Shown one piece after another: positions 1-46,134 of a stretch of DNA of 46,134 nucleotides. Every line of letters begins with the position of its first letter. The first letter of the stretch is position 1. This DNA is from a virus (lineage: Duplodnaviria; Caudoviricetes). Both the position numbers and the translations under genes were made by a program. The notes under the pieces were generated by a model that saw only the letters and a list, made by a program, of their open reading frames with translations, was not told the origin of the DNA and did no database searches. Location: IMG/VR virus record IMGVR_UViG_3300006046_000010, positions 1-46,134 of that record; one strand, written 5' to 3'.

Positions 1-40
1 GTGTCGCGGGGGAGTGAAAGAGGATTGAGGCTTCGGGCAT
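1..40 (-). CDS. 5' end of a gene running off the left edge (MPEASILFHSPRH...), possibly head maturation/scaffold
   Basis: ATG at 40 with open frame to the edge, exactly 14 nt downstream of CGTTGACA as for the genes starting at 6527 and 16088; function guessed from position only. Confidence 0.5.
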   Translation of the reverse strand, partial: MPEASILFHSPAT

Positions 41-54
41 ACTCAACCCGAAAT

Positions 55-62
55 TGTCAACG
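55..62 (-). promoter_or_regulatory. CGTTGACA late-gene motif (N14 to ATG at 40)
   Basis: Intergenic copy of the recurring motif. Confidence 0.6.
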
Positions 63-65
63 CTC

Positions 66-296
66 CTACAGAAAGTTCGAGATCGCCCAGATGATGACGC
101 AGATCGCCAGCACGACCGCTATGACTGTCTTGCCTGGGGCTGGGATCGGAGCAAACCAGCGCTCGATGCACCAAATCAGAAGGCCCACCACTGCAAGAAT
201 GCAGACGGCGATGAGAACCTGGATGAGTAATCCTTTGAGGCCAGTGGCGTCACCGCCGGCTAAGATGTTGTTCGCTGCGATGAGTGCTGTGATCAT
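66..296 (-). CDS. Small two-TM membrane protein (holin-like topology possible)
   Basis: 76 aa; two hydrophobic helices separated by PIPAP; ATGA overlap with the upstream gene. Confidence 0.75.
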   Translation of the reverse strand: MITALIAANNILAGGDATGLKGLLIQVLIAVCILAVVGLLIWCIERWFAPIPAPGKTVIAVVLAICVIIWAISNFL

Positions 297-1852
297 ATTT
301 TTACTCCTCTGGCTTTTTTGATTTTGCTGAAAATGGCTTTGAGTGCGCTGCTGCTGGCCGCGGCGCCGACGCCCGCCACTGCGCCGCCAGTGAGATTCTG
401 TCCGATCGTTTTGGCAGCCCCAGCCTTGTAAACCTGGTCGATCGCGTTGGGGTTGGGTGCTCCCTCTTCTCCGCCGTCGAACATGCCAAGGTGATTGCGA
501 GAGCGCGGGTCGGCAGCCAGCTCGATGATGTCTCCCAGTCTGGCTGACATCGCCGCGAGGCGGCCGGGCTTCAGTTTGTCCGCGAGGCGCTTCTCGGCTT
601 GGGCGTATTGGACTTGGCCGATGTTATCCCACTGCCTCGGGTAGAACTTGCGTTTGACCACCTTGCCCGCTCCGAGCGGCTTGTTGATCTGCATGATCTT
701 CCTGAGGGCGGATTGAATGCCTGAGCCTACCGCCTCGCCCTCTCCGAGTTCGATAATCTCACCAAGTCTGGCGCGAGCGGCGTAGTTGTTGATCTTCGCT
801 GGCGCACCCTCTTTCAGCTTCTTGCTTGCAGGCTCGTCCGCTTCCAGCACGTCGATCGATTGGATCTCGATGTCGGCGCTGTGGCGGGTCTTGCCGTTCT
901 CGTCCTGTCGGTCGGTCTTGCTGCGGGTTTTGAATTTCACCTTAGCCGTGCCACTGAGAGGCAGGTCGATAGGCTGCTCCTTGTCGGAGATGTAGAGCGA
1001 AGGGTAGTGCTTCTTGGATGGCGCGTCGCACCCTGGATAGACGCCCGCGCATTCTCCGTAGGTGGTGCCGAGATCCATGGCCTTGAGTTCAATCAGACGA
1101 GCACGGGCAGAGAACTGACCGGAGGTGGCCGTGGATCGACTGGCGATATGTTTCTTCAAGGCGCTCTCAATCCGATATTTATCAAGCGGGGCTCGCTCAG
1201 CGGAGGCGTTGCTCAATCCCTTCCTTTTTCGGATGTTATCCGCTATCGCACCAACGGCTAGTCCGGCCGCTGCTCCGACTCCACCAATCCTTAATGTCTC
1301 GGCTGTCCGGCCGCCCTGGCTTACTGCATGAGCTGTTGCTGCGAGACCGCCAAGAATTCCTCCGGTGTATCTTCCGGCAGCACGCTTGCCGTGCTCTGCC
1401 GCTCCCGGCTTTTTCTTGGCGCGGTATAGGATGCCATGAACGTTTCCTGCTGTGTCTGCGTAACCCTGAACTGGATCGGCGGCCCAACCTCGATCGAATT
1501 CGATGACTTGATTGAGGGTCTCCCTGGCTGACAGGCGTGTGATTTTACCGATCATTCTCTTGGCTCTCCCAGTGAAAGTTTTTCCCTGCCTTACACGCAA
1601 TGCCGTCAACTTTCGCAGGGCAGCATCCCCTTCGGGCGTGCCCTTGGCGCGACGGTGAAGGCGTTCGAGTTTATCTTCAACGGAGCCGCCTATTTCGTCG
1701 GGCTGCCCTCCCATCTTGGCCCTGTATGCGGCGTCCACTTTGTTCTGCGCCCACCTGTTAATCTCGGGCGCTTTGATGTGGGCGTAGACGCCGACTCCGG
1801 TCAGCGTGGCTCCGGCTGCGAGTTGGGCCAGTTTTTTGCGATCCTCATCCAT
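293..1852 (-). CDS. Basic multi-segment virion-block protein (polyprotein-like, 4 SAR..IE[FL] motifs, Gly-zipper segments)
   Basis: 519 aa; LSARETLNQVIEF, FSARARLIEL, YAARARLGEIIEL, MSARLGDIIEL; Gly/Ala hydrophobic stretches followed by K/R clusters. Confidence 0.8.
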   Translation of the reverse strand: MDEDRKKLAQLAAGATLTGVGVYAHIKAPEINRWAQNKVDAAYRAKMGGQPDEIGGSVEDKLERLHRRAKGTPEGDAALRKLTALRVRQGKTFTGRAKRMIGKITRLSARETLNQVIEFDRGWAADPVQGYADTAGNVHGILYRAKKKPGAAEHGKRAAGRYTGGILGGLAATAHAVSQGGRTAETLRIGGVGAAAGLAVGAIADNIRKRKGLSNASAERAPLDKYRIESALKKHIASRSTATSGQFSARARLIELKAMDLGTTYGECAGVYPGCDAPSKKHYPSLYISDKEQPIDLPLSGTAKVKFKTRSKTDRQDENGKTRHSADIEIQSIDVLEADEPASKKLKEGAPAKINNYAARARLGEIIELGEGEAVGSGIQSALRKIMQINKPLGAGKVVKRKFYPRQWDNIGQVQYAQAEKRLADKLKPGRLAAMSARLGDIIELAADPRSRNHLGMFDGGEEGAPNPNAIDQVYKAGAAKTIGQNLTGGAVAGVGAAASSSALKAIFSKIKKARGVKI

Positions 1853-1854
1853 TG

Positions 1855-2664
1855 CTATGCTGACAGCGGATGCTTCCTGCGGATTCGGCCTCCTACATTC
1901 AATCCTGCAGCAGCCCCGTATAGGCCACCAGCAAAACCGCCGAGCGTTGCGGTTGCTCCGGCTATACCTTTTTTGCGGCCGGCCAAGATTCCGGCGGTGA
2001 TCCCGCCGACTAACCCGGTGGCCCCGCCGATGGCCGCCCCTCTCCGAACATAAGATTCTCGGTGTAATTTCTCCTGCAGTGGTTTGACTGCCGGGTCAGC
2101 TCCGTAGACCGCTTCCTCGATTGCGTTTCGCGACTTTGAGATTCTTGCGCGTGCGTCGCGAATGGCGAGCTTATTTTCTTTTTTAACCTTTTTGAAAGTA
2201 TCCCTTCGCTCCTGGACGATGGCCCCGTGAGCCCGATTGAAGTCGGCCAAAGGTGAGTCGAGTTCAATCACTCCATCGAGCAGGGTGTTGAGCTTGATGA
2301 TTTTGGCTTCCCTGGACTCCAGTCGAATGCCTCTCAACTTCTCCAGGAGCGCCGCAACTGAACTGCCGGCCTTCTTGCCAGCGGAAGTGAGCTTTGGTCC
2401 GGCCTGCGATACGGCTGTGGTAACGCCCCTGCGAACATTGGCTGCCACTGCTCCATAGCCACCAGCGCTGGTGACGGCGCGATGCCCGAAGTATGCGCCG
2501 GCTCCAGTCAGACCTCCAGCTCCGGCGATTGCTGCCGTCTTCGCGACGCTCGCCTCGGGCGCTTCCACCCAGGTCTCGGTCGCTGGGTCCCACACTCTCT
2601 TGAACTCCAGGAGTTCGCTGGTTGCGGCGCTGAGTTCAATGAGGCGATCGAGTCGGGTCTTCAT
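1855..2664 (-). CDS. Basic Gly-zipper protein with ..LIEL/LLEF/VIEL motifs
   Basis: 269 aa; two GxxxG-rich hydrophobic segments; N-terminal and internal copies of the motif. Confidence 0.8.
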   Translation of the reverse strand: MKTRLDRLIELSAATSELLEFKRVWDPATETWVEAPEASVAKTAAIAGAGGLTGAGAYFGHRAVTSAGGYGAVAANVRRGVTTAVSQAGPKLTSAGKKAGSSVAALLEKLRGIRLESREAKIIKLNTLLDGVIELDSPLADFNRAHGAIVQERRDTFKKVKKENKLAIRDARARISKSRNAIEEAVYGADPAVKPLQEKLHRESYVRRGAAIGGATGLVGGITAGILAGRKKGIAGATATLGGFAGGLYGAAAGLNVGGRIRRKHPLSA

Positions 2665-2684
2665 AGCGATGTGTTTTGCGGTTT

Positions 2685-2691
2685 TGTCAAC
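2685..2691 (-). promoter_or_regulatory. GTTGACA motif (N20 to ATG at 2664)
   Basis: Intergenic copy of the recurring motif. Confidence 0.5.
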
Positions 2692-2696
2692 TTCCC

Positions 2697-5600
2697 TTAG
2701 ATTTTCTTCAGGACGCTCTTGACTGCTCTGGCGGCTGCCTTCGATTCCATTTGAGCCCCACGTCTTTTGGCTGCATTGATGGCCCTGATCTCGGCTGCCG
2801 TTCGGGGAGCGGCGGCCGTTGATGTCTGACTGAATGGCGTGCCTGGGACCTCAGTGAAGATTGGGGCTTCCGCTGCGGCGCGACGCGCTTGAATCCGATT
2901 GTGCAGGATGTGCGTTCCGCCAACTCCAGCCACGAGACTGCCGATAGTGATCGCGTCACGGATCTTGCGTTCATCCTCGATCTTCAGTGACTTTCCCGCA
3001 CGCTGACGACGCTGGCTCCCTGGTGCGAAGATCCTGGCGGACTTACCGCGCTTGTCGCGCAAGTCCCAGTCAGGAACGACTTCGGCTAGCCGGATGACAC
3101 GGTGACCCCTGGCGGACAGCTTGGTGAGTGGCGGTGCCTTCTTCTTCCCAGGTCGGACCTCTGCGATCACCTTCAGTCGCGACTTCACATCCTCGGCGGC
3201 TTCCTTCGCCTTGGCGCTCTTAGCCACCTTCTCGACCGCCTCTGATGGCTTACCCTGCCAGCGGCGAAAGACTTCTTCCGCTTTGTTGTTCAGTAGATCG
3301 GAGGTGTCACGCTTCACGCCCCTTATCTCACGGCGAACCTTCAGGATTGGGCGAGAGATCGTGCGGTTGCTACGGATGAGGTTCTCGAATCCTGAGCGGG
3401 TTCCTTCCGCTGGCTTCTTGAAGAAGCTCTCTCCTGCGTCCAGGATGCCCGCCATGCCCCTCGGTTCCAGGTTGGCGGCCTTCTGAGCTGCGGCCGTGGC
3501 ACGCAAGCCCTTGATGCCACTGACTGATTTCTTGGCGGCAATAGCGAGGAGTCCGACTCCGACTGCTTTCTTGAACCATGGCTTCTGCCATTCAGGGGTG
3601 CGTGGGCGACCGCGGGCGTCCAGTCGATCCTGGGTTGGCGTGGTCGCATCCTGGATTAAACGCTTCGCCCGTCCTGCGCGTTGGTAGAACTCTTCCGCTC
3701 TGGCCTGAGGGTTGCGGGCGAGCCGCTTGAGGTAGCGCTGCACGTCGTTGTCTTTCTCGTCAAAGTTGATGACGGGGCCAACCCAGACGAATCCAACGGC
3801 TCGGGCTGCCTGCTTGGCCTTGCGAACCTTGTCCAGAAGAGCCTTGCCGGCAAGTCCGGCTGCGGCCAGTCCAGCCACTTGACCCGGCACGTTGTCGATC
3901 CGCTTGCCCGTGAAGCTGCGATCGCCAAACTGATCCTTGGTTGTGGCGGTCCTGTTTCGGACAATGGCTTGGATGCCAACTCCTGTGGCGGCTCCAGCCA
4001 GTGAGGCGGCCCTCAAGCTGAGGCCGGTCTTCTTTCTGAGGAGGGATGAGACGGCCGCTCCACCGATGGCTGTGCGGATGTAGTTATTCTCAGCCTTCAC
4101 CTTGTCGTCGGCGTAGAGCTTCTTCCCGTAGCGATCACGGGCGACCGCGGAGCGGTTGGTGGACTGAACTGCGAGTTGAATGGTTTTGCCTTTGGATTTC
4201 ATGTCGATGAGTGGGCGGCGTTCCTTACGCTTCTCGCGAGCCTTCTCTACCAGCCAGCCGATTGGCGCGGTAGCGAGAGCGCCGACAACAGCGCCAGTGC
4301 CGATCTTCCCCAGGTGACCCCTGGCAGTGTCTCGAAATGGATTCCTGACTGCAGATTTGCCGTGCCGCAGCAGCTCCAGGAGTGGGTCTGTGGCGTAGAT
4401 ACCGGCGGCACCCTCCAGTCCCCCAGTGAGGGCGTGAGCGAGAATGCTGGCCCTTGGCTTACCCTCCACTTTGCTGCGGGCTTTCTTGATGGGGTCGAGT
4501 TCCGCGAACTGCACCGGCTCCTTCTTTTTCCTGCGCTCTTTAACAGTCTCGTATCCCTCGGTTCCGACAACTCCGGCTCCGGCGCCAGTGACGCCACCAA
4601 TGATCAGATTCTTCTTCGCCTTCTCCTCTCCGGCGCGGCGCACGTCCCGGATGTCAGTCTTCAACTTTTGGGTTGCCTCAGCGTGCTCAGCGCGTGCGGC
4701 CTTGAGAGCCTCCGCTCCCTCTCGCTTGGCAGCGGCGGTTGCAGCTCCAGCCCTTCCGGCCTGTGAGGCGATCGTTTCCTGCAGGGATTCATTGTGCTTG
4801 GTGAGGTCGGTAATGGATGAACGTAGCGCCCCGATCTTACCCTCCCGCTCCTTGGTGATGCGCAGGCCGCGGATGTTGCGGGCCAGGGTTACGCGCGTGC
4901 GTTGAATGTGGCCGTTCATTGCCGCGTGGGCCTCGGGAGTGATCTGCTTGGCCCTCAGCTTGTCTGTCAGCGTCGTCAGCACGTCCCGGTCGGCGGCGGC
5001 CAGACGGTCAGAGACGATCTTGGTGGCGCCCGAGCCGGTTCCGATGTTCATCCGAGCTGCCTTGGCCAGAAGCTTTTGGTAGGAAGTCCCGATGGGCGGC
5101 TTCTTGGGCGCTCTCACCTTCTTGGCTACGGACGCCGCCTCCTTGACGATGCCGGCGCTTTGCGTTCCTTTCCCGATCCGTAGACGAGTGATCGGGTCCA
5201 GCTTCCCGAACTGAATGACTGACTTGTTCGAGGCTGACATTTGATTCTCTCTCTTGCTGCGTAACTTCTTAATCAGGAGCGCACCACCCCCTGCGACCAC
5301 TGCGCCACCAATCGTGCCGGCCACTTTGAGTCGGGTGGCGTTGCGCTTGAGGAACGGGTAGTCCTGACGGGCGTTCATGGCAGAGCGAAGCTGGTCAAAG
5401 ACTTTGCCCTTCTTGATGACCTGATTGGTCAGATCTCCGATTCGCTCAGCCTTCCAGTCTCGCGCCCCTTTCACGAACGGCTCGCGGACGCCTGCAAGTT
5501 TGGAGTGCGAGCGATGAATGCCCTCCACGGTGCCTGGGCTGATCCCGAGCTTCTTGGCGATCGCGGCCGTGTCGTAAACGTCGGACTCTGCCCCGATGGC

Positions 5601-6527
5601 GCGAGGCTTGAATAGCGGAGCAGTGATGTCGGCCACTCGGCTTTTGACGACATCAGGGTTCTTTACGGTGCGGCTAACCTTTTCAGTGGCGATGGAGGTG
5701 ACACGCTCTTTGAGCTTGCCCGCCTTGGCTTCGTCACCCTTCCTGATGTTAGCCACCTCGATGCCCACCATGTTCTTTAACCCTGGCATGATCTTGTTGA
5801 TCTTTTCGTTGGCTGCTTTGAAGCCTCCGCCACGGACGAACGTCTTGCCGTTCTCGACTGAAAGCTTTCCGGTCTCAGTGCCCACGGCGCGACGAACGGA
5901 GCGTGCGATGTTGGCGTTCTGCCTCAACTCTGAGGCCATCGAGCTGGCGTAAAGCGAGCGCTGATCGAGGGCGGACTGGATTTCCGTCCTGGGCAGCTTC
6001 TTGGTGGGAGCGCTTTTTACTGCACGCTTTGAGTGAGCTACCTCCTTTGCGTGGATGGGTCCGATTGGGGTGACGGTCTTTGGCTCGAACTTCTTCTTTC
6101 CCATGTAGCTGGTCGCGTAGTCCGCTTCCTTTTGTGCGACGACTGCCGTGTGCTCTTTGTGCTCCCGGTCGGCCTTCTCTACCAGCTCGGCCGTCTTTCT
6201 GAGATACGTCTGGCGAGCCGCGTGAGTCTCCTGTAGCTTATCGATGGCGGCGCGGTGCTCGGTGTGCTTGCCGCTGATGTTGGTCAGGATGTCAGCCTTG
6301 ATCATGGCTTCGCCTGCGGCGCGGCGCTTGCCCTTGATTCTCTCCTGCCGGTCTGTCGCCGTCTGCTTTGGTGGCGCCTCGCTATTTCTGAGCACTGCGT
6401 CTCGGATAACCCTGGCGGTCGGGTTCTTGTTGTATTCACTCTCCGGGGCGTGCTTCTTGAAGTAATCCCCTCGGGCGAAAGACAGGATTCCGTCAAGCGT
6501 GGCAGAGAGTTGAGTGAGGCGACTCAT
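2697..6527 (-). CDS. Large highly basic polyprotein-like virion-block protein (candidate internal/ejection protein)
   Basis: 1276 aa, K/R/A-rich; about 6 motif-delimited segments, most with a Gly/Ala hydrophobic helix plus basic tail. Confidence 0.85.
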   Translation of the reverse strand: MSRLTQLSATLDGILSFARGDYFKKHAPESEYNKNPTARVIRDAVLRNSEAPPKQTATDRQERIKGKRRAAGEAMIKADILTNISGKHTEHRAAIDKLQETHAARQTYLRKTAELVEKADREHKEHTAVVAQKEADYATSYMGKKKFEPKTVTPIGPIHAKEVAHSKRAVKSAPTKKLPRTEIQSALDQRSLYASSMASELRQNANIARSVRRAVGTETGKLSVENGKTFVRGGGFKAANEKINKIMPGLKNMVGIEVANIRKGDEAKAGKLKERVTSIATEKVSRTVKNPDVVKSRVADITAPLFKPRAIGAESDVYDTAAIAKKLGISPGTVEGIHRSHSKLAGVREPFVKGARDWKAERIGDLTNQVIKKGKVFDQLRSAMNARQDYPFLKRNATRLKVAGTIGGAVVAGGGALLIKKLRSKRENQMSASNKSVIQFGKLDPITRLRIGKGTQSAGIVKEAASVAKKVRAPKKPPIGTSYQKLLAKAARMNIGTGSGATKIVSDRLAAADRDVLTTLTDKLRAKQITPEAHAAMNGHIQRTRVTLARNIRGLRITKEREGKIGALRSSITDLTKHNESLQETIASQAGRAGAATAAAKREGAEALKAARAEHAEATQKLKTDIRDVRRAGEEKAKKNLIIGGVTGAGAGVVGTEGYETVKERRKKKEPVQFAELDPIKKARSKVEGKPRASILAHALTGGLEGAAGIYATDPLLELLRHGKSAVRNPFRDTARGHLGKIGTGAVVGALATAPIGWLVEKAREKRKERRPLIDMKSKGKTIQLAVQSTNRSAVARDRYGKKLYADDKVKAENNYIRTAIGGAAVSSLLRKKTGLSLRAASLAGAATGVGIQAIVRNRTATTKDQFGDRSFTGKRIDNVPGQVAGLAAAGLAGKALLDKVRKAKQAARAVGFVWVGPVINFDEKDNDVQRYLKRLARNPQARAEEFYQRAGRAKRLIQDATTPTQDRLDARGRPRTPEWQKPWFKKAVGVGLLAIAAKKSVSGIKGLRATAAAQKAANLEPRGMAGILDAGESFFKKPAEGTRSGFENLIRSNRTISRPILKVRREIRGVKRDTSDLLNNKAEEVFRRWQGKPSEAVEKVAKSAKAKEAAEDVKSRLKVIAEVRPGKKKAPPLTKLSARGHRVIRLAEVVPDWDLRDKRGKSARIFAPGSQRRQRAGKSLKIEDERKIRDAITIGSLVAGVGGTHILHNRIQARRAAAEAPIFTEVPGTPFSQTSTAAAPRTAAEIRAINAAKRRGAQMESKAAARAVKSVLKKI

Positions 6528-6541
6528 TACTTTGGGCGAAA

Positions 6542-6549
6542 TGTCAACG
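6542..6549 (-). promoter_or_regulatory. CGTTGACA late-gene motif (N14 to ATG at 6527)
   Basis: Intergenic; same spacing as the copies at 55 and 16103. Confidence 0.6.
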
Positions 6550-8370
6550 TTACACCAGCCCTAATACCACAAGCTCCGCCTCATCGTCACTAACCTTTTT
6601 GAGTTTCTTCTGCGGCCGGCGCCGCGGGTAGCGGTTGACGTTGGGAGCGCTCGGGTATCCCCCGCCTCCTCCTGAGACGGGCGGCTCAATGACGGGCACG
6701 TCACTGACGAACTCGACGGTGCAGGTTCCCTCGCTTGATCCAACTGCTTCCCAGATGCAGGCCCCAACTCCCTGGACATCAGCCGCTCCAGCAGACTCTC
6801 CTACCGCCTCGGTAACGTTGTCAGCGTCAGGGTCGCCAAAGGCTGTGCTTGTTCCGTCTGAGGAGAAGACTGTCTCGACGGTGGCGCTGGCCTCTCCCGT
6901 GGCTGCCCCAGCTCCATCCGAGGCGAAGATGACCGCAAAGATAGACTCACCAATACCTGACGCGGTTGAAGTCCCGGTGGAGGAAGCGGTCGCTTCGCTG
7001 TATCCAGTGGCGTCAGAGTTGCCGGTAGCTGTTCCGGTTCCGTCCGACGAGAAGATTGACGTGAAGATCGAGAGCGCGTCAGCAGACGCCGACCCCGCCC
7101 CGTCGGACGAGAAGGTAGTTGCAGTGGTGGCGCTCGCATTAGCGGACGCGGTTGAGGTCCCAGTAGCGCTGCCGCTGGCCTCGACGATCGCTGCCGAGAC
7201 GGCCTGGACCGTGGACGTGCCGGACGCGGCGAACACTGTGAGCGAGATCGACTGAGCAAGCCCGCTGCCCTCTCCTGATCCGATCACACTGCCGACACCA
7301 GTTCCGAATGATTGACCTACTCCAGTGGCCGTTCCGGTTCCGTCGGACGAACCTCTGGTGGTAAAGACGTTGGTCTCAGTCCCGAGGGCGGTAGCTGCTC
7401 CAGCGGCGTTGAAAACGCTGAGCCAGATGGCGCTGGAGCTACCAGCAGCCGCGCCAGCGCCAGAGCTTGAGCCGGTAGCTGTTGCTGCGGCCGCAGATAT
7501 GCCAATCGCTGCCCCTGCCCCGTCGGAAGCGAATACGACAGCGATGGTCGCCTGAGCGTTGCCAGTGACGGTAGATGTTCCACTGGACGAGAAGGCGGCC
7601 GTCCCGAACCCAACTCCGATACCAGACGCAGCTCCCTGGCCGTCCGAGCTACCTCTGGTTGAAAAGACATTAGTCTCAGTGCCGAGGACTGTGGCGGCGC
7701 CGTCAGCGTTGCCTACTGCCGCCCACGTAAGACCGGAGAGAGCGGCTGCGGTGCTGGTGCCAGCCGCGGAGCCAACAGAGTCATCAATGGATGCCGCGGC
7801 TCCTGTAGCCACGCCGAGTCCAGTGGAACTGAAGACGACAGCGATTGGGTATTGAGCGAGCCCCGTGGCCGTCCCTGTGCCCGTGGACGAGTAGACTCCG
7901 GTGAAGACGCTCGCGCCAATCCCGGATGCGGTAGAGGTGCCTGCCGATGAGCCTGAGCTGTTAACGTCGTAGCTCGCTACTGCGGTTGCGGTCCCAGTCC
8001 CGGAAGAGCTGAAGACGCCGAGGAAGAAGTAGACGCCAATGCCGGTAGCTGCTCCTACGCCATCGGACGAGCCCCTGGTCGAGAAGACATTGGTTTCAGT
8101 GCCAAGAACCGTGGATGCACCTGTGGCGTTCCCGACTCCCGCAAAGACGGGAGCGGCAATACCTGACGCCGCTCCAACCCCAGACGAAGATGCAACGCCA
8201 GCGAAGGTGTTGGATGATATGCCGGCTGCGGCACCTACGCCAGCGGCGCTGCCGTCCGCCTCAACTACATTGGTGACTAACTCTGGATCGTAAACGCCGG
8301 GTGGCGATAAGTCTGGATCAACGGCCGCCCTTGGCCGTAACCCTCGATCGAAAGAGCCATGCGTCGCCAC
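6550..8370 (-). CDS. Gly/Ser/Ala/Thr 20-aa repeat fibre-like structural protein
   Basis: 606 aa; GSS[DS]GxxxAxG repeat with 20-aa period; LGTETNVF[ST]TRGSSDG three times; GGGGG plus basic C-terminus. Confidence 0.8.
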   Translation of the reverse strand: MATHGSFDRGLRPRAAVDPDLSPPGVYDPELVTNVVEADGSAAGVGAAAGISSNTFAGVASSSGVGAASGIAAPVFAGVGNATGASTVLGTETNVFSTRGSSDGVGAATGIGVYFFLGVFSSSGTGTATAVASYDVNSSGSSAGTSTASGIGASVFTGVYSSTGTGTATGLAQYPIAVVFSSTGLGVATGAAASIDDSVGSAAGTSTAAALSGLTWAAVGNADGAATVLGTETNVFSTRGSSDGQGAASGIGVGFGTAAFSSSGTSTVTGNAQATIAVVFASDGAGAAIGISAAAATATGSSSGAGAAAGSSSAIWLSVFNAAGAATALGTETNVFTTRGSSDGTGTATGVGQSFGTGVGSVIGSGEGSGLAQSISLTVFAASGTSTVQAVSAAIVEASGSATGTSTASANASATTATTFSSDGAGSASADALSIFTSIFSSDGTGTATGNSDATGYSEATASSTGTSTASGIGESIFAVIFASDGAGAATGEASATVETVFSSDGTSTAFGDPDADNVTEAVGESAGAADVQGVGACIWEAVGSSEGTCTVEFVSDVPVIEPPVSGGGGGYPSAPNVNRYPRRRPQKKLKKVSDDEAELVVLGLV

Positions 8371-8374
8371 ATCA

Positions 8375-8800
8375 TTAAGCTGCCGGTTTCTCCTCTGCGG
8401 GTTCCTTTATTGCAGGTATCACGAACCCTGAGAATGCAATCTCTTGAGCGGGCGTGAGGTCTGGTGGAACCACCTTGGCGAAGTAAACCTCGATCTCCAC
8501 AACGGCATCCAGAAGCTTCTCGTTCTCCGCATTGCGCTTGTTCGTGGCTTCCTTCGTGAATACGAGACTGCCGTGCCCGTCCACGATTACGTTACCCTTC
8601 TCGTCAGCGGTGCAGCACTCGATGTTGTTGCGTGCAACTTTTCCTTCGTGCTCCCGATTGGCCTGCTCACACACGGGCATGACCTGCATGATCGCGTATT
8701 TTAGATGACTCTGCCCCTGGTTCTGCTTCTGTTGCGCCCACATCGACGCCATGTTGAGGAATCGGATGATTTCCCTGATTGATTTCTTGGTTTTGTTCAT
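8375..8800 (-). CDS. Hypothetical protein (possible fibre assembly chaperone)
   Basis: 141 aa, helical/charged, directly downstream of a fibre gene; ATG with AACCGAAC leader. Confidence 0.7.
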   Translation of the reverse strand: MNKTKKSIREIIRFLNMASMWAQQKQNQGQSHLKYAIMQVMPVCEQANREHEGKVARNNIECCTADEKGNVIVDGHGSLVFTKEATNKRNAENEKLLDAVVEIEVYFAKVVPPDLTPAQEIAFSGFVIPAIKEPAEEKPAA

Positions 8801-8818
8801 AGGTTCGGTTGTGTTTGG

Positions 8819-10252
8819 TTATCCTATTCTCCAGTTGGTTCCATCGTGGTAAACAGGAACTTTGTTTGCTCCGCCTCCGGCTACCACACTGGCAAATGTT
8901 GTCGCGTTGGCATCCGACACGAAAACGGTCCAACCCTGGAGTGGAGAGGCGGGCAGCGTCGCCACTGTGTAGATTGACTTTCTTACTGGAACATTGAAGC
9001 TCGCCACCGTGTCGTTCATAGAAAGTGCATCCACAAAAGATATCGTATTACCGGCAGTTCCAGATGGGGCGCTCCCGAATGTGTGAACCCCTGACTGCTG
9101 GCTATAATACGACGCGGATGTAGTTGAGATATATTTTGCACCCCCCGAACTGAAAATTACATTGGCTGCCATATAGGCGAGCTTGCCTGTTCCAATGGTG
9201 TTGCTTCCGATGAAGCAAGCGTTGCCAATTAACAGACCGGAATAGACCGAATTCAAAGCGGTCGAAGGCACTGCCTTTAGGCCAATATTCCCGTTGCCGG
9301 GATCAGTTGCCGTGCCGAGCGTCATTCCTCCAGCTACCGTGAGTCGCATGACCTCAGTCGCGGCAACATTCTCGTGGGTTAAGAAGATGAAGTCGCCGGT
9401 AGTGGCGTTCTCCCGTCCTAGATCCCAGTAGTAGTTCAGGTTGGTTGACCCAATCCTGAATGACGGAGTTCCTGATGTCCCAACGACGTGCAGCGTGTTC
9501 GTGGGATCGCCGGATGCTATCTGTCCGATGGAGCAGTTCGCGTTGGAGTTTGGGTTCAGCTTGAGAATCGAAGCCTCGATGTTGAACGGCTTGTAGACTG
9601 AACCACCGCGATCGTAGACTTGCAGGTAGGCGATGCCGGTCTGATAGATGAACTCCAGGCCGGCGCCAGATGCGGGCTGAGTGGAGTTACCCGACACTCG
9701 GAAGCAGGTGTTGATGTCCGTGCCAGCGATCGGAGCCATGTTTACACCCAGGCTACCAAAGCGGACGGTATCGGTCGTGGCCAATCCCATGACGGTGCGA
9801 GCCTGGGTTGCGGTCAGGAACTCGACTGGTCCTGTGCCGGCAGTGATTCTGCCAAGGATGCTCGTGGTGGGCACGGCGTAGTTCGTGACCTGCGATCCTC
9901 CGGTTCCGTAGATCCTGAATCCGCCCTCGCCGTCGTAGACCATGTGCTGACCCGCGGCCAGGATGCACTGGAAAATCTCGACGGTCGTTGCTCCGTCAAC
10001 ATGTTGGAGTGTGATCGTCTGCGATGTTGAGGCGTGCTTATTGCGGATGCTGATGTGCTTGATGTTCCGCTGGTTGGACGCGGCGGGTGACCCGGTGATG
10101 TCGGTCGTGGCTGCTGCTGCGACCGCCGTGTTCTTTCGGCCGAGAGTCACCACTCCGGCATTGAAGTCCCCGTAGGATACCTGCACGTCCGCGTCGGCCG
10201 CGCTCGACGTGACCATGTTGATCTTATCGGATGTGCTTGAGAGTATTAACAT
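8819..10252 (-). CDS. Fibre/spike-like structural protein
   Basis: 477 aa; N-terminal domain paralogous to 10252..10626; ILGRITAGTGPVE linker; beta-rich fibre repeats; C-terminal YTVATLP..VSDA..GGGANKVPVYHDGTNWRIG domain typical of phage fibre tips. Confidence 0.8.
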   Translation of the reverse strand: MLILSSTSDKINMVTSSAADADVQVSYGDFNAGVVTLGRKNTAVAAAATTDITGSPAASNQRNIKHISIRNKHASTSQTITLQHVDGATTVEIFQCILAAGQHMVYDGEGGFRIYGTGGSQVTNYAVPTTSILGRITAGTGPVEFLTATQARTVMGLATTDTVRFGSLGVNMAPIAGTDINTCFRVSGNSTQPASGAGLEFIYQTGIAYLQVYDRGGSVYKPFNIEASILKLNPNSNANCSIGQIASGDPTNTLHVVGTSGTPSFRIGSTNLNYYWDLGRENATTGDFIFLTHENVAATEVMRLTVAGGMTLGTATDPGNGNIGLKAVPSTALNSVYSGLLIGNACFIGSNTIGTGKLAYMAANVIFSSGGAKYISTTSASYYSQQSGVHTFGSAPSGTAGNTISFVDALSMNDTVASFNVPVRKSIYTVATLPASPLQGWTVFVSDANATTFASVVAGGGANKVPVYHDGTNWRIG

Positions 10253-10626
10253 TATCCTATGTAGGTGTATCCGTTTGCGTCGAAGACCTTGAACCCTTCT
10301 TCGTCAAAGCTCAATGTTTCTTTTGTGAGCAGGGTGATCTTGAATAGCTCCACCGCTGTCGTCCCGTCGGTGTGTCTCACTGTGACCGTGCAACTCGCTG
10401 AGGCGTGCTTATTCCTGACCATCAACCTCTTCACGTTGCGCTGCGTGGAGCCAGCGGGGGACGCCACGACTGTAGTCGTCGTGGATGTGGCGATCGCCGT
10501 GTTGGTGCGTCCGGGCGTCTGCGTCGTGGACGTGAAATCTATCCAGCTCGCCTGGACATCTACCGTGACGGAGATGCCAGACGTGATGAGCTGAATCAGG
10601 TCAGACGTTGATGTGAGGAGCAGCAC
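10252..10626 (-). CDS. Small beta-rich structural protein, paralog of the N-terminus of 8819..10252
   Basis: Shared MLxLxSTSD..DVQxS..GRxNTA..SPAxSxQRNxK...RNKHAS motifs; GTG start. Confidence 0.8.
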   Translation of the reverse strand: MLLLTSTSDLIQLITSGISVTVDVQASWIDFTSTTQTPGRTNTAIATSTTTTVVASPAGSTQRNVKRLMVRNKHASASCTVTVRHTDGTTAVELFKITLLTKETLSFDEEGFKVFDANGYTYIG

Positions 10627-10630
10627 ATCC

Positions 10631-11062
10631 TCAATCTTCTGTCACGGTCGAGGTTGTTTTTAGGCGAGGAATGACTCCGACAGCCATCGTAATATTCGGC
10701 GACACGGTTCCTGAATACAGGAGTTTGCCCGCGCCGCTGATCGCCGTGCCGATGGCAAAGTAGGTGATGGCGCCACCTGGCGATGCGGTGCATTCACCGA
10801 AGTCGATGTTGGCAACTGGACTCACGCTGTTGGCCGTGACGGTCCACCCGCCGGAGGTTCTCGCTACTGCAATGCGAGCGTATCCAGTGTAACCGGTCTC
10901 GCTGGTCGTCTGGTCGCCGGCCTCACCTGGGTCCGCGGTATGCAGACTGACGTAGAGGTTGGTGAAGGGCGAGCTTGAGGCATTGTCCGCAATGTTTGCG
11001 ATCGGTGTCGCATTGAAGATCAGCTTCAGAAAATCATTCTCGAACGTATTACCTTTAGACAT
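10631..11062 (-). CDS. Conserved small phage fibre-associated structural protein
   Basis: LYVSLHTADPGEAG..E..YTGYAR motif common in phage structural modules; AGGAG SD. Confidence 0.8.
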   Translation of the reverse strand: MSKGNTFENDFLKLIFNATPIANIADNASSSPFTNLYVSLHTADPGEAGDQTTSETGYTGYARIAVARTSGGWTVTANSVSPVANIDFGECTASPGGAITYFAIGTAISGAGKLLYSGTVSPNITMAVGVIPRLKTTSTVTED

Positions 11063-11097
11063 GTGTTCTCCTTATTCCTCTTATTGTGCGGTGTCAA

Positions 11098-11463
11098 TCA
11101 CTCGACGATAATTAGCCCCTTGGAAATGAAGCGCTGGGTATCGCTGAAATTGAACGTCAACTCCATCAGGTAGCTTCCGGGCTCTGGGAAGTCTCCGGCC
11201 GCAACAGTCCAGCGGACCATGGGTTTAACCGTTGGGCTACCCTCGTCAACGATGATGCTCGTTTCCAGATCTCGCGTTACGTCCGTCTGCTTAGAGGGTG
11301 GCAGTTCGCGGCCGCGCTCATCAAGGGAACGGGTGAGCGAGATTGAGATTGATACCACGTCAGCCAGTGAAACCTGGGTTCCTCCCGTCGCGGGCTCCAG
11401 GGTGACCTCCACTGGATACCCGAACACTCCATGAGAGTATTTCCCTAACTGCGTCTTGGTCAT
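11098..11463 (-). CDS. Small Ig-like/BppU-N-like structural adaptor
   Basis: 121 aa beta-rich; W..AGDF..PGSY..E..F pattern near the C-terminus. Confidence 0.6.
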   Translation of the reverse strand: MTKTQLGKYSHGVFGYPVEVTLEPATGGTQVSLADVVSISISLTRSLDERGRELPPSKQTDVTRDLETSIIVDEGSPTVKPMVRWTVAAGDFPEPGSYLMELTFNFSDTQRFISKGLIIVE

Positions 11464-12821
11464 ATCTCTACAGCCAGTTGTGTCAATGCGTCGGCCGATT
11501 GCGTCAGTTGCACCTTCGCATCCGACGCTAGGGTTATTTCGACTGGCTGATCGACGGGTTGGATTGTTATCTGAACCAAGGCATCGGAGATAAGGGATAG
11601 TTCGACTTTGCGGTGAAGGTATAAGCTGGTGGCATCGCCGGTTACGGTCGCGGTTCCAACTGAATGCCCAATGCCTTCACCTTCCCCGACAGACGTGTCG
11701 CCTCCCTCGCCGAGAACGATGCTTACGCCAGAGGTTGATCCAGTGGATTTGGCTGTTGCGCCGCTGATGCCGTTGGCCGAACCCGTCCCCACGGACGACC
11801 CGACTGACCCGCCGGCTGCGTCAGCGCCCTGTCCAGTTACCGTCGATTGCCCAACTGCGCTCCCGAGAACTGCGTAGATCGCGGAACTGATTACGAGGCT
11901 GGATGATCCGCCGGCCGATGATCCGGCGCTGGAGATGACTGCTCCGCTAACTCCTGTGGCCAATCCCGTCCCAGCGATCGCGCCATCACCTCCAGGTGAT
12001 CCGGCGTCAGTAGCGTCTGCAGTGCCGGCGGATGACCCGGAAGAGTTCCCGACTCCGACAAAATGAATCGCGCCAAGTCCTGTGGCGACAGAGGAACCAC
12101 TGGAGTCACCCAGGCCGGTGGCGGTGGCAGAGCTGATGGATTGGGTTGTTCCGGCGCCGTCTGAAGATCCAACGCCAAGGAAAAGACTGGAGCTGATCCC
12201 TGTAGTAGCGCACGTTCCAGTTGAAGCTCCGACCCCGACGCTAGTGCTTGAGCCTACTCCTGCTGCGGCTCCGGTTCCTGTGGAGGTGGCCACCCCTTCA
12301 AAGATGTTCGCGCCAATGCTGGCGGTATCTCCAGTGCCGGATGAGCTGCCGATTGAGACCCAGATAGCGACGGTTGTCGCCGACGCCGCTCCTGTTCCAG
12401 CGGAAGCGCCAAGACTGTTCCAGGTGGCCGTGGCGACGCCCGTGGGGGCCGCCACGCCCGTAGATGAGCCGAGGGCTCCCGCGGTGGCCGAGCTGGCTCC
12501 GGCGGCGCTGGCGGCGCCCGTAGACGCTCCAGCGCCACTGGAGGTTGAGGCGCTGACTGCCGAGGTAGCGCCAACTCCAGTGGATGATCCTACCCCGTCG
12601 TAAATGGCTGCGCTGATCGCTGCGGGAGCTGATATGCCAGAGGAGGCTCCAACGCCATCAAAGATGTTTACTCCGACGCCGGTAACGATGGATGCCCCGG
12701 CAGTGCTCCCTAAGGAGAGTGCGAGAGCGGCTGCGACTGCCGCTACCGTGGACGACCCAGAGCTACTTCCGTCAGCCTCGACCGTTGTGGTGGTCGCCTG
12801 GAAGAGGACTAACAGACTCAT
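11460..12821 (-). CDS. Second Gly/Ser/Ala/Thr 20-aa repeat fibre-like protein
   Basis: 453 aa; GxSxG repeat every 20 aa; shares VEADGS start-of-repeat motif with 6550..8370. Confidence 0.8.
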   Translation of the reverse strand: MSLLVLFQATTTTVEADGSSSGSSTVAAVAAALALSLGSTAGASIVTGVGVNIFDGVGASSGISAPAAISAAIYDGVGSSTGVGATSAVSASTSSGAGASTGAASAAGASSATAGALGSSTGVAAPTGVATATWNSLGASAGTGAASATTVAIWVSIGSSSGTGDTASIGANIFEGVATSTGTGAAAGVGSSTSVGVGASTGTCATTGISSSLFLGVGSSDGAGTTQSISSATATGLGDSSGSSVATGLGAIHFVGVGNSSGSSAGTADATDAGSPGGDGAIAGTGLATGVSGAVISSAGSSAGGSSSLVISSAIYAVLGSAVGQSTVTGQGADAAGGSVGSSVGTGSANGISGATAKSTGSTSGVSIVLGEGGDTSVGEGEGIGHSVGTATVTGDATSLYLHRKVELSLISDALVQITIQPVDQPVEITLASDAKVQLTQSADALTQLAVEI

Positions 12822-12827
12822 GGCCTG

Positions 12828-13472
12828 TTACTCGACCGTGAAGGCGATTAACCAGCCGGTGTTCCCAGCCACCGAAGCTGTGACCTGGACGCAACGAATG
12901 CCCTGGCTGGGTCGCAGGAGAATTCCCGGCTGGCCAGGACAAGGGATCGTGAGTGATTGTGGCACCAATTCCAGTCCGCCTTGCGAAGCGATCTGGATGG
13001 TCGCCGCTGCTGTTTCTTCACTGGAAAGCGAGTAATTGAAAAGATCAGTTCCTTGAGCCGCGCCGCCAGTCGGCTTACTACGGCAGGTAATGTCCGCGTC
13101 CAGCGCTGTCTGTGACAGATCGGGAAGCCATGCGGTTTGCGCGACGCCACCCGTTCCAACCGAAGTCGTGCGCTCCAAAAGCCAATCGAAGACGATACCC
13201 GTAACGGCAGTGGTGATGTTGGGGATTTGTCGAATGGAAACAACTCGCACTAGCAACGAAGCGTCACCGTTCCAGATATCCCAGTGAACCGTGCTGGCGC
13301 TATTAACGTGAACCTGAGACGGAATGTTGTAGAGGTAGATTGGCTTTGAGCCTTGAAGATGCCCATCGGGGTCGGCCACCATTATCACCTGATGCTCTTT
13401 ACCCCCGGCTGCGTGGGTGGCAACGGTGGCACCGGACCCCGGAGTGACTGTGACTGAATCGTTGGCTAACAT
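12828..13472 (-). CDS. Beta-rich structural protein
   Basis: 214 aa; N-terminal VTPGSGATVAT motif and C-terminal ILLRPSQGI..FTVE resemble phage jelly-roll structural proteins. Confidence 0.7.
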   Translation of the reverse strand: MLANDSVTVTPGSGATVATHAAGGKEHQVIMVADPDGHLQGSKPIYLYNIPSQVHVNSASTVHWDIWNGDASLLVRVVSIRQIPNITTAVTGIVFDWLLERTTSVGTGGVAQTAWLPDLSQTALDADITCRSKPTGGAAQGTDLFNYSLSSEETAAATIQIASQGGLELVPQSLTIPCPGQPGILLRPSQGIRCVQVTASVAGNTGWLIAFTVE

Positions 13473-13473
13473 G

Positions 13474-15828
13474 TTACTTGATTGGCTTGCGACTCTTCGG
13501 TTTCTTCTTGTAAACCATCTTGGTCACACTGCCGGTGATATTCCCTTTGGCGTCCCGAGTCACCTTTTGGACCTGCGACTCAGCCTGCGGTGCGTTGAAT
13601 TCGATCCTGGGCGGCTCGGCCTTCGGCACATTGACCACCACGTTCGGTGGGCGCACCTGAACGGGCGGGGCAGAGAACTGAACGACGGCCGGCTCCACGT
13701 TGATCGTGGGTGACTCCACGTTGATCACTGGACCGTCCACGTTGACCACAGGCGCCTTTTGTTCAGGCACGTTGAGTGTGACCACCGGGGCTGGCAGTTC
13801 AGGCATGCTAAAGTTGACCACAGGAGCTTCCTGGGCCGTCTGTGCGGGCATGTTGATGTTGATCACCTGACCTGGAGGCTGGGGGCTGGCGGCCTTCCTG
13901 GCCAGCACAAGGTCTCGCGTCTTGACCCCGAACTGAATGATCCGGTCGAGCCGTGCAGTCATCTTCTTCGTGCTGGACTTCTTCGGCTTGCTGCCGTTGG
14001 AGCCATTGCCGCCAGCAACCGGAGCGTGCCTGCCCTTGGCGTCGAGTCCTGCGGCGCGGTTCAGGTCTTCCGTGCTTGGCTCTTCTGGGCACATTTCTTC
14101 CGCGGTTGCCTCGTCGAGACCGAAGACGGTCATCAGGGTTTGCTTGGCGCTTTCGCGATCGATCGTTCCATCTCCAACTCCCTTGAATAGATCGAGTAGT
14201 TGCTTGACGCCCTTGTCTCCAAGGACATCGATCGACCCAGCAGGAGGCGGAGGAATCGGGGTTGGCGTGAGGTAGGCTGCCTTCTGAGCGGTGATGTCTG
14301 GCCACAGCCCCTTGGCGAAAACCTCGACCGGCAGTTGATTCTCTTCGCCGACGCTGATTGCCGTGTTGGCAGCGGTGGCGTTGGACACAAAGACTTCGCG
14401 AGGAGTGTAGCCGTATTTGCCGGCCACGTCAGAGATCGGAATGACACCGAAGCCGACACCGGCAATGTCGTTCTGCATCTCGTATCCGGCGTCGGTTGTG
14501 ATCCATGGACCGAAGTGCCATTCACACTTCTTCCAGTTGGGGTGGCCAGGAATGAGTTGCTGGGCAATGCCTTGAGCGAGAACTTTCTGGCGCACGCGAT
14601 CGAGGATCAAGGACTTGAGCACGTTGTCCTGCCAGTATTGGATTTGCCGCAGGGCTCCCTGCACTTCAATGCGAGCTGTCACGCCGCCGAGAGATAGAAG
14701 GTCCCACAGGAACCCGTAGGGCAGGTTGAGAGCGTTCGCCATCTTGCGAATGAGCATTTGCCAGAGAGCCATGGCCGAGCCGCTGGGGCGGGACGCTGGC
14801 GACATCATAGAGATCTGTTCGCCCTCTCCCATCCTGAGGATCTTGCCCCACATTGCATCCTGGGTCGGCGTGCCCTCCTTGGTCTGTCCGCTCCATGCGT
14901 CAGGACCCGTGTTCTTAAACGGGTCTTTGGTTGTGAACATGGCTGCGAACTGAGACTGGACTTTGCCCGCGATCTTCTCGGCTTCGATTGTCTCTCGCAG
15001 GTCTCTCAGGTCGTTCAGGATGCGAAGGAGTTTTGTGCGACCGCGATACTCGTCTGCTCTGTCTGGGTCAAAGACGTGGATGAAGGCTTCGACCGGCACG
15101 TCCTCGTGGTTGGTGTATTGGTTGGACCGAGTGCGCTGGAAGACGCGATAGAACTCAACACTGCCTCGCTCGGGGTTAAGTCCGACTCCGCCGATGTAAT
15201 GCTCGTCAGTGGTTGAATCGTTGGGGCTGCCGATGCGGTCTGCCTCAATGTTTTGCAGGGAGAACTCCCTGATTGGGACTCCGGTGTTTGGATCGTAAAC
15301 GGGCTCCACTTCCACAAAACCGTGGTCTCCATCGACCAGGAATGCGAGAAGGGCCATCTGAACCTGTTTCAGGAAGCGGTGACGGCCGGTGTAGTCGCAT
15401 CGAGTGCGACCCGTCTCAACGTCCCGCTCGTCTCCGCACCAGCCGTGGAAGTAATCGTCGTAGGCTTGATCGAGAGCTTCGTCTCCGGTCGTGCTCTTGC
15501 AGTGGAGTCTGCCGCAGACGTAGAGGACAACCTTCGCTAGGACTCCGCCAATCCAGTCGTATTGCGCTGCATCCCTGGCGTCCGCCATCGCCTTGAGGCG
15601 GTCTCGGTCGGCGATCCACGTTTCCGATCCTCTGATCGGCTTGGCTTTCCCGCGACGCTCTGGCGTGTCGTTATATCCGAACTGATGCAGGATTGTCCTG
15701 GCCTGCAGCGCCTTGACGCCATAGGAGGGACTGAAGAGCGAGATCGTCCGGTCTATGAAGTTGAGGTGGTGCGCCGGCTGGTCGTCACCTTTCTCGACTT
15801 TGGTCACTACGGGAAGAATGGTGCTCAC
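13474..15828 (-). CDS. Portal protein, lambda gpB family, with long C-terminal extension
   Basis: IEADRI, GGV, FIHVFDPDRADEYRG, W..P.I motifs; follows gpW-like gene with GTGA overlap. Confidence 0.9.
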   Translation of the reverse strand: MSTILPVVTKVEKGDDQPAHHLNFIDRTISLFSPSYGVKALQARTILHQFGYNDTPERRGKAKPIRGSETWIADRDRLKAMADARDAAQYDWIGGVLAKVVLYVCGRLHCKSTTGDEALDQAYDDYFHGWCGDERDVETGRTRCDYTGRHRFLKQVQMALLAFLVDGDHGFVEVEPVYDPNTGVPIREFSLQNIEADRIGSPNDSTTDEHYIGGVGLNPERGSVEFYRVFQRTRSNQYTNHEDVPVEAFIHVFDPDRADEYRGRTKLLRILNDLRDLRETIEAEKIAGKVQSQFAAMFTTKDPFKNTGPDAWSGQTKEGTPTQDAMWGKILRMGEGEQISMMSPASRPSGSAMALWQMLIRKMANALNLPYGFLWDLLSLGGVTARIEVQGALRQIQYWQDNVLKSLILDRVRQKVLAQGIAQQLIPGHPNWKKCEWHFGPWITTDAGYEMQNDIAGVGFGVIPISDVAGKYGYTPREVFVSNATAANTAISVGEENQLPVEVFAKGLWPDITAQKAAYLTPTPIPPPPAGSIDVLGDKGVKQLLDLFKGVGDGTIDRESAKQTLMTVFGLDEATAEEMCPEEPSTEDLNRAAGLDAKGRHAPVAGGNGSNGSKPKKSSTKKMTARLDRIIQFGVKTRDLVLARKAASPQPPGQVININMPAQTAQEAPVVNFSMPELPAPVVTLNVPEQKAPVVNVDGPVINVESPTINVEPAVVQFSAPPVQVRPPNVVVNVPKAEPPRIEFNAPQAESQVQKVTRDAKGNITGSVTKMVYKKKPKSRKPIK

Positions 15829-16088
15829 TGTGGGATCTGGCTGAAGTCAGTTATGCCGACGCCGACATTGATCGGAGGCGGATTGATCACGATTGCGCCT
15901 CGCTCGCGCAGGACGTAGGCAATGGCGTTGAGCTGGTCCTGGATGTAGCGCGTGTCTTTCGTGAAGGACTTGGTGCCCATGGACTGCTGCTGCAGTGCGT
16001 CATCCTGGGCTTCCAGCTTCGTCTGAAGGGCCAGCAGGTCTTCCGTGGATTTCTGACGGAAGCGGAGAAGATGATCCTGCATGGCCAT
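15825..16088 (-). CDS. gpW-like head-tail joining protein
   Basis: 87 aa helix-hairpin(QSMGTKSFT)-helix immediately upstream of the portal; ATG chosen 14 nt after CGTTGACA. Confidence 0.7.
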   Translation of the reverse strand: MAMQDHLLRFRQKSTEDLLALQTKLEAQDDALQQQSMGTKSFTKDTRYIQDQLNAIAYVLRERGAIVINPPPINVGVGITDFSQIPQ

Positions 16089-16102
16089 GACTGAGGTGAG
16101 TA

Positions 16103-16110
16103 TGTCAACG
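16103..16110 (-). promoter_or_regulatory. CGTTGACA late-gene motif (N14 to ATG at 16088)
   Basis: Heads the whole minus-strand virion block. Confidence 0.6.
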
Positions 16111-16335
16111 CTGCAGCCCAAGGCAAGCTCTTAAATTTTCAATGCAAATTTGCAGCCGCCGTTTCCACCAAAAAGTAAAAGTTATACCTAACTACGTTTA
16201 CGGGGAAATAGAGCGCAAACCTCTATGGAGGGATGAATTTGAGTTCTGCCAATTCCAGAATTTTTGGTTTGGCGTGGAAGGATGATTTCCCTCCTGGTGA
16301 TCGGAACGCGCCTGGTAGCGCTGATGATCCGAATA

Positions 16336-16346
16336 GTTCATTGACA
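16336..16346 (+). promoter_or_regulatory. boxA-like antitermination element GTTCATTGACA
   Basis: Resembles rrn boxA (TGCTCTTTAACA/GTTCTTTGA); preceded by a hairpin; no -10 at sigma70 spacing after TTGACA. Confidence 0.35.
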
Positions 16347-16349
16347 TTA

Positions 16350-17380
16350 TCTGACTGAGCATTTGCGCTCACGCAGCACGCCGGGGTTTTCCCTGCGTGC
16401 CGCTACTGCTATGCCGATTTGGACCGGCATTTGAACTTCCTTGGCGGGTGGTTCACGGATAACTTATTCCGACAGTCTCTATTTCCGCAAGGAAATTCTG
16501 CGCATCTGATCACAACGATGAGGCCGAACGGTCAAATGTCCTGGGGGTTACTAACAGGGTCGAGACCGCGCTCCAGGTGTATCTCAAGGAGGCACCAATA
16601 TTCACGGCCTGCGCCCGTAGGGGAAGTTTCCCCGAAAGGCATTCGATTCAGACACGGACGAGCTGGCAGCTCGCGTTACACAAGTCTGAGTTGATTAAGC
16701 GTCCAGCAAATTTCGGTGAGTAAGCCGAGCTGCTGGGGTGACAACGCATGAGAAGCTACGGGGAGAACAACTCCCCTAATCCATTACCTAGAGGTGAACC
16801 CAGTCGATGCGCAGCGCAGGTGGTCCTGCTGTAGCACCAACGGGGGTGGATAGCGAAAAGGATGAAGTCCGGCGGAATAAATGCCGACCGGACAGCGCAA
16901 CAAGATCGCCGATGCAGTGAAACTAAACGTCGGCGTGTAATTAACAACCTACCCTGGAAACCCGGCAACGGGAAAACTTGGAAGTCAGGATGCCGTCCGC
17001 ACGCGCGAATAGGCGCGGAACAGACAAAGATATGAGACGGCTACCAGAGGCACCTGACGTTCGGTGCTTGATTGAAAGATGGTGTCGCTAACGCGACCGA
17101 GCCTTGCCATCGAATGAAGTCAAGCATCCGCCACCTACCAAACTGAGTTCGCTCAGAGTGGCGCACGGGGGATCGAGCCTTCGCGAGAAGGTAGTTCTGG
17201 ATGGCGTCGATTTGAATTCGACGAGCAATCCGGGGCAACGACTCCGAGGGGATTGGCGCTAGGCCAGTCCCCTCCAGTCGTTATCCAAGGAAACCAAGAT
17301 AACGAACAAGGGAGCTGCCGCAATCGCGTCACTAAGACGCGACCGGCATCACCGCCCATATGAAGCTCCGTGGGCAGTTA
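16350..17380 (+). ncRNA. Candidate large structured non-coding RNA (about 1 kb; ends approximate)
   Basis: More than 20 consecutive stems; GCAA/GCGA/UUCG tetraloops on the + strand; nested long-range helices; no credible ORF in an otherwise gene-dense genome. Confidence 0.7.
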
Positions 17381-17401
17381 GATAGAAAGAAACATAACGT
17401 T

Positions 17402-17869
17402 ATGAGTCAACGCGCACATATCAACCAAACGCCCGAGACGCATCCTCACCTCTACAGAGAGGTCCAACACAGCGAGGTCGCTGCGGGGGATGTCTACAAG
17501 GGCACGAAGCTGGGCCGTCGCACTCGCACCTACAAGTGGTATGCGAATACCGAGGGCCAGAACTGCGTGGATAAGCATCGGCGGTATTTCCGTCCGAACA
17601 CGCCGATCCCGCAGTCTGCGCTCGGGCCGGTGCTGGCGAAGAAGCATCAGCGGTCCACCGAGGGTGCATCGCCGGCTCCATGCTCGGCCCCGTCCTCGGC
17701 TGCGTCCGAGGCCCCTCAGCACGCGCCGGGCGCCCCATGCGCCGCGGGTCCTATGGAGGAGGACGACGATGAGGCCATCGAGTTGTTCATGGTCTCGATC
17801 GCTGTCAGTAAGTCCGGCCTCCGTCGGGCAATGGCGATCCTCAATGGGGACGCCGACGCTAACGGCTAA
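17402..17869 (+). CDS. Hypothetical protein, N-terminal QTP..HPHL domain (paralog A)
   Basis: ATG after A-rich AGAAAG leader; N-domain aligns with 17939..18220; Pro/Ala linker and acidic C-terminal domain. Confidence 0.8.
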   Translation: MSQRAHINQTPETHPHLYREVQHSEVAAGDVYKGTKLGRRTRTYKWYANTEGQNCVDKHRRYFRPNTPIPQSALGPVLAKKHQRSTEGASPAPCSAPSSAASEAPQHAPGAPCAAGPMEEDDDEAIELFMVSIAVSKSGLRRAMAILNGDADANG

Positions 17870-17875
17870 GAGCAA

Positions 17876-17928
17876 TTCGCTCTAACCTGCCACCGGGGAG
17901 CCTGCGTCCCCGGTGGTAACGGAGCGGA
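17876..17928 (+). promoter_or_regulatory. Intergenic long stem with internal loop (RNA processing/terminator candidate)
   Basis: TGCCACCGGGGA/TCCCCGGTGGTA (17888-17918) on an outer stem TTCGCTCT/GGAGCGGA. Confidence 0.55.
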
Positions 17929-17938
17929 AATTATAGCC

Positions 17939-18220
17939 ATGGGCGTTGAGATACTACTGCGGCAAACGCCGCTCAGTCATCCTCACCTCTTCACGATCGT
18001 TCCTTTCAAGAGCGTTCGGAGAGGTGATGTCTTCCAGGGAAGATCAGACGGGTCGAAGTGGTTTGAGAACACTGACCCGAGTCACAAGCAAAGCAGGCAC
18101 ACCTACTGGCGCAAGAAGGCGACCGTCAGCAAGAAGCCTGTGAAGAAGAAGCCTGCGCCTAAGAAGAAGCCGGTCAAGAAAAAGCCGGTGGCGCGTAAGG
18201 CGACGAAGAGGCGTCGCTAG
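17939..18220 (+). CDS. Hypothetical protein, QTP..HPHL domain plus histone-H1-like Lys-rich tail (paralog B)
   Basis: 93 aa; KKPVKKKPAPKKKPVKKKPVARKATKRRR tail. Confidence 0.85.
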   Translation: MGVEILLRQTPLSHPHLFTIVPFKSVRRGDVFQGRSDGSKWFENTDPSHKQSRHTYWRKKATVSKKPVKKKPAPKKKPVKKKPVARKATKRRR

Positions 18221-18266
18221 TTCCAATCTGCCGATCGGGTCCAAACCCCGGTCGGCAGTCATGGGA
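18221..18266 (+). promoter_or_regulatory. Intergenic long stem with internal loop, similar to 17876..17928
   Basis: CTGCCGATCGGG/CCCGGTCGGCAG (18228-18258) on an outer stem TTCCA/TGGGA. Confidence 0.55.
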
Positions 18267-18335
18267 GTAGATACGCCCAGGGGTAAACAATCCGCGAGAA
18301 AGCCCCTCTCGCACCAATAGAAAGAAAATAAAACT

Positions 18336-18518
18336 ATGGCTATTCACACGCCTAAAAACAAGCTCAGCAAACACGCACACAAGGCCATTCGCAATGGTCG
18401 GCGCCGCGATGCCAAGTCGGATCGTCGCGCTCTTCAGCGGGCTCTCAACGGCCTCAAGCGGGTCATGGGTGACCTGACCGAGAACATCGAGAGCATCCTC
18501 GAAGAGGGGGCTCGGTAA
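18336..18518 (+). CDS. Small basic helical protein
   Basis: 60 aa; AGAAAG A-rich leader. Confidence 0.75.
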   Translation: MAIHTPKNKLSKHAHKAIRNGRRRDAKSDRRALQRALNGLKRVMGDLTENIESILEEGAR

Positions 18519-18519
18519 T

Positions 18520-18933
18520 ATGGAAACCATTACCTTCTCAGGGCAGCGAGTGAAGTGTCAGCGAGACGAAATTGGTATTCTTCCAAACGGAGACAAGGTG
18601 GTCGTGGCGACAGATTCCGCCGGATCGCAAATCATTGTTTCCGGGGAAGAGACGCACTTGCTCAGCAGGGCGTTCAAGGATCACGAGGCGGCCTGTGACG
18701 CAGCTAAGCGCGTCATGGTTGCAGGAAATCCCGAGGAGGCGTTCGGCTGCGGCTGGACCAACTTGCGGACTGCTGGCCTCGGGGAGTCGCTGTTTGCTGC
18801 ATTCATGGGGGCATTCGTGCCACCTAACAAAGGCAAGACTTCGCCCGATCGGGGGCCGTCGGCCATCTATCAACACCTGTTTCCCGACGATCCAGATGGA
18901 ACGGGTGAAACTCAAACAACAGAAAGGAAATAA
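18520..18933 (+). CDS. Hypothetical protein
   Basis: 137 aa; GAGGGGG SD; abuts the previous gene. Confidence 0.7.
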   Translation: METITFSGQRVKCQRDEIGILPNGDKVVVATDSAGSQIIVSGEETHLLSRAFKDHEAACDAAKRVMVAGNPEEAFGCGWTNLRTAGLGESLFAAFMGAFVPPNKGKTSPDRGPSAIYQHLFPDDPDGTGETQTTERK

Positions 18934-18937
18934 TTCA

Positions 18938-19396
18938 ATGACACGAATAGATAAAATTGTCCGACTCGTGGCGGTCGGTTTCAGCGCCACACGATTGGGG
19001 GAGTCCTCAAATGAGGACCTTGAGAAAACATACATCGCCGCGGGTCCGCTTATGGAAGCCCAGGACACGGAGGTAGCGAAGGTCTTGTCCCAGGAGAAGA
19101 CCAACTCGAAGCGGTTGAAAGCGGAGATCACTGGTCGCGTGCGCGACGAGCATCTCCAGAAGAGGTGGAACGCCAGGTGGAAGCCGCTTCCACCGATCTG
19201 CACGGTAGGTGCGGACGTGGACGGATACATGACGGCCATCCGTGGCTACAAGAGGGTCTACGAGGATAACGTCGCCCTGTTCAGGGCGTCCGGCCATCGG
19301 CGCTTCGCTGATGCCGCCAACAAGGCCAAGAAGTCCATGCAGCACCTTCAGGGGCAACTCTTGCACCTGTCGGAAAAGGCGGGAGGTGCCTCTTGA
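18938..19396 (+). CDS. Hypothetical helical protein (MTRIDKIV...)
   Basis: ATG after GAAAGGA SD; C-terminal part of track ORF 18572..19396. Confidence 0.75.
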   Translation: MTRIDKIVRLVAVGFSATRLGESSNEDLEKTYIAAGPLMEAQDTEVAKVLSQEKTNSKRLKAEITGRVRDEHLQKRWNARWKPLPPICTVGADVDGYMTAIRGYKRVYEDNVALFRASGHRRFADAANKAKKSMQHLQGQLLHLSEKAGGAS

Positions 19397-19803
19397 TAAC
19401 GCGAGCGGAATCGGCCGGCGGGCTCATGGTCAGGATCGCCTACTTCGGGGACACTGAACCGAACGTGGTGGTCCTGGAGCCGCCCGGCGAGCCTACGATC
19501 GACATCGAGTTCGTAGACGGGGAGGAGGAGAGGTGGCTCCTCATGGAGCATAAGGGTATCAGGATCTACCACACCACGAGGCATCAGGACATGTTCTCGG
19601 ACTACTACTACTCCACAGAGCGAGGAAGGGACTCCGACGACAGTGAGCCAGAGGTGTTCGACGTGTCGGATCTCGCTCCTATCCCTGTCGAGGAGGCCGG
19701 TAACTATGCCGACCTGTTCCCCGATAACGACGATAAACGGTTGATCGCCTACGCGATCGACCAAGGAAAAATAGATGAGGGCGGACTCGTTGATGAGTCC
19801 TGA
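19393..19803 (+). CDS. Acidic hypothetical protein
   Basis: TTG start after GGAGGT, overlapping the previous stop. Confidence 0.75.
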   Translation: MITRAESAGGLMVRIAYFGDTEPNVVVLEPPGEPTIDIEFVDGEEERWLLMEHKGIRIYHTTRHQDMFSDYYYSTERGRDSDDSEPEVFDVSDLAPIPVEEAGNYADLFPDNDDKRLIAYAIDQGKIDEGGLVDES

Positions 19804-19841
19804 CCTCAAATCAACAACAACACTGAAAGGAAAAAACACAC

Positions 19842-21098
19842 ATGAAGTTTCATGGAGACATACACATATCGGATAGCATGTGGCGGATGCTGATCTTGCG
19901 CAGGCATGACTCAGACTGCCTCAAGCTGCTCGTGGGAGGGCTGGAGCGACTCCAGTCCAACCTGCACGTAACTGGTTACGAGCCGGGCAGTGACCGCACT
20001 CGAACCCAGCTTCAGCGCTACACAGGGGTAGGCAGGTTGGTGCCGGTGATGAGCCGGGTCATCAATAGCGCAATGCCGGGGAATTACTTCTCCTTCCGCG
20101 AGAAGGAGGGGATGATTTCCTACATGCCAAAGGGCAAGGCGCAACAGATCGTCGAGGGCGGCGTCTGGAGCAGGAAGGGGCGTCAGTCGATGAAGCCGGC
20201 CAGGTGGATTAAGATGATGCTTAATCCGCGACTGGCGAGGCGGATCAAGGACAACGTGTTCGCCGAGTTCAACGATGTAGTTAAACACGAGGAGTTGAAG
20301 GGCAAGCTGGAGTTCAAGCTGGTTGGAGTGCAAGAGGGTTACACCTCTGCTTACTTCAAACAGCCCATTAGCTCCTGCATGTGGGAGAATGATGTCGCCC
20401 CGTTCTACGAGGCGTTCGGATGCGAGGTCCTTGTAGCGACCAGTGCAGACTACACTGGATACGTTGGGAGGGCCTTGGTTTGGCCTGACGTGACGTTCGA
20501 CGGCAAGCCGGAGAAGCACATATTTATGGACAGGATTTATGTGTGGAACAACAGTCCTGAACTCACCCTCGCCTTCAGGGAGCATGCCCTGATGAAAGGG
20601 TGGTGGACGAAGCGGAATCAATCCAAGGAGGTCGCTGAGTTCATCGATCCGAATGGGGAGATTCAGTCTCACGCCAAGGTGACATCCGAGACGACGAAGG
20701 ATCTGACGCAAATACGCTTCTTTCCGTATTGTGACACGATGGCCTTTGGGGGTGACACTTGGGTATCCAACGACGGCAATACGCCCGGCAAGAAGTTCTC
20801 CTACCGCTACACTGGCGGCCAAAGGAGTGACAGGCAGGAAGGCATGGTCCAGGACGTTACTGGTGTCTGGATTCCTCGGGAGACTGCGGTGCAGATCGCA
20901 GGTTACTGGTATCGTCCAGATAGCGCCCTGATTACGAGGTGCGCTATCGGGGGCAACTTCGTTATCAAGGCTCGCTGCATCTGGGTCAACTACATTGACC
21001 GTGATCACCCGGAGGGGCTGTATATTAGCATCTCCCGAATCAGGGCCGGCGGCCCGCGCGGCATGAGTGGCGGTGATATCATTCGGAGGTGGTGGTAA
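19842..21098 (+). CDS. Conserved phage protein with SCM / GRALVW / MDRIY / PYxDT motifs (possible GNAT-like/PcfJ-like enzyme)
   Basis: 418 aa; GAAAGGA SD; motif set recalled from phage proteins adjacent to M28 peptidases; fold assignment tentative. Confidence 0.6.
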   Translation: MKFHGDIHISDSMWRMLILRRHDSDCLKLLVGGLERLQSNLHVTGYEPGSDRTRTQLQRYTGVGRLVPVMSRVINSAMPGNYFSFREKEGMISYMPKGKAQQIVEGGVWSRKGRQSMKPARWIKMMLNPRLARRIKDNVFAEFNDVVKHEELKGKLEFKLVGVQEGYTSAYFKQPISSCMWENDVAPFYEAFGCEVLVATSADYTGYVGRALVWPDVTFDGKPEKHIFMDRIYVWNNSPELTLAFREHALMKGWWTKRNQSKEVAEFIDPNGEIQSHAKVTSETTKDLTQIRFFPYCDTMAFGGDTWVSNDGNTPGKKFSYRYTGGQRSDRQEGMVQDVTGVWIPRETAVQIAGYWYRPDSALITRCAIGGNFVIKARCIWVNYIDRDHPEGLYISISRIRAGGPRGMSGGDIIRRWW

Positions 21099-22306
21099 TG
21101 GAGGGCATGGATGAGCTGTTGAAGCTCCTGGCTGTCCCCACTCACACTGGTCATACCGAGGCGATGTATGAGTTCCTTCGCGTGATTGGAACTCAGCGTG
21201 GCTGGAAGTTGTATTACGACGAGAAGTGGAACCTCTACGCTGTCAAAGGCGAGGGAGATGTCGCCACCTATCCGTGCGTAGTGGCCCACATGGACACGGT
21301 GCATCACATCGAGAAGGAGGGCAGCATTATGCCCCTCGTTATCGATGGCAATATTATCGGGTTTAACCCCGCTAAGATGCAACTGACGGGGATAGGAGGG
21401 GACGATAAGTGTGGTATCTGGGCAGCCATTTACTGCATGGATCGGCTGCCTGCCTGCAAGGCCGTGTTCTTCGTTGACGAGGAGCGCGGGTGTCAGGGCT
21501 CGGGGAATTGCACTATGGGGTTCTTTGCGGACTGCCGTTACATTCTCCAGGCTGACCGCAGGGGTAACGCTGACTTCGTGACCGACATCTGGGGTAAACT
21601 GTCATCCAAGGAGTTCCTGGATGCCGTGGACCCAGTGTTGGTGAAGTGGGGTTACAAGCACTCCGATGGGGCGATGACTGATGTCAGGGAGCTTCGCGAC
21701 AAAGGTGTCGGGATCTCAGTCGCCAACATGAGCGCGGGTTACTACCGCCCTCACAGTGATGGCGAGTTCATCAACATCAAGGACCTGGAGGAGTGCTGCG
21801 GGATGATGCTGGAGATCTTCGAGAAGGTGACGGATGTCTATCCGTTCGTCTACCAGAAGTGGTCTCCGCCGGCACCTGCGGCAACCAAGTCGTCCGGCAA
21901 GGGCCATTCCGTTCAGTCGTCATTCCCGGATTACGAACCGGAGGGTGGCGGTGGAGGGTTTGGTGGACTTGTCCGGTGTGACTACTGCGCCACGCTCACT
22001 CTCGTAAGGGAGCTGATTGAGGGTAGCGACGGAGTGGCTCCGTTCGTCTGCCTCGATTGCGCTCTCCACAAGGAGGAGCACGGGACCTATCCCAAGCTGG
22101 GCCTGAGGGACTTCTGGAGCCGTCTCAGTGGCGGTAAAACCAACGGTATGTCCCGAAAGGAGAAGCGTCGAGCAAAGAAGCGCTTCTACAGCATTAGGCG
22201 TAACGGCAAAGGCAAGGAGGAGGTGGTGGTCACTCACGGTGGTCCGCCTGGCTCGCCGGCTGCTGTCGTTGCGAAGGATGACAAGGACGATGAGGTCCCG
22301 TTCTGA
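21098..22306 (+). CDS. M20/M28-family Zn-dependent peptidase/hydrolase
   Basis: VAHMDTVH, GGDDKCG, DEERGCQGS, QADRRG, GYYRPH metal-ligand motifs; C-terminal CxxC..CxxC and DDEVPF tail; GGAGGT SD; TAATG overlap. Confidence 0.9.
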   Translation: MEGMDELLKLLAVPTHTGHTEAMYEFLRVIGTQRGWKLYYDEKWNLYAVKGEGDVATYPCVVAHMDTVHHIEKEGSIMPLVIDGNIIGFNPAKMQLTGIGGDDKCGIWAAIYCMDRLPACKAVFFVDEERGCQGSGNCTMGFFADCRYILQADRRGNADFVTDIWGKLSSKEFLDAVDPVLVKWGYKHSDGAMTDVRELRDKGVGISVANMSAGYYRPHSDGEFINIKDLEECCGMMLEIFEKVTDVYPFVYQKWSPPAPAATKSSGKGHSVQSSFPDYEPEGGGGGFGGLVRCDYCATLTLVRELIEGSDGVAPFVCLDCALHKEEHGTYPKLGLRDFWSRLSGGKTNGMSRKEKRRAKKRFYSIRRNGKGKEEVVVTHGGPPGSPAAVVAKDDKDDEVPF

Positions 22307-22315
22307 AACAACAAT

Positions 22316-22474
22316 ATGGGTAAAAACACAAAGGACCAAATACTGAAGGTGCTGGAGATCGTCGCTGAGGTATGCGGCGCTCTCCTTCTACTACTGCCCC
22401 TCGTCCACCTCCGACAACAAAGTCGGAGGGGGAGGGGGCGGAGAAAATCAACAACAAAGAAAGGAAGAAAATGA
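22316..22474 (+). CDS. 52-aa peptide with hydrophobic helix and basic tail (not in ORF track)
   Basis: MGKNTKDQILKVLEIVAEVCGALLLLLPLVHLRQQSRRGRGRRKSTTKKGRK; stop overlaps the next ATG (ATGA). Confidence 0.6.
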   Translation: MGKNTKDQILKVLEIVAEVCGALLLLLPLVHLRQQSRRGRGRRKSTTKKGRK

Positions 22475-22590
22475 ACCTACTGGCTCACGTAACCGAGCAC
22501 GTTCACATCCACGGCGAAGATCTTATCTCGTTCGTGATTGTGGCGCTGCTGCTGACATTCTTCTCGCTTATGGCGAGCAAGAGGAAGTGA
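22471..22590 (+). CDS. 39-aa single-TM peptide
   Basis: MNLLAHV...FVIVALLLTFFSLMASKRK; GAAAGGA SD. Confidence 0.65.
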   Translation: MNLLAHVTEHVHIHGEDLISFVIVALLLTFFSLMASKRK

Positions 22591-22591
22591 T

Positions 22592-22825
22592 ATGGCGCTT
22601 CGCCAATTCAACTTCGACGAAGACGATCCCGCCAAGGCCAACAAGGCGCTGATGGCAGCGCTGAAGGCCAAGGAGGAAAAGCTTGAGCGCCAGAGGCTCA
22701 AGCTGATCGCCGACGAGAAACGGTGGCTCCGCAAGAAGCGGCTCGCTACCACCAAACTGAAAAACATAACTGCTGCCAAAAGGCGGCTGCGGGCGCGGAT
22801 GCGCTCGCTCAAGAAAGGAACATAA
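22592..22825 (+). CDS. Basic coiled-coil protein
   Basis: 77 aa; GAGGA SD. Confidence 0.75.
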   Translation: MALRQFNFDEDDPAKANKALMAALKAKEEKLERQRLKLIADEKRWLRKKRLATTKLKNITAAKRRLRARMRSLKKGT

Positions 22826-22829
22826 AACA

Positions 22830-23078
22830 ATGACGCGAATACTAATACGGATGCGGATAAAGGCTGTTTGTCGCTGGCTGACCACAGGGGCCACCACGGC
22901 GATCTACAGAGTGGAGGTGGTGGAGAAGGTGGCGGTGTTCAACGGGAAGGCTCGATATACGATCAGGAGGACGGGATGGTGGAGCAAGCATGACTTCTCC
23001 ATGATTCTGCCTGACGATCTCTTCGATCTCGGGTTCACCTGCATCTCAACGACAGAGACAAGGGTGGTGACGAAGTGA
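22830..23078 (+). CDS. Hypothetical protein
   Basis: 82 aa; AAAGGA SD. Confidence 0.7.
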   Translation: MTRILIRMRIKAVCRWLTTGATTAIYRVEVVEKVAVFNGKARYTIRRTGWWSKHDFSMILPDDLFDLGFTCISTTETRVVTK

Positions 23079-23287
23079 ACCAATTCTGGATAGTTGGAAA
23101 ATCACTTGGGGAGACTGATCGCTGGGAGTTCCAGGGCCTCTTCGACGATAGGGAATTAGCTAAGTCGGCCTGCGTTGGGGATAACTACTTCATCGCTCCA
23201 GTATCCCTCAATGAAGCCATTGGGGACGAGACGAGTGATTGGCCTGGACTTACCTACAAAGGTCGAGATGGATGGGAGGTAAAATGA
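23075..23287 (+). CDS. Small phage hypothetical protein
   Basis: 70 aa; WEFQGLF..A...C motif; GTGA and ATGA-type overlaps on both sides. Confidence 0.7.
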   Translation: MNQFWIVGKSLGETDRWEFQGLFDDRELAKSACVGDNYFIAPVSLNEAIGDETSDWPGLTYKGRDGWEVK

Positions 23288-24786
23288 AATACCTCGATCA
23301 ATTCCGGGCCGCGCGGAGATCCGCGGCGCCGATCGTTGTCATACGAACGGCCGACTACGCCTCGGTCATCGAGGAAATCTCTGCGTTCTACAAAGGGAAG
23401 GAGGTGCCCATCCTCCAATGGGACCTCGCTCGTGGAATTAAGGGAGCGAACGATCTCGGGGCTCAGGCAGCCCTGGACTTGAACGCCAACGACCAAGGGC
23501 AGCCTGCAGCGATCATCACCGGCAATCCAGTGGAGGCGCTGCAGAAGGCGCTTCCGGGTCTGCCCACTCAGTCAATCCTCTTCATGATGAACACTCAGAT
23601 CATCCTGGAGTCGAAAGACTGGAACAGGCTGGGGGTCATTCAAGGCATCTGGAACTGCCGGGATGAGTTCAAGAAGAGTAAGCGGACGCTGGTCCTGCTG
23701 GTGCCGGACATGAAGGTGCCGCCTGAGTTGAGTAACGATGTGATTACTATCGACGTGCCCCTGCCTGACAGGGAAGCGTTGTGGAAGCTCACCATCGCAC
23801 AATTCAAGGCGGCCGGCCTGGAGGCGCCGAAGGATGACGTGATTGAGAAGGCGGTTCACGCCACGCTCGGTCTGTCCCTGTTCCTGGCTGAGAACGCGAT
23901 AGCAATGTCGCTCAGTCGGGAGGGGCTGGACATCGATAACCTGTGGCACATCAAACGCAGCGTTGTCCGGCAAACGTCCGGTCTGTCGGTGGCTGAGAAT
24001 AACACTCTCACCTTCGATCAGATTGGCGGGCTGGAGCCAGTGAAGGAGTTCTGCCGGTTTGAGAAGCCGTCCCTTACCGTCCTGATCGACGAGTTCGGGG
24101 ATCAGTTGGCTGGCAGGAACGACAGCAATGGGCTCAACGCTGACGCTCAGGCTACGTTCCTGCAGTCCATGGAAGATAACGGATGGGAGGGCATGATCCT
24201 GCATGGTGTGGCCGGGACGGGTAAGACCGAGATCGGCAAAGCGATGGGTAACGAGTCCGGCGGGCTCTTCATTAAATTCGACATGGGATCGATGAAGGGC
24301 AGTCTTGTGAGCGAGAGCGAGCGCAAGATCCGTGCGGCCGTGAACATCCTATACGCGATGGGAGGGAGGGAGGTGTTCTTCATTGGGACCACGAACTCCC
24401 TGGCTAACATCACCCCGCAGATGATGAGGCGGTTTACCGTCATCTTCTTCTTCGACCTGCTCGACAGGGCATCCCAGGATAAAATCTGGGCGCTCAAACT
24501 GAAGCAATACGGCCTGCCAGATCAGCCGTTGCCGAAGTATGACGGGTGGACCGGGGCGGAGATCAACAAGTGCTGCCGCCTGGCCGCCAAATGGAAGACG
24601 ACTCTTCTGAAGGCGTCCAAGTTCATTACCCCCGTAGTGAAGGCGATGGGAGACGATCTGAACAAGATGCGGAAGGAGGCTCACGGGAAATACCTCTCCG
24701 CGTCACGGTCGGGCTTCTACGACATGAGTGACGGCATGACGGAGAGCGCGATCAATGAGATCAGGCAAATAACCATGGAGGATTAA
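23284..24786 (+). CDS. Ycf46-like AAA+ ATPase with internally permuted ATPase domain
   Basis: Ycf46-type N-domain (WD..GI, PPEL...DVPLP); IGGL, VLIDE, GVAGTGKT, ESE, IGTTN, RRF, FFDL, GWTGAEI; GGAGGT SD. Confidence 0.9.
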   Translation: MKYLDQFRAARRSAAPIVVIRTADYASVIEEISAFYKGKEVPILQWDLARGIKGANDLGAQAALDLNANDQGQPAAIITGNPVEALQKALPGLPTQSILFMMNTQIILESKDWNRLGVIQGIWNCRDEFKKSKRTLVLLVPDMKVPPELSNDVITIDVPLPDREALWKLTIAQFKAAGLEAPKDDVIEKAVHATLGLSLFLAENAIAMSLSREGLDIDNLWHIKRSVVRQTSGLSVAENNTLTFDQIGGLEPVKEFCRFEKPSLTVLIDEFGDQLAGRNDSNGLNADAQATFLQSMEDNGWEGMILHGVAGTGKTEIGKAMGNESGGLFIKFDMGSMKGSLVSESERKIRAAVNILYAMGGREVFFIGTTNSLANITPQMMRRFTVIFFFDLLDRASQDKIWALKLKQYGLPDQPLPKYDGWTGAEINKCCRLAAKWKTTLLKASKFITPVVKAMGDDLNKMRKEAHGKYLSASRSGFYDMSDGMTESAINEIRQITMED

Positions 24787-24789
24787 AAA

Positions 24790-25119
24790 ATGCCTTGCGA
24801 CCAAATACAAAGATCGACAGTGCAGTCAGAGCTGAAGAACGTGGACTTCAAGCTGCTCAAGAAGGCCCTGTTGGCGATGGGGTTCACGGTCAACGAGAAG
24901 GCTGGGGGATACCTCACCTTCTACGGGGTCCACAAATCCACAGGGAAATACCACACTGGCACTTACCAGAATGGGAAGATGTCGGAGCAGGTTACGGGGC
25001 AGGCACAGCCCTTGGAGGTCAACGCCGTGAAGCGTAGCTACGCGGCCCAGATCGTGCAGGCGGGTTTCCCTGGGTGGAAGCTCGAACATACAGGCTCTCA
25101 CCAGGAGGTGAAATCATGA
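24790..25119 (+). CDS. DUF1257/Ycf35-like protein
   Basis: LLKKALLAMGF and ..SYA..V motifs; usual position after a Ycf46-like AAA. Confidence 0.65.
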   Translation: MPCDQIQRSTVQSELKNVDFKLLKKALLAMGFTVNEKAGGYLTFYGVHKSTGKYHTGTYQNGKMSEQVTGQAQPLEVNAVKRSYAAQIVQAGFPGWKLEHTGSHQEVKS

Positions 25120-25349
25120 TTGAAACCTACAAGCTAACAAAGGGCTCGGACGTGATTAACATCACCATCCTTAACGATGGGACCATCAAGACCGAGACAG
25201 ACAAGATCAGCGCTCCGAATCATTCGAGCGCTGAAGCGTTCCTGGCATGGATTGCCAAGAAGGCAGGCGGAGACACGACGCGAGTAGCTCGTGGAGCCGC
25301 TGCACATCATCAACATCAACACGAAACTGGGGAAGCCCACCAACACTAG
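25116..25349 (+). CDS. DUF2997-like small protein with His-rich tail
   Basis: I.I.I..DGTI..E motif; HHQHQH tail; AGGAGGTG SD; ATGA overlap. Confidence 0.65.
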   Translation: MIETYKLTKGSDVINITILNDGTIKTETDKISAPNHSSAEAFLAWIAKKAGGDTTRVARGAAAHHQHQHETGEAHQH

Positions 25350-25362
25350 AAAGTAAAACTAT

Positions 25363-25677
25363 ATGACCAAACACACATTGACTCACGAGCAGGTAATCGT
25401 CCTGTCTCAAAAGATGATCGCCAACAAGGCTCAGATTGAAGCCAAGCTGGCAAAGGGGGCCTCTATGGTAGACCTCGCGGCCATCTACAAGATTCCAATC
25501 ACGAGCTTTAAGCGTATCGCAAAGGCGTGCGGTATTGAGCTGCCGTTGAGAGAATCGACCAGGAAGGCTTCCAGCCTGCTCTTCAAGGACATCCTGGTAG
25601 TTCTGGAAAGGGTGGCTAAGGCGGGCGACATCCCTTACGACGAGATCAAGCCTTATCTGCAGGAGGGTGGAGAGTGA
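25363..25677 (+). CDS. Possible HTH DNA-binding protein
   Basis: 104 aa; GASMVDLAAIYKIPITSFKRIA resembles a helix-turn-helix. Confidence 0.55.
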   Translation: MTKHTLTHEQVIVLSQKMIANKAQIEAKLAKGASMVDLAAIYKIPITSFKRIAKACGIELPLRESTRKASSLLFKDILVVLERVAKAGDIPYDEIKPYLQEGGE

Positions 25678-26888
25678 TAAGTAGAGAGGACGCCGCGAAT
25701 CAAACGGTTCGCGTGAAGGTGAAGGATGCCAACCGGCTCGGACTGTTTGTTTGCAGTTCGATCGCTGTGGGGGCCGGCATGGCGGGGGAATTCTTGGACG
25801 ACGGTCAGGGGGCCGTCGTCCCTCTCGCCAACATGATCGAGGTCGTGGATAAGGTGAAGGCAGTCCAAGAGGCGCGTCAATGGAAGGAGGAGAAAAATAA
25901 GGCGCGGATCAAGGAGGTTGTGAAGAGTGTCGAGAATAGCCAGGAGGAGTTCTCGGGCACGATCATCCTGCATGTTGGATTCTCGGGTAGCCTGCCGAAG
26001 ACGAAGGCGCTCACCAAGGAGGAGAGGAAGATCTTCTCTGACTGGGCTGAGAAGCTGATCGCCAGGGAGACTGACGAGGACAGGATTAAGGCCATCAAAC
26101 AAATGCTGTCGAGCAACATGAAGCACGGCAAGACGCTCTTCACGAGTGACGAGTATGACGCGATCGAGGGGTTCAAGCAGAAGCGGAGGCAGGAGTTCGC
26201 GAATCTGGGCATCCCCTTCCCGCTGGGCGACTCCATGTATCTGATTCGTATTGCCAATATCCCGAAGGCTGAGGAGTTGGCGGCGAAGACGGAGCGTGAG
26301 CTGCAGGCGGTCGTGGAGCGCTTCAGTGAGGTCTACCCTTCGCAGATCACGAAGGAGGTGGTGGACTTAGGCCCGCTCTACAATGCGGGCGACTACAAGG
26401 CTCCTGAGGCCATCCCTGGCCTGTTTAAGTTCAAGACCAAGTGGATGCACTTCGGGACCCCCGAGATCCTGAAGGAAATCGATGCGGTGATGTGGGAGCG
26501 AGAGCGTGCCCGCACCGCGGCGGTCTGGCAGGAGGCGAAGGCGCAAGGGTTGATCCTGCTGCGGGAGACGATGGCGGAGATGGTGAAGCGGCTCGTGGAT
26601 GCCGTGACGCCTGACTCTGAGGGCAAGAAGAAGCGCTTCTACGCCACGGCCGTTACGAACCTGACCGACTTCTTTGAAGCGTTCGAGGATCGCAATATGG
26701 CCGGGGACGAGGAGCTGGCGGCACAGGTCGCCAAACTGAAGGAGTTGGTCGAGGGCAAAGATATCGATGCCTTCAAGACTGACGACAAACTGCGGGCGTT
26801 CGTGAAGAACGAGGGGTCGAAGATCCAGGAGTCCCTGGTCTCGATGCTCGTTCAGAGTGGCGCCCGCGCAATAACGTTCGACGATTAG
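25674..26888 (+). CDS. DUF3150-like helical protein
   Basis: 404 aa; YLI..A..L, YP...LGPLYNAGDY, F.F pattern; usual neighbour of this AAA cluster; ends RAITFDD. Confidence 0.6.
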   Translation: MISREDAANQTVRVKVKDANRLGLFVCSSIAVGAGMAGEFLDDGQGAVVPLANMIEVVDKVKAVQEARQWKEEKNKARIKEVVKSVENSQEEFSGTIILHVGFSGSLPKTKALTKEERKIFSDWAEKLIARETDEDRIKAIKQMLSSNMKHGKTLFTSDEYDAIEGFKQKRRQEFANLGIPFPLGDSMYLIRIANIPKAEELAAKTERELQAVVERFSEVYPSQITKEVVDLGPLYNAGDYKAPEAIPGLFKFKTKWMHFGTPEILKEIDAVMWERERARTAAVWQEAKAQGLILLRETMAEMVKRLVDAVTPDSEGKKKRFYATAVTNLTDFFEAFEDRNMAGDEELAAQVAKLKELVEGKDIDAFKTDDKLRAFVKNEGSKIQESLVSMLVQSGARAITFDD

Positions 26889-26898
26889 AAAGGGAACC

Positions 26899-27105
26899 AT
26901 GGGAGAAATGACGAAGACGAAAGCTAAGCCTCTCCGGCGCAGGAAGCGCCGTGGGAGCATGAGCGGTATGAGTGAGCCTGAGAAGATCATCAGGGCAGTT
27001 CAGAGCGCGGCTGCGGCCGTGACGATTGCCTACAAGGTCATCAAGCCACACATCCACAAACTGAAACGTAAGATGAAAAACAAGAAAGGACCTGTAACAA
27101 AGTGA
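26899..27105 (+). CDS. Small very basic protein
   Basis: 68 aa; K/R clusters flanking an Ala-rich helix; AAGGGA SD. Confidence 0.65.
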   Translation: MGEMTKTKAKPLRRRKRRGSMSGMSEPEKIIRAVQSAAAAVTIAYKVIKPHIHKLKRKMKNKKGPVTK

Positions 27106-27485
27106 GTAAAATACTGAACATCGATCAAATGCTGAATGCGGCGGAGGACGCCGGACTGCCAAGCTTCCAACTGCGGACGCGGCAGGCGGAGATGGTGGCG
27201 GAGTCCCTCGGGCGTGACCTGGCTGAATTCCTGGACATAAAGGCCGGTCGCGCTGAGTGGGCCTTTGGGATATTGGCCGTGGACTTCGATCCCAAGTATC
27301 GCAGTCAGGAGTGCCCCCTCGTGATACACAAGGGCGACCCCGGCGGGGACTGGGACGCTCCCCACGAGGACATTCCGGGAGAGCCTCTGGTCTTGCGGAG
27401 ACCCAAGAACAAGAAGAGGCGGCGGCCATTCATGGTATGGCTCAAGTCCCACTTCTTGAGCAAGGAGGTCAAAGAAGCCTTATGA
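27102..27485 (+). CDS. Hypothetical protein
   Basis: 127 aa; GTGA overlap; AAAGGA SD. Confidence 0.7.
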   Translation: MSKILNIDQMLNAAEDAGLPSFQLRTRQAEMVAESLGRDLAEFLDIKAGRAEWAFGILAVDFDPKYRSQECPLVIHKGDPGGDWDAPHEDIPGEPLVLRRPKNKKRRRPFMVWLKSHFLSKEVKEAL

Positions 27486-27865
27486 CCGTCATGAAGACAC
27501 CAGATGACCTGGATGTGTTCGGGCCGGATCAAATCGATATCACGCGCCACCTGGAGGCTGGAGGCAAGGATAAGCGGGATAGGTTGGTGTTGTTCGCGGC
27601 CAAGACGCAGAACGACATCGATGCGTTTCGCACGCTACGCGGGCTGTCCCTGCCGGACTGGCAGCGTGCTGCCTACGAGGCTCACCAGATGGCCAAGAGC
27701 GATCCTGATAACAGCTCCCTCAAGCTGATAGCCACAGCCGCGTGGAACATGGTTCGTTACCTCCAGGAGGCGACCGCCTACTCGGAGATGTTCGTTAAGG
27801 ACCCCGCCTTCATTGAGCAGACGACACGGGCCGGTATTAAGTTGCCGGAGATCGCAGAGGATTAG
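27482..27865 (+). CDS. Hypothetical helical protein (MTVMKTPDD...)
   Basis: ATGA overlap; AGGAGG upstream; last gene of the + operon. Confidence 0.75.
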   Translation: MTVMKTPDDLDVFGPDQIDITRHLEAGGKDKRDRLVLFAAKTQNDIDAFRTLRGLSLPDWQRAAYEAHQMAKSDPDNSSLKLIATAAWNMVRYLQEATAYSEMFVKDPAFIEQTTRAGIKLPEIAED

Positions 27866-27871
27866 AAGCAG

Positions 27872-27902
27872 ATGGGCGCGAGGTTCAACCCCTCGCGCCC
27901 AT
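27872..27902 (+). terminator. 12-bp hairpin between convergent operons (terminator or T-loop minihelix)
   Basis: ATGGGCGCGAGG-TTCAACC-CCTCGCGCCCAT; no clear U-tract. Confidence 0.5.
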
Positions 27903-28015
27903 GTCCCGTTGCTCTCGGATAGCCGACGCCTTCAACGGTTGAGGCGCTAGAAAGGAGGATTAACAAAGAAACCTCATTCCGGCAACGCTCCGTGGAGTTA
28001 CGTCTCATGTCCGCA

Positions 28016-29185
28016 TTACGGCACAATAATGCGGCCGCTGTTTTGTTTTGGCAACTGTATAATCGGTGAGACAAGCTTGAGAGCTTCCTCGACCACCTGT
28101 TCGGGTGGTATCGCTGCTAGGGCCACGCAGTAGCCTTTGTCGGTGCAGGGCATACCGGCAGGGAATTGATCAGATCGCTCGGCATGGAAGAAACAGGGTG
28201 AGCATGGTGCCTCCCCGAAGAGTCCCTTGCCGTTCTTGCCGCTGCCGCGTAGCTGTGGCGGTATCGGGCCGTAGAGGCCGATGTAGGGCACTTCGAGGGC
28301 CGCGGCGACGTGGACCATGGCCGAGTCAGGTGAGATGATGCAGTCGCAGGACTTGGCTAACGCCGCACTCCTTCTGAAGGTGGCGTCGAATGACGGATCG
28401 GTCAGATTCGTTAGGCCGGGAGGCAGGTCGCCCTTCATGGTTAACTGCCCTTTGGTTCCAAAGAGGAAAACTTCAATGTCGTGATCCATGAGCAGCTTAA
28501 TGACCTTCTCGGTGTGCGGGTAGGTCCGGTAGAGGGCGGAAGCCATGTATTGAAGGCCGACGCGCTTCTTGGCGGTCCTGGGGAACGTAGCCTCTCTCCA
28601 CAGCTCCTCCTCCTCACTGATAATGAAGTCGGGCTTGTGGTTGCCGTCGAGATCGAGCCCGAGCTTGTTGGCGAAGTGCTGAGCGATGTGAACCTTCTCG
28701 GCCCCTGGGTGTCCCTCGATCCAATCCTCGAATGCTACCAGGATCGTGACGGACTCGTTGGGGCCGGCGAGGAGCTTGTCGTAATCCATTGGGATTGATT
28801 CCTCGATTACCCCCAGTCCGTTGAAGAGACCCTTGTGGGATTCCCCCATGGCGACATGGACAATACAGCGCGGCCAACGCTTTTTGAGTTCTCGGATTGT
28901 CGGGGTCAGCATCAGGAGATCGCCCCACCCTCCAGCACGCATGAGCCAGATGTGGGCTCCGTTCCAGTCGAGCTTGGGGTTGAACTCCTGCTCCACGAAA
29001 TGATCAACTTTGATTAAGGACCGCAGGCTCCATGCCTCCTCGTCGATTACCACCCTCCAGGGCGTGAGCATCAGGGCGCCAGCGAAGGCGTTGGTGCAGA
29101 TGTATTCCTTGCCAGCTTCGAGCGGCTGCCCGCCAGCGACAGGGATGGGTTCCGAGATTCCTTCAGGTATCGTGAGAATGTGCAT
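28016..29185 (-). CDS. Glycosyltransferase family 9 (heptosyltransferase-like)
   Basis: RAGGWGDLLMLTP, SPDSAMVHVAAAL.VP..GLYGP, PCSPC motifs; start at MHILT after AAGGAAG. Confidence 0.9.
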   Translation of the reverse strand: MHILTIPEGISEPIPVAGGQPLEAGKEYICTNAFAGALMLTPWRVVIDEEAWSLRSLIKVDHFVEQEFNPKLDWNGAHIWLMRAGGWGDLLMLTPTIRELKKRWPRCIVHVAMGESHKGLFNGLGVIEESIPMDYDKLLAGPNESVTILVAFEDWIEGHPGAEKVHIAQHFANKLGLDLDGNHKPDFIISEEEELWREATFPRTAKKRVGLQYMASALYRTYPHTEKVIKLLMDHDIEVFLFGTKGQLTMKGDLPPGLTNLTDPSFDATFRRSAALAKSCDCIISPDSAMVHVAAALEVPYIGLYGPIPPQLRGSGKNGKGLFGEAPCSPCFFHAERSDQFPAGMPCTDKGYCVALAAIPPEQVVEEALKLVSPIIQLPKQNSGRIIVP

Positions 29186-29558
29186 GTGGCTTCCTTGATT
29201 TGATCGCTGCGTCGATGGCGGCGGCCATGACTTTGTGTTTTCCGTTTTCGTAATACTGGTGGCAGGCGGCGCAGCCCCGAGCGGCCTCGCGCCAATCCTT
29301 TGCTGTGACAATGAACCGACTCTTTACTTTGTGGCACCACTGGAGCATTCGATTGCCGATACAGACCCCTGGCACCCGAAGCTCACAGACCTTCGTAACT
29401 TCCGGCCCGAGCTTGTTCATGTCTCGGTTCGCGGCCGCCCGCTCCTTGGTGCGTTTACCGATCGGGAAGCCTTTGCCGTTCCCGCTGCGGGCCGGGAACT
29501 CCCTCTTCGGCTTGAAGAAGGAGTCCTCCGACCGAGGCTTAATCATGCTGCCGCCCAT
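29163..29558 (-). CDS. Zn-binding HNH/NinG-like nuclease
   Basis: CELRVPGVC..WCH..GCAACH motif. Confidence 0.6.
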   Translation of the reverse strand: MGGSMIKPRSEDSFFKPKREFPARSGNGKGFPIGKRTKERAAANRDMNKLGPEVTKVCELRVPGVCIGNRMLQWCHKVKSRFIVTAKDWREAARGCAACHQYYENGKHKVMAAAIDAAIKSRKPHAHSHDT

Positions 29559-29566
29559 AGCGGGCC

Positions 29567-30481
29567 TTACACTGCGGCTTTCTTCTCGACCGAGATCACC
29601 CAGTCGTCGATCAGCAGCGTGAACGTGCCGCCCTGAGCGGTGGCGCGGTCAGTGAGCTGGCGGATGTTGTGGGCGTAGGTGAGGCTGACGGACTTGTAGC
29701 CAAGCGCGTCTTTCAGCTTCCAGCCGGCTTCAATGAACGGTTTGACCCGCTTCATCTCTTCCTCTTCCAGGCCGGACAACTGCAGGATGTGCTTGGGCTG
29801 CAGGTGAGTGTTTGACTCGGCTGCCTTGAGCGTCCAGCCGGCTCCGAGCACATTGTCGATGCGGGCGACCGCTTCCTCGTGCTCCTTGGTCTTGGCGTCT
29901 TCGGCTGCCTTCTTTTTATCCACGTCCTGTGTCGCGGCGTGCAGCTTCTTTTTGCCAGCCTTGATATCTTCGGCTGCGGCTGGGTCAGCCTTCTTGACCT
30001 TACGCGCAGAGGCTACCGATCGGGCGCTGACGCCAACCTTCTTGGCAGCGGCAGCAACTTTGTCGCCCTTCTTTTTCTTGGGCGCTGGCTGTGAATTTGC
30101 AGCCGCGGCTTCCTTCTCGGCCTTTTCGGCTTGCTCCATCTTCTCCACGAGTTCAGCGCCCAGGGTGGCCAACTGGCTCGGGGTGAGGTTTCGACGACTC
30201 AGGTTTTCCTGAATCACGTAGTCGATGGCGTCGCCAGGGAAGTTGAGGTCCTCGAAGTTTTTGAACTCCGGCTCCTTCTTCACTGCCTTGGCGGCGGTGT
30301 ATCGGTTGTTGCCCTCAAGGATCTGGCCCTCGAAGAGGATGACGGGGTGACGCTTGTCATACCCGTTCTGCTTCATGCCGGTCTTCAGCCGGTCGTATTC
30401 TTCGTCCCCCATTGGTGGGAACATCGCGCCCAGTGGGTGCGGTTCGAGTTTCTTCAGGTTCAGCTTCGGTGTCGGTTTCAT
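29567..30481 (-). CDS. ParB/Srx N-terminal domain protein with HTH
   Basis: HP..FPPM..EY..L, PVILFEGQILEGNNRY, ENLSRRNLT.SQ; AAKKVGVSARSV HTH. Confidence 0.8.
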   Translation of the reverse strand: MKPTPKLNLKKLEPHPLGAMFPPMGDEEYDRLKTGMKQNGYDKRHPVILFEGQILEGNNRYTAAKAVKKEPEFKNFEDLNFPGDAIDYVIQENLSRRNLTPSQLATLGAELVEKMEQAEKAEKEAAAANSQPAPKKKKGDKVAAAAKKVGVSARSVASARKVKKADPAAAEDIKAGKKKLHAATQDVDKKKAAEDAKTKEHEEAVARIDNVLGAGWTLKAAESNTHLQPKHILQLSGLEEEEMKRVKPFIEAGWKLKDALGYKSVSLTYAHNIRQLTDRATAQGGTFTLLIDDWVISVEKKAAV

Positions 30482-31053
30482 AGGTTCAGTTTCTCTCCTT
30501 CGAGTTTGATCGCGGCGTCCAGAAGGAGCAGGGCGTCGCAGGTTTTTAGCGTTACGTTTTGCTGGGGGAAACGCCTCTGCGCCTCCTCCTTGAGCTTATT
30601 CTTCCAATCTCTCTTGGCTTTGGCGTTATGCACCTTCGCGGCGGAAAGCGCAACCTTATTTTCAAGGCGCCAGTGATTTTTCTGGGCGACGGTCAGGCCC
30701 TTGGGCATCCGAGGCGGGGAGACGCGCTCGCTGTTACCGAGGCCAAGTTCCTTCTGCCATGAGCGCGGGATGATCTCGATGATGCGAATGCCGCTCATTT
30801 CACAGATGCAGCCGACGCGCTCGACCCTGCGGCCGTATTCAAACATCATGGATGCTCCGCCGTCTGGAATGAATGGGGCTACCTTCTCGATGTAGGCAAC
30901 GGGGTCTACACCTTCCGCTACGGCCTTCTGGATGAGTGAGATCGTATCTCCGCGGGTGGAGGGCATCGCCTCAACAAAGACGCCTTGGCGGTTGCTCCAG
31001 GCGATCGCGCCGCTGCCTCCCGGATCGACTGCGATGAAGGTTCTATGCGTCAT
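30478..31053 (-). CDS. RuvC-like Holliday junction resolvase
   Basis: IAVDPGGSGAIA, YIEKV, F.YG, P.SWQK, A.RRFP, DALLL. Confidence 0.85.
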   Translation of the reverse strand: MTHRTFIAVDPGGSGAIAWSNRQGVFVEAMPSTRGDTISLIQKAVAEGVDPVAYIEKVAPFIPDGGASMMFEYGRRVERVGCICEMSGIRIIEIIPRSWQKELGLGNSERVSPPRMPKGLTVAQKNHWRLENKVALSAAKVHNAKAKRDWKNKLKEEAQRRFPQQNVTLKTCDALLLLDAAIKLEGEKLNL

Positions 31054-31321
31054 TGGGCATTACCGCGAGAAGTTCACTTTCCTTCATGACGATGATCTTG
31101 CCACCATGGAAGTCCACGTCCGTTCTGAGATGGCCGGGCATGAGCACCTTGTCGCCCACCTTGACGGTGAACTCGAAGCCTGGCTTGCCGGTCCCGAGGG
31201 CGCAGACGCGAACCCAGTTCGAGTTGTTGCGCACGGTCTCAGGGATGTAGATCTCCCCGATCTTGGGTTCCTGCGGGATACGCTCCAGCGCAACCCTGTC
31301 TCCGATTGGTGTGATAGTCAT
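31043..31321 (-). CDS. groES: GroES/Cpn10 co-chaperonin
   Basis: PIGDRV, GEIYIPET, VCALGTG, VKVGDKVL, MKESELLAV; ATGA overlap. Confidence 0.9.
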   Translation of the reverse strand: MTITPIGDRVALERIPQEPKIGEIYIPETVRNNSNWVRVCALGTGKPGFEFTVKVGDKVLMPGHLRTDVDFHGGKIIVMKESELLAVMPNDA

Positions 31322-31875
31322 GGTCGTGAATAGATGAAGGTTTCTGATGTTGGTCCGGTTGAAAATCGTTCGACATATCCATTGTCTTTGAGCCAGCCGA
31401 AGATCTCGGCGTGACGAGGGTGGCCGGTCCAGACTTCCACCGAGAGAAGCATGGGGCGGCTCTTCATGTTGCGCAGGACTGCCCACTCCTGGCCCTCGCA
31501 GTCGAGGTTCATGACATCGATCCTGCCATCATCGAGTGAGCTGAAGTTTACGACTGGCACTTCCACGGCCGGCAGATGGCCGGCTGGAGTTGGCGCCCAG
31601 GTGCCACTCAGGTATGAGGAGCCGCCGTTGTCTACGATCGTAGCGATCCCCGTCTTTTCTCCTACGGCAACGCGGTGGACGTGGACCCCGAAGGCTTTCT
31701 CTGCTGCGTCGGCTTGGCGGGCGATTGGCTCGATCAGCAGGAAGCGGTCGCAGTAGCCCATGAATCCCTTGGCGATCGAGATGTCGAGTGGGCCTACGCC
31801 GCACTCGCAGACGGTCCTGGGCCGCAGCCCCATCTGCTTGCACATCCAAGCCATGTCGAAGATCCACTTGCTCAC
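31318..31875 (-). CDS. FkbM-family SAM methyltransferase
   Basis: ECGVG, LIEP, VAVG, IDVMNLDCEGQEWAVL, VEV motifs. Confidence 0.85.
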   Translation of the reverse strand: MSKWIFDMAWMCKQMGLRPRTVCECGVGPLDISIAKGFMGYCDRFLLIEPIARQADAAEKAFGVHVHRVAVGEKTGIATIVDNGGSSYLSGTWAPTPAGHLPAVEVPVVNFSSLDDGRIDVMNLDCEGQEWAVLRNMKSRPMLLSVEVWTGHPRHAEIFGWLKDNGYVERFSTGPTSETFIYSRP

Positions 31876-32336
31876 AGGGGTTCGCCCAGGTTTGGGTTGG
31901 TTACTTGCTTGTGGCGCTCAGCGTGGGCGGCGACGGCCGCATCGATTCGCTCCTTATCGAAGTGCTCGTAGCACACGGCACATTTGTAGGTCTCCACCTC
32001 CTGCATCTTCTCGTAGCCTGGGATTCGGACCTTGACGTGTGAGGGGTAGTGGAAGGTAAGGGCTTTGCAGCCACAGAGGAATCTGTAGCCCTCTCCTTTG
32101 GGCCACGCGGCCTGAGCCTTGGCGTCGCGCTTGCGCTCCTTCTTGTTGAGGATACGTGGGGCGGTGCGGACGACTGAGCCGTTCTTCTTCAGCGCATACT
32201 CCGGCCGCCCCTCGATGGGGCCGGTGCGGAAGCGGATCATACCATCCCGTGGGTCATACTCCTTCGGGAGGATGGACTGTTCCACGAACCTTTCGGGACG
32301 TGGAACAGTCACAAGGCTGTTGGTGATGCCGTTCAC
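31872..32336 (-). CDS. Hypothetical protein with Cys/His Zn ligands
   Basis: 154 aa; CGC, CAVC..H..H; GTGA overlaps. Confidence 0.7.
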   Translation of the reverse strand: MNGITNSLVTVPRPERFVEQSILPKEYDPRDGMIRFRTGPIEGRPEYALKKNGSVVRTAPRILNKKERKRDAKAQAAWPKGEGYRFLCGCKALTFHYPSHVKVRIPGYEKMQEVETYKCAVCYEHFDKERIDAAVAAHAERHKQVTNPNLGEPL

Positions 32337-32638
32337 TCTGGCTCCGTGGCTTCGCGGACGCTGAGCTTCGGCTTACCTGGCTCCAGGGTGACGATCTCGC
32401 CTCCGTGAGTGTAGGAGATTTTGCCGTCGCCGTTGACGCCGATCTCTTCCTGGTGCGCGAGCATCAGCTCGATCACGATCGTCTTGTGAGCCTTCTCCTT
32501 TGGAGTCTCGATCATCCGCTTGTCTCGGGCGACGACGTATTGGTCGATCGCCTTATCGAGTTCGGGGATCTTGACGGGGGCTACTCCTGGGCCTGACATG
32601 CCCTCCAGGTCGGGTGTCTTGTCTTTCTTTTTTGCCAT
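32333..32638 (-). CDS. Hypothetical phage protein (MAKKKDK...)
   Basis: 101 aa; fits the operon packing. Confidence 0.7.
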   Translation of the reverse strand: MAKKKDKTPDLEGMSGPGVAPVKIPELDKAIDQYVVARDKRMIETPKEKAHKTIVIELMLAHQEEIGVNGDGKISYTHGGEIVTLEPGKPKLSVREATEPE

Positions 32639-32642
32639 AGGG

Positions 32643-32924
32643 TTAAGCTGCCGGTGCGGCGGGTTCGGGTTCCTCTTCGTCGATGCCCTTAGGGACATCG
32701 GCGATCTTCTTGTTAGGCCACTGGTCCATGAGTCTTGCATGGGCCTCGGCCAGAGCGACGGCGTGTTCGTCGTGCCCTGCGATTTGCTTGTTCCGCCTTA
32801 CCCAGTCGCGAACGACGGATGCTGCGGTTTGATCCTGGGCTCGGAGAAGGAAGACGGGTTCGCCTTCAGGGATCTTCCCGGTCGGGTCCTGGATGTGGTT
32901 GTAGTCGAGTCGTGCGTGTATCAT
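32643..32924 (-). CDS. Conserved small phage protein (EPVFLLRAQD motif)
   Basis: 93 aa; motif recalled from many phage hypothetical proteins; AACCGAACCGAA leader. Confidence 0.75.
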   Translation of the reverse strand: MIHARLDYNHIQDPTGKIPEGEPVFLLRAQDQTAASVVRDWVRRNKQIAGHDEHAVALAEAHARLMDQWPNKKIADVPKGIDEEEPEPAAPAA

Positions 32925-33261
32925 TTCGGTTCGGTTTCCTCAGGTTGGTTTCAGTTCGGATGTAAGGGTCAAAAATCTGGTCTAGGACATGGTTGCGAAC
33001 ACGCCGGAGATGCTTGCAGCGAAATACGTCATACTTCTTGCGAACCTCTTTCCATCTCGGGAACCTGCGGGAAGTGAAGTCCCAGCAGTCGCATTGGCCA
33101 AGGCCGCCGAGGGAGAGAACGTCCAGGGTGTATTTCTTGCCAGGCTCGGACTCAGAGGAGCATTCATACATGCCACGGCCGATGCGGACCACTCGCATAC
33201 CCTCAAGCGTGCGCTCCTCGATTTCATGTCCAGGAGACTTCGGTTTTGATTGCGCAGCCAT
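32866..33261 (-). CDS. SWIM zinc-finger protein
   Basis: S.SEPGKKY.L...CDC.DF...CKH; start at MAAQSK. Confidence 0.75.
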   Translation of the reverse strand: MAAQSKPKSPGHEIEERTLEGMRVVRIGRGMYECSSESEPGKKYTLDVLSLGGLGQCDCWDFTSRRFPRWKEVRKKYDVFRCKHLRRVRNHVLDQIFDPYIRTETNLRKPNRNDTRTTRLQPHPGPDREDP

Positions 33262-33760
33262 CGGCCATTCCTGCTGCGTGAACGAGCGTTCTGATCGCCT
33301 CTTCGAGGTCGGGATCGGAGCACGGGGTCCGCAGATACTTGTTGATTTCGATTGTGACGAGAGCTTTCGCTGGCTCGGAGGTTTCCAGGTGCCAGTCGGG
33401 TGCCTGCTCGTTGAAGCAGGTTTGGAGCAGGCGCTCCAGCATTGTGGTGAACTTGCTGCGGTTCCAGCTTGCGTTGGGCTTGAAGGGTGCAGCCCTCTGG
33501 TCCGAGCTTGGGTCCTTCGGCTCAAGGAGGTTGATGTCCACCGTCTTCATGATCTGGGCCAGCCCGGCATACCAGAAGATCGATTTGAGCGCCCAGATCA
33601 CAATGCCCGCCTTCCCGATGAATCTTCCCTGGTCACGAGCGTTGACCTGGATCGTAAAGGTGGCCGTCTCTTCGTTCCACTGGATGAGTGGATCTGTGGT
33701 CTTGCGACCCACGCAGGCGATGATAGAGCGCAGGAGCGCTTCAAGTTTCGGATTCGGCAT
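33224..33760 (-). CDS. KH-domain RNA-binding protein (KhpA-like, with degenerate second repeat)
   Basis: IQVNARDQGRFIGKAG..IWAL matches the KhpA D.G.VIGK.G..I.A signature. Confidence 0.8.
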   Translation of the reverse strand: MPNPKLEALLRSIIACVGRKTTDPLIQWNEETATFTIQVNARDQGRFIGKAGIVIWALKSIFWYAGLAQIMKTVDINLLEPKDPSSDQRAAPFKPNASWNRSKFTTMLERLLQTCFNEQAPDWHLETSEPAKALVTIEINKYLRTPCSDPDLEEAIRTLVHAAGMADGCAIKTEVSWT

Positions 33761-33784
33761 ACACTCAGTTCGGTAAAGTTTGGA

Positions 33785-33810
33785 TTACCTGACTGAGTTA
33801 ATGGTGTCAA
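33785..33810 (-). promoter_or_regulatory. Putative promoter TTGACA-N13-CAGGTAA upstream of the KH gene
   Basis: Intergenic; similar to 36214..36240. Confidence 0.4.
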
Positions 33811-33815
33811 GTGAA

Positions 33816-35261
33816 TCATACTAACGATCCCTGAATTGCTCGGGCTCGATCCTCGAAGCGGGTGTATTCCTTGAAGAAGGTCAGTGCCACCTCACCGATC
33901 GGGCCATTGCGCTGCTTGCCGATTATGAGTTCGGCCTCCCCTGCCTTCTCGTGGCGCTCCTCCTCGTCTTCCGCGTAGATCTCGCCGCGGACCAGCAGGC
34001 CAACGAGGTCGGCGTCCTGTTCGATCGCACCGGACTCGCGAAGGTCTGACAGGCGGGGCTTGCCGCCTCCACGCCTCTCTGGTTCGCGGTTCAACTGTGC
34101 GAGCACCAGCACGGGGATGTGAAGCTCTTTGGCGAGGCCCTTGAGGGCGCCGGAGATGTAGGACACTTCCTGCTGTCTCTGGTCAGCTTTGAACCCTCTG
34201 GCTCGGAGGAGCTGGAGGTAATCCACGACGATGAACTTGATTCCCTTGTTCACCTTCATTCGGCGGGCTCTGGCGACCAGGGCGTCGATGTAGAGGCGCT
34301 CGTCGATGATGTGAAGCGGGGCTTCCATGATCTTGGATGACGCGGTGGTGATTGCCGGAAAGTCTCTCTGGCTCAGGAACCCGTCGCGCACCTTCTGCAA
34401 ATTTACACGCGCCCTGCTGCAGATGAGGCGCTGGACGAGTTGCTGTGTGCTCATTTCGAGGCTGAACACAAGGACTGGGATGCCGAGGTTGACCGCTACG
34501 TGCTCCGCGATGTTCATGCCCAATGCGGTCTTCCCCATGCTCGGGCGGCCGGCCAGGACGATCATGTCCTGAGGCTGCAGGCCGGAGGTCATCCGATCGA
34601 GGTCAGCGAATCCTGTGGCGAGCCCTGTGACGGCGCCCTTGGTCTCGTAGAGCCTCTCGATGCCCTCTATGGCCTCCATGACCGAATCCTTGATTGTCTG
34701 CTGTCTGTGGGATTCCGCGGGCCGTATCTCAAGCGTCCTGCGCTCCACGTCGCTCAGGAGTTCATTCACTTGGTCCTGATCGTCAAAGGCGCGTTCAATG
34801 CTCTCCGTGCTCGCGGCGATGATCTGGCGCAGGATGTATTTGTCCCGCAGGATCTCGGCGTAGTAGCTGACGTTGGCGGCTGTGGGAACTGACGTGTAGA
34901 GGCTGGTGACAAACGATGGGCCACCAACTGTGTCGAGGAGCTTCCTGTCCCGCAGGATTTGGGTGAAGATGATCAGGTCGAAAGTCTTCCGCTCTCTCCA
35001 GAGTTCCACGAGGGTATCGTAGATCGTCTGGTGGGCAGGGACGAAGAAGTAGTCGGTCGTCATTCCCCGCTCCACGCATTCACCGATCGCGTCGCGAGGG
35101 TTGACCAGCATTGAGCCAAGGACGCCATGCTCAGCCTCGATGCTGTGGGGTGGCGACCTGTCCGGCGCGTCTTTCTCTGGCTGGCTGTAGTTGCTTCTCT
35201 TCGGCTTGTCAGTCCCGTTGCGACTCAGCTTCGCGGGGCGCTTGACCTCCCGAGGCTTCAC
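33816..35261 (-). CDS. dnaB: Replicative DNA helicase DnaB
   Basis: PPHSIEAE, AGRPSMGKT, FSLEM, VVDYLQL, AQLNR, LSDLRESGAIEQDAD, KQRNGP. Confidence 0.97.
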   Translation of the reverse strand: MKPREVKRPAKLSRNGTDKPKRSNYSQPEKDAPDRSPPHSIEAEHGVLGSMLVNPRDAIGECVERGMTTDYFFVPAHQTIYDTLVELWRERKTFDLIIFTQILRDRKLLDTVGGPSFVTSLYTSVPTAANVSYYAEILRDKYILRQIIAASTESIERAFDDQDQVNELLSDVERRTLEIRPAESHRQQTIKDSVMEAIEGIERLYETKGAVTGLATGFADLDRMTSGLQPQDMIVLAGRPSMGKTALGMNIAEHVAVNLGIPVLVFSLEMSTQQLVQRLICSRARVNLQKVRDGFLSQRDFPAITTASSKIMEAPLHIIDERLYIDALVARARRMKVNKGIKFIVVDYLQLLRARGFKADQRQQEVSYISGALKGLAKELHIPVLVLAQLNREPERRGGGKPRLSDLRESGAIEQDADLVGLLVRGEIYAEDEEERHEKAGEAELIIGKQRNGPIGEVALTFFKEYTRFEDRARAIQGSLV

Positions 35262-36061
35262 GCTTTCACCGCCTTTTTGTCGGCGATGAATTCATTGCGA
35301 ATGAACTCGCGGCAGGCTGAGAACTTCTTCCCAGCGCAGATCTCGTGATACTCGGGGTGTTTAGCGAGCCATTCCTGCCAGCCGGCGGGGTCGCCGGTTG
35401 AGTGCTGCCCGTTCTTGCCGTTCGATCCGTTGCGCTCCTCGTGGTGCGACTTCCAGGTGTTGAGCGCGGAGACCCAGCTAACCATCGGCATCCGGCCGAC
35501 CTTCCATCCTCGCGATTCATGCCAGTCGAGGAACTTCTTGGCCTCCCTGATATCAAGGCTGATGATGGAGCATTGGACTTGGATTTCCTTGAGGGTTGGT
35601 GGAGTGAATTTTTTCCTGCCTTTTGCTCCATTGAGATTGAGAGCGAGAGGCGCAGCCTCCTTGCTAGTAGTCTCTGAAGTAGTCTTTGAGATAGTCGAAG
35701 GTGGGAATCCATCCTCCCCGACGCCACCATTCCCACCTTCCCGAAGGTGGGATTTCAACCTTCGGGAGAGTTCAGGGATGTTCACCCTGTAATACAGGCG
35801 GTGATTCAGTCGGTCAGGACGCTCTTCCCAGAAGCCGGATTTGCGCAGCGCCTTTCGGGAGGTTTCCTGTTCCCATCGGGATAGGCCGGTTTCGTCACGC
35901 CATTCGTCACGACTTTTGTAGAACCACCCGTCTTTGTCATTAGTCCTGCGACTCCAGTAGATCGCCTGTGACAGCATGAGCGCCGCGTGAACAGAGCCGG
36001 TGACTGTGACGAGTGGGCGGTGAAAAGCTATCGGTCGATCGAGCAGATCGAGTAGTGTCAT
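35258..36061 (-). CDS. Phage replication initiator (O-like wHTH) upstream of DnaB
   Basis: DRPIAF, LSQAIYW, DGWFYKS..EW..ETGLSR.EQ; C-terminal FTPPT..F..W.SRGWKVG..M..W. Confidence 0.85.
   Translation of the reverse strand: MTLLDLLDRPIAFHRPLVTVTGSVHAALMLSQAIYWSRRTNDKDGWFYKSRDEWRDETGLSRWEQETSRKALRKSGFWEERPDRLNHRLYYRVNIPELSRRLKSHLREGGNGGVGEDGFPPSTISKTTSETTSKEAAPLALNLNGAKGRKKFTPPTLKEIQVQCSIISLDIREAKKFLDWHESRGWKVGRMPMVSWVSALNTWKSHHEERNGSNGKNGQHSTGDPAGWQEWLAKHPEYHEICAGKKFSACREFIRNEFIADKKAVKA
35667..35767. repeat. Iteron-like repeat cluster inside the initiator gene (candidate ori)
   Basis: GAAGGTGGGA at 35697 and 35743, inverted copy at 35731; TCCCGAAGGT/ACCTTCGGGA inverted pair; GTAGTCTYTGA twice. 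Confidence 0.6.
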
Positions 36062-36159
36062 GCTGCTGCCTCCAGCCGCTCAGTCCCTCGCCCCATCTCG
36101 AAGTCGGCCCCTGGCGTGGCACTTGAGACGAGGGATTGAACGGTTGTAGGAATTAGCAT
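36058..36159 (-). CDS. 33-aa leader ORF coupled to the initiator (not in ORF track)
   Basis: MLIPTTVQSLVSSATPGADFEMGRGTERLEAAA; TGA overlaps the initiator ATG; AACCGAA upstream. Confidence 0.5.
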   Translation of the reverse strand: MLIPTTVQSLVSSATPGADFEMGRGTERLEAAA

Positions 36160-36213
36160 ATGCCAGGTTTTCGGTTGCGCAACAGGCTTCGAGTTCTGTC
36201 GCGCAGGACACTT

Positions 36214-36240
36214 TTACCTGGACTCGATCGTTCAGGTCAA
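36214..36240 (-). promoter_or_regulatory. Putative promoter TTGACC-N14-CAGGTAA for the replication operon
   Basis: A-tract upstream; lies in the divergent intergenic region. Confidence 0.4.
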
Positions 36241-36291
36241 GCACAATTTTTTAACTGAAGCGGTAAACTTAACTGAAAGGAACTGAAGTCT

Positions 36292-36453
36292 ATGAAGTGC
36301 AAAGCATGTAAGGGAACAGGAAAGTCAGCGAAGCCAGGAGTGGACTGCTTCGTGTGTAACGGAGGCGGCGAGATGTGCGACAAGTGCGGAGAGGCGACCA
36401 ATGAGCCGGGACAAAATATCTGCGATCAATGCGCGGAGGAAACGGAAGAATGA
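36292..36453 (+). CDS. 53-aa Cys-rich zinc-finger protein, DnaJ-CR type (not in ORF track)
   Basis: MKCKACKGTG..CFVCNGGG..CDKC..CDQC; GAAAGG SD; ATGA overlap with the next gene. Confidence 0.8.
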   Translation: MKCKACKGTGKSAKPGVDCFVCNGGGEMCDKCGEATNEPGQNICDQCAEETEE

Positions 36454-38144
36454 GCACTCCAGAAAAGACTTCAGGGAAACAGGAGGCGGTCACTGAATCC
36501 GTTGAGGCGAGGGATTCGGGATTACCGGGAGGCGTAGAAGCAGCCACCCACGTCCGACAGAACGAGCGTCAGCACCTTATCGTTAGCGCGGGGTATTGGT
36601 TCAAAGGTTCACGCAAGGCGCAGGACGAGGGTAAGCACGCCGAAGCGGTCATGGCTATGGAGAACGCATACAACCACATTGAGAACGCTCTGGCGGCGTG
36701 CAACGACTTCATTGATGCGTATTTCGTCCGAGGCGTCACGCGCTTCCCTGACGGTCGGACTTACCGCGAGCACGCAAAGGAACTTCTGTCTCGGACGGGT
36801 GGCAACTCACTCGGAGTCAGTGTTTCGTCCCCAACTCCCCCTTCCGTCCCCGTAGCAGGTGCGCGGTTTGGAACTGGAAATTGGCGACACGCTAACGGCC
36901 TTTTGATATGCGGCACGCTCCGTATCGCCAAGGCCGATTTCGACACCGACCCAAGCGATGAGTTCAAAGCCGAAATATTCGACCAAATCTGCGAAGCCAT
37001 GAACGCTCCCGTAGCAGGTGCGCCCGAGTATTCAGATTTTGAAGCCGGGCAACATGACCTAATGTTTCACTGTGAATGGGCAGTATTTCCAAAGTCGCAT
37101 CCAGAAAGTAGCCTTTGTTACACGACCAGCGAAGAACGCGCTAAGTGGATTAGCGACCGCTTGAATTTGGCGAATCGCGCAGGTGCGCCCGTAGAGCAGA
37201 CGGATTTAGGGGAACCGGATGCGCCAGCGGACAACGTTAGCGCCGTCCTACAGAAAGAGATTCAAGACTCATTCGCTCTCGCTGAGAGTCAGCACGCAGC
37301 CGAGAAGTTGAGCGGCAACGTCGTCAAGCTGGAATACTGGAAGGGCGAACTTGCCGTCCTTCACCGGATGCGACGACTTCTGTCCGAGCACTCCAACGCG
37401 AACCAGCCAACGCTTCCGGTAACTCCAAAACCTTCCCTTCCCTTACGTTCCGTAGAGCAGGAAAGGTGGACGCTGCGACAATGGGACAACCAGCGCGGAT
37501 ATGTGAGCGAGGAGTTCACTGAGATTTACTGCGGAGACACGCTCATTCAAGGCGACCTAATCCAAAGTGAGGCTCAGGCAATCATCGACGCCCACAACAC
37601 AGTCCTCGACCGACTGACGCAGAAGCGAGACGAGGCGTTGAAAAAGGTTTCCGAAAACGACGACTTCATGGCGTTCATGACAGCGGAGCTAGACAACTTC
37701 CCATGCTGCCATCAAGACAAAGGGCATCATTCCACGCCGCCGATGATGTGGCCGGAACTGATTGCCTGCATACGCAAAAAGGGAATCCAAGACGCTCAAC
37801 AAGCCAGTTCTAACGCATCGGGGGTTGCGGCAAAGGAGGAAACGTGGGGCAGGCAGCACCGATGGAATATCGAAGATACTGCTACAGGCATCCGTATTTG
37901 TCGCGGCGAACACGACAGGTCTGAACCTTGTAAATGGGAGGAATACGAGTATCCCGTTAAGCCTGCTGCTTCCGGTGCGCCCACGGAGACAGACGAGGAG
38001 ATTGCGAGACTTACAGCGGAACAAATGCCGCTGATGTTCAATCGACCTTATGGCATGTATGCCGAGGAAGTTGAGGACGCTTACAAGATCATCCTCGCCG
38101 CTCTCCGCAAAGTCAGAGCCGGTGCGCCCAAGAAATCCAGCTAG
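36450..38144 (+). CDS. Mosaic multi-module hypothetical protein
   Basis: Start at MSTPEK; short unrelated modules joined by PVAGAP/PVEQ linkers with DNA repeats. Confidence 0.75.
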   Translation: MSTPEKTSGKQEAVTESVEARDSGLPGGVEAATHVRQNERQHLIVSAGYWFKGSRKAQDEGKHAEAVMAMENAYNHIENALAACNDFIDAYFVRGVTRFPDGRTYREHAKELLSRTGGNSLGVSVSSPTPPSVPVAGARFGTGNWRHANGLLICGTLRIAKADFDTDPSDEFKAEIFDQICEAMNAPVAGAPEYSDFEAGQHDLMFHCEWAVFPKSHPESSLCYTTSEERAKWISDRLNLANRAGAPVEQTDLGEPDAPADNVSAVLQKEIQDSFALAESQHAAEKLSGNVVKLEYWKGELAVLHRMRRLLSEHSNANQPTLPVTPKPSLPLRSVEQERWTLRQWDNQRGYVSEEFTEIYCGDTLIQGDLIQSEAQAIIDAHNTVLDRLTQKRDEALKKVSENDDFMAFMTAELDNFPCCHQDKGHHSTPPMMWPELIACIRKKGIQDAQQASSNASGVAAKEETWGRQHRWNIEDTATGIRICRGEHDRSEPCKWEEYEYPVKPAASGAPTETDEEIARLTAEQMPLMFNRPYGMYAEEVEDAYKIILAALRKVRAGAPKKSS

Positions 38145-38368
38145 AGGGGCAGCTCGGGGTGTAGTTCGGTAAGCCAGTTTGAGTCGAGCCGAGCGCTTCG
38201 ACCTTTCGGGTTTACCACGATAACCATGTAGCCGGACTCGCACCTGCATCGTTCTACCAGCGTGACGGTGCAGTTGCCGAGCCGGTTCTCCCAGCGCTCC
38301 CATCTATCCCACAGCTCAAGCGAGACCCCATCCCCAACCTGGAACCGACAGGGTTTTACGGGGTCCAT
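38141..38368 (-). CDS. Small SH3-like hypothetical protein
   Basis: FQVGD.V..., LDSNWL; start at MDPVKP. Confidence 0.6.
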   Translation of the reverse strand: MDPVKPCRFQVGDGVSLELWDRWERWENRLGNCTVTLVERCRCESGYMVIVVNPKGRSARLDSNWLTELHPELPL

Positions 38369-38565
38369 AGCGACAGGAACTTCTGCTTCGTGATCTTCCT
38401 GCAGTCGCCACACCAGCGATTGATTATCGGATCATCAGATTCCTGGACGTGTGCGAGGCCGCAGCGGCACCTGTAGTTGCCGTGACGCCTCCGCCGGTCC
38501 TCGGAGCCGCCCTGGCCTATCAGGGACCCCGCCACGGCCTTCCTGGCGCGTGCTGCCGGCATCAC
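38356..38565 (-). CDS. Small Zn-ribbon protein
   Basis: YRCRCG..WCGDC; overlaps its neighbours. Confidence 0.6.
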   Translation of the reverse strand: MMPAARARKAVAGSLIGQGGSEDRRRRHGNYRCRCGLAHVQESDDPIINRWCGDCRKITKQKFLSLWTP

Positions 38566-38816
38566 AGAGTCTCTTCGACTTGCTCCAGGAACGCTTCCAT
38601 CGCCTTGGCTCGGGCATACATATCCCCTGAGCCGTAAGCGAACCGAGTGGTGGTGCCATCCAGTTCCAGCTTGGTGCCAACAACCTGGATGCTGGAGACG
38701 TGCTCGCTCAACTGGACAACGTGACGGGCGATCATTTGGCTGATCGCGTCGTTGGTCTGCCGGTCGTTCAGCACCGGCTTGAGCTTCCCTGCGTTGTTCT
38801 TTTCTTCCTTGGCCAT
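38562..38816 (-). CDS. Hypothetical protein (MAKEEKNN...)
   Basis: 84 aa; GAAAGGT SD; GSGDMYAR motif. Confidence 0.7.
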   Translation of the reverse strand: MAKEEKNNAGKLKPVLNDRQTNDAISQMIARHVVQLSEHVSSIQVVGTKLELDGTTTRFAYGSGDMYARAKAMEAFLEQVEETL

Positions 38817-38827
38817 GTAATACCTTT

Positions 38828-39103
38828 CTATTTCAACTGGCGCTGCAGATCCCGCAGCTCCTTGATGTATGGGGTTTCTGCGTTCATCGCGAATCGTTTG
38901 TCCGGGGTTACGAGCCGGCACATCCCGCCGTCGATCAGGGCGACCTCATAAAGGCGCCAGAAGGGCTTTGCGTGGAACGGCTTCATGAGGACGTTCACCT
39001 TGTCCCCGAGCTGCAGGTCGCTGGTGGGCTCGATCCCTGGACCCCGAGCTACGATCTTTGGTAGTGGGCGGAACGGTGGTGCGGGTAATGGTTCTTTTGT
39101 CAT
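38828..39103 (-). CDS. Hypothetical protein, SH3-like
   Basis: 91 aa; LQLGDKV; ATG directly after the upstream stop. Confidence 0.7.
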   Translation of the reverse strand: MTKEPLPAPPFRPLPKIVARGPGIEPTSDLQLGDKVNVLMKPFHAKPFWRLYEVALIDGGMCRLVTPDKRFAMNAETPYIKELRDLQRQLK

Positions 39104-39859
39104 TTAGTCGTCCAGTGTGATTGCGCGTGGCTCCCGTTGTGGGACCAGCATGGATTCTACGGTTGGCTCCTTTTTCTCAAGTAGGCCCTCAGCTAACGCT
39201 ATGGCTTCGTCGCGCTGCCTAATCAATGTTTCCACTTTGGAATTGATCTCCCTGATCTGGTCCTCGCTTAGCGTCGCCTCATCCCCCACTGGATACATCG
39301 GGGGAATTATGGAGGGAGTGCGGGGGGTGGGGAATGGATTGACCTTCCTGAGGCAGGCCACGAGCCCTCCTTCCCGCATTAAGGTTTCGTCGGAGACCGG
39401 AAAGTCAACCGCAACGTTATGGCAGCGGAATCGAGCGATGACTTGACGGGTCGCCTCATCCCTGAACATATCGCTGATGGCGATCTCCTTGCTGCACTTC
39501 CCGCACCACCACCTCAGGTCGGCAGCCTCCATAGGCACTCGACTCCTGCCGGCACTCCAGGCTCGGTAGTCGATGCTACCGCCAACCCCAGTCGCCTTAC
39601 GCTTATTCTGCTCCTGAGGGATTCCACTGAACGGCCGGTAGCCCTTGAGGCGTCGAGGATTAGCTATTTGAGCTTCGCTGAGTTCAAGGAATTCGGACTC
39701 GCCGTGACAGGTAAACACAATTCCTTTGGCTCCCGTGACAACGCCAGTTATGAACTGGGCAGCCACTCTGGCGCTCTTGCAGGTGCCACACCTGAAGTCG
39801 ATCAAGTCCCCGATCCTCGCGAGAGGGTCGTCGAGTATGTTGGGTATGCTGCGAGGCAT
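39104..39859 (-). CDS. Protein with two tandem CxxC...CH Zn-binding repeats, ending RAITLDD
   Basis: FRCGTC..FTCHG and WWCGKC..FRCHN. Confidence 0.75.
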   Translation of the reverse strand: MPRSIPNILDDPLARIGDLIDFRCGTCKSARVAAQFITGVVTGAKGIVFTCHGESEFLELSEAQIANPRRLKGYRPFSGIPQEQNKRKATGVGGSIDYRAWSAGRSRVPMEAADLRWWCGKCSKEIAISDMFRDEATRQVIARFRCHNVAVDFPVSDETLMREGGLVACLRKVNPFPTPRTPSIIPPMYPVGDEATLSEDQIREINSKVETLIRQRDEAIALAEGLLEKKEPTVESMLVPQREPRAITLDD

Positions 39860-39860
39860 A

Positions 39861-40100
39861 TCAGTCTGGCAGCTTACGAAGTTTCGACCGTTCCATCCAG
39901 CGAGTTTTCAACTCCTTGGGCTTGTGGTCGTGGTCAGCATGGACCGTCGTGGGTTTACTGCTCTTCCTGGGCCTAATCACAGGCACGAGAAGGGCCTCGC
40001 CGCGGGCCTTGAGGTTGAGTGTGTCAGACACGACACCGCGAAGCTTGCGATCCTTCTGGACGAAGTAGACGCGATCACCAGGTTTCAGTTCAGTGCTCAT
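39861..40100 (-). CDS. Small basic SH3/KOW-like protein
   Basis: LKPGDRVYF..GVV..W...LRKL. Confidence 0.65.
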   Translation of the reverse strand: MSTELKPGDRVYFVQKDRKLRGVVSDTLNLKARGEALLVPVIRPRKSSKPTTVHADHDHKPKELKTRWMERSKLRKLPD

Positions 40101-40270
40101 GGCTTTCTCTCAACGGCTAGTCCGTCTTTCAGGCCAGCGCTGTAGGCGGCGTTCCAGACCTTCTCCGGCTCTGGCGTTGTGAGCGGTCGGCTCACCCACT
40201 CCCTGAAGAGTTTCCTGCAGCGCCGCTGGAGGTTGTAGGATTGCCTTGGGGTCAGGTCTCGAAGGGTCAT
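40097..40270 (-). CDS. 57-aa hypothetical protein (not in ORF track)
   Basis: MTLRDLTPRQSYNLQRRCRKLFREW...VWNAAYSAGLKDG; ATGA overlaps at both ends. Confidence 0.7.
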   Translation of the reverse strand: MTLRDLTPRQSYNLQRRCRKLFREWVSRPLTTPEPEKVWNAAYSAGLKDGLAVERKP

Positions 40271-41502
40271 GACGCCTTCCTGTTGAGAGCCTCGTCAGCC
40301 CGCTTGATGTATTCCGCTTCCATCCGAATCTTCGGGTCTTCGCTCTCCAGCCCAGAGGCGGTCTTCTCGGCAATCGTCCTGATATCCTCAGCAAGGAAGT
40401 CCCCGAGTCTCTTCCCTCGGAGCGTCTTGCTCTTGACGTATTGAAGCACGTAATCCTCCCATGGAATCTCCTTCGGCTCCGGCTCGCCATTGAGGTGTAG
40501 CTCGGGCTCGGCAGACCCAGGCAGCTCTCCTGTGGGAGCTTCAAACTCGTGACCGAGCGCGAGGTCCGCGTGCATGTCTCGCGGGTAGCCGCAGGTCGTG
40601 TTGCCGATCTTGGAAACGCAGAATGGGCCTGATGGAATCTGGTCGTTCTCCAAGTCCATGTCGGCCAGCTTGACGCGCAGCTCTGAGGCGAGCCCGAGCA
40701 GCTCGCTCTTCCTGGCGGGCTTTGCGGTCTTGGCATCCTCCACGTATTGATCGATCATCGCCTGGATAGCTTTGCGATCGCGAGGGTCAGGAGCGTTGAG
40801 TGACCTGTCTGTCAGCTCTGCGCGTTCAAGCTTCTCAGCGTCGATGATATCGTGAACCTCCTCCGGCGAGTAGATGCCCGCTATGAGTCCTGGCGCCACC
40901 AACCGCACGCCCTCTGTGACCACGCGAGCAGTGAGCATCTGGCGGGGCGACTGCTTCCAGTTGGTTTTCGTCACCGCTTTGCGCTCTCCGTTGACTTCCT
41001 TCCATGAGGTCGTCAACCCCTTCTCTTCAGCATCCCCGTAGGTGCGGATGATTGTTTCCTCTCCGTCCATGCTGAGCTTGGCCAGCTCACCCACGATCGC
41101 CGTGGCCTTCACAGGATCATCCTCGCCTTCAAGGTCCCACAGCTTCTCGAAGCGGGTGATCGCTCGACCTCTGGCTTCGTTGTTCAGCTTGGCCTTCTCC
41201 GCGAAGAAGGTGGCGGCGCACAACTGGTCCGTGCGGGCGTGCCAGATGATCGCCCCGCCCTTAGCGAGGAACTCGGCAGCCATAGCGTCCGCCCGCATAG
41301 AGGGCTTGCCTTCGATCAGGTGGTAGCGCTTGAGTGCGGTTATCGGGTCGAGACCCTCTGACTGGCAGATGGCGAAGAGGCAGAGCGCCTGCTCGGGTTT
41401 GCTGATGCCGAACATGCCGCTGCCGGCCGCGGCTTTAGCGAGTCTCTCCATGTCCGCGTAGGGCATGGGAGTTCTGACTGCGAGTTGCTGATCATTTTCC
41501 AT
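40267..41502 (-). CDS. RecT/Redbeta-like single-strand annealing protein
   Basis: GLDP..AL..IEGKPSM.A, DA..KGL, NWKQSPRQML.AR..GIYSPEE. Confidence 0.8.
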   Translation of the reverse strand: MENDQQLAVRTPMPYADMERLAKAAAGSGMFGISKPEQALCLFAICQSEGLDPITALKRYHLIEGKPSMRADAMAAEFLAKGGAIIWHARTDQLCAATFFAEKAKLNNEARGRAITRFEKLWDLEGEDDPVKATAIVGELAKLSMDGEETIIRTYGDAEEKGLTTSWKEVNGERKAVTKTNWKQSPRQMLTARVVTEGVRLVAPGLIAGIYSPEEVHDIIDAEKLERAELTDRSLNAPDPRDRKAIQAMIDQYVEDAKTAKPARKSELLGLASELRVKLADMDLENDQIPSGPFCVSKIGNTTCGYPRDMHADLALGHEFEAPTGELPGSAEPELHLNGEPEPKEIPWEDYVLQYVKSKTLRGKRLGDFLAEDIRTIAEKTASGLESEDPKIRMEAEYIKRADEALNRKAS

Positions 41503-41719
41503 AGTTCATAGCTGCGAGGTTGAATTTGACGAGTGCTTCCTGGAGGGAGTTACCGCCGAAGTTTTGGTTGTCCAGCCCGTCGAGTCCGGGCTGGATCGAG
41601 ATTACGTGTTCGATGTATCTTCCGACGCTGGAGCCGTGGTAGTAGCACGTCTCGCTAATGACGATGGTCCGGCTGGGGAATCGGGTTGCCAGCGCATCAA
41701 GGACTTCCGTGGCGGTCAT
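41492..41719 (-). CDS. Hypothetical protein (MTATEVL...)
   Basis: 75 aa; ATGA overlap. Confidence 0.65.
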   Translation of the reverse strand: MTATEVLDALATRFPSRTIVISETCYYHGSSVGRYIEHVISIQPGLDGLDNQNFGGNSLQEALVKFNLAAMNYGK

Positions 41720-42357
41720 GACTTCAGTCTCGGGGTTGTCGCACGGGCAGCGAAGGCCACCTTCGGCGTTGCCGTGACTCCGGCGGGCGTGATGCCGATT
41801 TTCAGGAGATCCGTGATGGCCATGTTCTTCGCGGTCAACTCCACGCACTGCGGGTGGGCCGCGTAGAGCGCCTTGATGTCGGTCACCACGATATCCCAAC
41901 CCTGCCGTAAAGCCCCGCCAGTGGGCCTCTGGATCTTTTCCGCTGCTTCGAGCCGTTCCTCCGCTTCAAGCGCTGAGGCGAGGCTGGCGCTGCTTGCGAT
42001 GGCCTGCTTCTCGCGCTCCTTAGCTTTCTCGCGCTCCACCTCGAACTCGCCAACGAGAAGTCCGATCCGAGCCTTCTCGCCCGTCAGGATGGAGACGTGC
42101 TCCCTGGAGACACGATCTATCTCTCGTGACATTTGCAGGAAGGGCTCTTTGACTTCAACGCGGCTCTTCTCCACAGCCTTCAGGTGGGTAGCGATATCGC
42201 CTGCTATTGCGATCGCTCGATCACGGTCTTTCTCGTTTGTGATCGGACCAGTTGTGAGTGCTTGATGGAGCAGGTTCTTTTTAACCTCCCTGGCTTCATC
42301 GCTGATCGCGAGAGTCGGAGAGGTTCCTACGGCAGGGACAATGAGAAGTTCAGACAT
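41716..42357 (-). CDS. Coiled-coil phage protein typical of recombination modules
   Basis: K.VEK.R..VKEPF...ID; W...VTD..LY motif; first gene of the operon. Confidence 0.7.
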   Translation of the reverse strand: MSELLIVPAVGTSPTLAISDEAREVKKNLLHQALTTGPITNEKDRDRAIAIAGDIATHLKAVEKSRVEVKEPFLQMSREIDRVSREHVSILTGEKARIGLLVGEFEVEREKAKEREKQAIASSASLASALEAEERLEAAEKIQRPTGGALRQGWDIVVTDIKALYAAHPQCVELTAKNMAITDLLKIGITPAGVTATPKVAFAARATTPRLKS

Positions 42358-42394
42358 AGATTTCGGATTCTGTTAAGTTCGGTTTCAGGAGGCC

Positions 42395-42422
42395 ATTGTG
42401 CGGTTCTCCCCGATGATTGCAA
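42395..42422 (-). promoter_or_regulatory. Putative sigma70-like promoter TTGCAA-N16-CACAAT
   Basis: Between the terL stop and the recombination operon; A-rich UP-like segment. Confidence 0.4.
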
Positions 42423-42431
42423 GCTTTATTT

Positions 42432-44288
42432 TCAGGCGTTCTGCTGCTCCGTCTCGGGAGGCGGAGACAGAAGCCCACGCTGGAGAGCCCGGATAGTCAC
42501 AAAGGATTCAGCGTCATCTAAGTGATTCTGCTGGTGCAGCTCATACCAGATCGGCTCGTAGCGACCCGTGCGTTTGTTGCGCTCCATCCGCTTCACGCGC
42601 GAGTTGAGGTGCCGGGAATACTGCGTGCTCACGTTCACGCTGACGTGCCAGATGGTCGGCTCCACGAAGCGCAGGCTACTCTTGAGATCCAGGATGGCGT
42701 TCTTGGCGAAGTTCACGTAGCGAGCCCGCTTGAAGGTCCGGTTCTCCCACTTGGTTCCGAGCATCGGGTCACGGAACTGAACAACCGAGAACGGCCGGCT
42801 GACTCGGGTGCCGTCCGGCTGGACGTGGTAGTAATGTTTGGCGGTCGGACTGCCCCAGACGCCACGCCAGTCGTTATCGATGATGAGCTTGCCCACCTGG
42901 TTCGGTCGGTGCGCCATGTCGAGCAGCACGTCTTCTCCGAGGACGTGGTATTCCTTCTGCAGGTCCACGAGGTCTGCCTCGGAGTCCACCTTGTCAGCAA
43001 AGAGGAGCCAGGACTCCCCGTAGGGCATGGCGGCCGTGGGCGGGGCAAAGCGGCGGACGACCACCCAGTAGCCGTTCTCCTGCACGTCCACGCCCATGAT
43101 GGGGATCGAGCCGTCTTGCGGCACGTTCTGGTTGGTGAACGCTTCGAGCTTCACCTCCTTCTGATCGTAGGCTTGAGACTCGTCCCACGGTTCGGCCATC
43201 CAGCCGTTGATGAAGTTCTGCAGCTCTGAACGCAAACCTCTTGCTGTCAGGAATTGGATGGCGATCTGTGCAAAAGAGGTTTGCTGTGAGAGAATCGAGT
43301 AGAGCGAGTTGAGGTGGTAGCCGTGGCGGCCGCTCTCAGCCAGCGGGTTGTCCGGCTTCCAGATGCCGTTCTCCAGCATGAGCGGGCGCTCGAAGTTGTG
43401 GATCATCTTCCCGCAGCACTGGGCTTTGTAGAAGGCGTTCGCCCGGACCTTCTGCATATCCCAGTGGCCATCGGTCTTGGCTTCATCCTCGTGCTCGTGC
43501 CACCAGCGCAGACCGCAGTCGCCCCACTGGTCGCTCTGGACTTTGAGCTTGAACAAGATCTCGCGCTCACAGCGCGGGCAGGGCAGCCAGTATTTCCGCT
43601 GGTCGGTCTTCAGGTATTCGATCCAGATCATCCGGTTCGCCAGTGTTGGCGAGGACGCCTTGACTGCCATGGGGAACGGGAACGTCTTCTGGCGCTCCTC
43701 GGCCAACTGGATCGTGCCAGCGTCGAACTTCAGCTCGTCGTAATACTTGTCCACCTCGTCCATCTGGATGAGGCCGCGGGGCCGGGAGGAAAGGTTCGTG
43801 GTCGAACCGGCGCCAACGAAGTTGAGCACCATCGAGAGGAAGTGCTGCGAGGTGAATCCCCACAGGTGCTTGTTGATCCCGCGCTTGCTCGTGCGCGGCA
43901 CCAGATCCATGACTGGCTTGCAGAGCTGCACGAAGGGCTGCCAGCGCTCCTTACTGAAGTCGCGGGCCTGGTCGGCGTTGCCCATGACCCACATCGCATC
44001 CTCTGGGTCCTTGGCGATCCGGTAGAGCATCCCGCAGGAGAGGATGGTCGTCTTGGCGGCCTGGGTAGGGAAGACGAGGACGAGGTGACGCGTCTTCTTG
44101 TCCCCGTAGCGTTCCAGGATCTCCCGGCCGTAGGGGATGTATTTCATCTGCACCTTGCCGGTGATGGCGCCGGTCGGCAGCTCAACGTTCTCCTCCACCC
44201 AGTCAACGACCGACTCCTGTCGGACGGGAGCGAACAGGTCGGAAAGGACCAACCTGATTTCCTCAATGCCCTGAGCGTTAGCGAGCAT
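42432..44288 (-). CDS. terL: Terminase large subunit, lambda GpA family
   Basis: FPTQAAKTT Walker A, MDEVDKY Walker B, SSPT, PCPRC, GYHLNSLYS, F.N..AEPW, GVDVQ, NH.DD. Confidence 0.95.
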   Translation of the reverse strand: MLANAQGIEEIRLVLSDLFAPVRQESVVDWVEENVELPTGAITGKVQMKYIPYGREILERYGDKKTRHLVLVFPTQAAKTTILSCGMLYRIAKDPEDAMWVMGNADQARDFSKERWQPFVQLCKPVMDLVPRTSKRGINKHLWGFTSQHFLSMVLNFVGAGSTTNLSSRPRGLIQMDEVDKYYDELKFDAGTIQLAEERQKTFPFPMAVKASSPTLANRMIWIEYLKTDQRKYWLPCPRCEREILFKLKVQSDQWGDCGLRWWHEHEDEAKTDGHWDMQKVRANAFYKAQCCGKMIHNFERPLMLENGIWKPDNPLAESGRHGYHLNSLYSILSQQTSFAQIAIQFLTARGLRSELQNFINGWMAEPWDESQAYDQKEVKLEAFTNQNVPQDGSIPIMGVDVQENGYWVVVRRFAPPTAAMPYGESWLLFADKVDSEADLVDLQKEYHVLGEDVLLDMAHRPNQVGKLIIDNDWRGVWGSPTAKHYYHVQPDGTRVSRPFSVVQFRDPMLGTKWENRTFKRARYVNFAKNAILDLKSSLRFVEPTIWHVSVNVSTQYSRHLNSRVKRMERNKRTGRYEPIWYELHQQNHLDDAESFVTIRALQRGLLSPPPETEQQNA

Positions 44289-44916
44289 TTGGGTCTGGGT
44301 CTTTCAGGGCGTCGAGCGCTTTGCGTCCGATCGCAATCACGGCGTTGACTTCACCTTCCAAGATCTTGACGGCCGTCAGCGCGTCCTGCGGGTTTACCTG
44401 CGGCCCGACTTCCGCTGGGATTTTCTTCAGTCGGCGCAAGACTGGTTCCATGGTCCGACGGCACACGTCCATCGCTTCCTGGATTGGAACGATCAACCGG
44501 CGTCGCTCCAGTTCCTCACGGTATGCCTTCTCGGCTTTGAGGCGAGAGTCGATCGCCTTGTTGTGCTCGGACAGTCTGACGCTCCTGGTCCCGAGCCGGT
44601 GGATGCGGGCGTATTCGTAATCCTCGAAGGCGCCGTCAGCTACAGCGATCGAGTTGAGCAAGGCGTCAAGCAGGCTGTCGCCAGTTCGGCTGGGTTGCTT
44701 CGCTGACTTCGGTCGGCCCATCGTTTTAGGCTCGTCCGGTTCGTCTGCAAATTTGCTGGTCTTGGAATTGGTCGCTGCCCGCTTGCCGGTGCCGCGCTCT
44801 GCCCGCCAGCGATCGGCTGCCTTGAGTGAGTTCTTGGGCATACCGAGCCCAATCAGTTGGACAACTCTGGCCTGCGATACCCCAAGGTGCGCAGCTATCT
44901 CGTATGTGCTCGGCAT
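44278..44916 (-). CDS. terS: Terminase small subunit (Nu1-like HTH)
   Basis: EIAAHLGVSQARV.QL...GMP HTH; coiled coil; L..IP; overlaps the terL start. Confidence 0.85.
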   Translation of the reverse strand: MPSTYEIAAHLGVSQARVVQLIGLGMPKNSLKAADRWRAERGTGKRAATNSKTSKFADEPDEPKTMGRPKSAKQPSRTGDSLLDALLNSIAVADGAFEDYEYARIHRLGTRSVRLSEHNKAIDSRLKAEKAYREELERRRLIVPIQEAMDVCRRTMEPVLRRLKKIPAEVGPQVNPQDALTAVKILEGEVNAVIAIGRKALDALKDPDPNAR

Positions 44917-44950
44917 TTGATTCGGTTCAGTTCCGCCCCTCAACGTAAAA

Positions 44951-44957
44951 TGTCAAC
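44951..44957 (-). promoter_or_regulatory. GTTGACA motif upstream of terS
   Basis: Same motif as the virion-block copies; 34 nt to ATG 44916. Confidence 0.5.
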
Positions 44958-44999
44958 AAACCTGGAGCCCGAGTGGCTCCGCAACATGAAAGGAAAAGT

Positions 45000-45227
45000 A
45001 TGGCTGATGGAAAATTGAAAACAACCAAGGGGGACGCAGGGCCTCCCGTGGCGTCACACACGCCGAACGGTTACGACCCTCGGTGGCTGCCCCCAATCAA
45101 CCAAGCGCTCTCCGATCGGGACGGGGATATCGTCCTTGCGGACATCTCTGACGAGATCTGGGAGCAGTTCATTGGCCCAATGTTGGACGCCATTGAACGC
45201 GGAGAAGTGGAGGCGCCGACCAAATGA
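45000..45227 (+). CDS. Hypothetical protein
   Basis: GAAAGGA SD; divergent from terS. Confidence 0.7.
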   Translation: MADGKLKTTKGDAGPPVASHTPNGYDPRWLPPINQALSDRDGDIVLADISDEIWEQFIGPMLDAIERGEVEAPTK

Positions 45228-45424
45228 AGTTCTGGGAAATCGTAGAGGTCAGCCCGGAGAGGGTTGACCCCAAGAAACACCTGACGGACGCAGAGCTGAT
45301 CGGACTCAGCGTGCTCGCCGCACAATCCCCAGGCTCACACCTGGGAACATACAACGTTTACCACCGGGCATGGATGAAGATCCAGCCGGCGGTGGACATA
45401 GCCATAGGAGAGGGAGGAGATTAA
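45224..45424 (+). CDS. Hypothetical protein
   Basis: 66 aa; ATGA overlap; GGAGG SD. Confidence 0.7.
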   Translation: MKFWEIVEVSPERVDPKKHLTDAELIGLSVLAAQSPGSHLGTYNVYHRAWMKIQPAVDIAIGEGGD

Positions 45425-45425
45425 A

Positions 45426-45788
45426 ATGAAGACGACTGAAGAAATAGCCGCGGAGTGCGGCATAACTGGGCAGGAGGAAAAGCTCCTGCATGAAATTCTG
45501 GGTGAATCAGACGAGTGGCCGGAGACCGGCAATATCATCGGCGCCCTCTACCGGCGCATCGAGAAGTTAGAAAACTTGAATGAGCAAATCCCGGATCTGA
45601 CCCAGCAGCAGATGTCCATCAACTTCAACTGGCTGCTGGTAAATGTGGATCGCATCCACTCGGCGCTATGCCCGACAATGATGGGCACATGGCAACAGCG
45701 GGCGGAGCAGGCTGTCGCGGCAGCCGTGGTAATCGGCGCCCAGAATGACGCCTACGTCGAGCGCATCACGAGGGAGGGAGCGCGATGA
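45426..45788 (+). CDS. Hypothetical helical protein
   Basis: 120 aa; GGAGGAG SD. Confidence 0.75.
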   Translation: MKTTEEIAAECGITGQEEKLLHEILGESDEWPETGNIIGALYRRIEKLENLNEQIPDLTQQQMSINFNWLLVNVDRIHSALCPTMMGTWQQRAEQAVAAAVVIGAQNDAYVERITREGAR

Positions 45789-46134
45789 AGATACCCACTT
45801 CCGTCATCGGAGAGTTGAACTTGAACCAGGCCAAGCTGCTGAACAAAATGCTGGAGGGATTATTCAATCCCGCCGGCCGGTGGCAGGCAGACGTTCAGGA
45901 AATCATCCTGACCCTGGTTAAGCGCGTCGTGAAACTGGAGGGCATGATTGAGGAGATCCCGAAACAGATGCAGCCAGCGATCGAGCGCAGCGAAAAAATC
46001 AAGGAGGACCTGTTGAAGAACTGCGTGATCATGCAGTCCCGAGTCGTGGCGATCCTGCGCGTCCCTGAGGCAATCGAGGGGTTGTGCCAGGGTGACGTGT
46101 TCGGGTCAGAATACGAGGACTTGCTCAAAGAAGA
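45785..46134 (+). CDS. Hypothetical protein, partial at the right edge (MKIPTSVIG...)
   Basis: ATGA overlap; GGGAGGGAG SD; open to the window end. Confidence 0.7.
   Translation, partial: MKIPTSVIGELNLNQAKLLNKMLEGLFNPAGRWQADVQEIILTLVKRVVKLEGMIEEIPKQMQPAIERSEKIKEDLLKNCVIMQSRVVAILRVPEAIEGLCQGDVFGSEYEDLLKE

Follow-up and report, generated by a model that had tools for sequence, protein, structure and literature searches.

Genomic Setting of the Element

The window (the whole stretch of DNA analyzed here, a linear viral record, 46,134 bases long and 63% complete) belongs to a tailed phage with genes for portal, terminase, DnaB, RecT-like, and ParB-like proteins, as identified by PHROGs/Pfam scans. 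Its structural operon points leftward, and a rightward series of small genes, by content and orientation probably the early operon, starts at 17402. The stretch that separates the two had been described in an earlier note as free of long open reading frames; 16121-17360 indeed contains no start-codon ORF of at least 100 aa. No reading frame is conserved in the element body among the homologs described below, and a coding reading was discarded, the single blastp pair (E 1.5e-4) falling over the promoter block. The features that frame the element and make up its leader are as follows:

13474-15828, minus strand: portal gene, in the structural operon after the small gene at 15825-16088
15825-16088, minus strand: small conserved gene, first of the divergent structural operon, which marks the common position of the element
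16163-16197, plus strand: conserved promoter/operator block, CCWCCAAAA ... GTTA-N4-TAAC, which aligns across the 7 copies
16248-16321, plus strand: leader hairpins, that at 16308-16321 being GCGC-CUGGUA-GCGC
16336-16346, plus strand: boxA-like element GUUCAUUGACA, a NusB/S10 site by resemblance and the sole strict-pattern match in the 46 kb window
17402-17869, plus strand: first early ORF 3' of the element, not common to the other RNA-bearing phages

The phage DnaB has Chthoniobacterales/Verrucomicrobiota proteins as its best named relatives (~63-69% identity), and soil metagenomes are the source of all seven runs containing the stretch; the host is thus likely a soil member of the Verrucomicrobiota, and soil Verrucomicrobiota are likely what the other carrier phages infect as well.

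Several smaller features surround the element. The inverted repeat GTTA-N4-TAAC (16181-16192), between the divergent operons, is a candidate repressor or activator site. A TTGACA at 16108-16103 (minus strand) lies 14 nt ahead of the ATG of the small structural gene and recurs ~14 nt before the first structural gene ATG in most relatives (L003, L021, L023, L033, L047, L049, L160, and L164); as this distance to the ATG is too short for a sigma-70 -35 box, the motif may instead be a late promoter mark or a translation signal. The ORF at 17939-18220 (plus strand) encodes 93 aa with a lysine-rich, histone H1-like tail, and its N-terminal part is apparently paralogous to the ORF at 17402. Further away, 28016-31875 (minus strand) holds host-type accessory genes, namely those for a family 9 glycosyltransferase, a ParB-like protein, GroES, and an FkbM methyltransferase.

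Occurrence Among Related Phages

The phage family was gathered via portal, small-gene, and terminase searches, and the comparison set consisted of 25 loci plus the window, after removal of duplicate entries and of L012 and L048, two loci that extend barely or not at all upstream. An ORF-poor folded stretch occupies the same place in six relatives, whole in L002, L021, L023, and L033 and cut by contig ends in L160 and L049, and sense-strand folding z scores among these homologs were -9.2, -3.5, -7.0, -2.7, and -8.3. The promoter block, the leader hairpins, and the boxA-like motif are common to all 7 copies, whereas the element is missing at that position from the other 19 relatives compared. 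Among these, L008 (5545-5440, minus strand), L011, and L046 retain the promoter block and ~150 nt of structured leader without a boxA, and L047 has a different short element in place of the long RNA.

The copies fall into two sub-types. The first comprises the window, L033, L160, and L049, wherein the window aligns locally to L033 with a score of 59 (vs 28.6+-3.0) and to L049 with a score of 79 (vs about 29), while L033 and L160 are collinear across 640 nt (score 101 vs 29+-4). The second, looser sub-type comprises L002, L021, and L023 (L002-L023 score 64, L002-L021 score 60), which overlap with the window only in the leader, boxA, M2 outer helix, and 3' stem; body similarity to the window was not detectable for L021 (z 0.8) or L023 (z 0.3). 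The distance from boxA to the 3' stem was 949, 829, 826, 803, and 521 nt in the five copies in which it was measured, that of the window being ~950 nt. The window has ~150 nt that are absent from L033, and L023 is without the first domain.

Mapped onto a portal tree with 25 rows, the element requires 4 changes, with at least 2 gains or losses forced by well-supported branches. The window RNA is closest to those of L033 and L160, the portals of which sit in a different 100/100 clade from that of the window, whose nearest portal is that of L002. This patchy distribution and portal-tree discordance would fit an exchangeable accessory module. Beyond the family, the element was not found in INPHARED phages, GTDB genomes yielded no close family member, and 401 Verrucomicrobiota genomes yielded no element (matches of 22-27 nt in 8 of the 401 being at chance level) and no instance of the M4 pattern. 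Searches of IMG/VR outside the family with three patterns returned, respectively, known loci only, nothing, and L160 plus a match in L254, which was dismissed as chance since it falls inside the coding sequence of an unrelated RNA virus.

Promoter Block, Leader, and boxA-Like Element

The promoter block is visible by eye also in relatives lacking the long RNA (L008, L011, and L047), and a sigma-70 consensus scan returned 0 promoters. Downstream, the hairpin at 16308-16321 covaries to GCGU/ACGC (3 copies, one C-G to U-A change), and its location just upstream of boxA suggests a boxB-like position; the first leader hairpin (16248-16273) is apparently common as well, but its register could not be fixed and it was left out of the counts. 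The boxA-like motif follows in the form GUUC(U/A)UU(A)GA(C/A/U), 177-259 nt into the aligned leader of every long copy, the window version (GUUCAUUGACA) having an A at the fifth position relative to a GYUCUUURA(C/A)A-like pattern. It is present in 7 of 7 long copies vs 0 of 19 other loci in the same interval, a contrast qualified by labels that were assigned in partial knowledge of boxA and by 3 negatives with <900 nt of upstream sequence. Given that the RNA-less relatives keep the promoter and early operon and yet have no boxA (0/19), the motif follows the long untranslated RNA rather than the operon.

The setting of the motif, shortly after a promoter and hairpin and ahead of untranslated RNA, agrees with the known pattern. 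According to PMC13753749, the boxA consensus is UGCUCUUUAACA in E. coli and AUGAUCUUUGAAA in B. subtilis, and boxA shields untranslated rRNA and CRISPR RNA from Rho. Similar motifs occur in the likely host phylum: 13 of the 25 Verrucomicrobiota 16S leaders with sufficient upstream DNA (from 30 loci fetched) contain one, vs 0.4% of shuffles, and the Opitutales genome G043 has the pattern at two sites, one 164 nt before 16S and the other ahead of 23S. The phage leaders thus resemble those of rRNA operons and CRISPR arrays, in which a hairpin and then boxA likewise precede a long untranslated RNA, and the motif itself matches the 16S/23S leaders of the host phylum. Unlike an rRNA operon, however, the element is phage-borne, precedes non-rRNA, and has no leader-trailer helix: a pre-rRNA-like helix of this type was not significant in any of 5 phage copies (p 0.06-0.92) vs 4 of 13 host leaders, and the rest of the phage leader did not align to host leaders.

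A leader of this kind could also act solely in cis, as an antitermination element of the nut/put type in which boxA and the folded RNA modify RNA polymerase for read-through of the early operon and the released RNA has no task of its own, with an N-like arginine-rich phage peptide perhaps serving as helper. The place of the element as the first in the operon and the hairpin upstream of boxA would suit this reading, as would the small arginine-rich early ORFs at 18336-18518 (plus strand) in the window, at 5559-5362 (minus strand) in L002, and in L047, which we take to be reminiscent of lambda N-type antiterminator peptides. Nevertheless, the RNA-less relatives maintain the same promoter and early operon without boxA, an arginine-rich ORF is found in the RNA-less L047 as well, and the conserved core extends 180-900 nt downstream of boxA, whereas nut and put elements need far less downstream RNA than that; a purely cis-acting leader is therefore considered rather unlikely.

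A separate small hairpin, AAGUCUCC-CGAUAA-CGGAG, is conserved just upstream of early start codons in L023 (4827-4808, minus strand), L008, L046, and L011, and occurs in RNA-bearing and RNA-less phages alike.

Folding, Strand, and Conserved Modules

The stretch had been singled out for its density of helices, and all 11 helix segments quoted for it read as claimed. The expectation that it would fold better than shuffled sequence also held (16400-17390, z -7.75 on the plus strand and -4.87 on the minus strand, 20 shuffles), but three coding kilobases of the same operon gave z -6.22, -5.60, and -6.61, so that folding energy does not distinguish the element and helix density by itself is not diagnostic in this phage. 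The early operon as a whole (17000-28000, plus strand), coding DNA included, folds far beyond shuffles, at z -5.6 to -6.6 per kb, and 120-nt windows at z < -3 are dispersed along it. Nor can folding energy fix the strand, as a noisier run on 16330-17400 with 8 shuffles only reversed the ranking (z -8.1 on plus and -10.3 on minus). A better guide is the bias of GNRA- and UUCG-capped hairpins, which the earlier note had read on the plus strand: across the 7 copies, 12 are sense and 0 antisense, vs 2.7 in shuffles, and this places the RNA on the plus strand.

The same observations bear on whether the palindromes instead belong to a DNA element, such as a replication origin, packaging region, or terminal repeat, with merely RNA-like symmetry. 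Its location where two operons diverge and the good folding of the antisense strand are what such an element would present; against it stand the changes that keep G-U pairs, the 12:0 strand bias of tetraloops, and the presence of boxA, as well as the remoteness of the replication genes of the window (33.8-36 kb). A terminal repeat or second copy was considered in light of the ~2x depth of X3 and X5 over 16214-17370, and was rejected because depth is flat on one contig in X1 and X2 and because X3 and X5 also break at the same places elsewhere, marking the doubled depth as an artefact. A DNA element is accordingly judged most improbable.

The conserved parts of the RNA body, all on the plus strand, are as follows:

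16521-16610: M2 core three-way junction, with outer helix AGGCCG/CGGCCU, inner helices, and conserved joins GCUC and UUCA/CUCA
16654-16680: M3, ACGG(A/C)CG ... CGCGU(U)ACA, common to L033 and L160
16867-16944: M4, with a helix at 16867-16893 bearing a AAUAAAUG loop and a helix at 16907-16935 between CGCAACA and UGUAAUU
16984-17058: M5, nested multibranch GUCAGG/CCUGAC, GCCGU/ACGGC, and CGCG/CGCG, the outer helix being found by sequence-only search
17206-17222: hairpin GUCGA-UUUGAAU-UCGAC with a T-arm-like loop, its stem invariant in L033

As MAFFT and RNAalifold mis-registered the modules, helix registers were set by hand from coordinates. The resulting set of 14 helices comprises 65 columns, 18 of which exhibit a change on both sides with pairing retained, and pairing is canonical in 189 of 193 cells as printed, the other 4 belonging to L021 at one base off and being fully canonical in the correct register; one end pair, A-C in L002, was trimmed from these counts. 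All 36 cells of the M2 outer helix, which was compared in 6 copies, are canonical, with a double change in 3 of its 6 columns, and the inner M2 helices covary among the window, L033, and L160; a third arm, paired in all three of these copies with unrelated sequence, was left out of the counts, and an H-type pseudoknot in M2 was rejected, as it fits the window and L033 but fails in L160. RNAalifold gave no consensus structure for M3. M4 and M5 covariation rests on two sequences, the window and L033, between which the first two M4 helices display 3 double changes next to an invariant CGCC/GGCG and M5 displays G-C to U-A and U-A to G-C double changes. The CGCAACA and UGUAAUU flanks in M4 are, speculatively, a possible T-loop pair.

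A random-substitution null on the helix arms gave 3e-12 for L033 and 4e-6 for L160, values that are too favorable, being conditional on hand-set registers, and an unbiased test of window pairs mapped via sequence-only alignment was not significant for either L033 (12 of 24 changed pairs kept, p 0.15) or L160 (7 of 15, p 0.56). In L033, 46 of 58 mapped pairs nonetheless hold in register vs 20-27 when slid, and a sequence-only search for long-range complementarity common to the window and L033 returned 6 matches, 4 of which are registered helices; the M2 outer helix and 16529/16568 were found by sequence-only search. Neither a conserved kissing loop nor a pseudoknot was found, nor, between the window and L033, conserved loop-loop pairing. 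The 9-bp long-range helix that had been proposed to join 16498-16506 to 16806-16814 exists in the window and was recovered in no homolog, its 3' arm falling within ~16690-16845, a stretch absent from L033.

Covariation, the complementarity search, the tetraloop bias, and the lack of a conserved frame together support an RNA structure on the plus strand. The locus thus carries a conserved, non-coding, structured element in 7 related phages, and the RNA is very probably real.

The 3' Stem and Related Intergenic Stems

Three stems, all on the plus strand, are of an RNase III-like build:

17237-17282: 3' stem with asymmetric internal loop, GAC-NCC-G..C-MA-GUC, a candidate RNase III site ending the RNA
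17876-17928: second RNase III-like stem, downstream of the first early ORF (z -4.1)
18217-18270: third RNase III-like stem, downstream of the second early ORF (z -4.6), of the same form in L008 and L011

The first of these had been noted as a 12+7 bp stem; the stem is present, but its architecture is 6 bp, a UCC/CA internal loop, and 12 bp. All 5 copies that are complete at the 3' end retain it, with compensatory changes. Similarly built stems directly follow early genes in RNA-less phages, namely L008 (5156-5104 and 4803-4756, minus strand) and L011 (5176-5121, minus strand), and L046, which is also RNA-less, has three copies. The family takes the form GCAGAC-NCC ... CA/CG-GUCUGC or GUUCC-AAC ... 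CAU-GGAGC. A scan with the stem pattern returned 2 matches in the window vs 1 in a shuffle, along with several off-target matches in other records; with so weak a scan, it is the intergenic placement that constitutes the evidence.

These stems are likely RNase III processing sites in the style of T7, whose R1.1 site is formed by a stem of 60 nt that contains an asymmetric internal loop and is located between early genes; the early T7 sites are likewise ~20-bp stems with such a loop in intergenic positions (PMC6121014). Unlike R1.1, to which they are unrelated in sequence, the first site here would end a non-coding RNA, and cleavage here is predicted from shape. By this analogy, the stem at 17237-17282 probably terminates the RNA.

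Were the polycistronic transcript instead to contain several independent small RNAs (decoys, antitoxin mimics, or sponges), gained and lost singly and processed apart, the modular differences among copies would be readily understood: ~150 nt of the window are absent from L033, L023 lacks the first domain, and few modules are common to the sub-types. The modules, however, are collinear over 640+ nt and include nested junctions, the single RNase III-like stem is at the 3' end, and neither an Rfam small RNA nor a tRNA was detected. A cluster of this kind is improbable, and the collinear nested domains favor one RNA.

Comparison With Known RNA Families

The earlier note had been unable to assign the RNA to a class, and an Rfam scan of the window bore this out, with nothing at gathering score and three chance matches at E <= 10; the homologs had no Rfam family match either. 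ARAGORN found no tRNA or tmRNA in the window, and tRNA genes numbered 0 in the window and G001-G003 (four RNA-bearing records, partly incomplete). A degenerate tRNA array was also considered and rejected, relaxed ARAGORN settings producing 5 inconsistent calls on mixed strands.

Models for RNase P, group I/II introns, HEARO, and small ribozymes gave no match at E <= 10 or E <= 5, a result of consequence for the idea that the leader harbors a catalytic or mobile RNA, be it an ORF-less intron-like element or a new large ribozyme. Patchy presence, discordance with the portal tree, a complex fold, and short conserved joins are all traits that such an RNA might display, but the site is always the same, PHROGs/Pfam scans (46 and 30 window ORFs) revealed no reverse transcriptase or nuclease partner, and no early protein, nor any other candidate partner protein, is common to all carriers. 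We consider this idea very unlikely.

The closest likenesses are to the large RNAs of other phages. GOLLD is characterized, in PMC12286853, as a structured RNA of 800+ nt from phages and prophages with variable and conserved parts and unknown purpose, and ROOL, in PMC5737381 and PMC12286853, as a large phage-associated accessory ncRNA with multistem junctions. The element resembles GOLLD in being a large structured phage RNA with conserved and variable parts, but it is not near tRNA genes, its conserved parts are the leader and M2, and its carriers are likely Verrucomicrobiota phages; GOLLD (RF02032) had no match at E <= 10 in the window and none in the homologs. Like ROOL, it is large, accessory, and phage-borne, with junctions in M2, M4, and M5, but it is longer, no conserved pseudoknots were found in it, and it does not sit in a tRNA island; ROOL (RF03087) had no match in the window or homologs, and an additional ROOL search was blank, though its controls were silent too. 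A third model, MISL (RF03079), had no match at E <= 10, nor was there one in the homologs; MISL is a motif of Verrucomicrobia, the likely host phylum, and is also large (751 model positions), but the element here is in phages and was not found in the 401 Verrucomicrobiota genomes searched.

With a length of >500 nt, no coding capacity, a hand-registered covarying multistem structure, and residence in phage genomes, the element has, as far as its sequence indicates, the attributes of the large ornate phage ncRNAs. In kind it belongs with GOLLD and ROOL, but it fails to match the models that define membership in either family. The element was not found in print; single modules may be in the alignment files of PMC10690425, which were searched in part. 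That IMG/VR survey presents RNA candidates of 29-151 nt only, and a search of 6 of its supplementary files with four record ids, a contig name, and a motif found nothing.

Proposed Biogenesis and Role

The conserved position, the protein-free folded stretch, the lack of a match to any catalogued family, and the rRNA-like leader make a new class of large phage RNA the likely explanation. The earlier proposal of a large structured RNA on the plus strand, of uncatalogued class and opening the rightward, presumably early operon, is thus supported by its recurrence at the same position in 7 phages, compensatory changes, tetraloop bias, and lack of an Rfam match; the boxA leader and the RNase III-like nature of the 3' stem are features that the proposal did not include. 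Our preferred reading, with a probability of roughly 0.55, is that of a large accessory phage ncRNA of the GOLLD/ROOL kind that is transcribed under Nus antitermination, released by RNase III, and active in trans.

Host RNA polymerase would initiate at the divergent early promoter, after which boxA would load the host NusB/S10 antitermination complex as it does on rRNA, allowing the kilobase of untranslated RNA to escape Rho and to fold co-transcriptionally. RNase III would then cut the stem at 17237-17282, and likewise the similar intergenic stems of the early operon, so that a stable RNA would be freed from the early mRNA. Finally, and this is the weakest step, the RNA may serve early in infection as a trans-acting folded scaffold or decoy, as proposed for GOLLD and ROOL, most likely by binding host factors for RNA handling or defence.

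A bolder version, which we regard as doubtful, treats the locus as a mock rRNA operon that borrows host rRNA antitermination to mass-produce a giant first transcript, such that a ribosome-like decoy or RNA-only particle blunts translation-targeting defences of the host, likely from a very abundant lineage of soil bacteria. The RNA might, for example, form a paired T-loop platform at M4 gripping tRNA elbows, or a nanocage.

To our knowledge, few bacterial and phage RNAs reach this size and complexity; those described so far are ribozymes or, in the case of GOLLD and ROOL, RNA-only cages whose purpose is unknown. A further ~1 kb class, along with its natural size variants (521-949 nt) and RNA-less close relatives, would provide new targets for cryo-EM and probing with a built-in comparison. 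The strict tie to a host-type boxA suggests a use of rRNA antitermination by phages for ncRNA production, and the combination of promoter, boxA, and long gap provides a simple means of searching for further large phage RNAs. Other gaps of ~1 kb without ORFs of at least 110 aa are present in relatives of the window, at 4501-5683 in L020 and 1031-1980 in L021.
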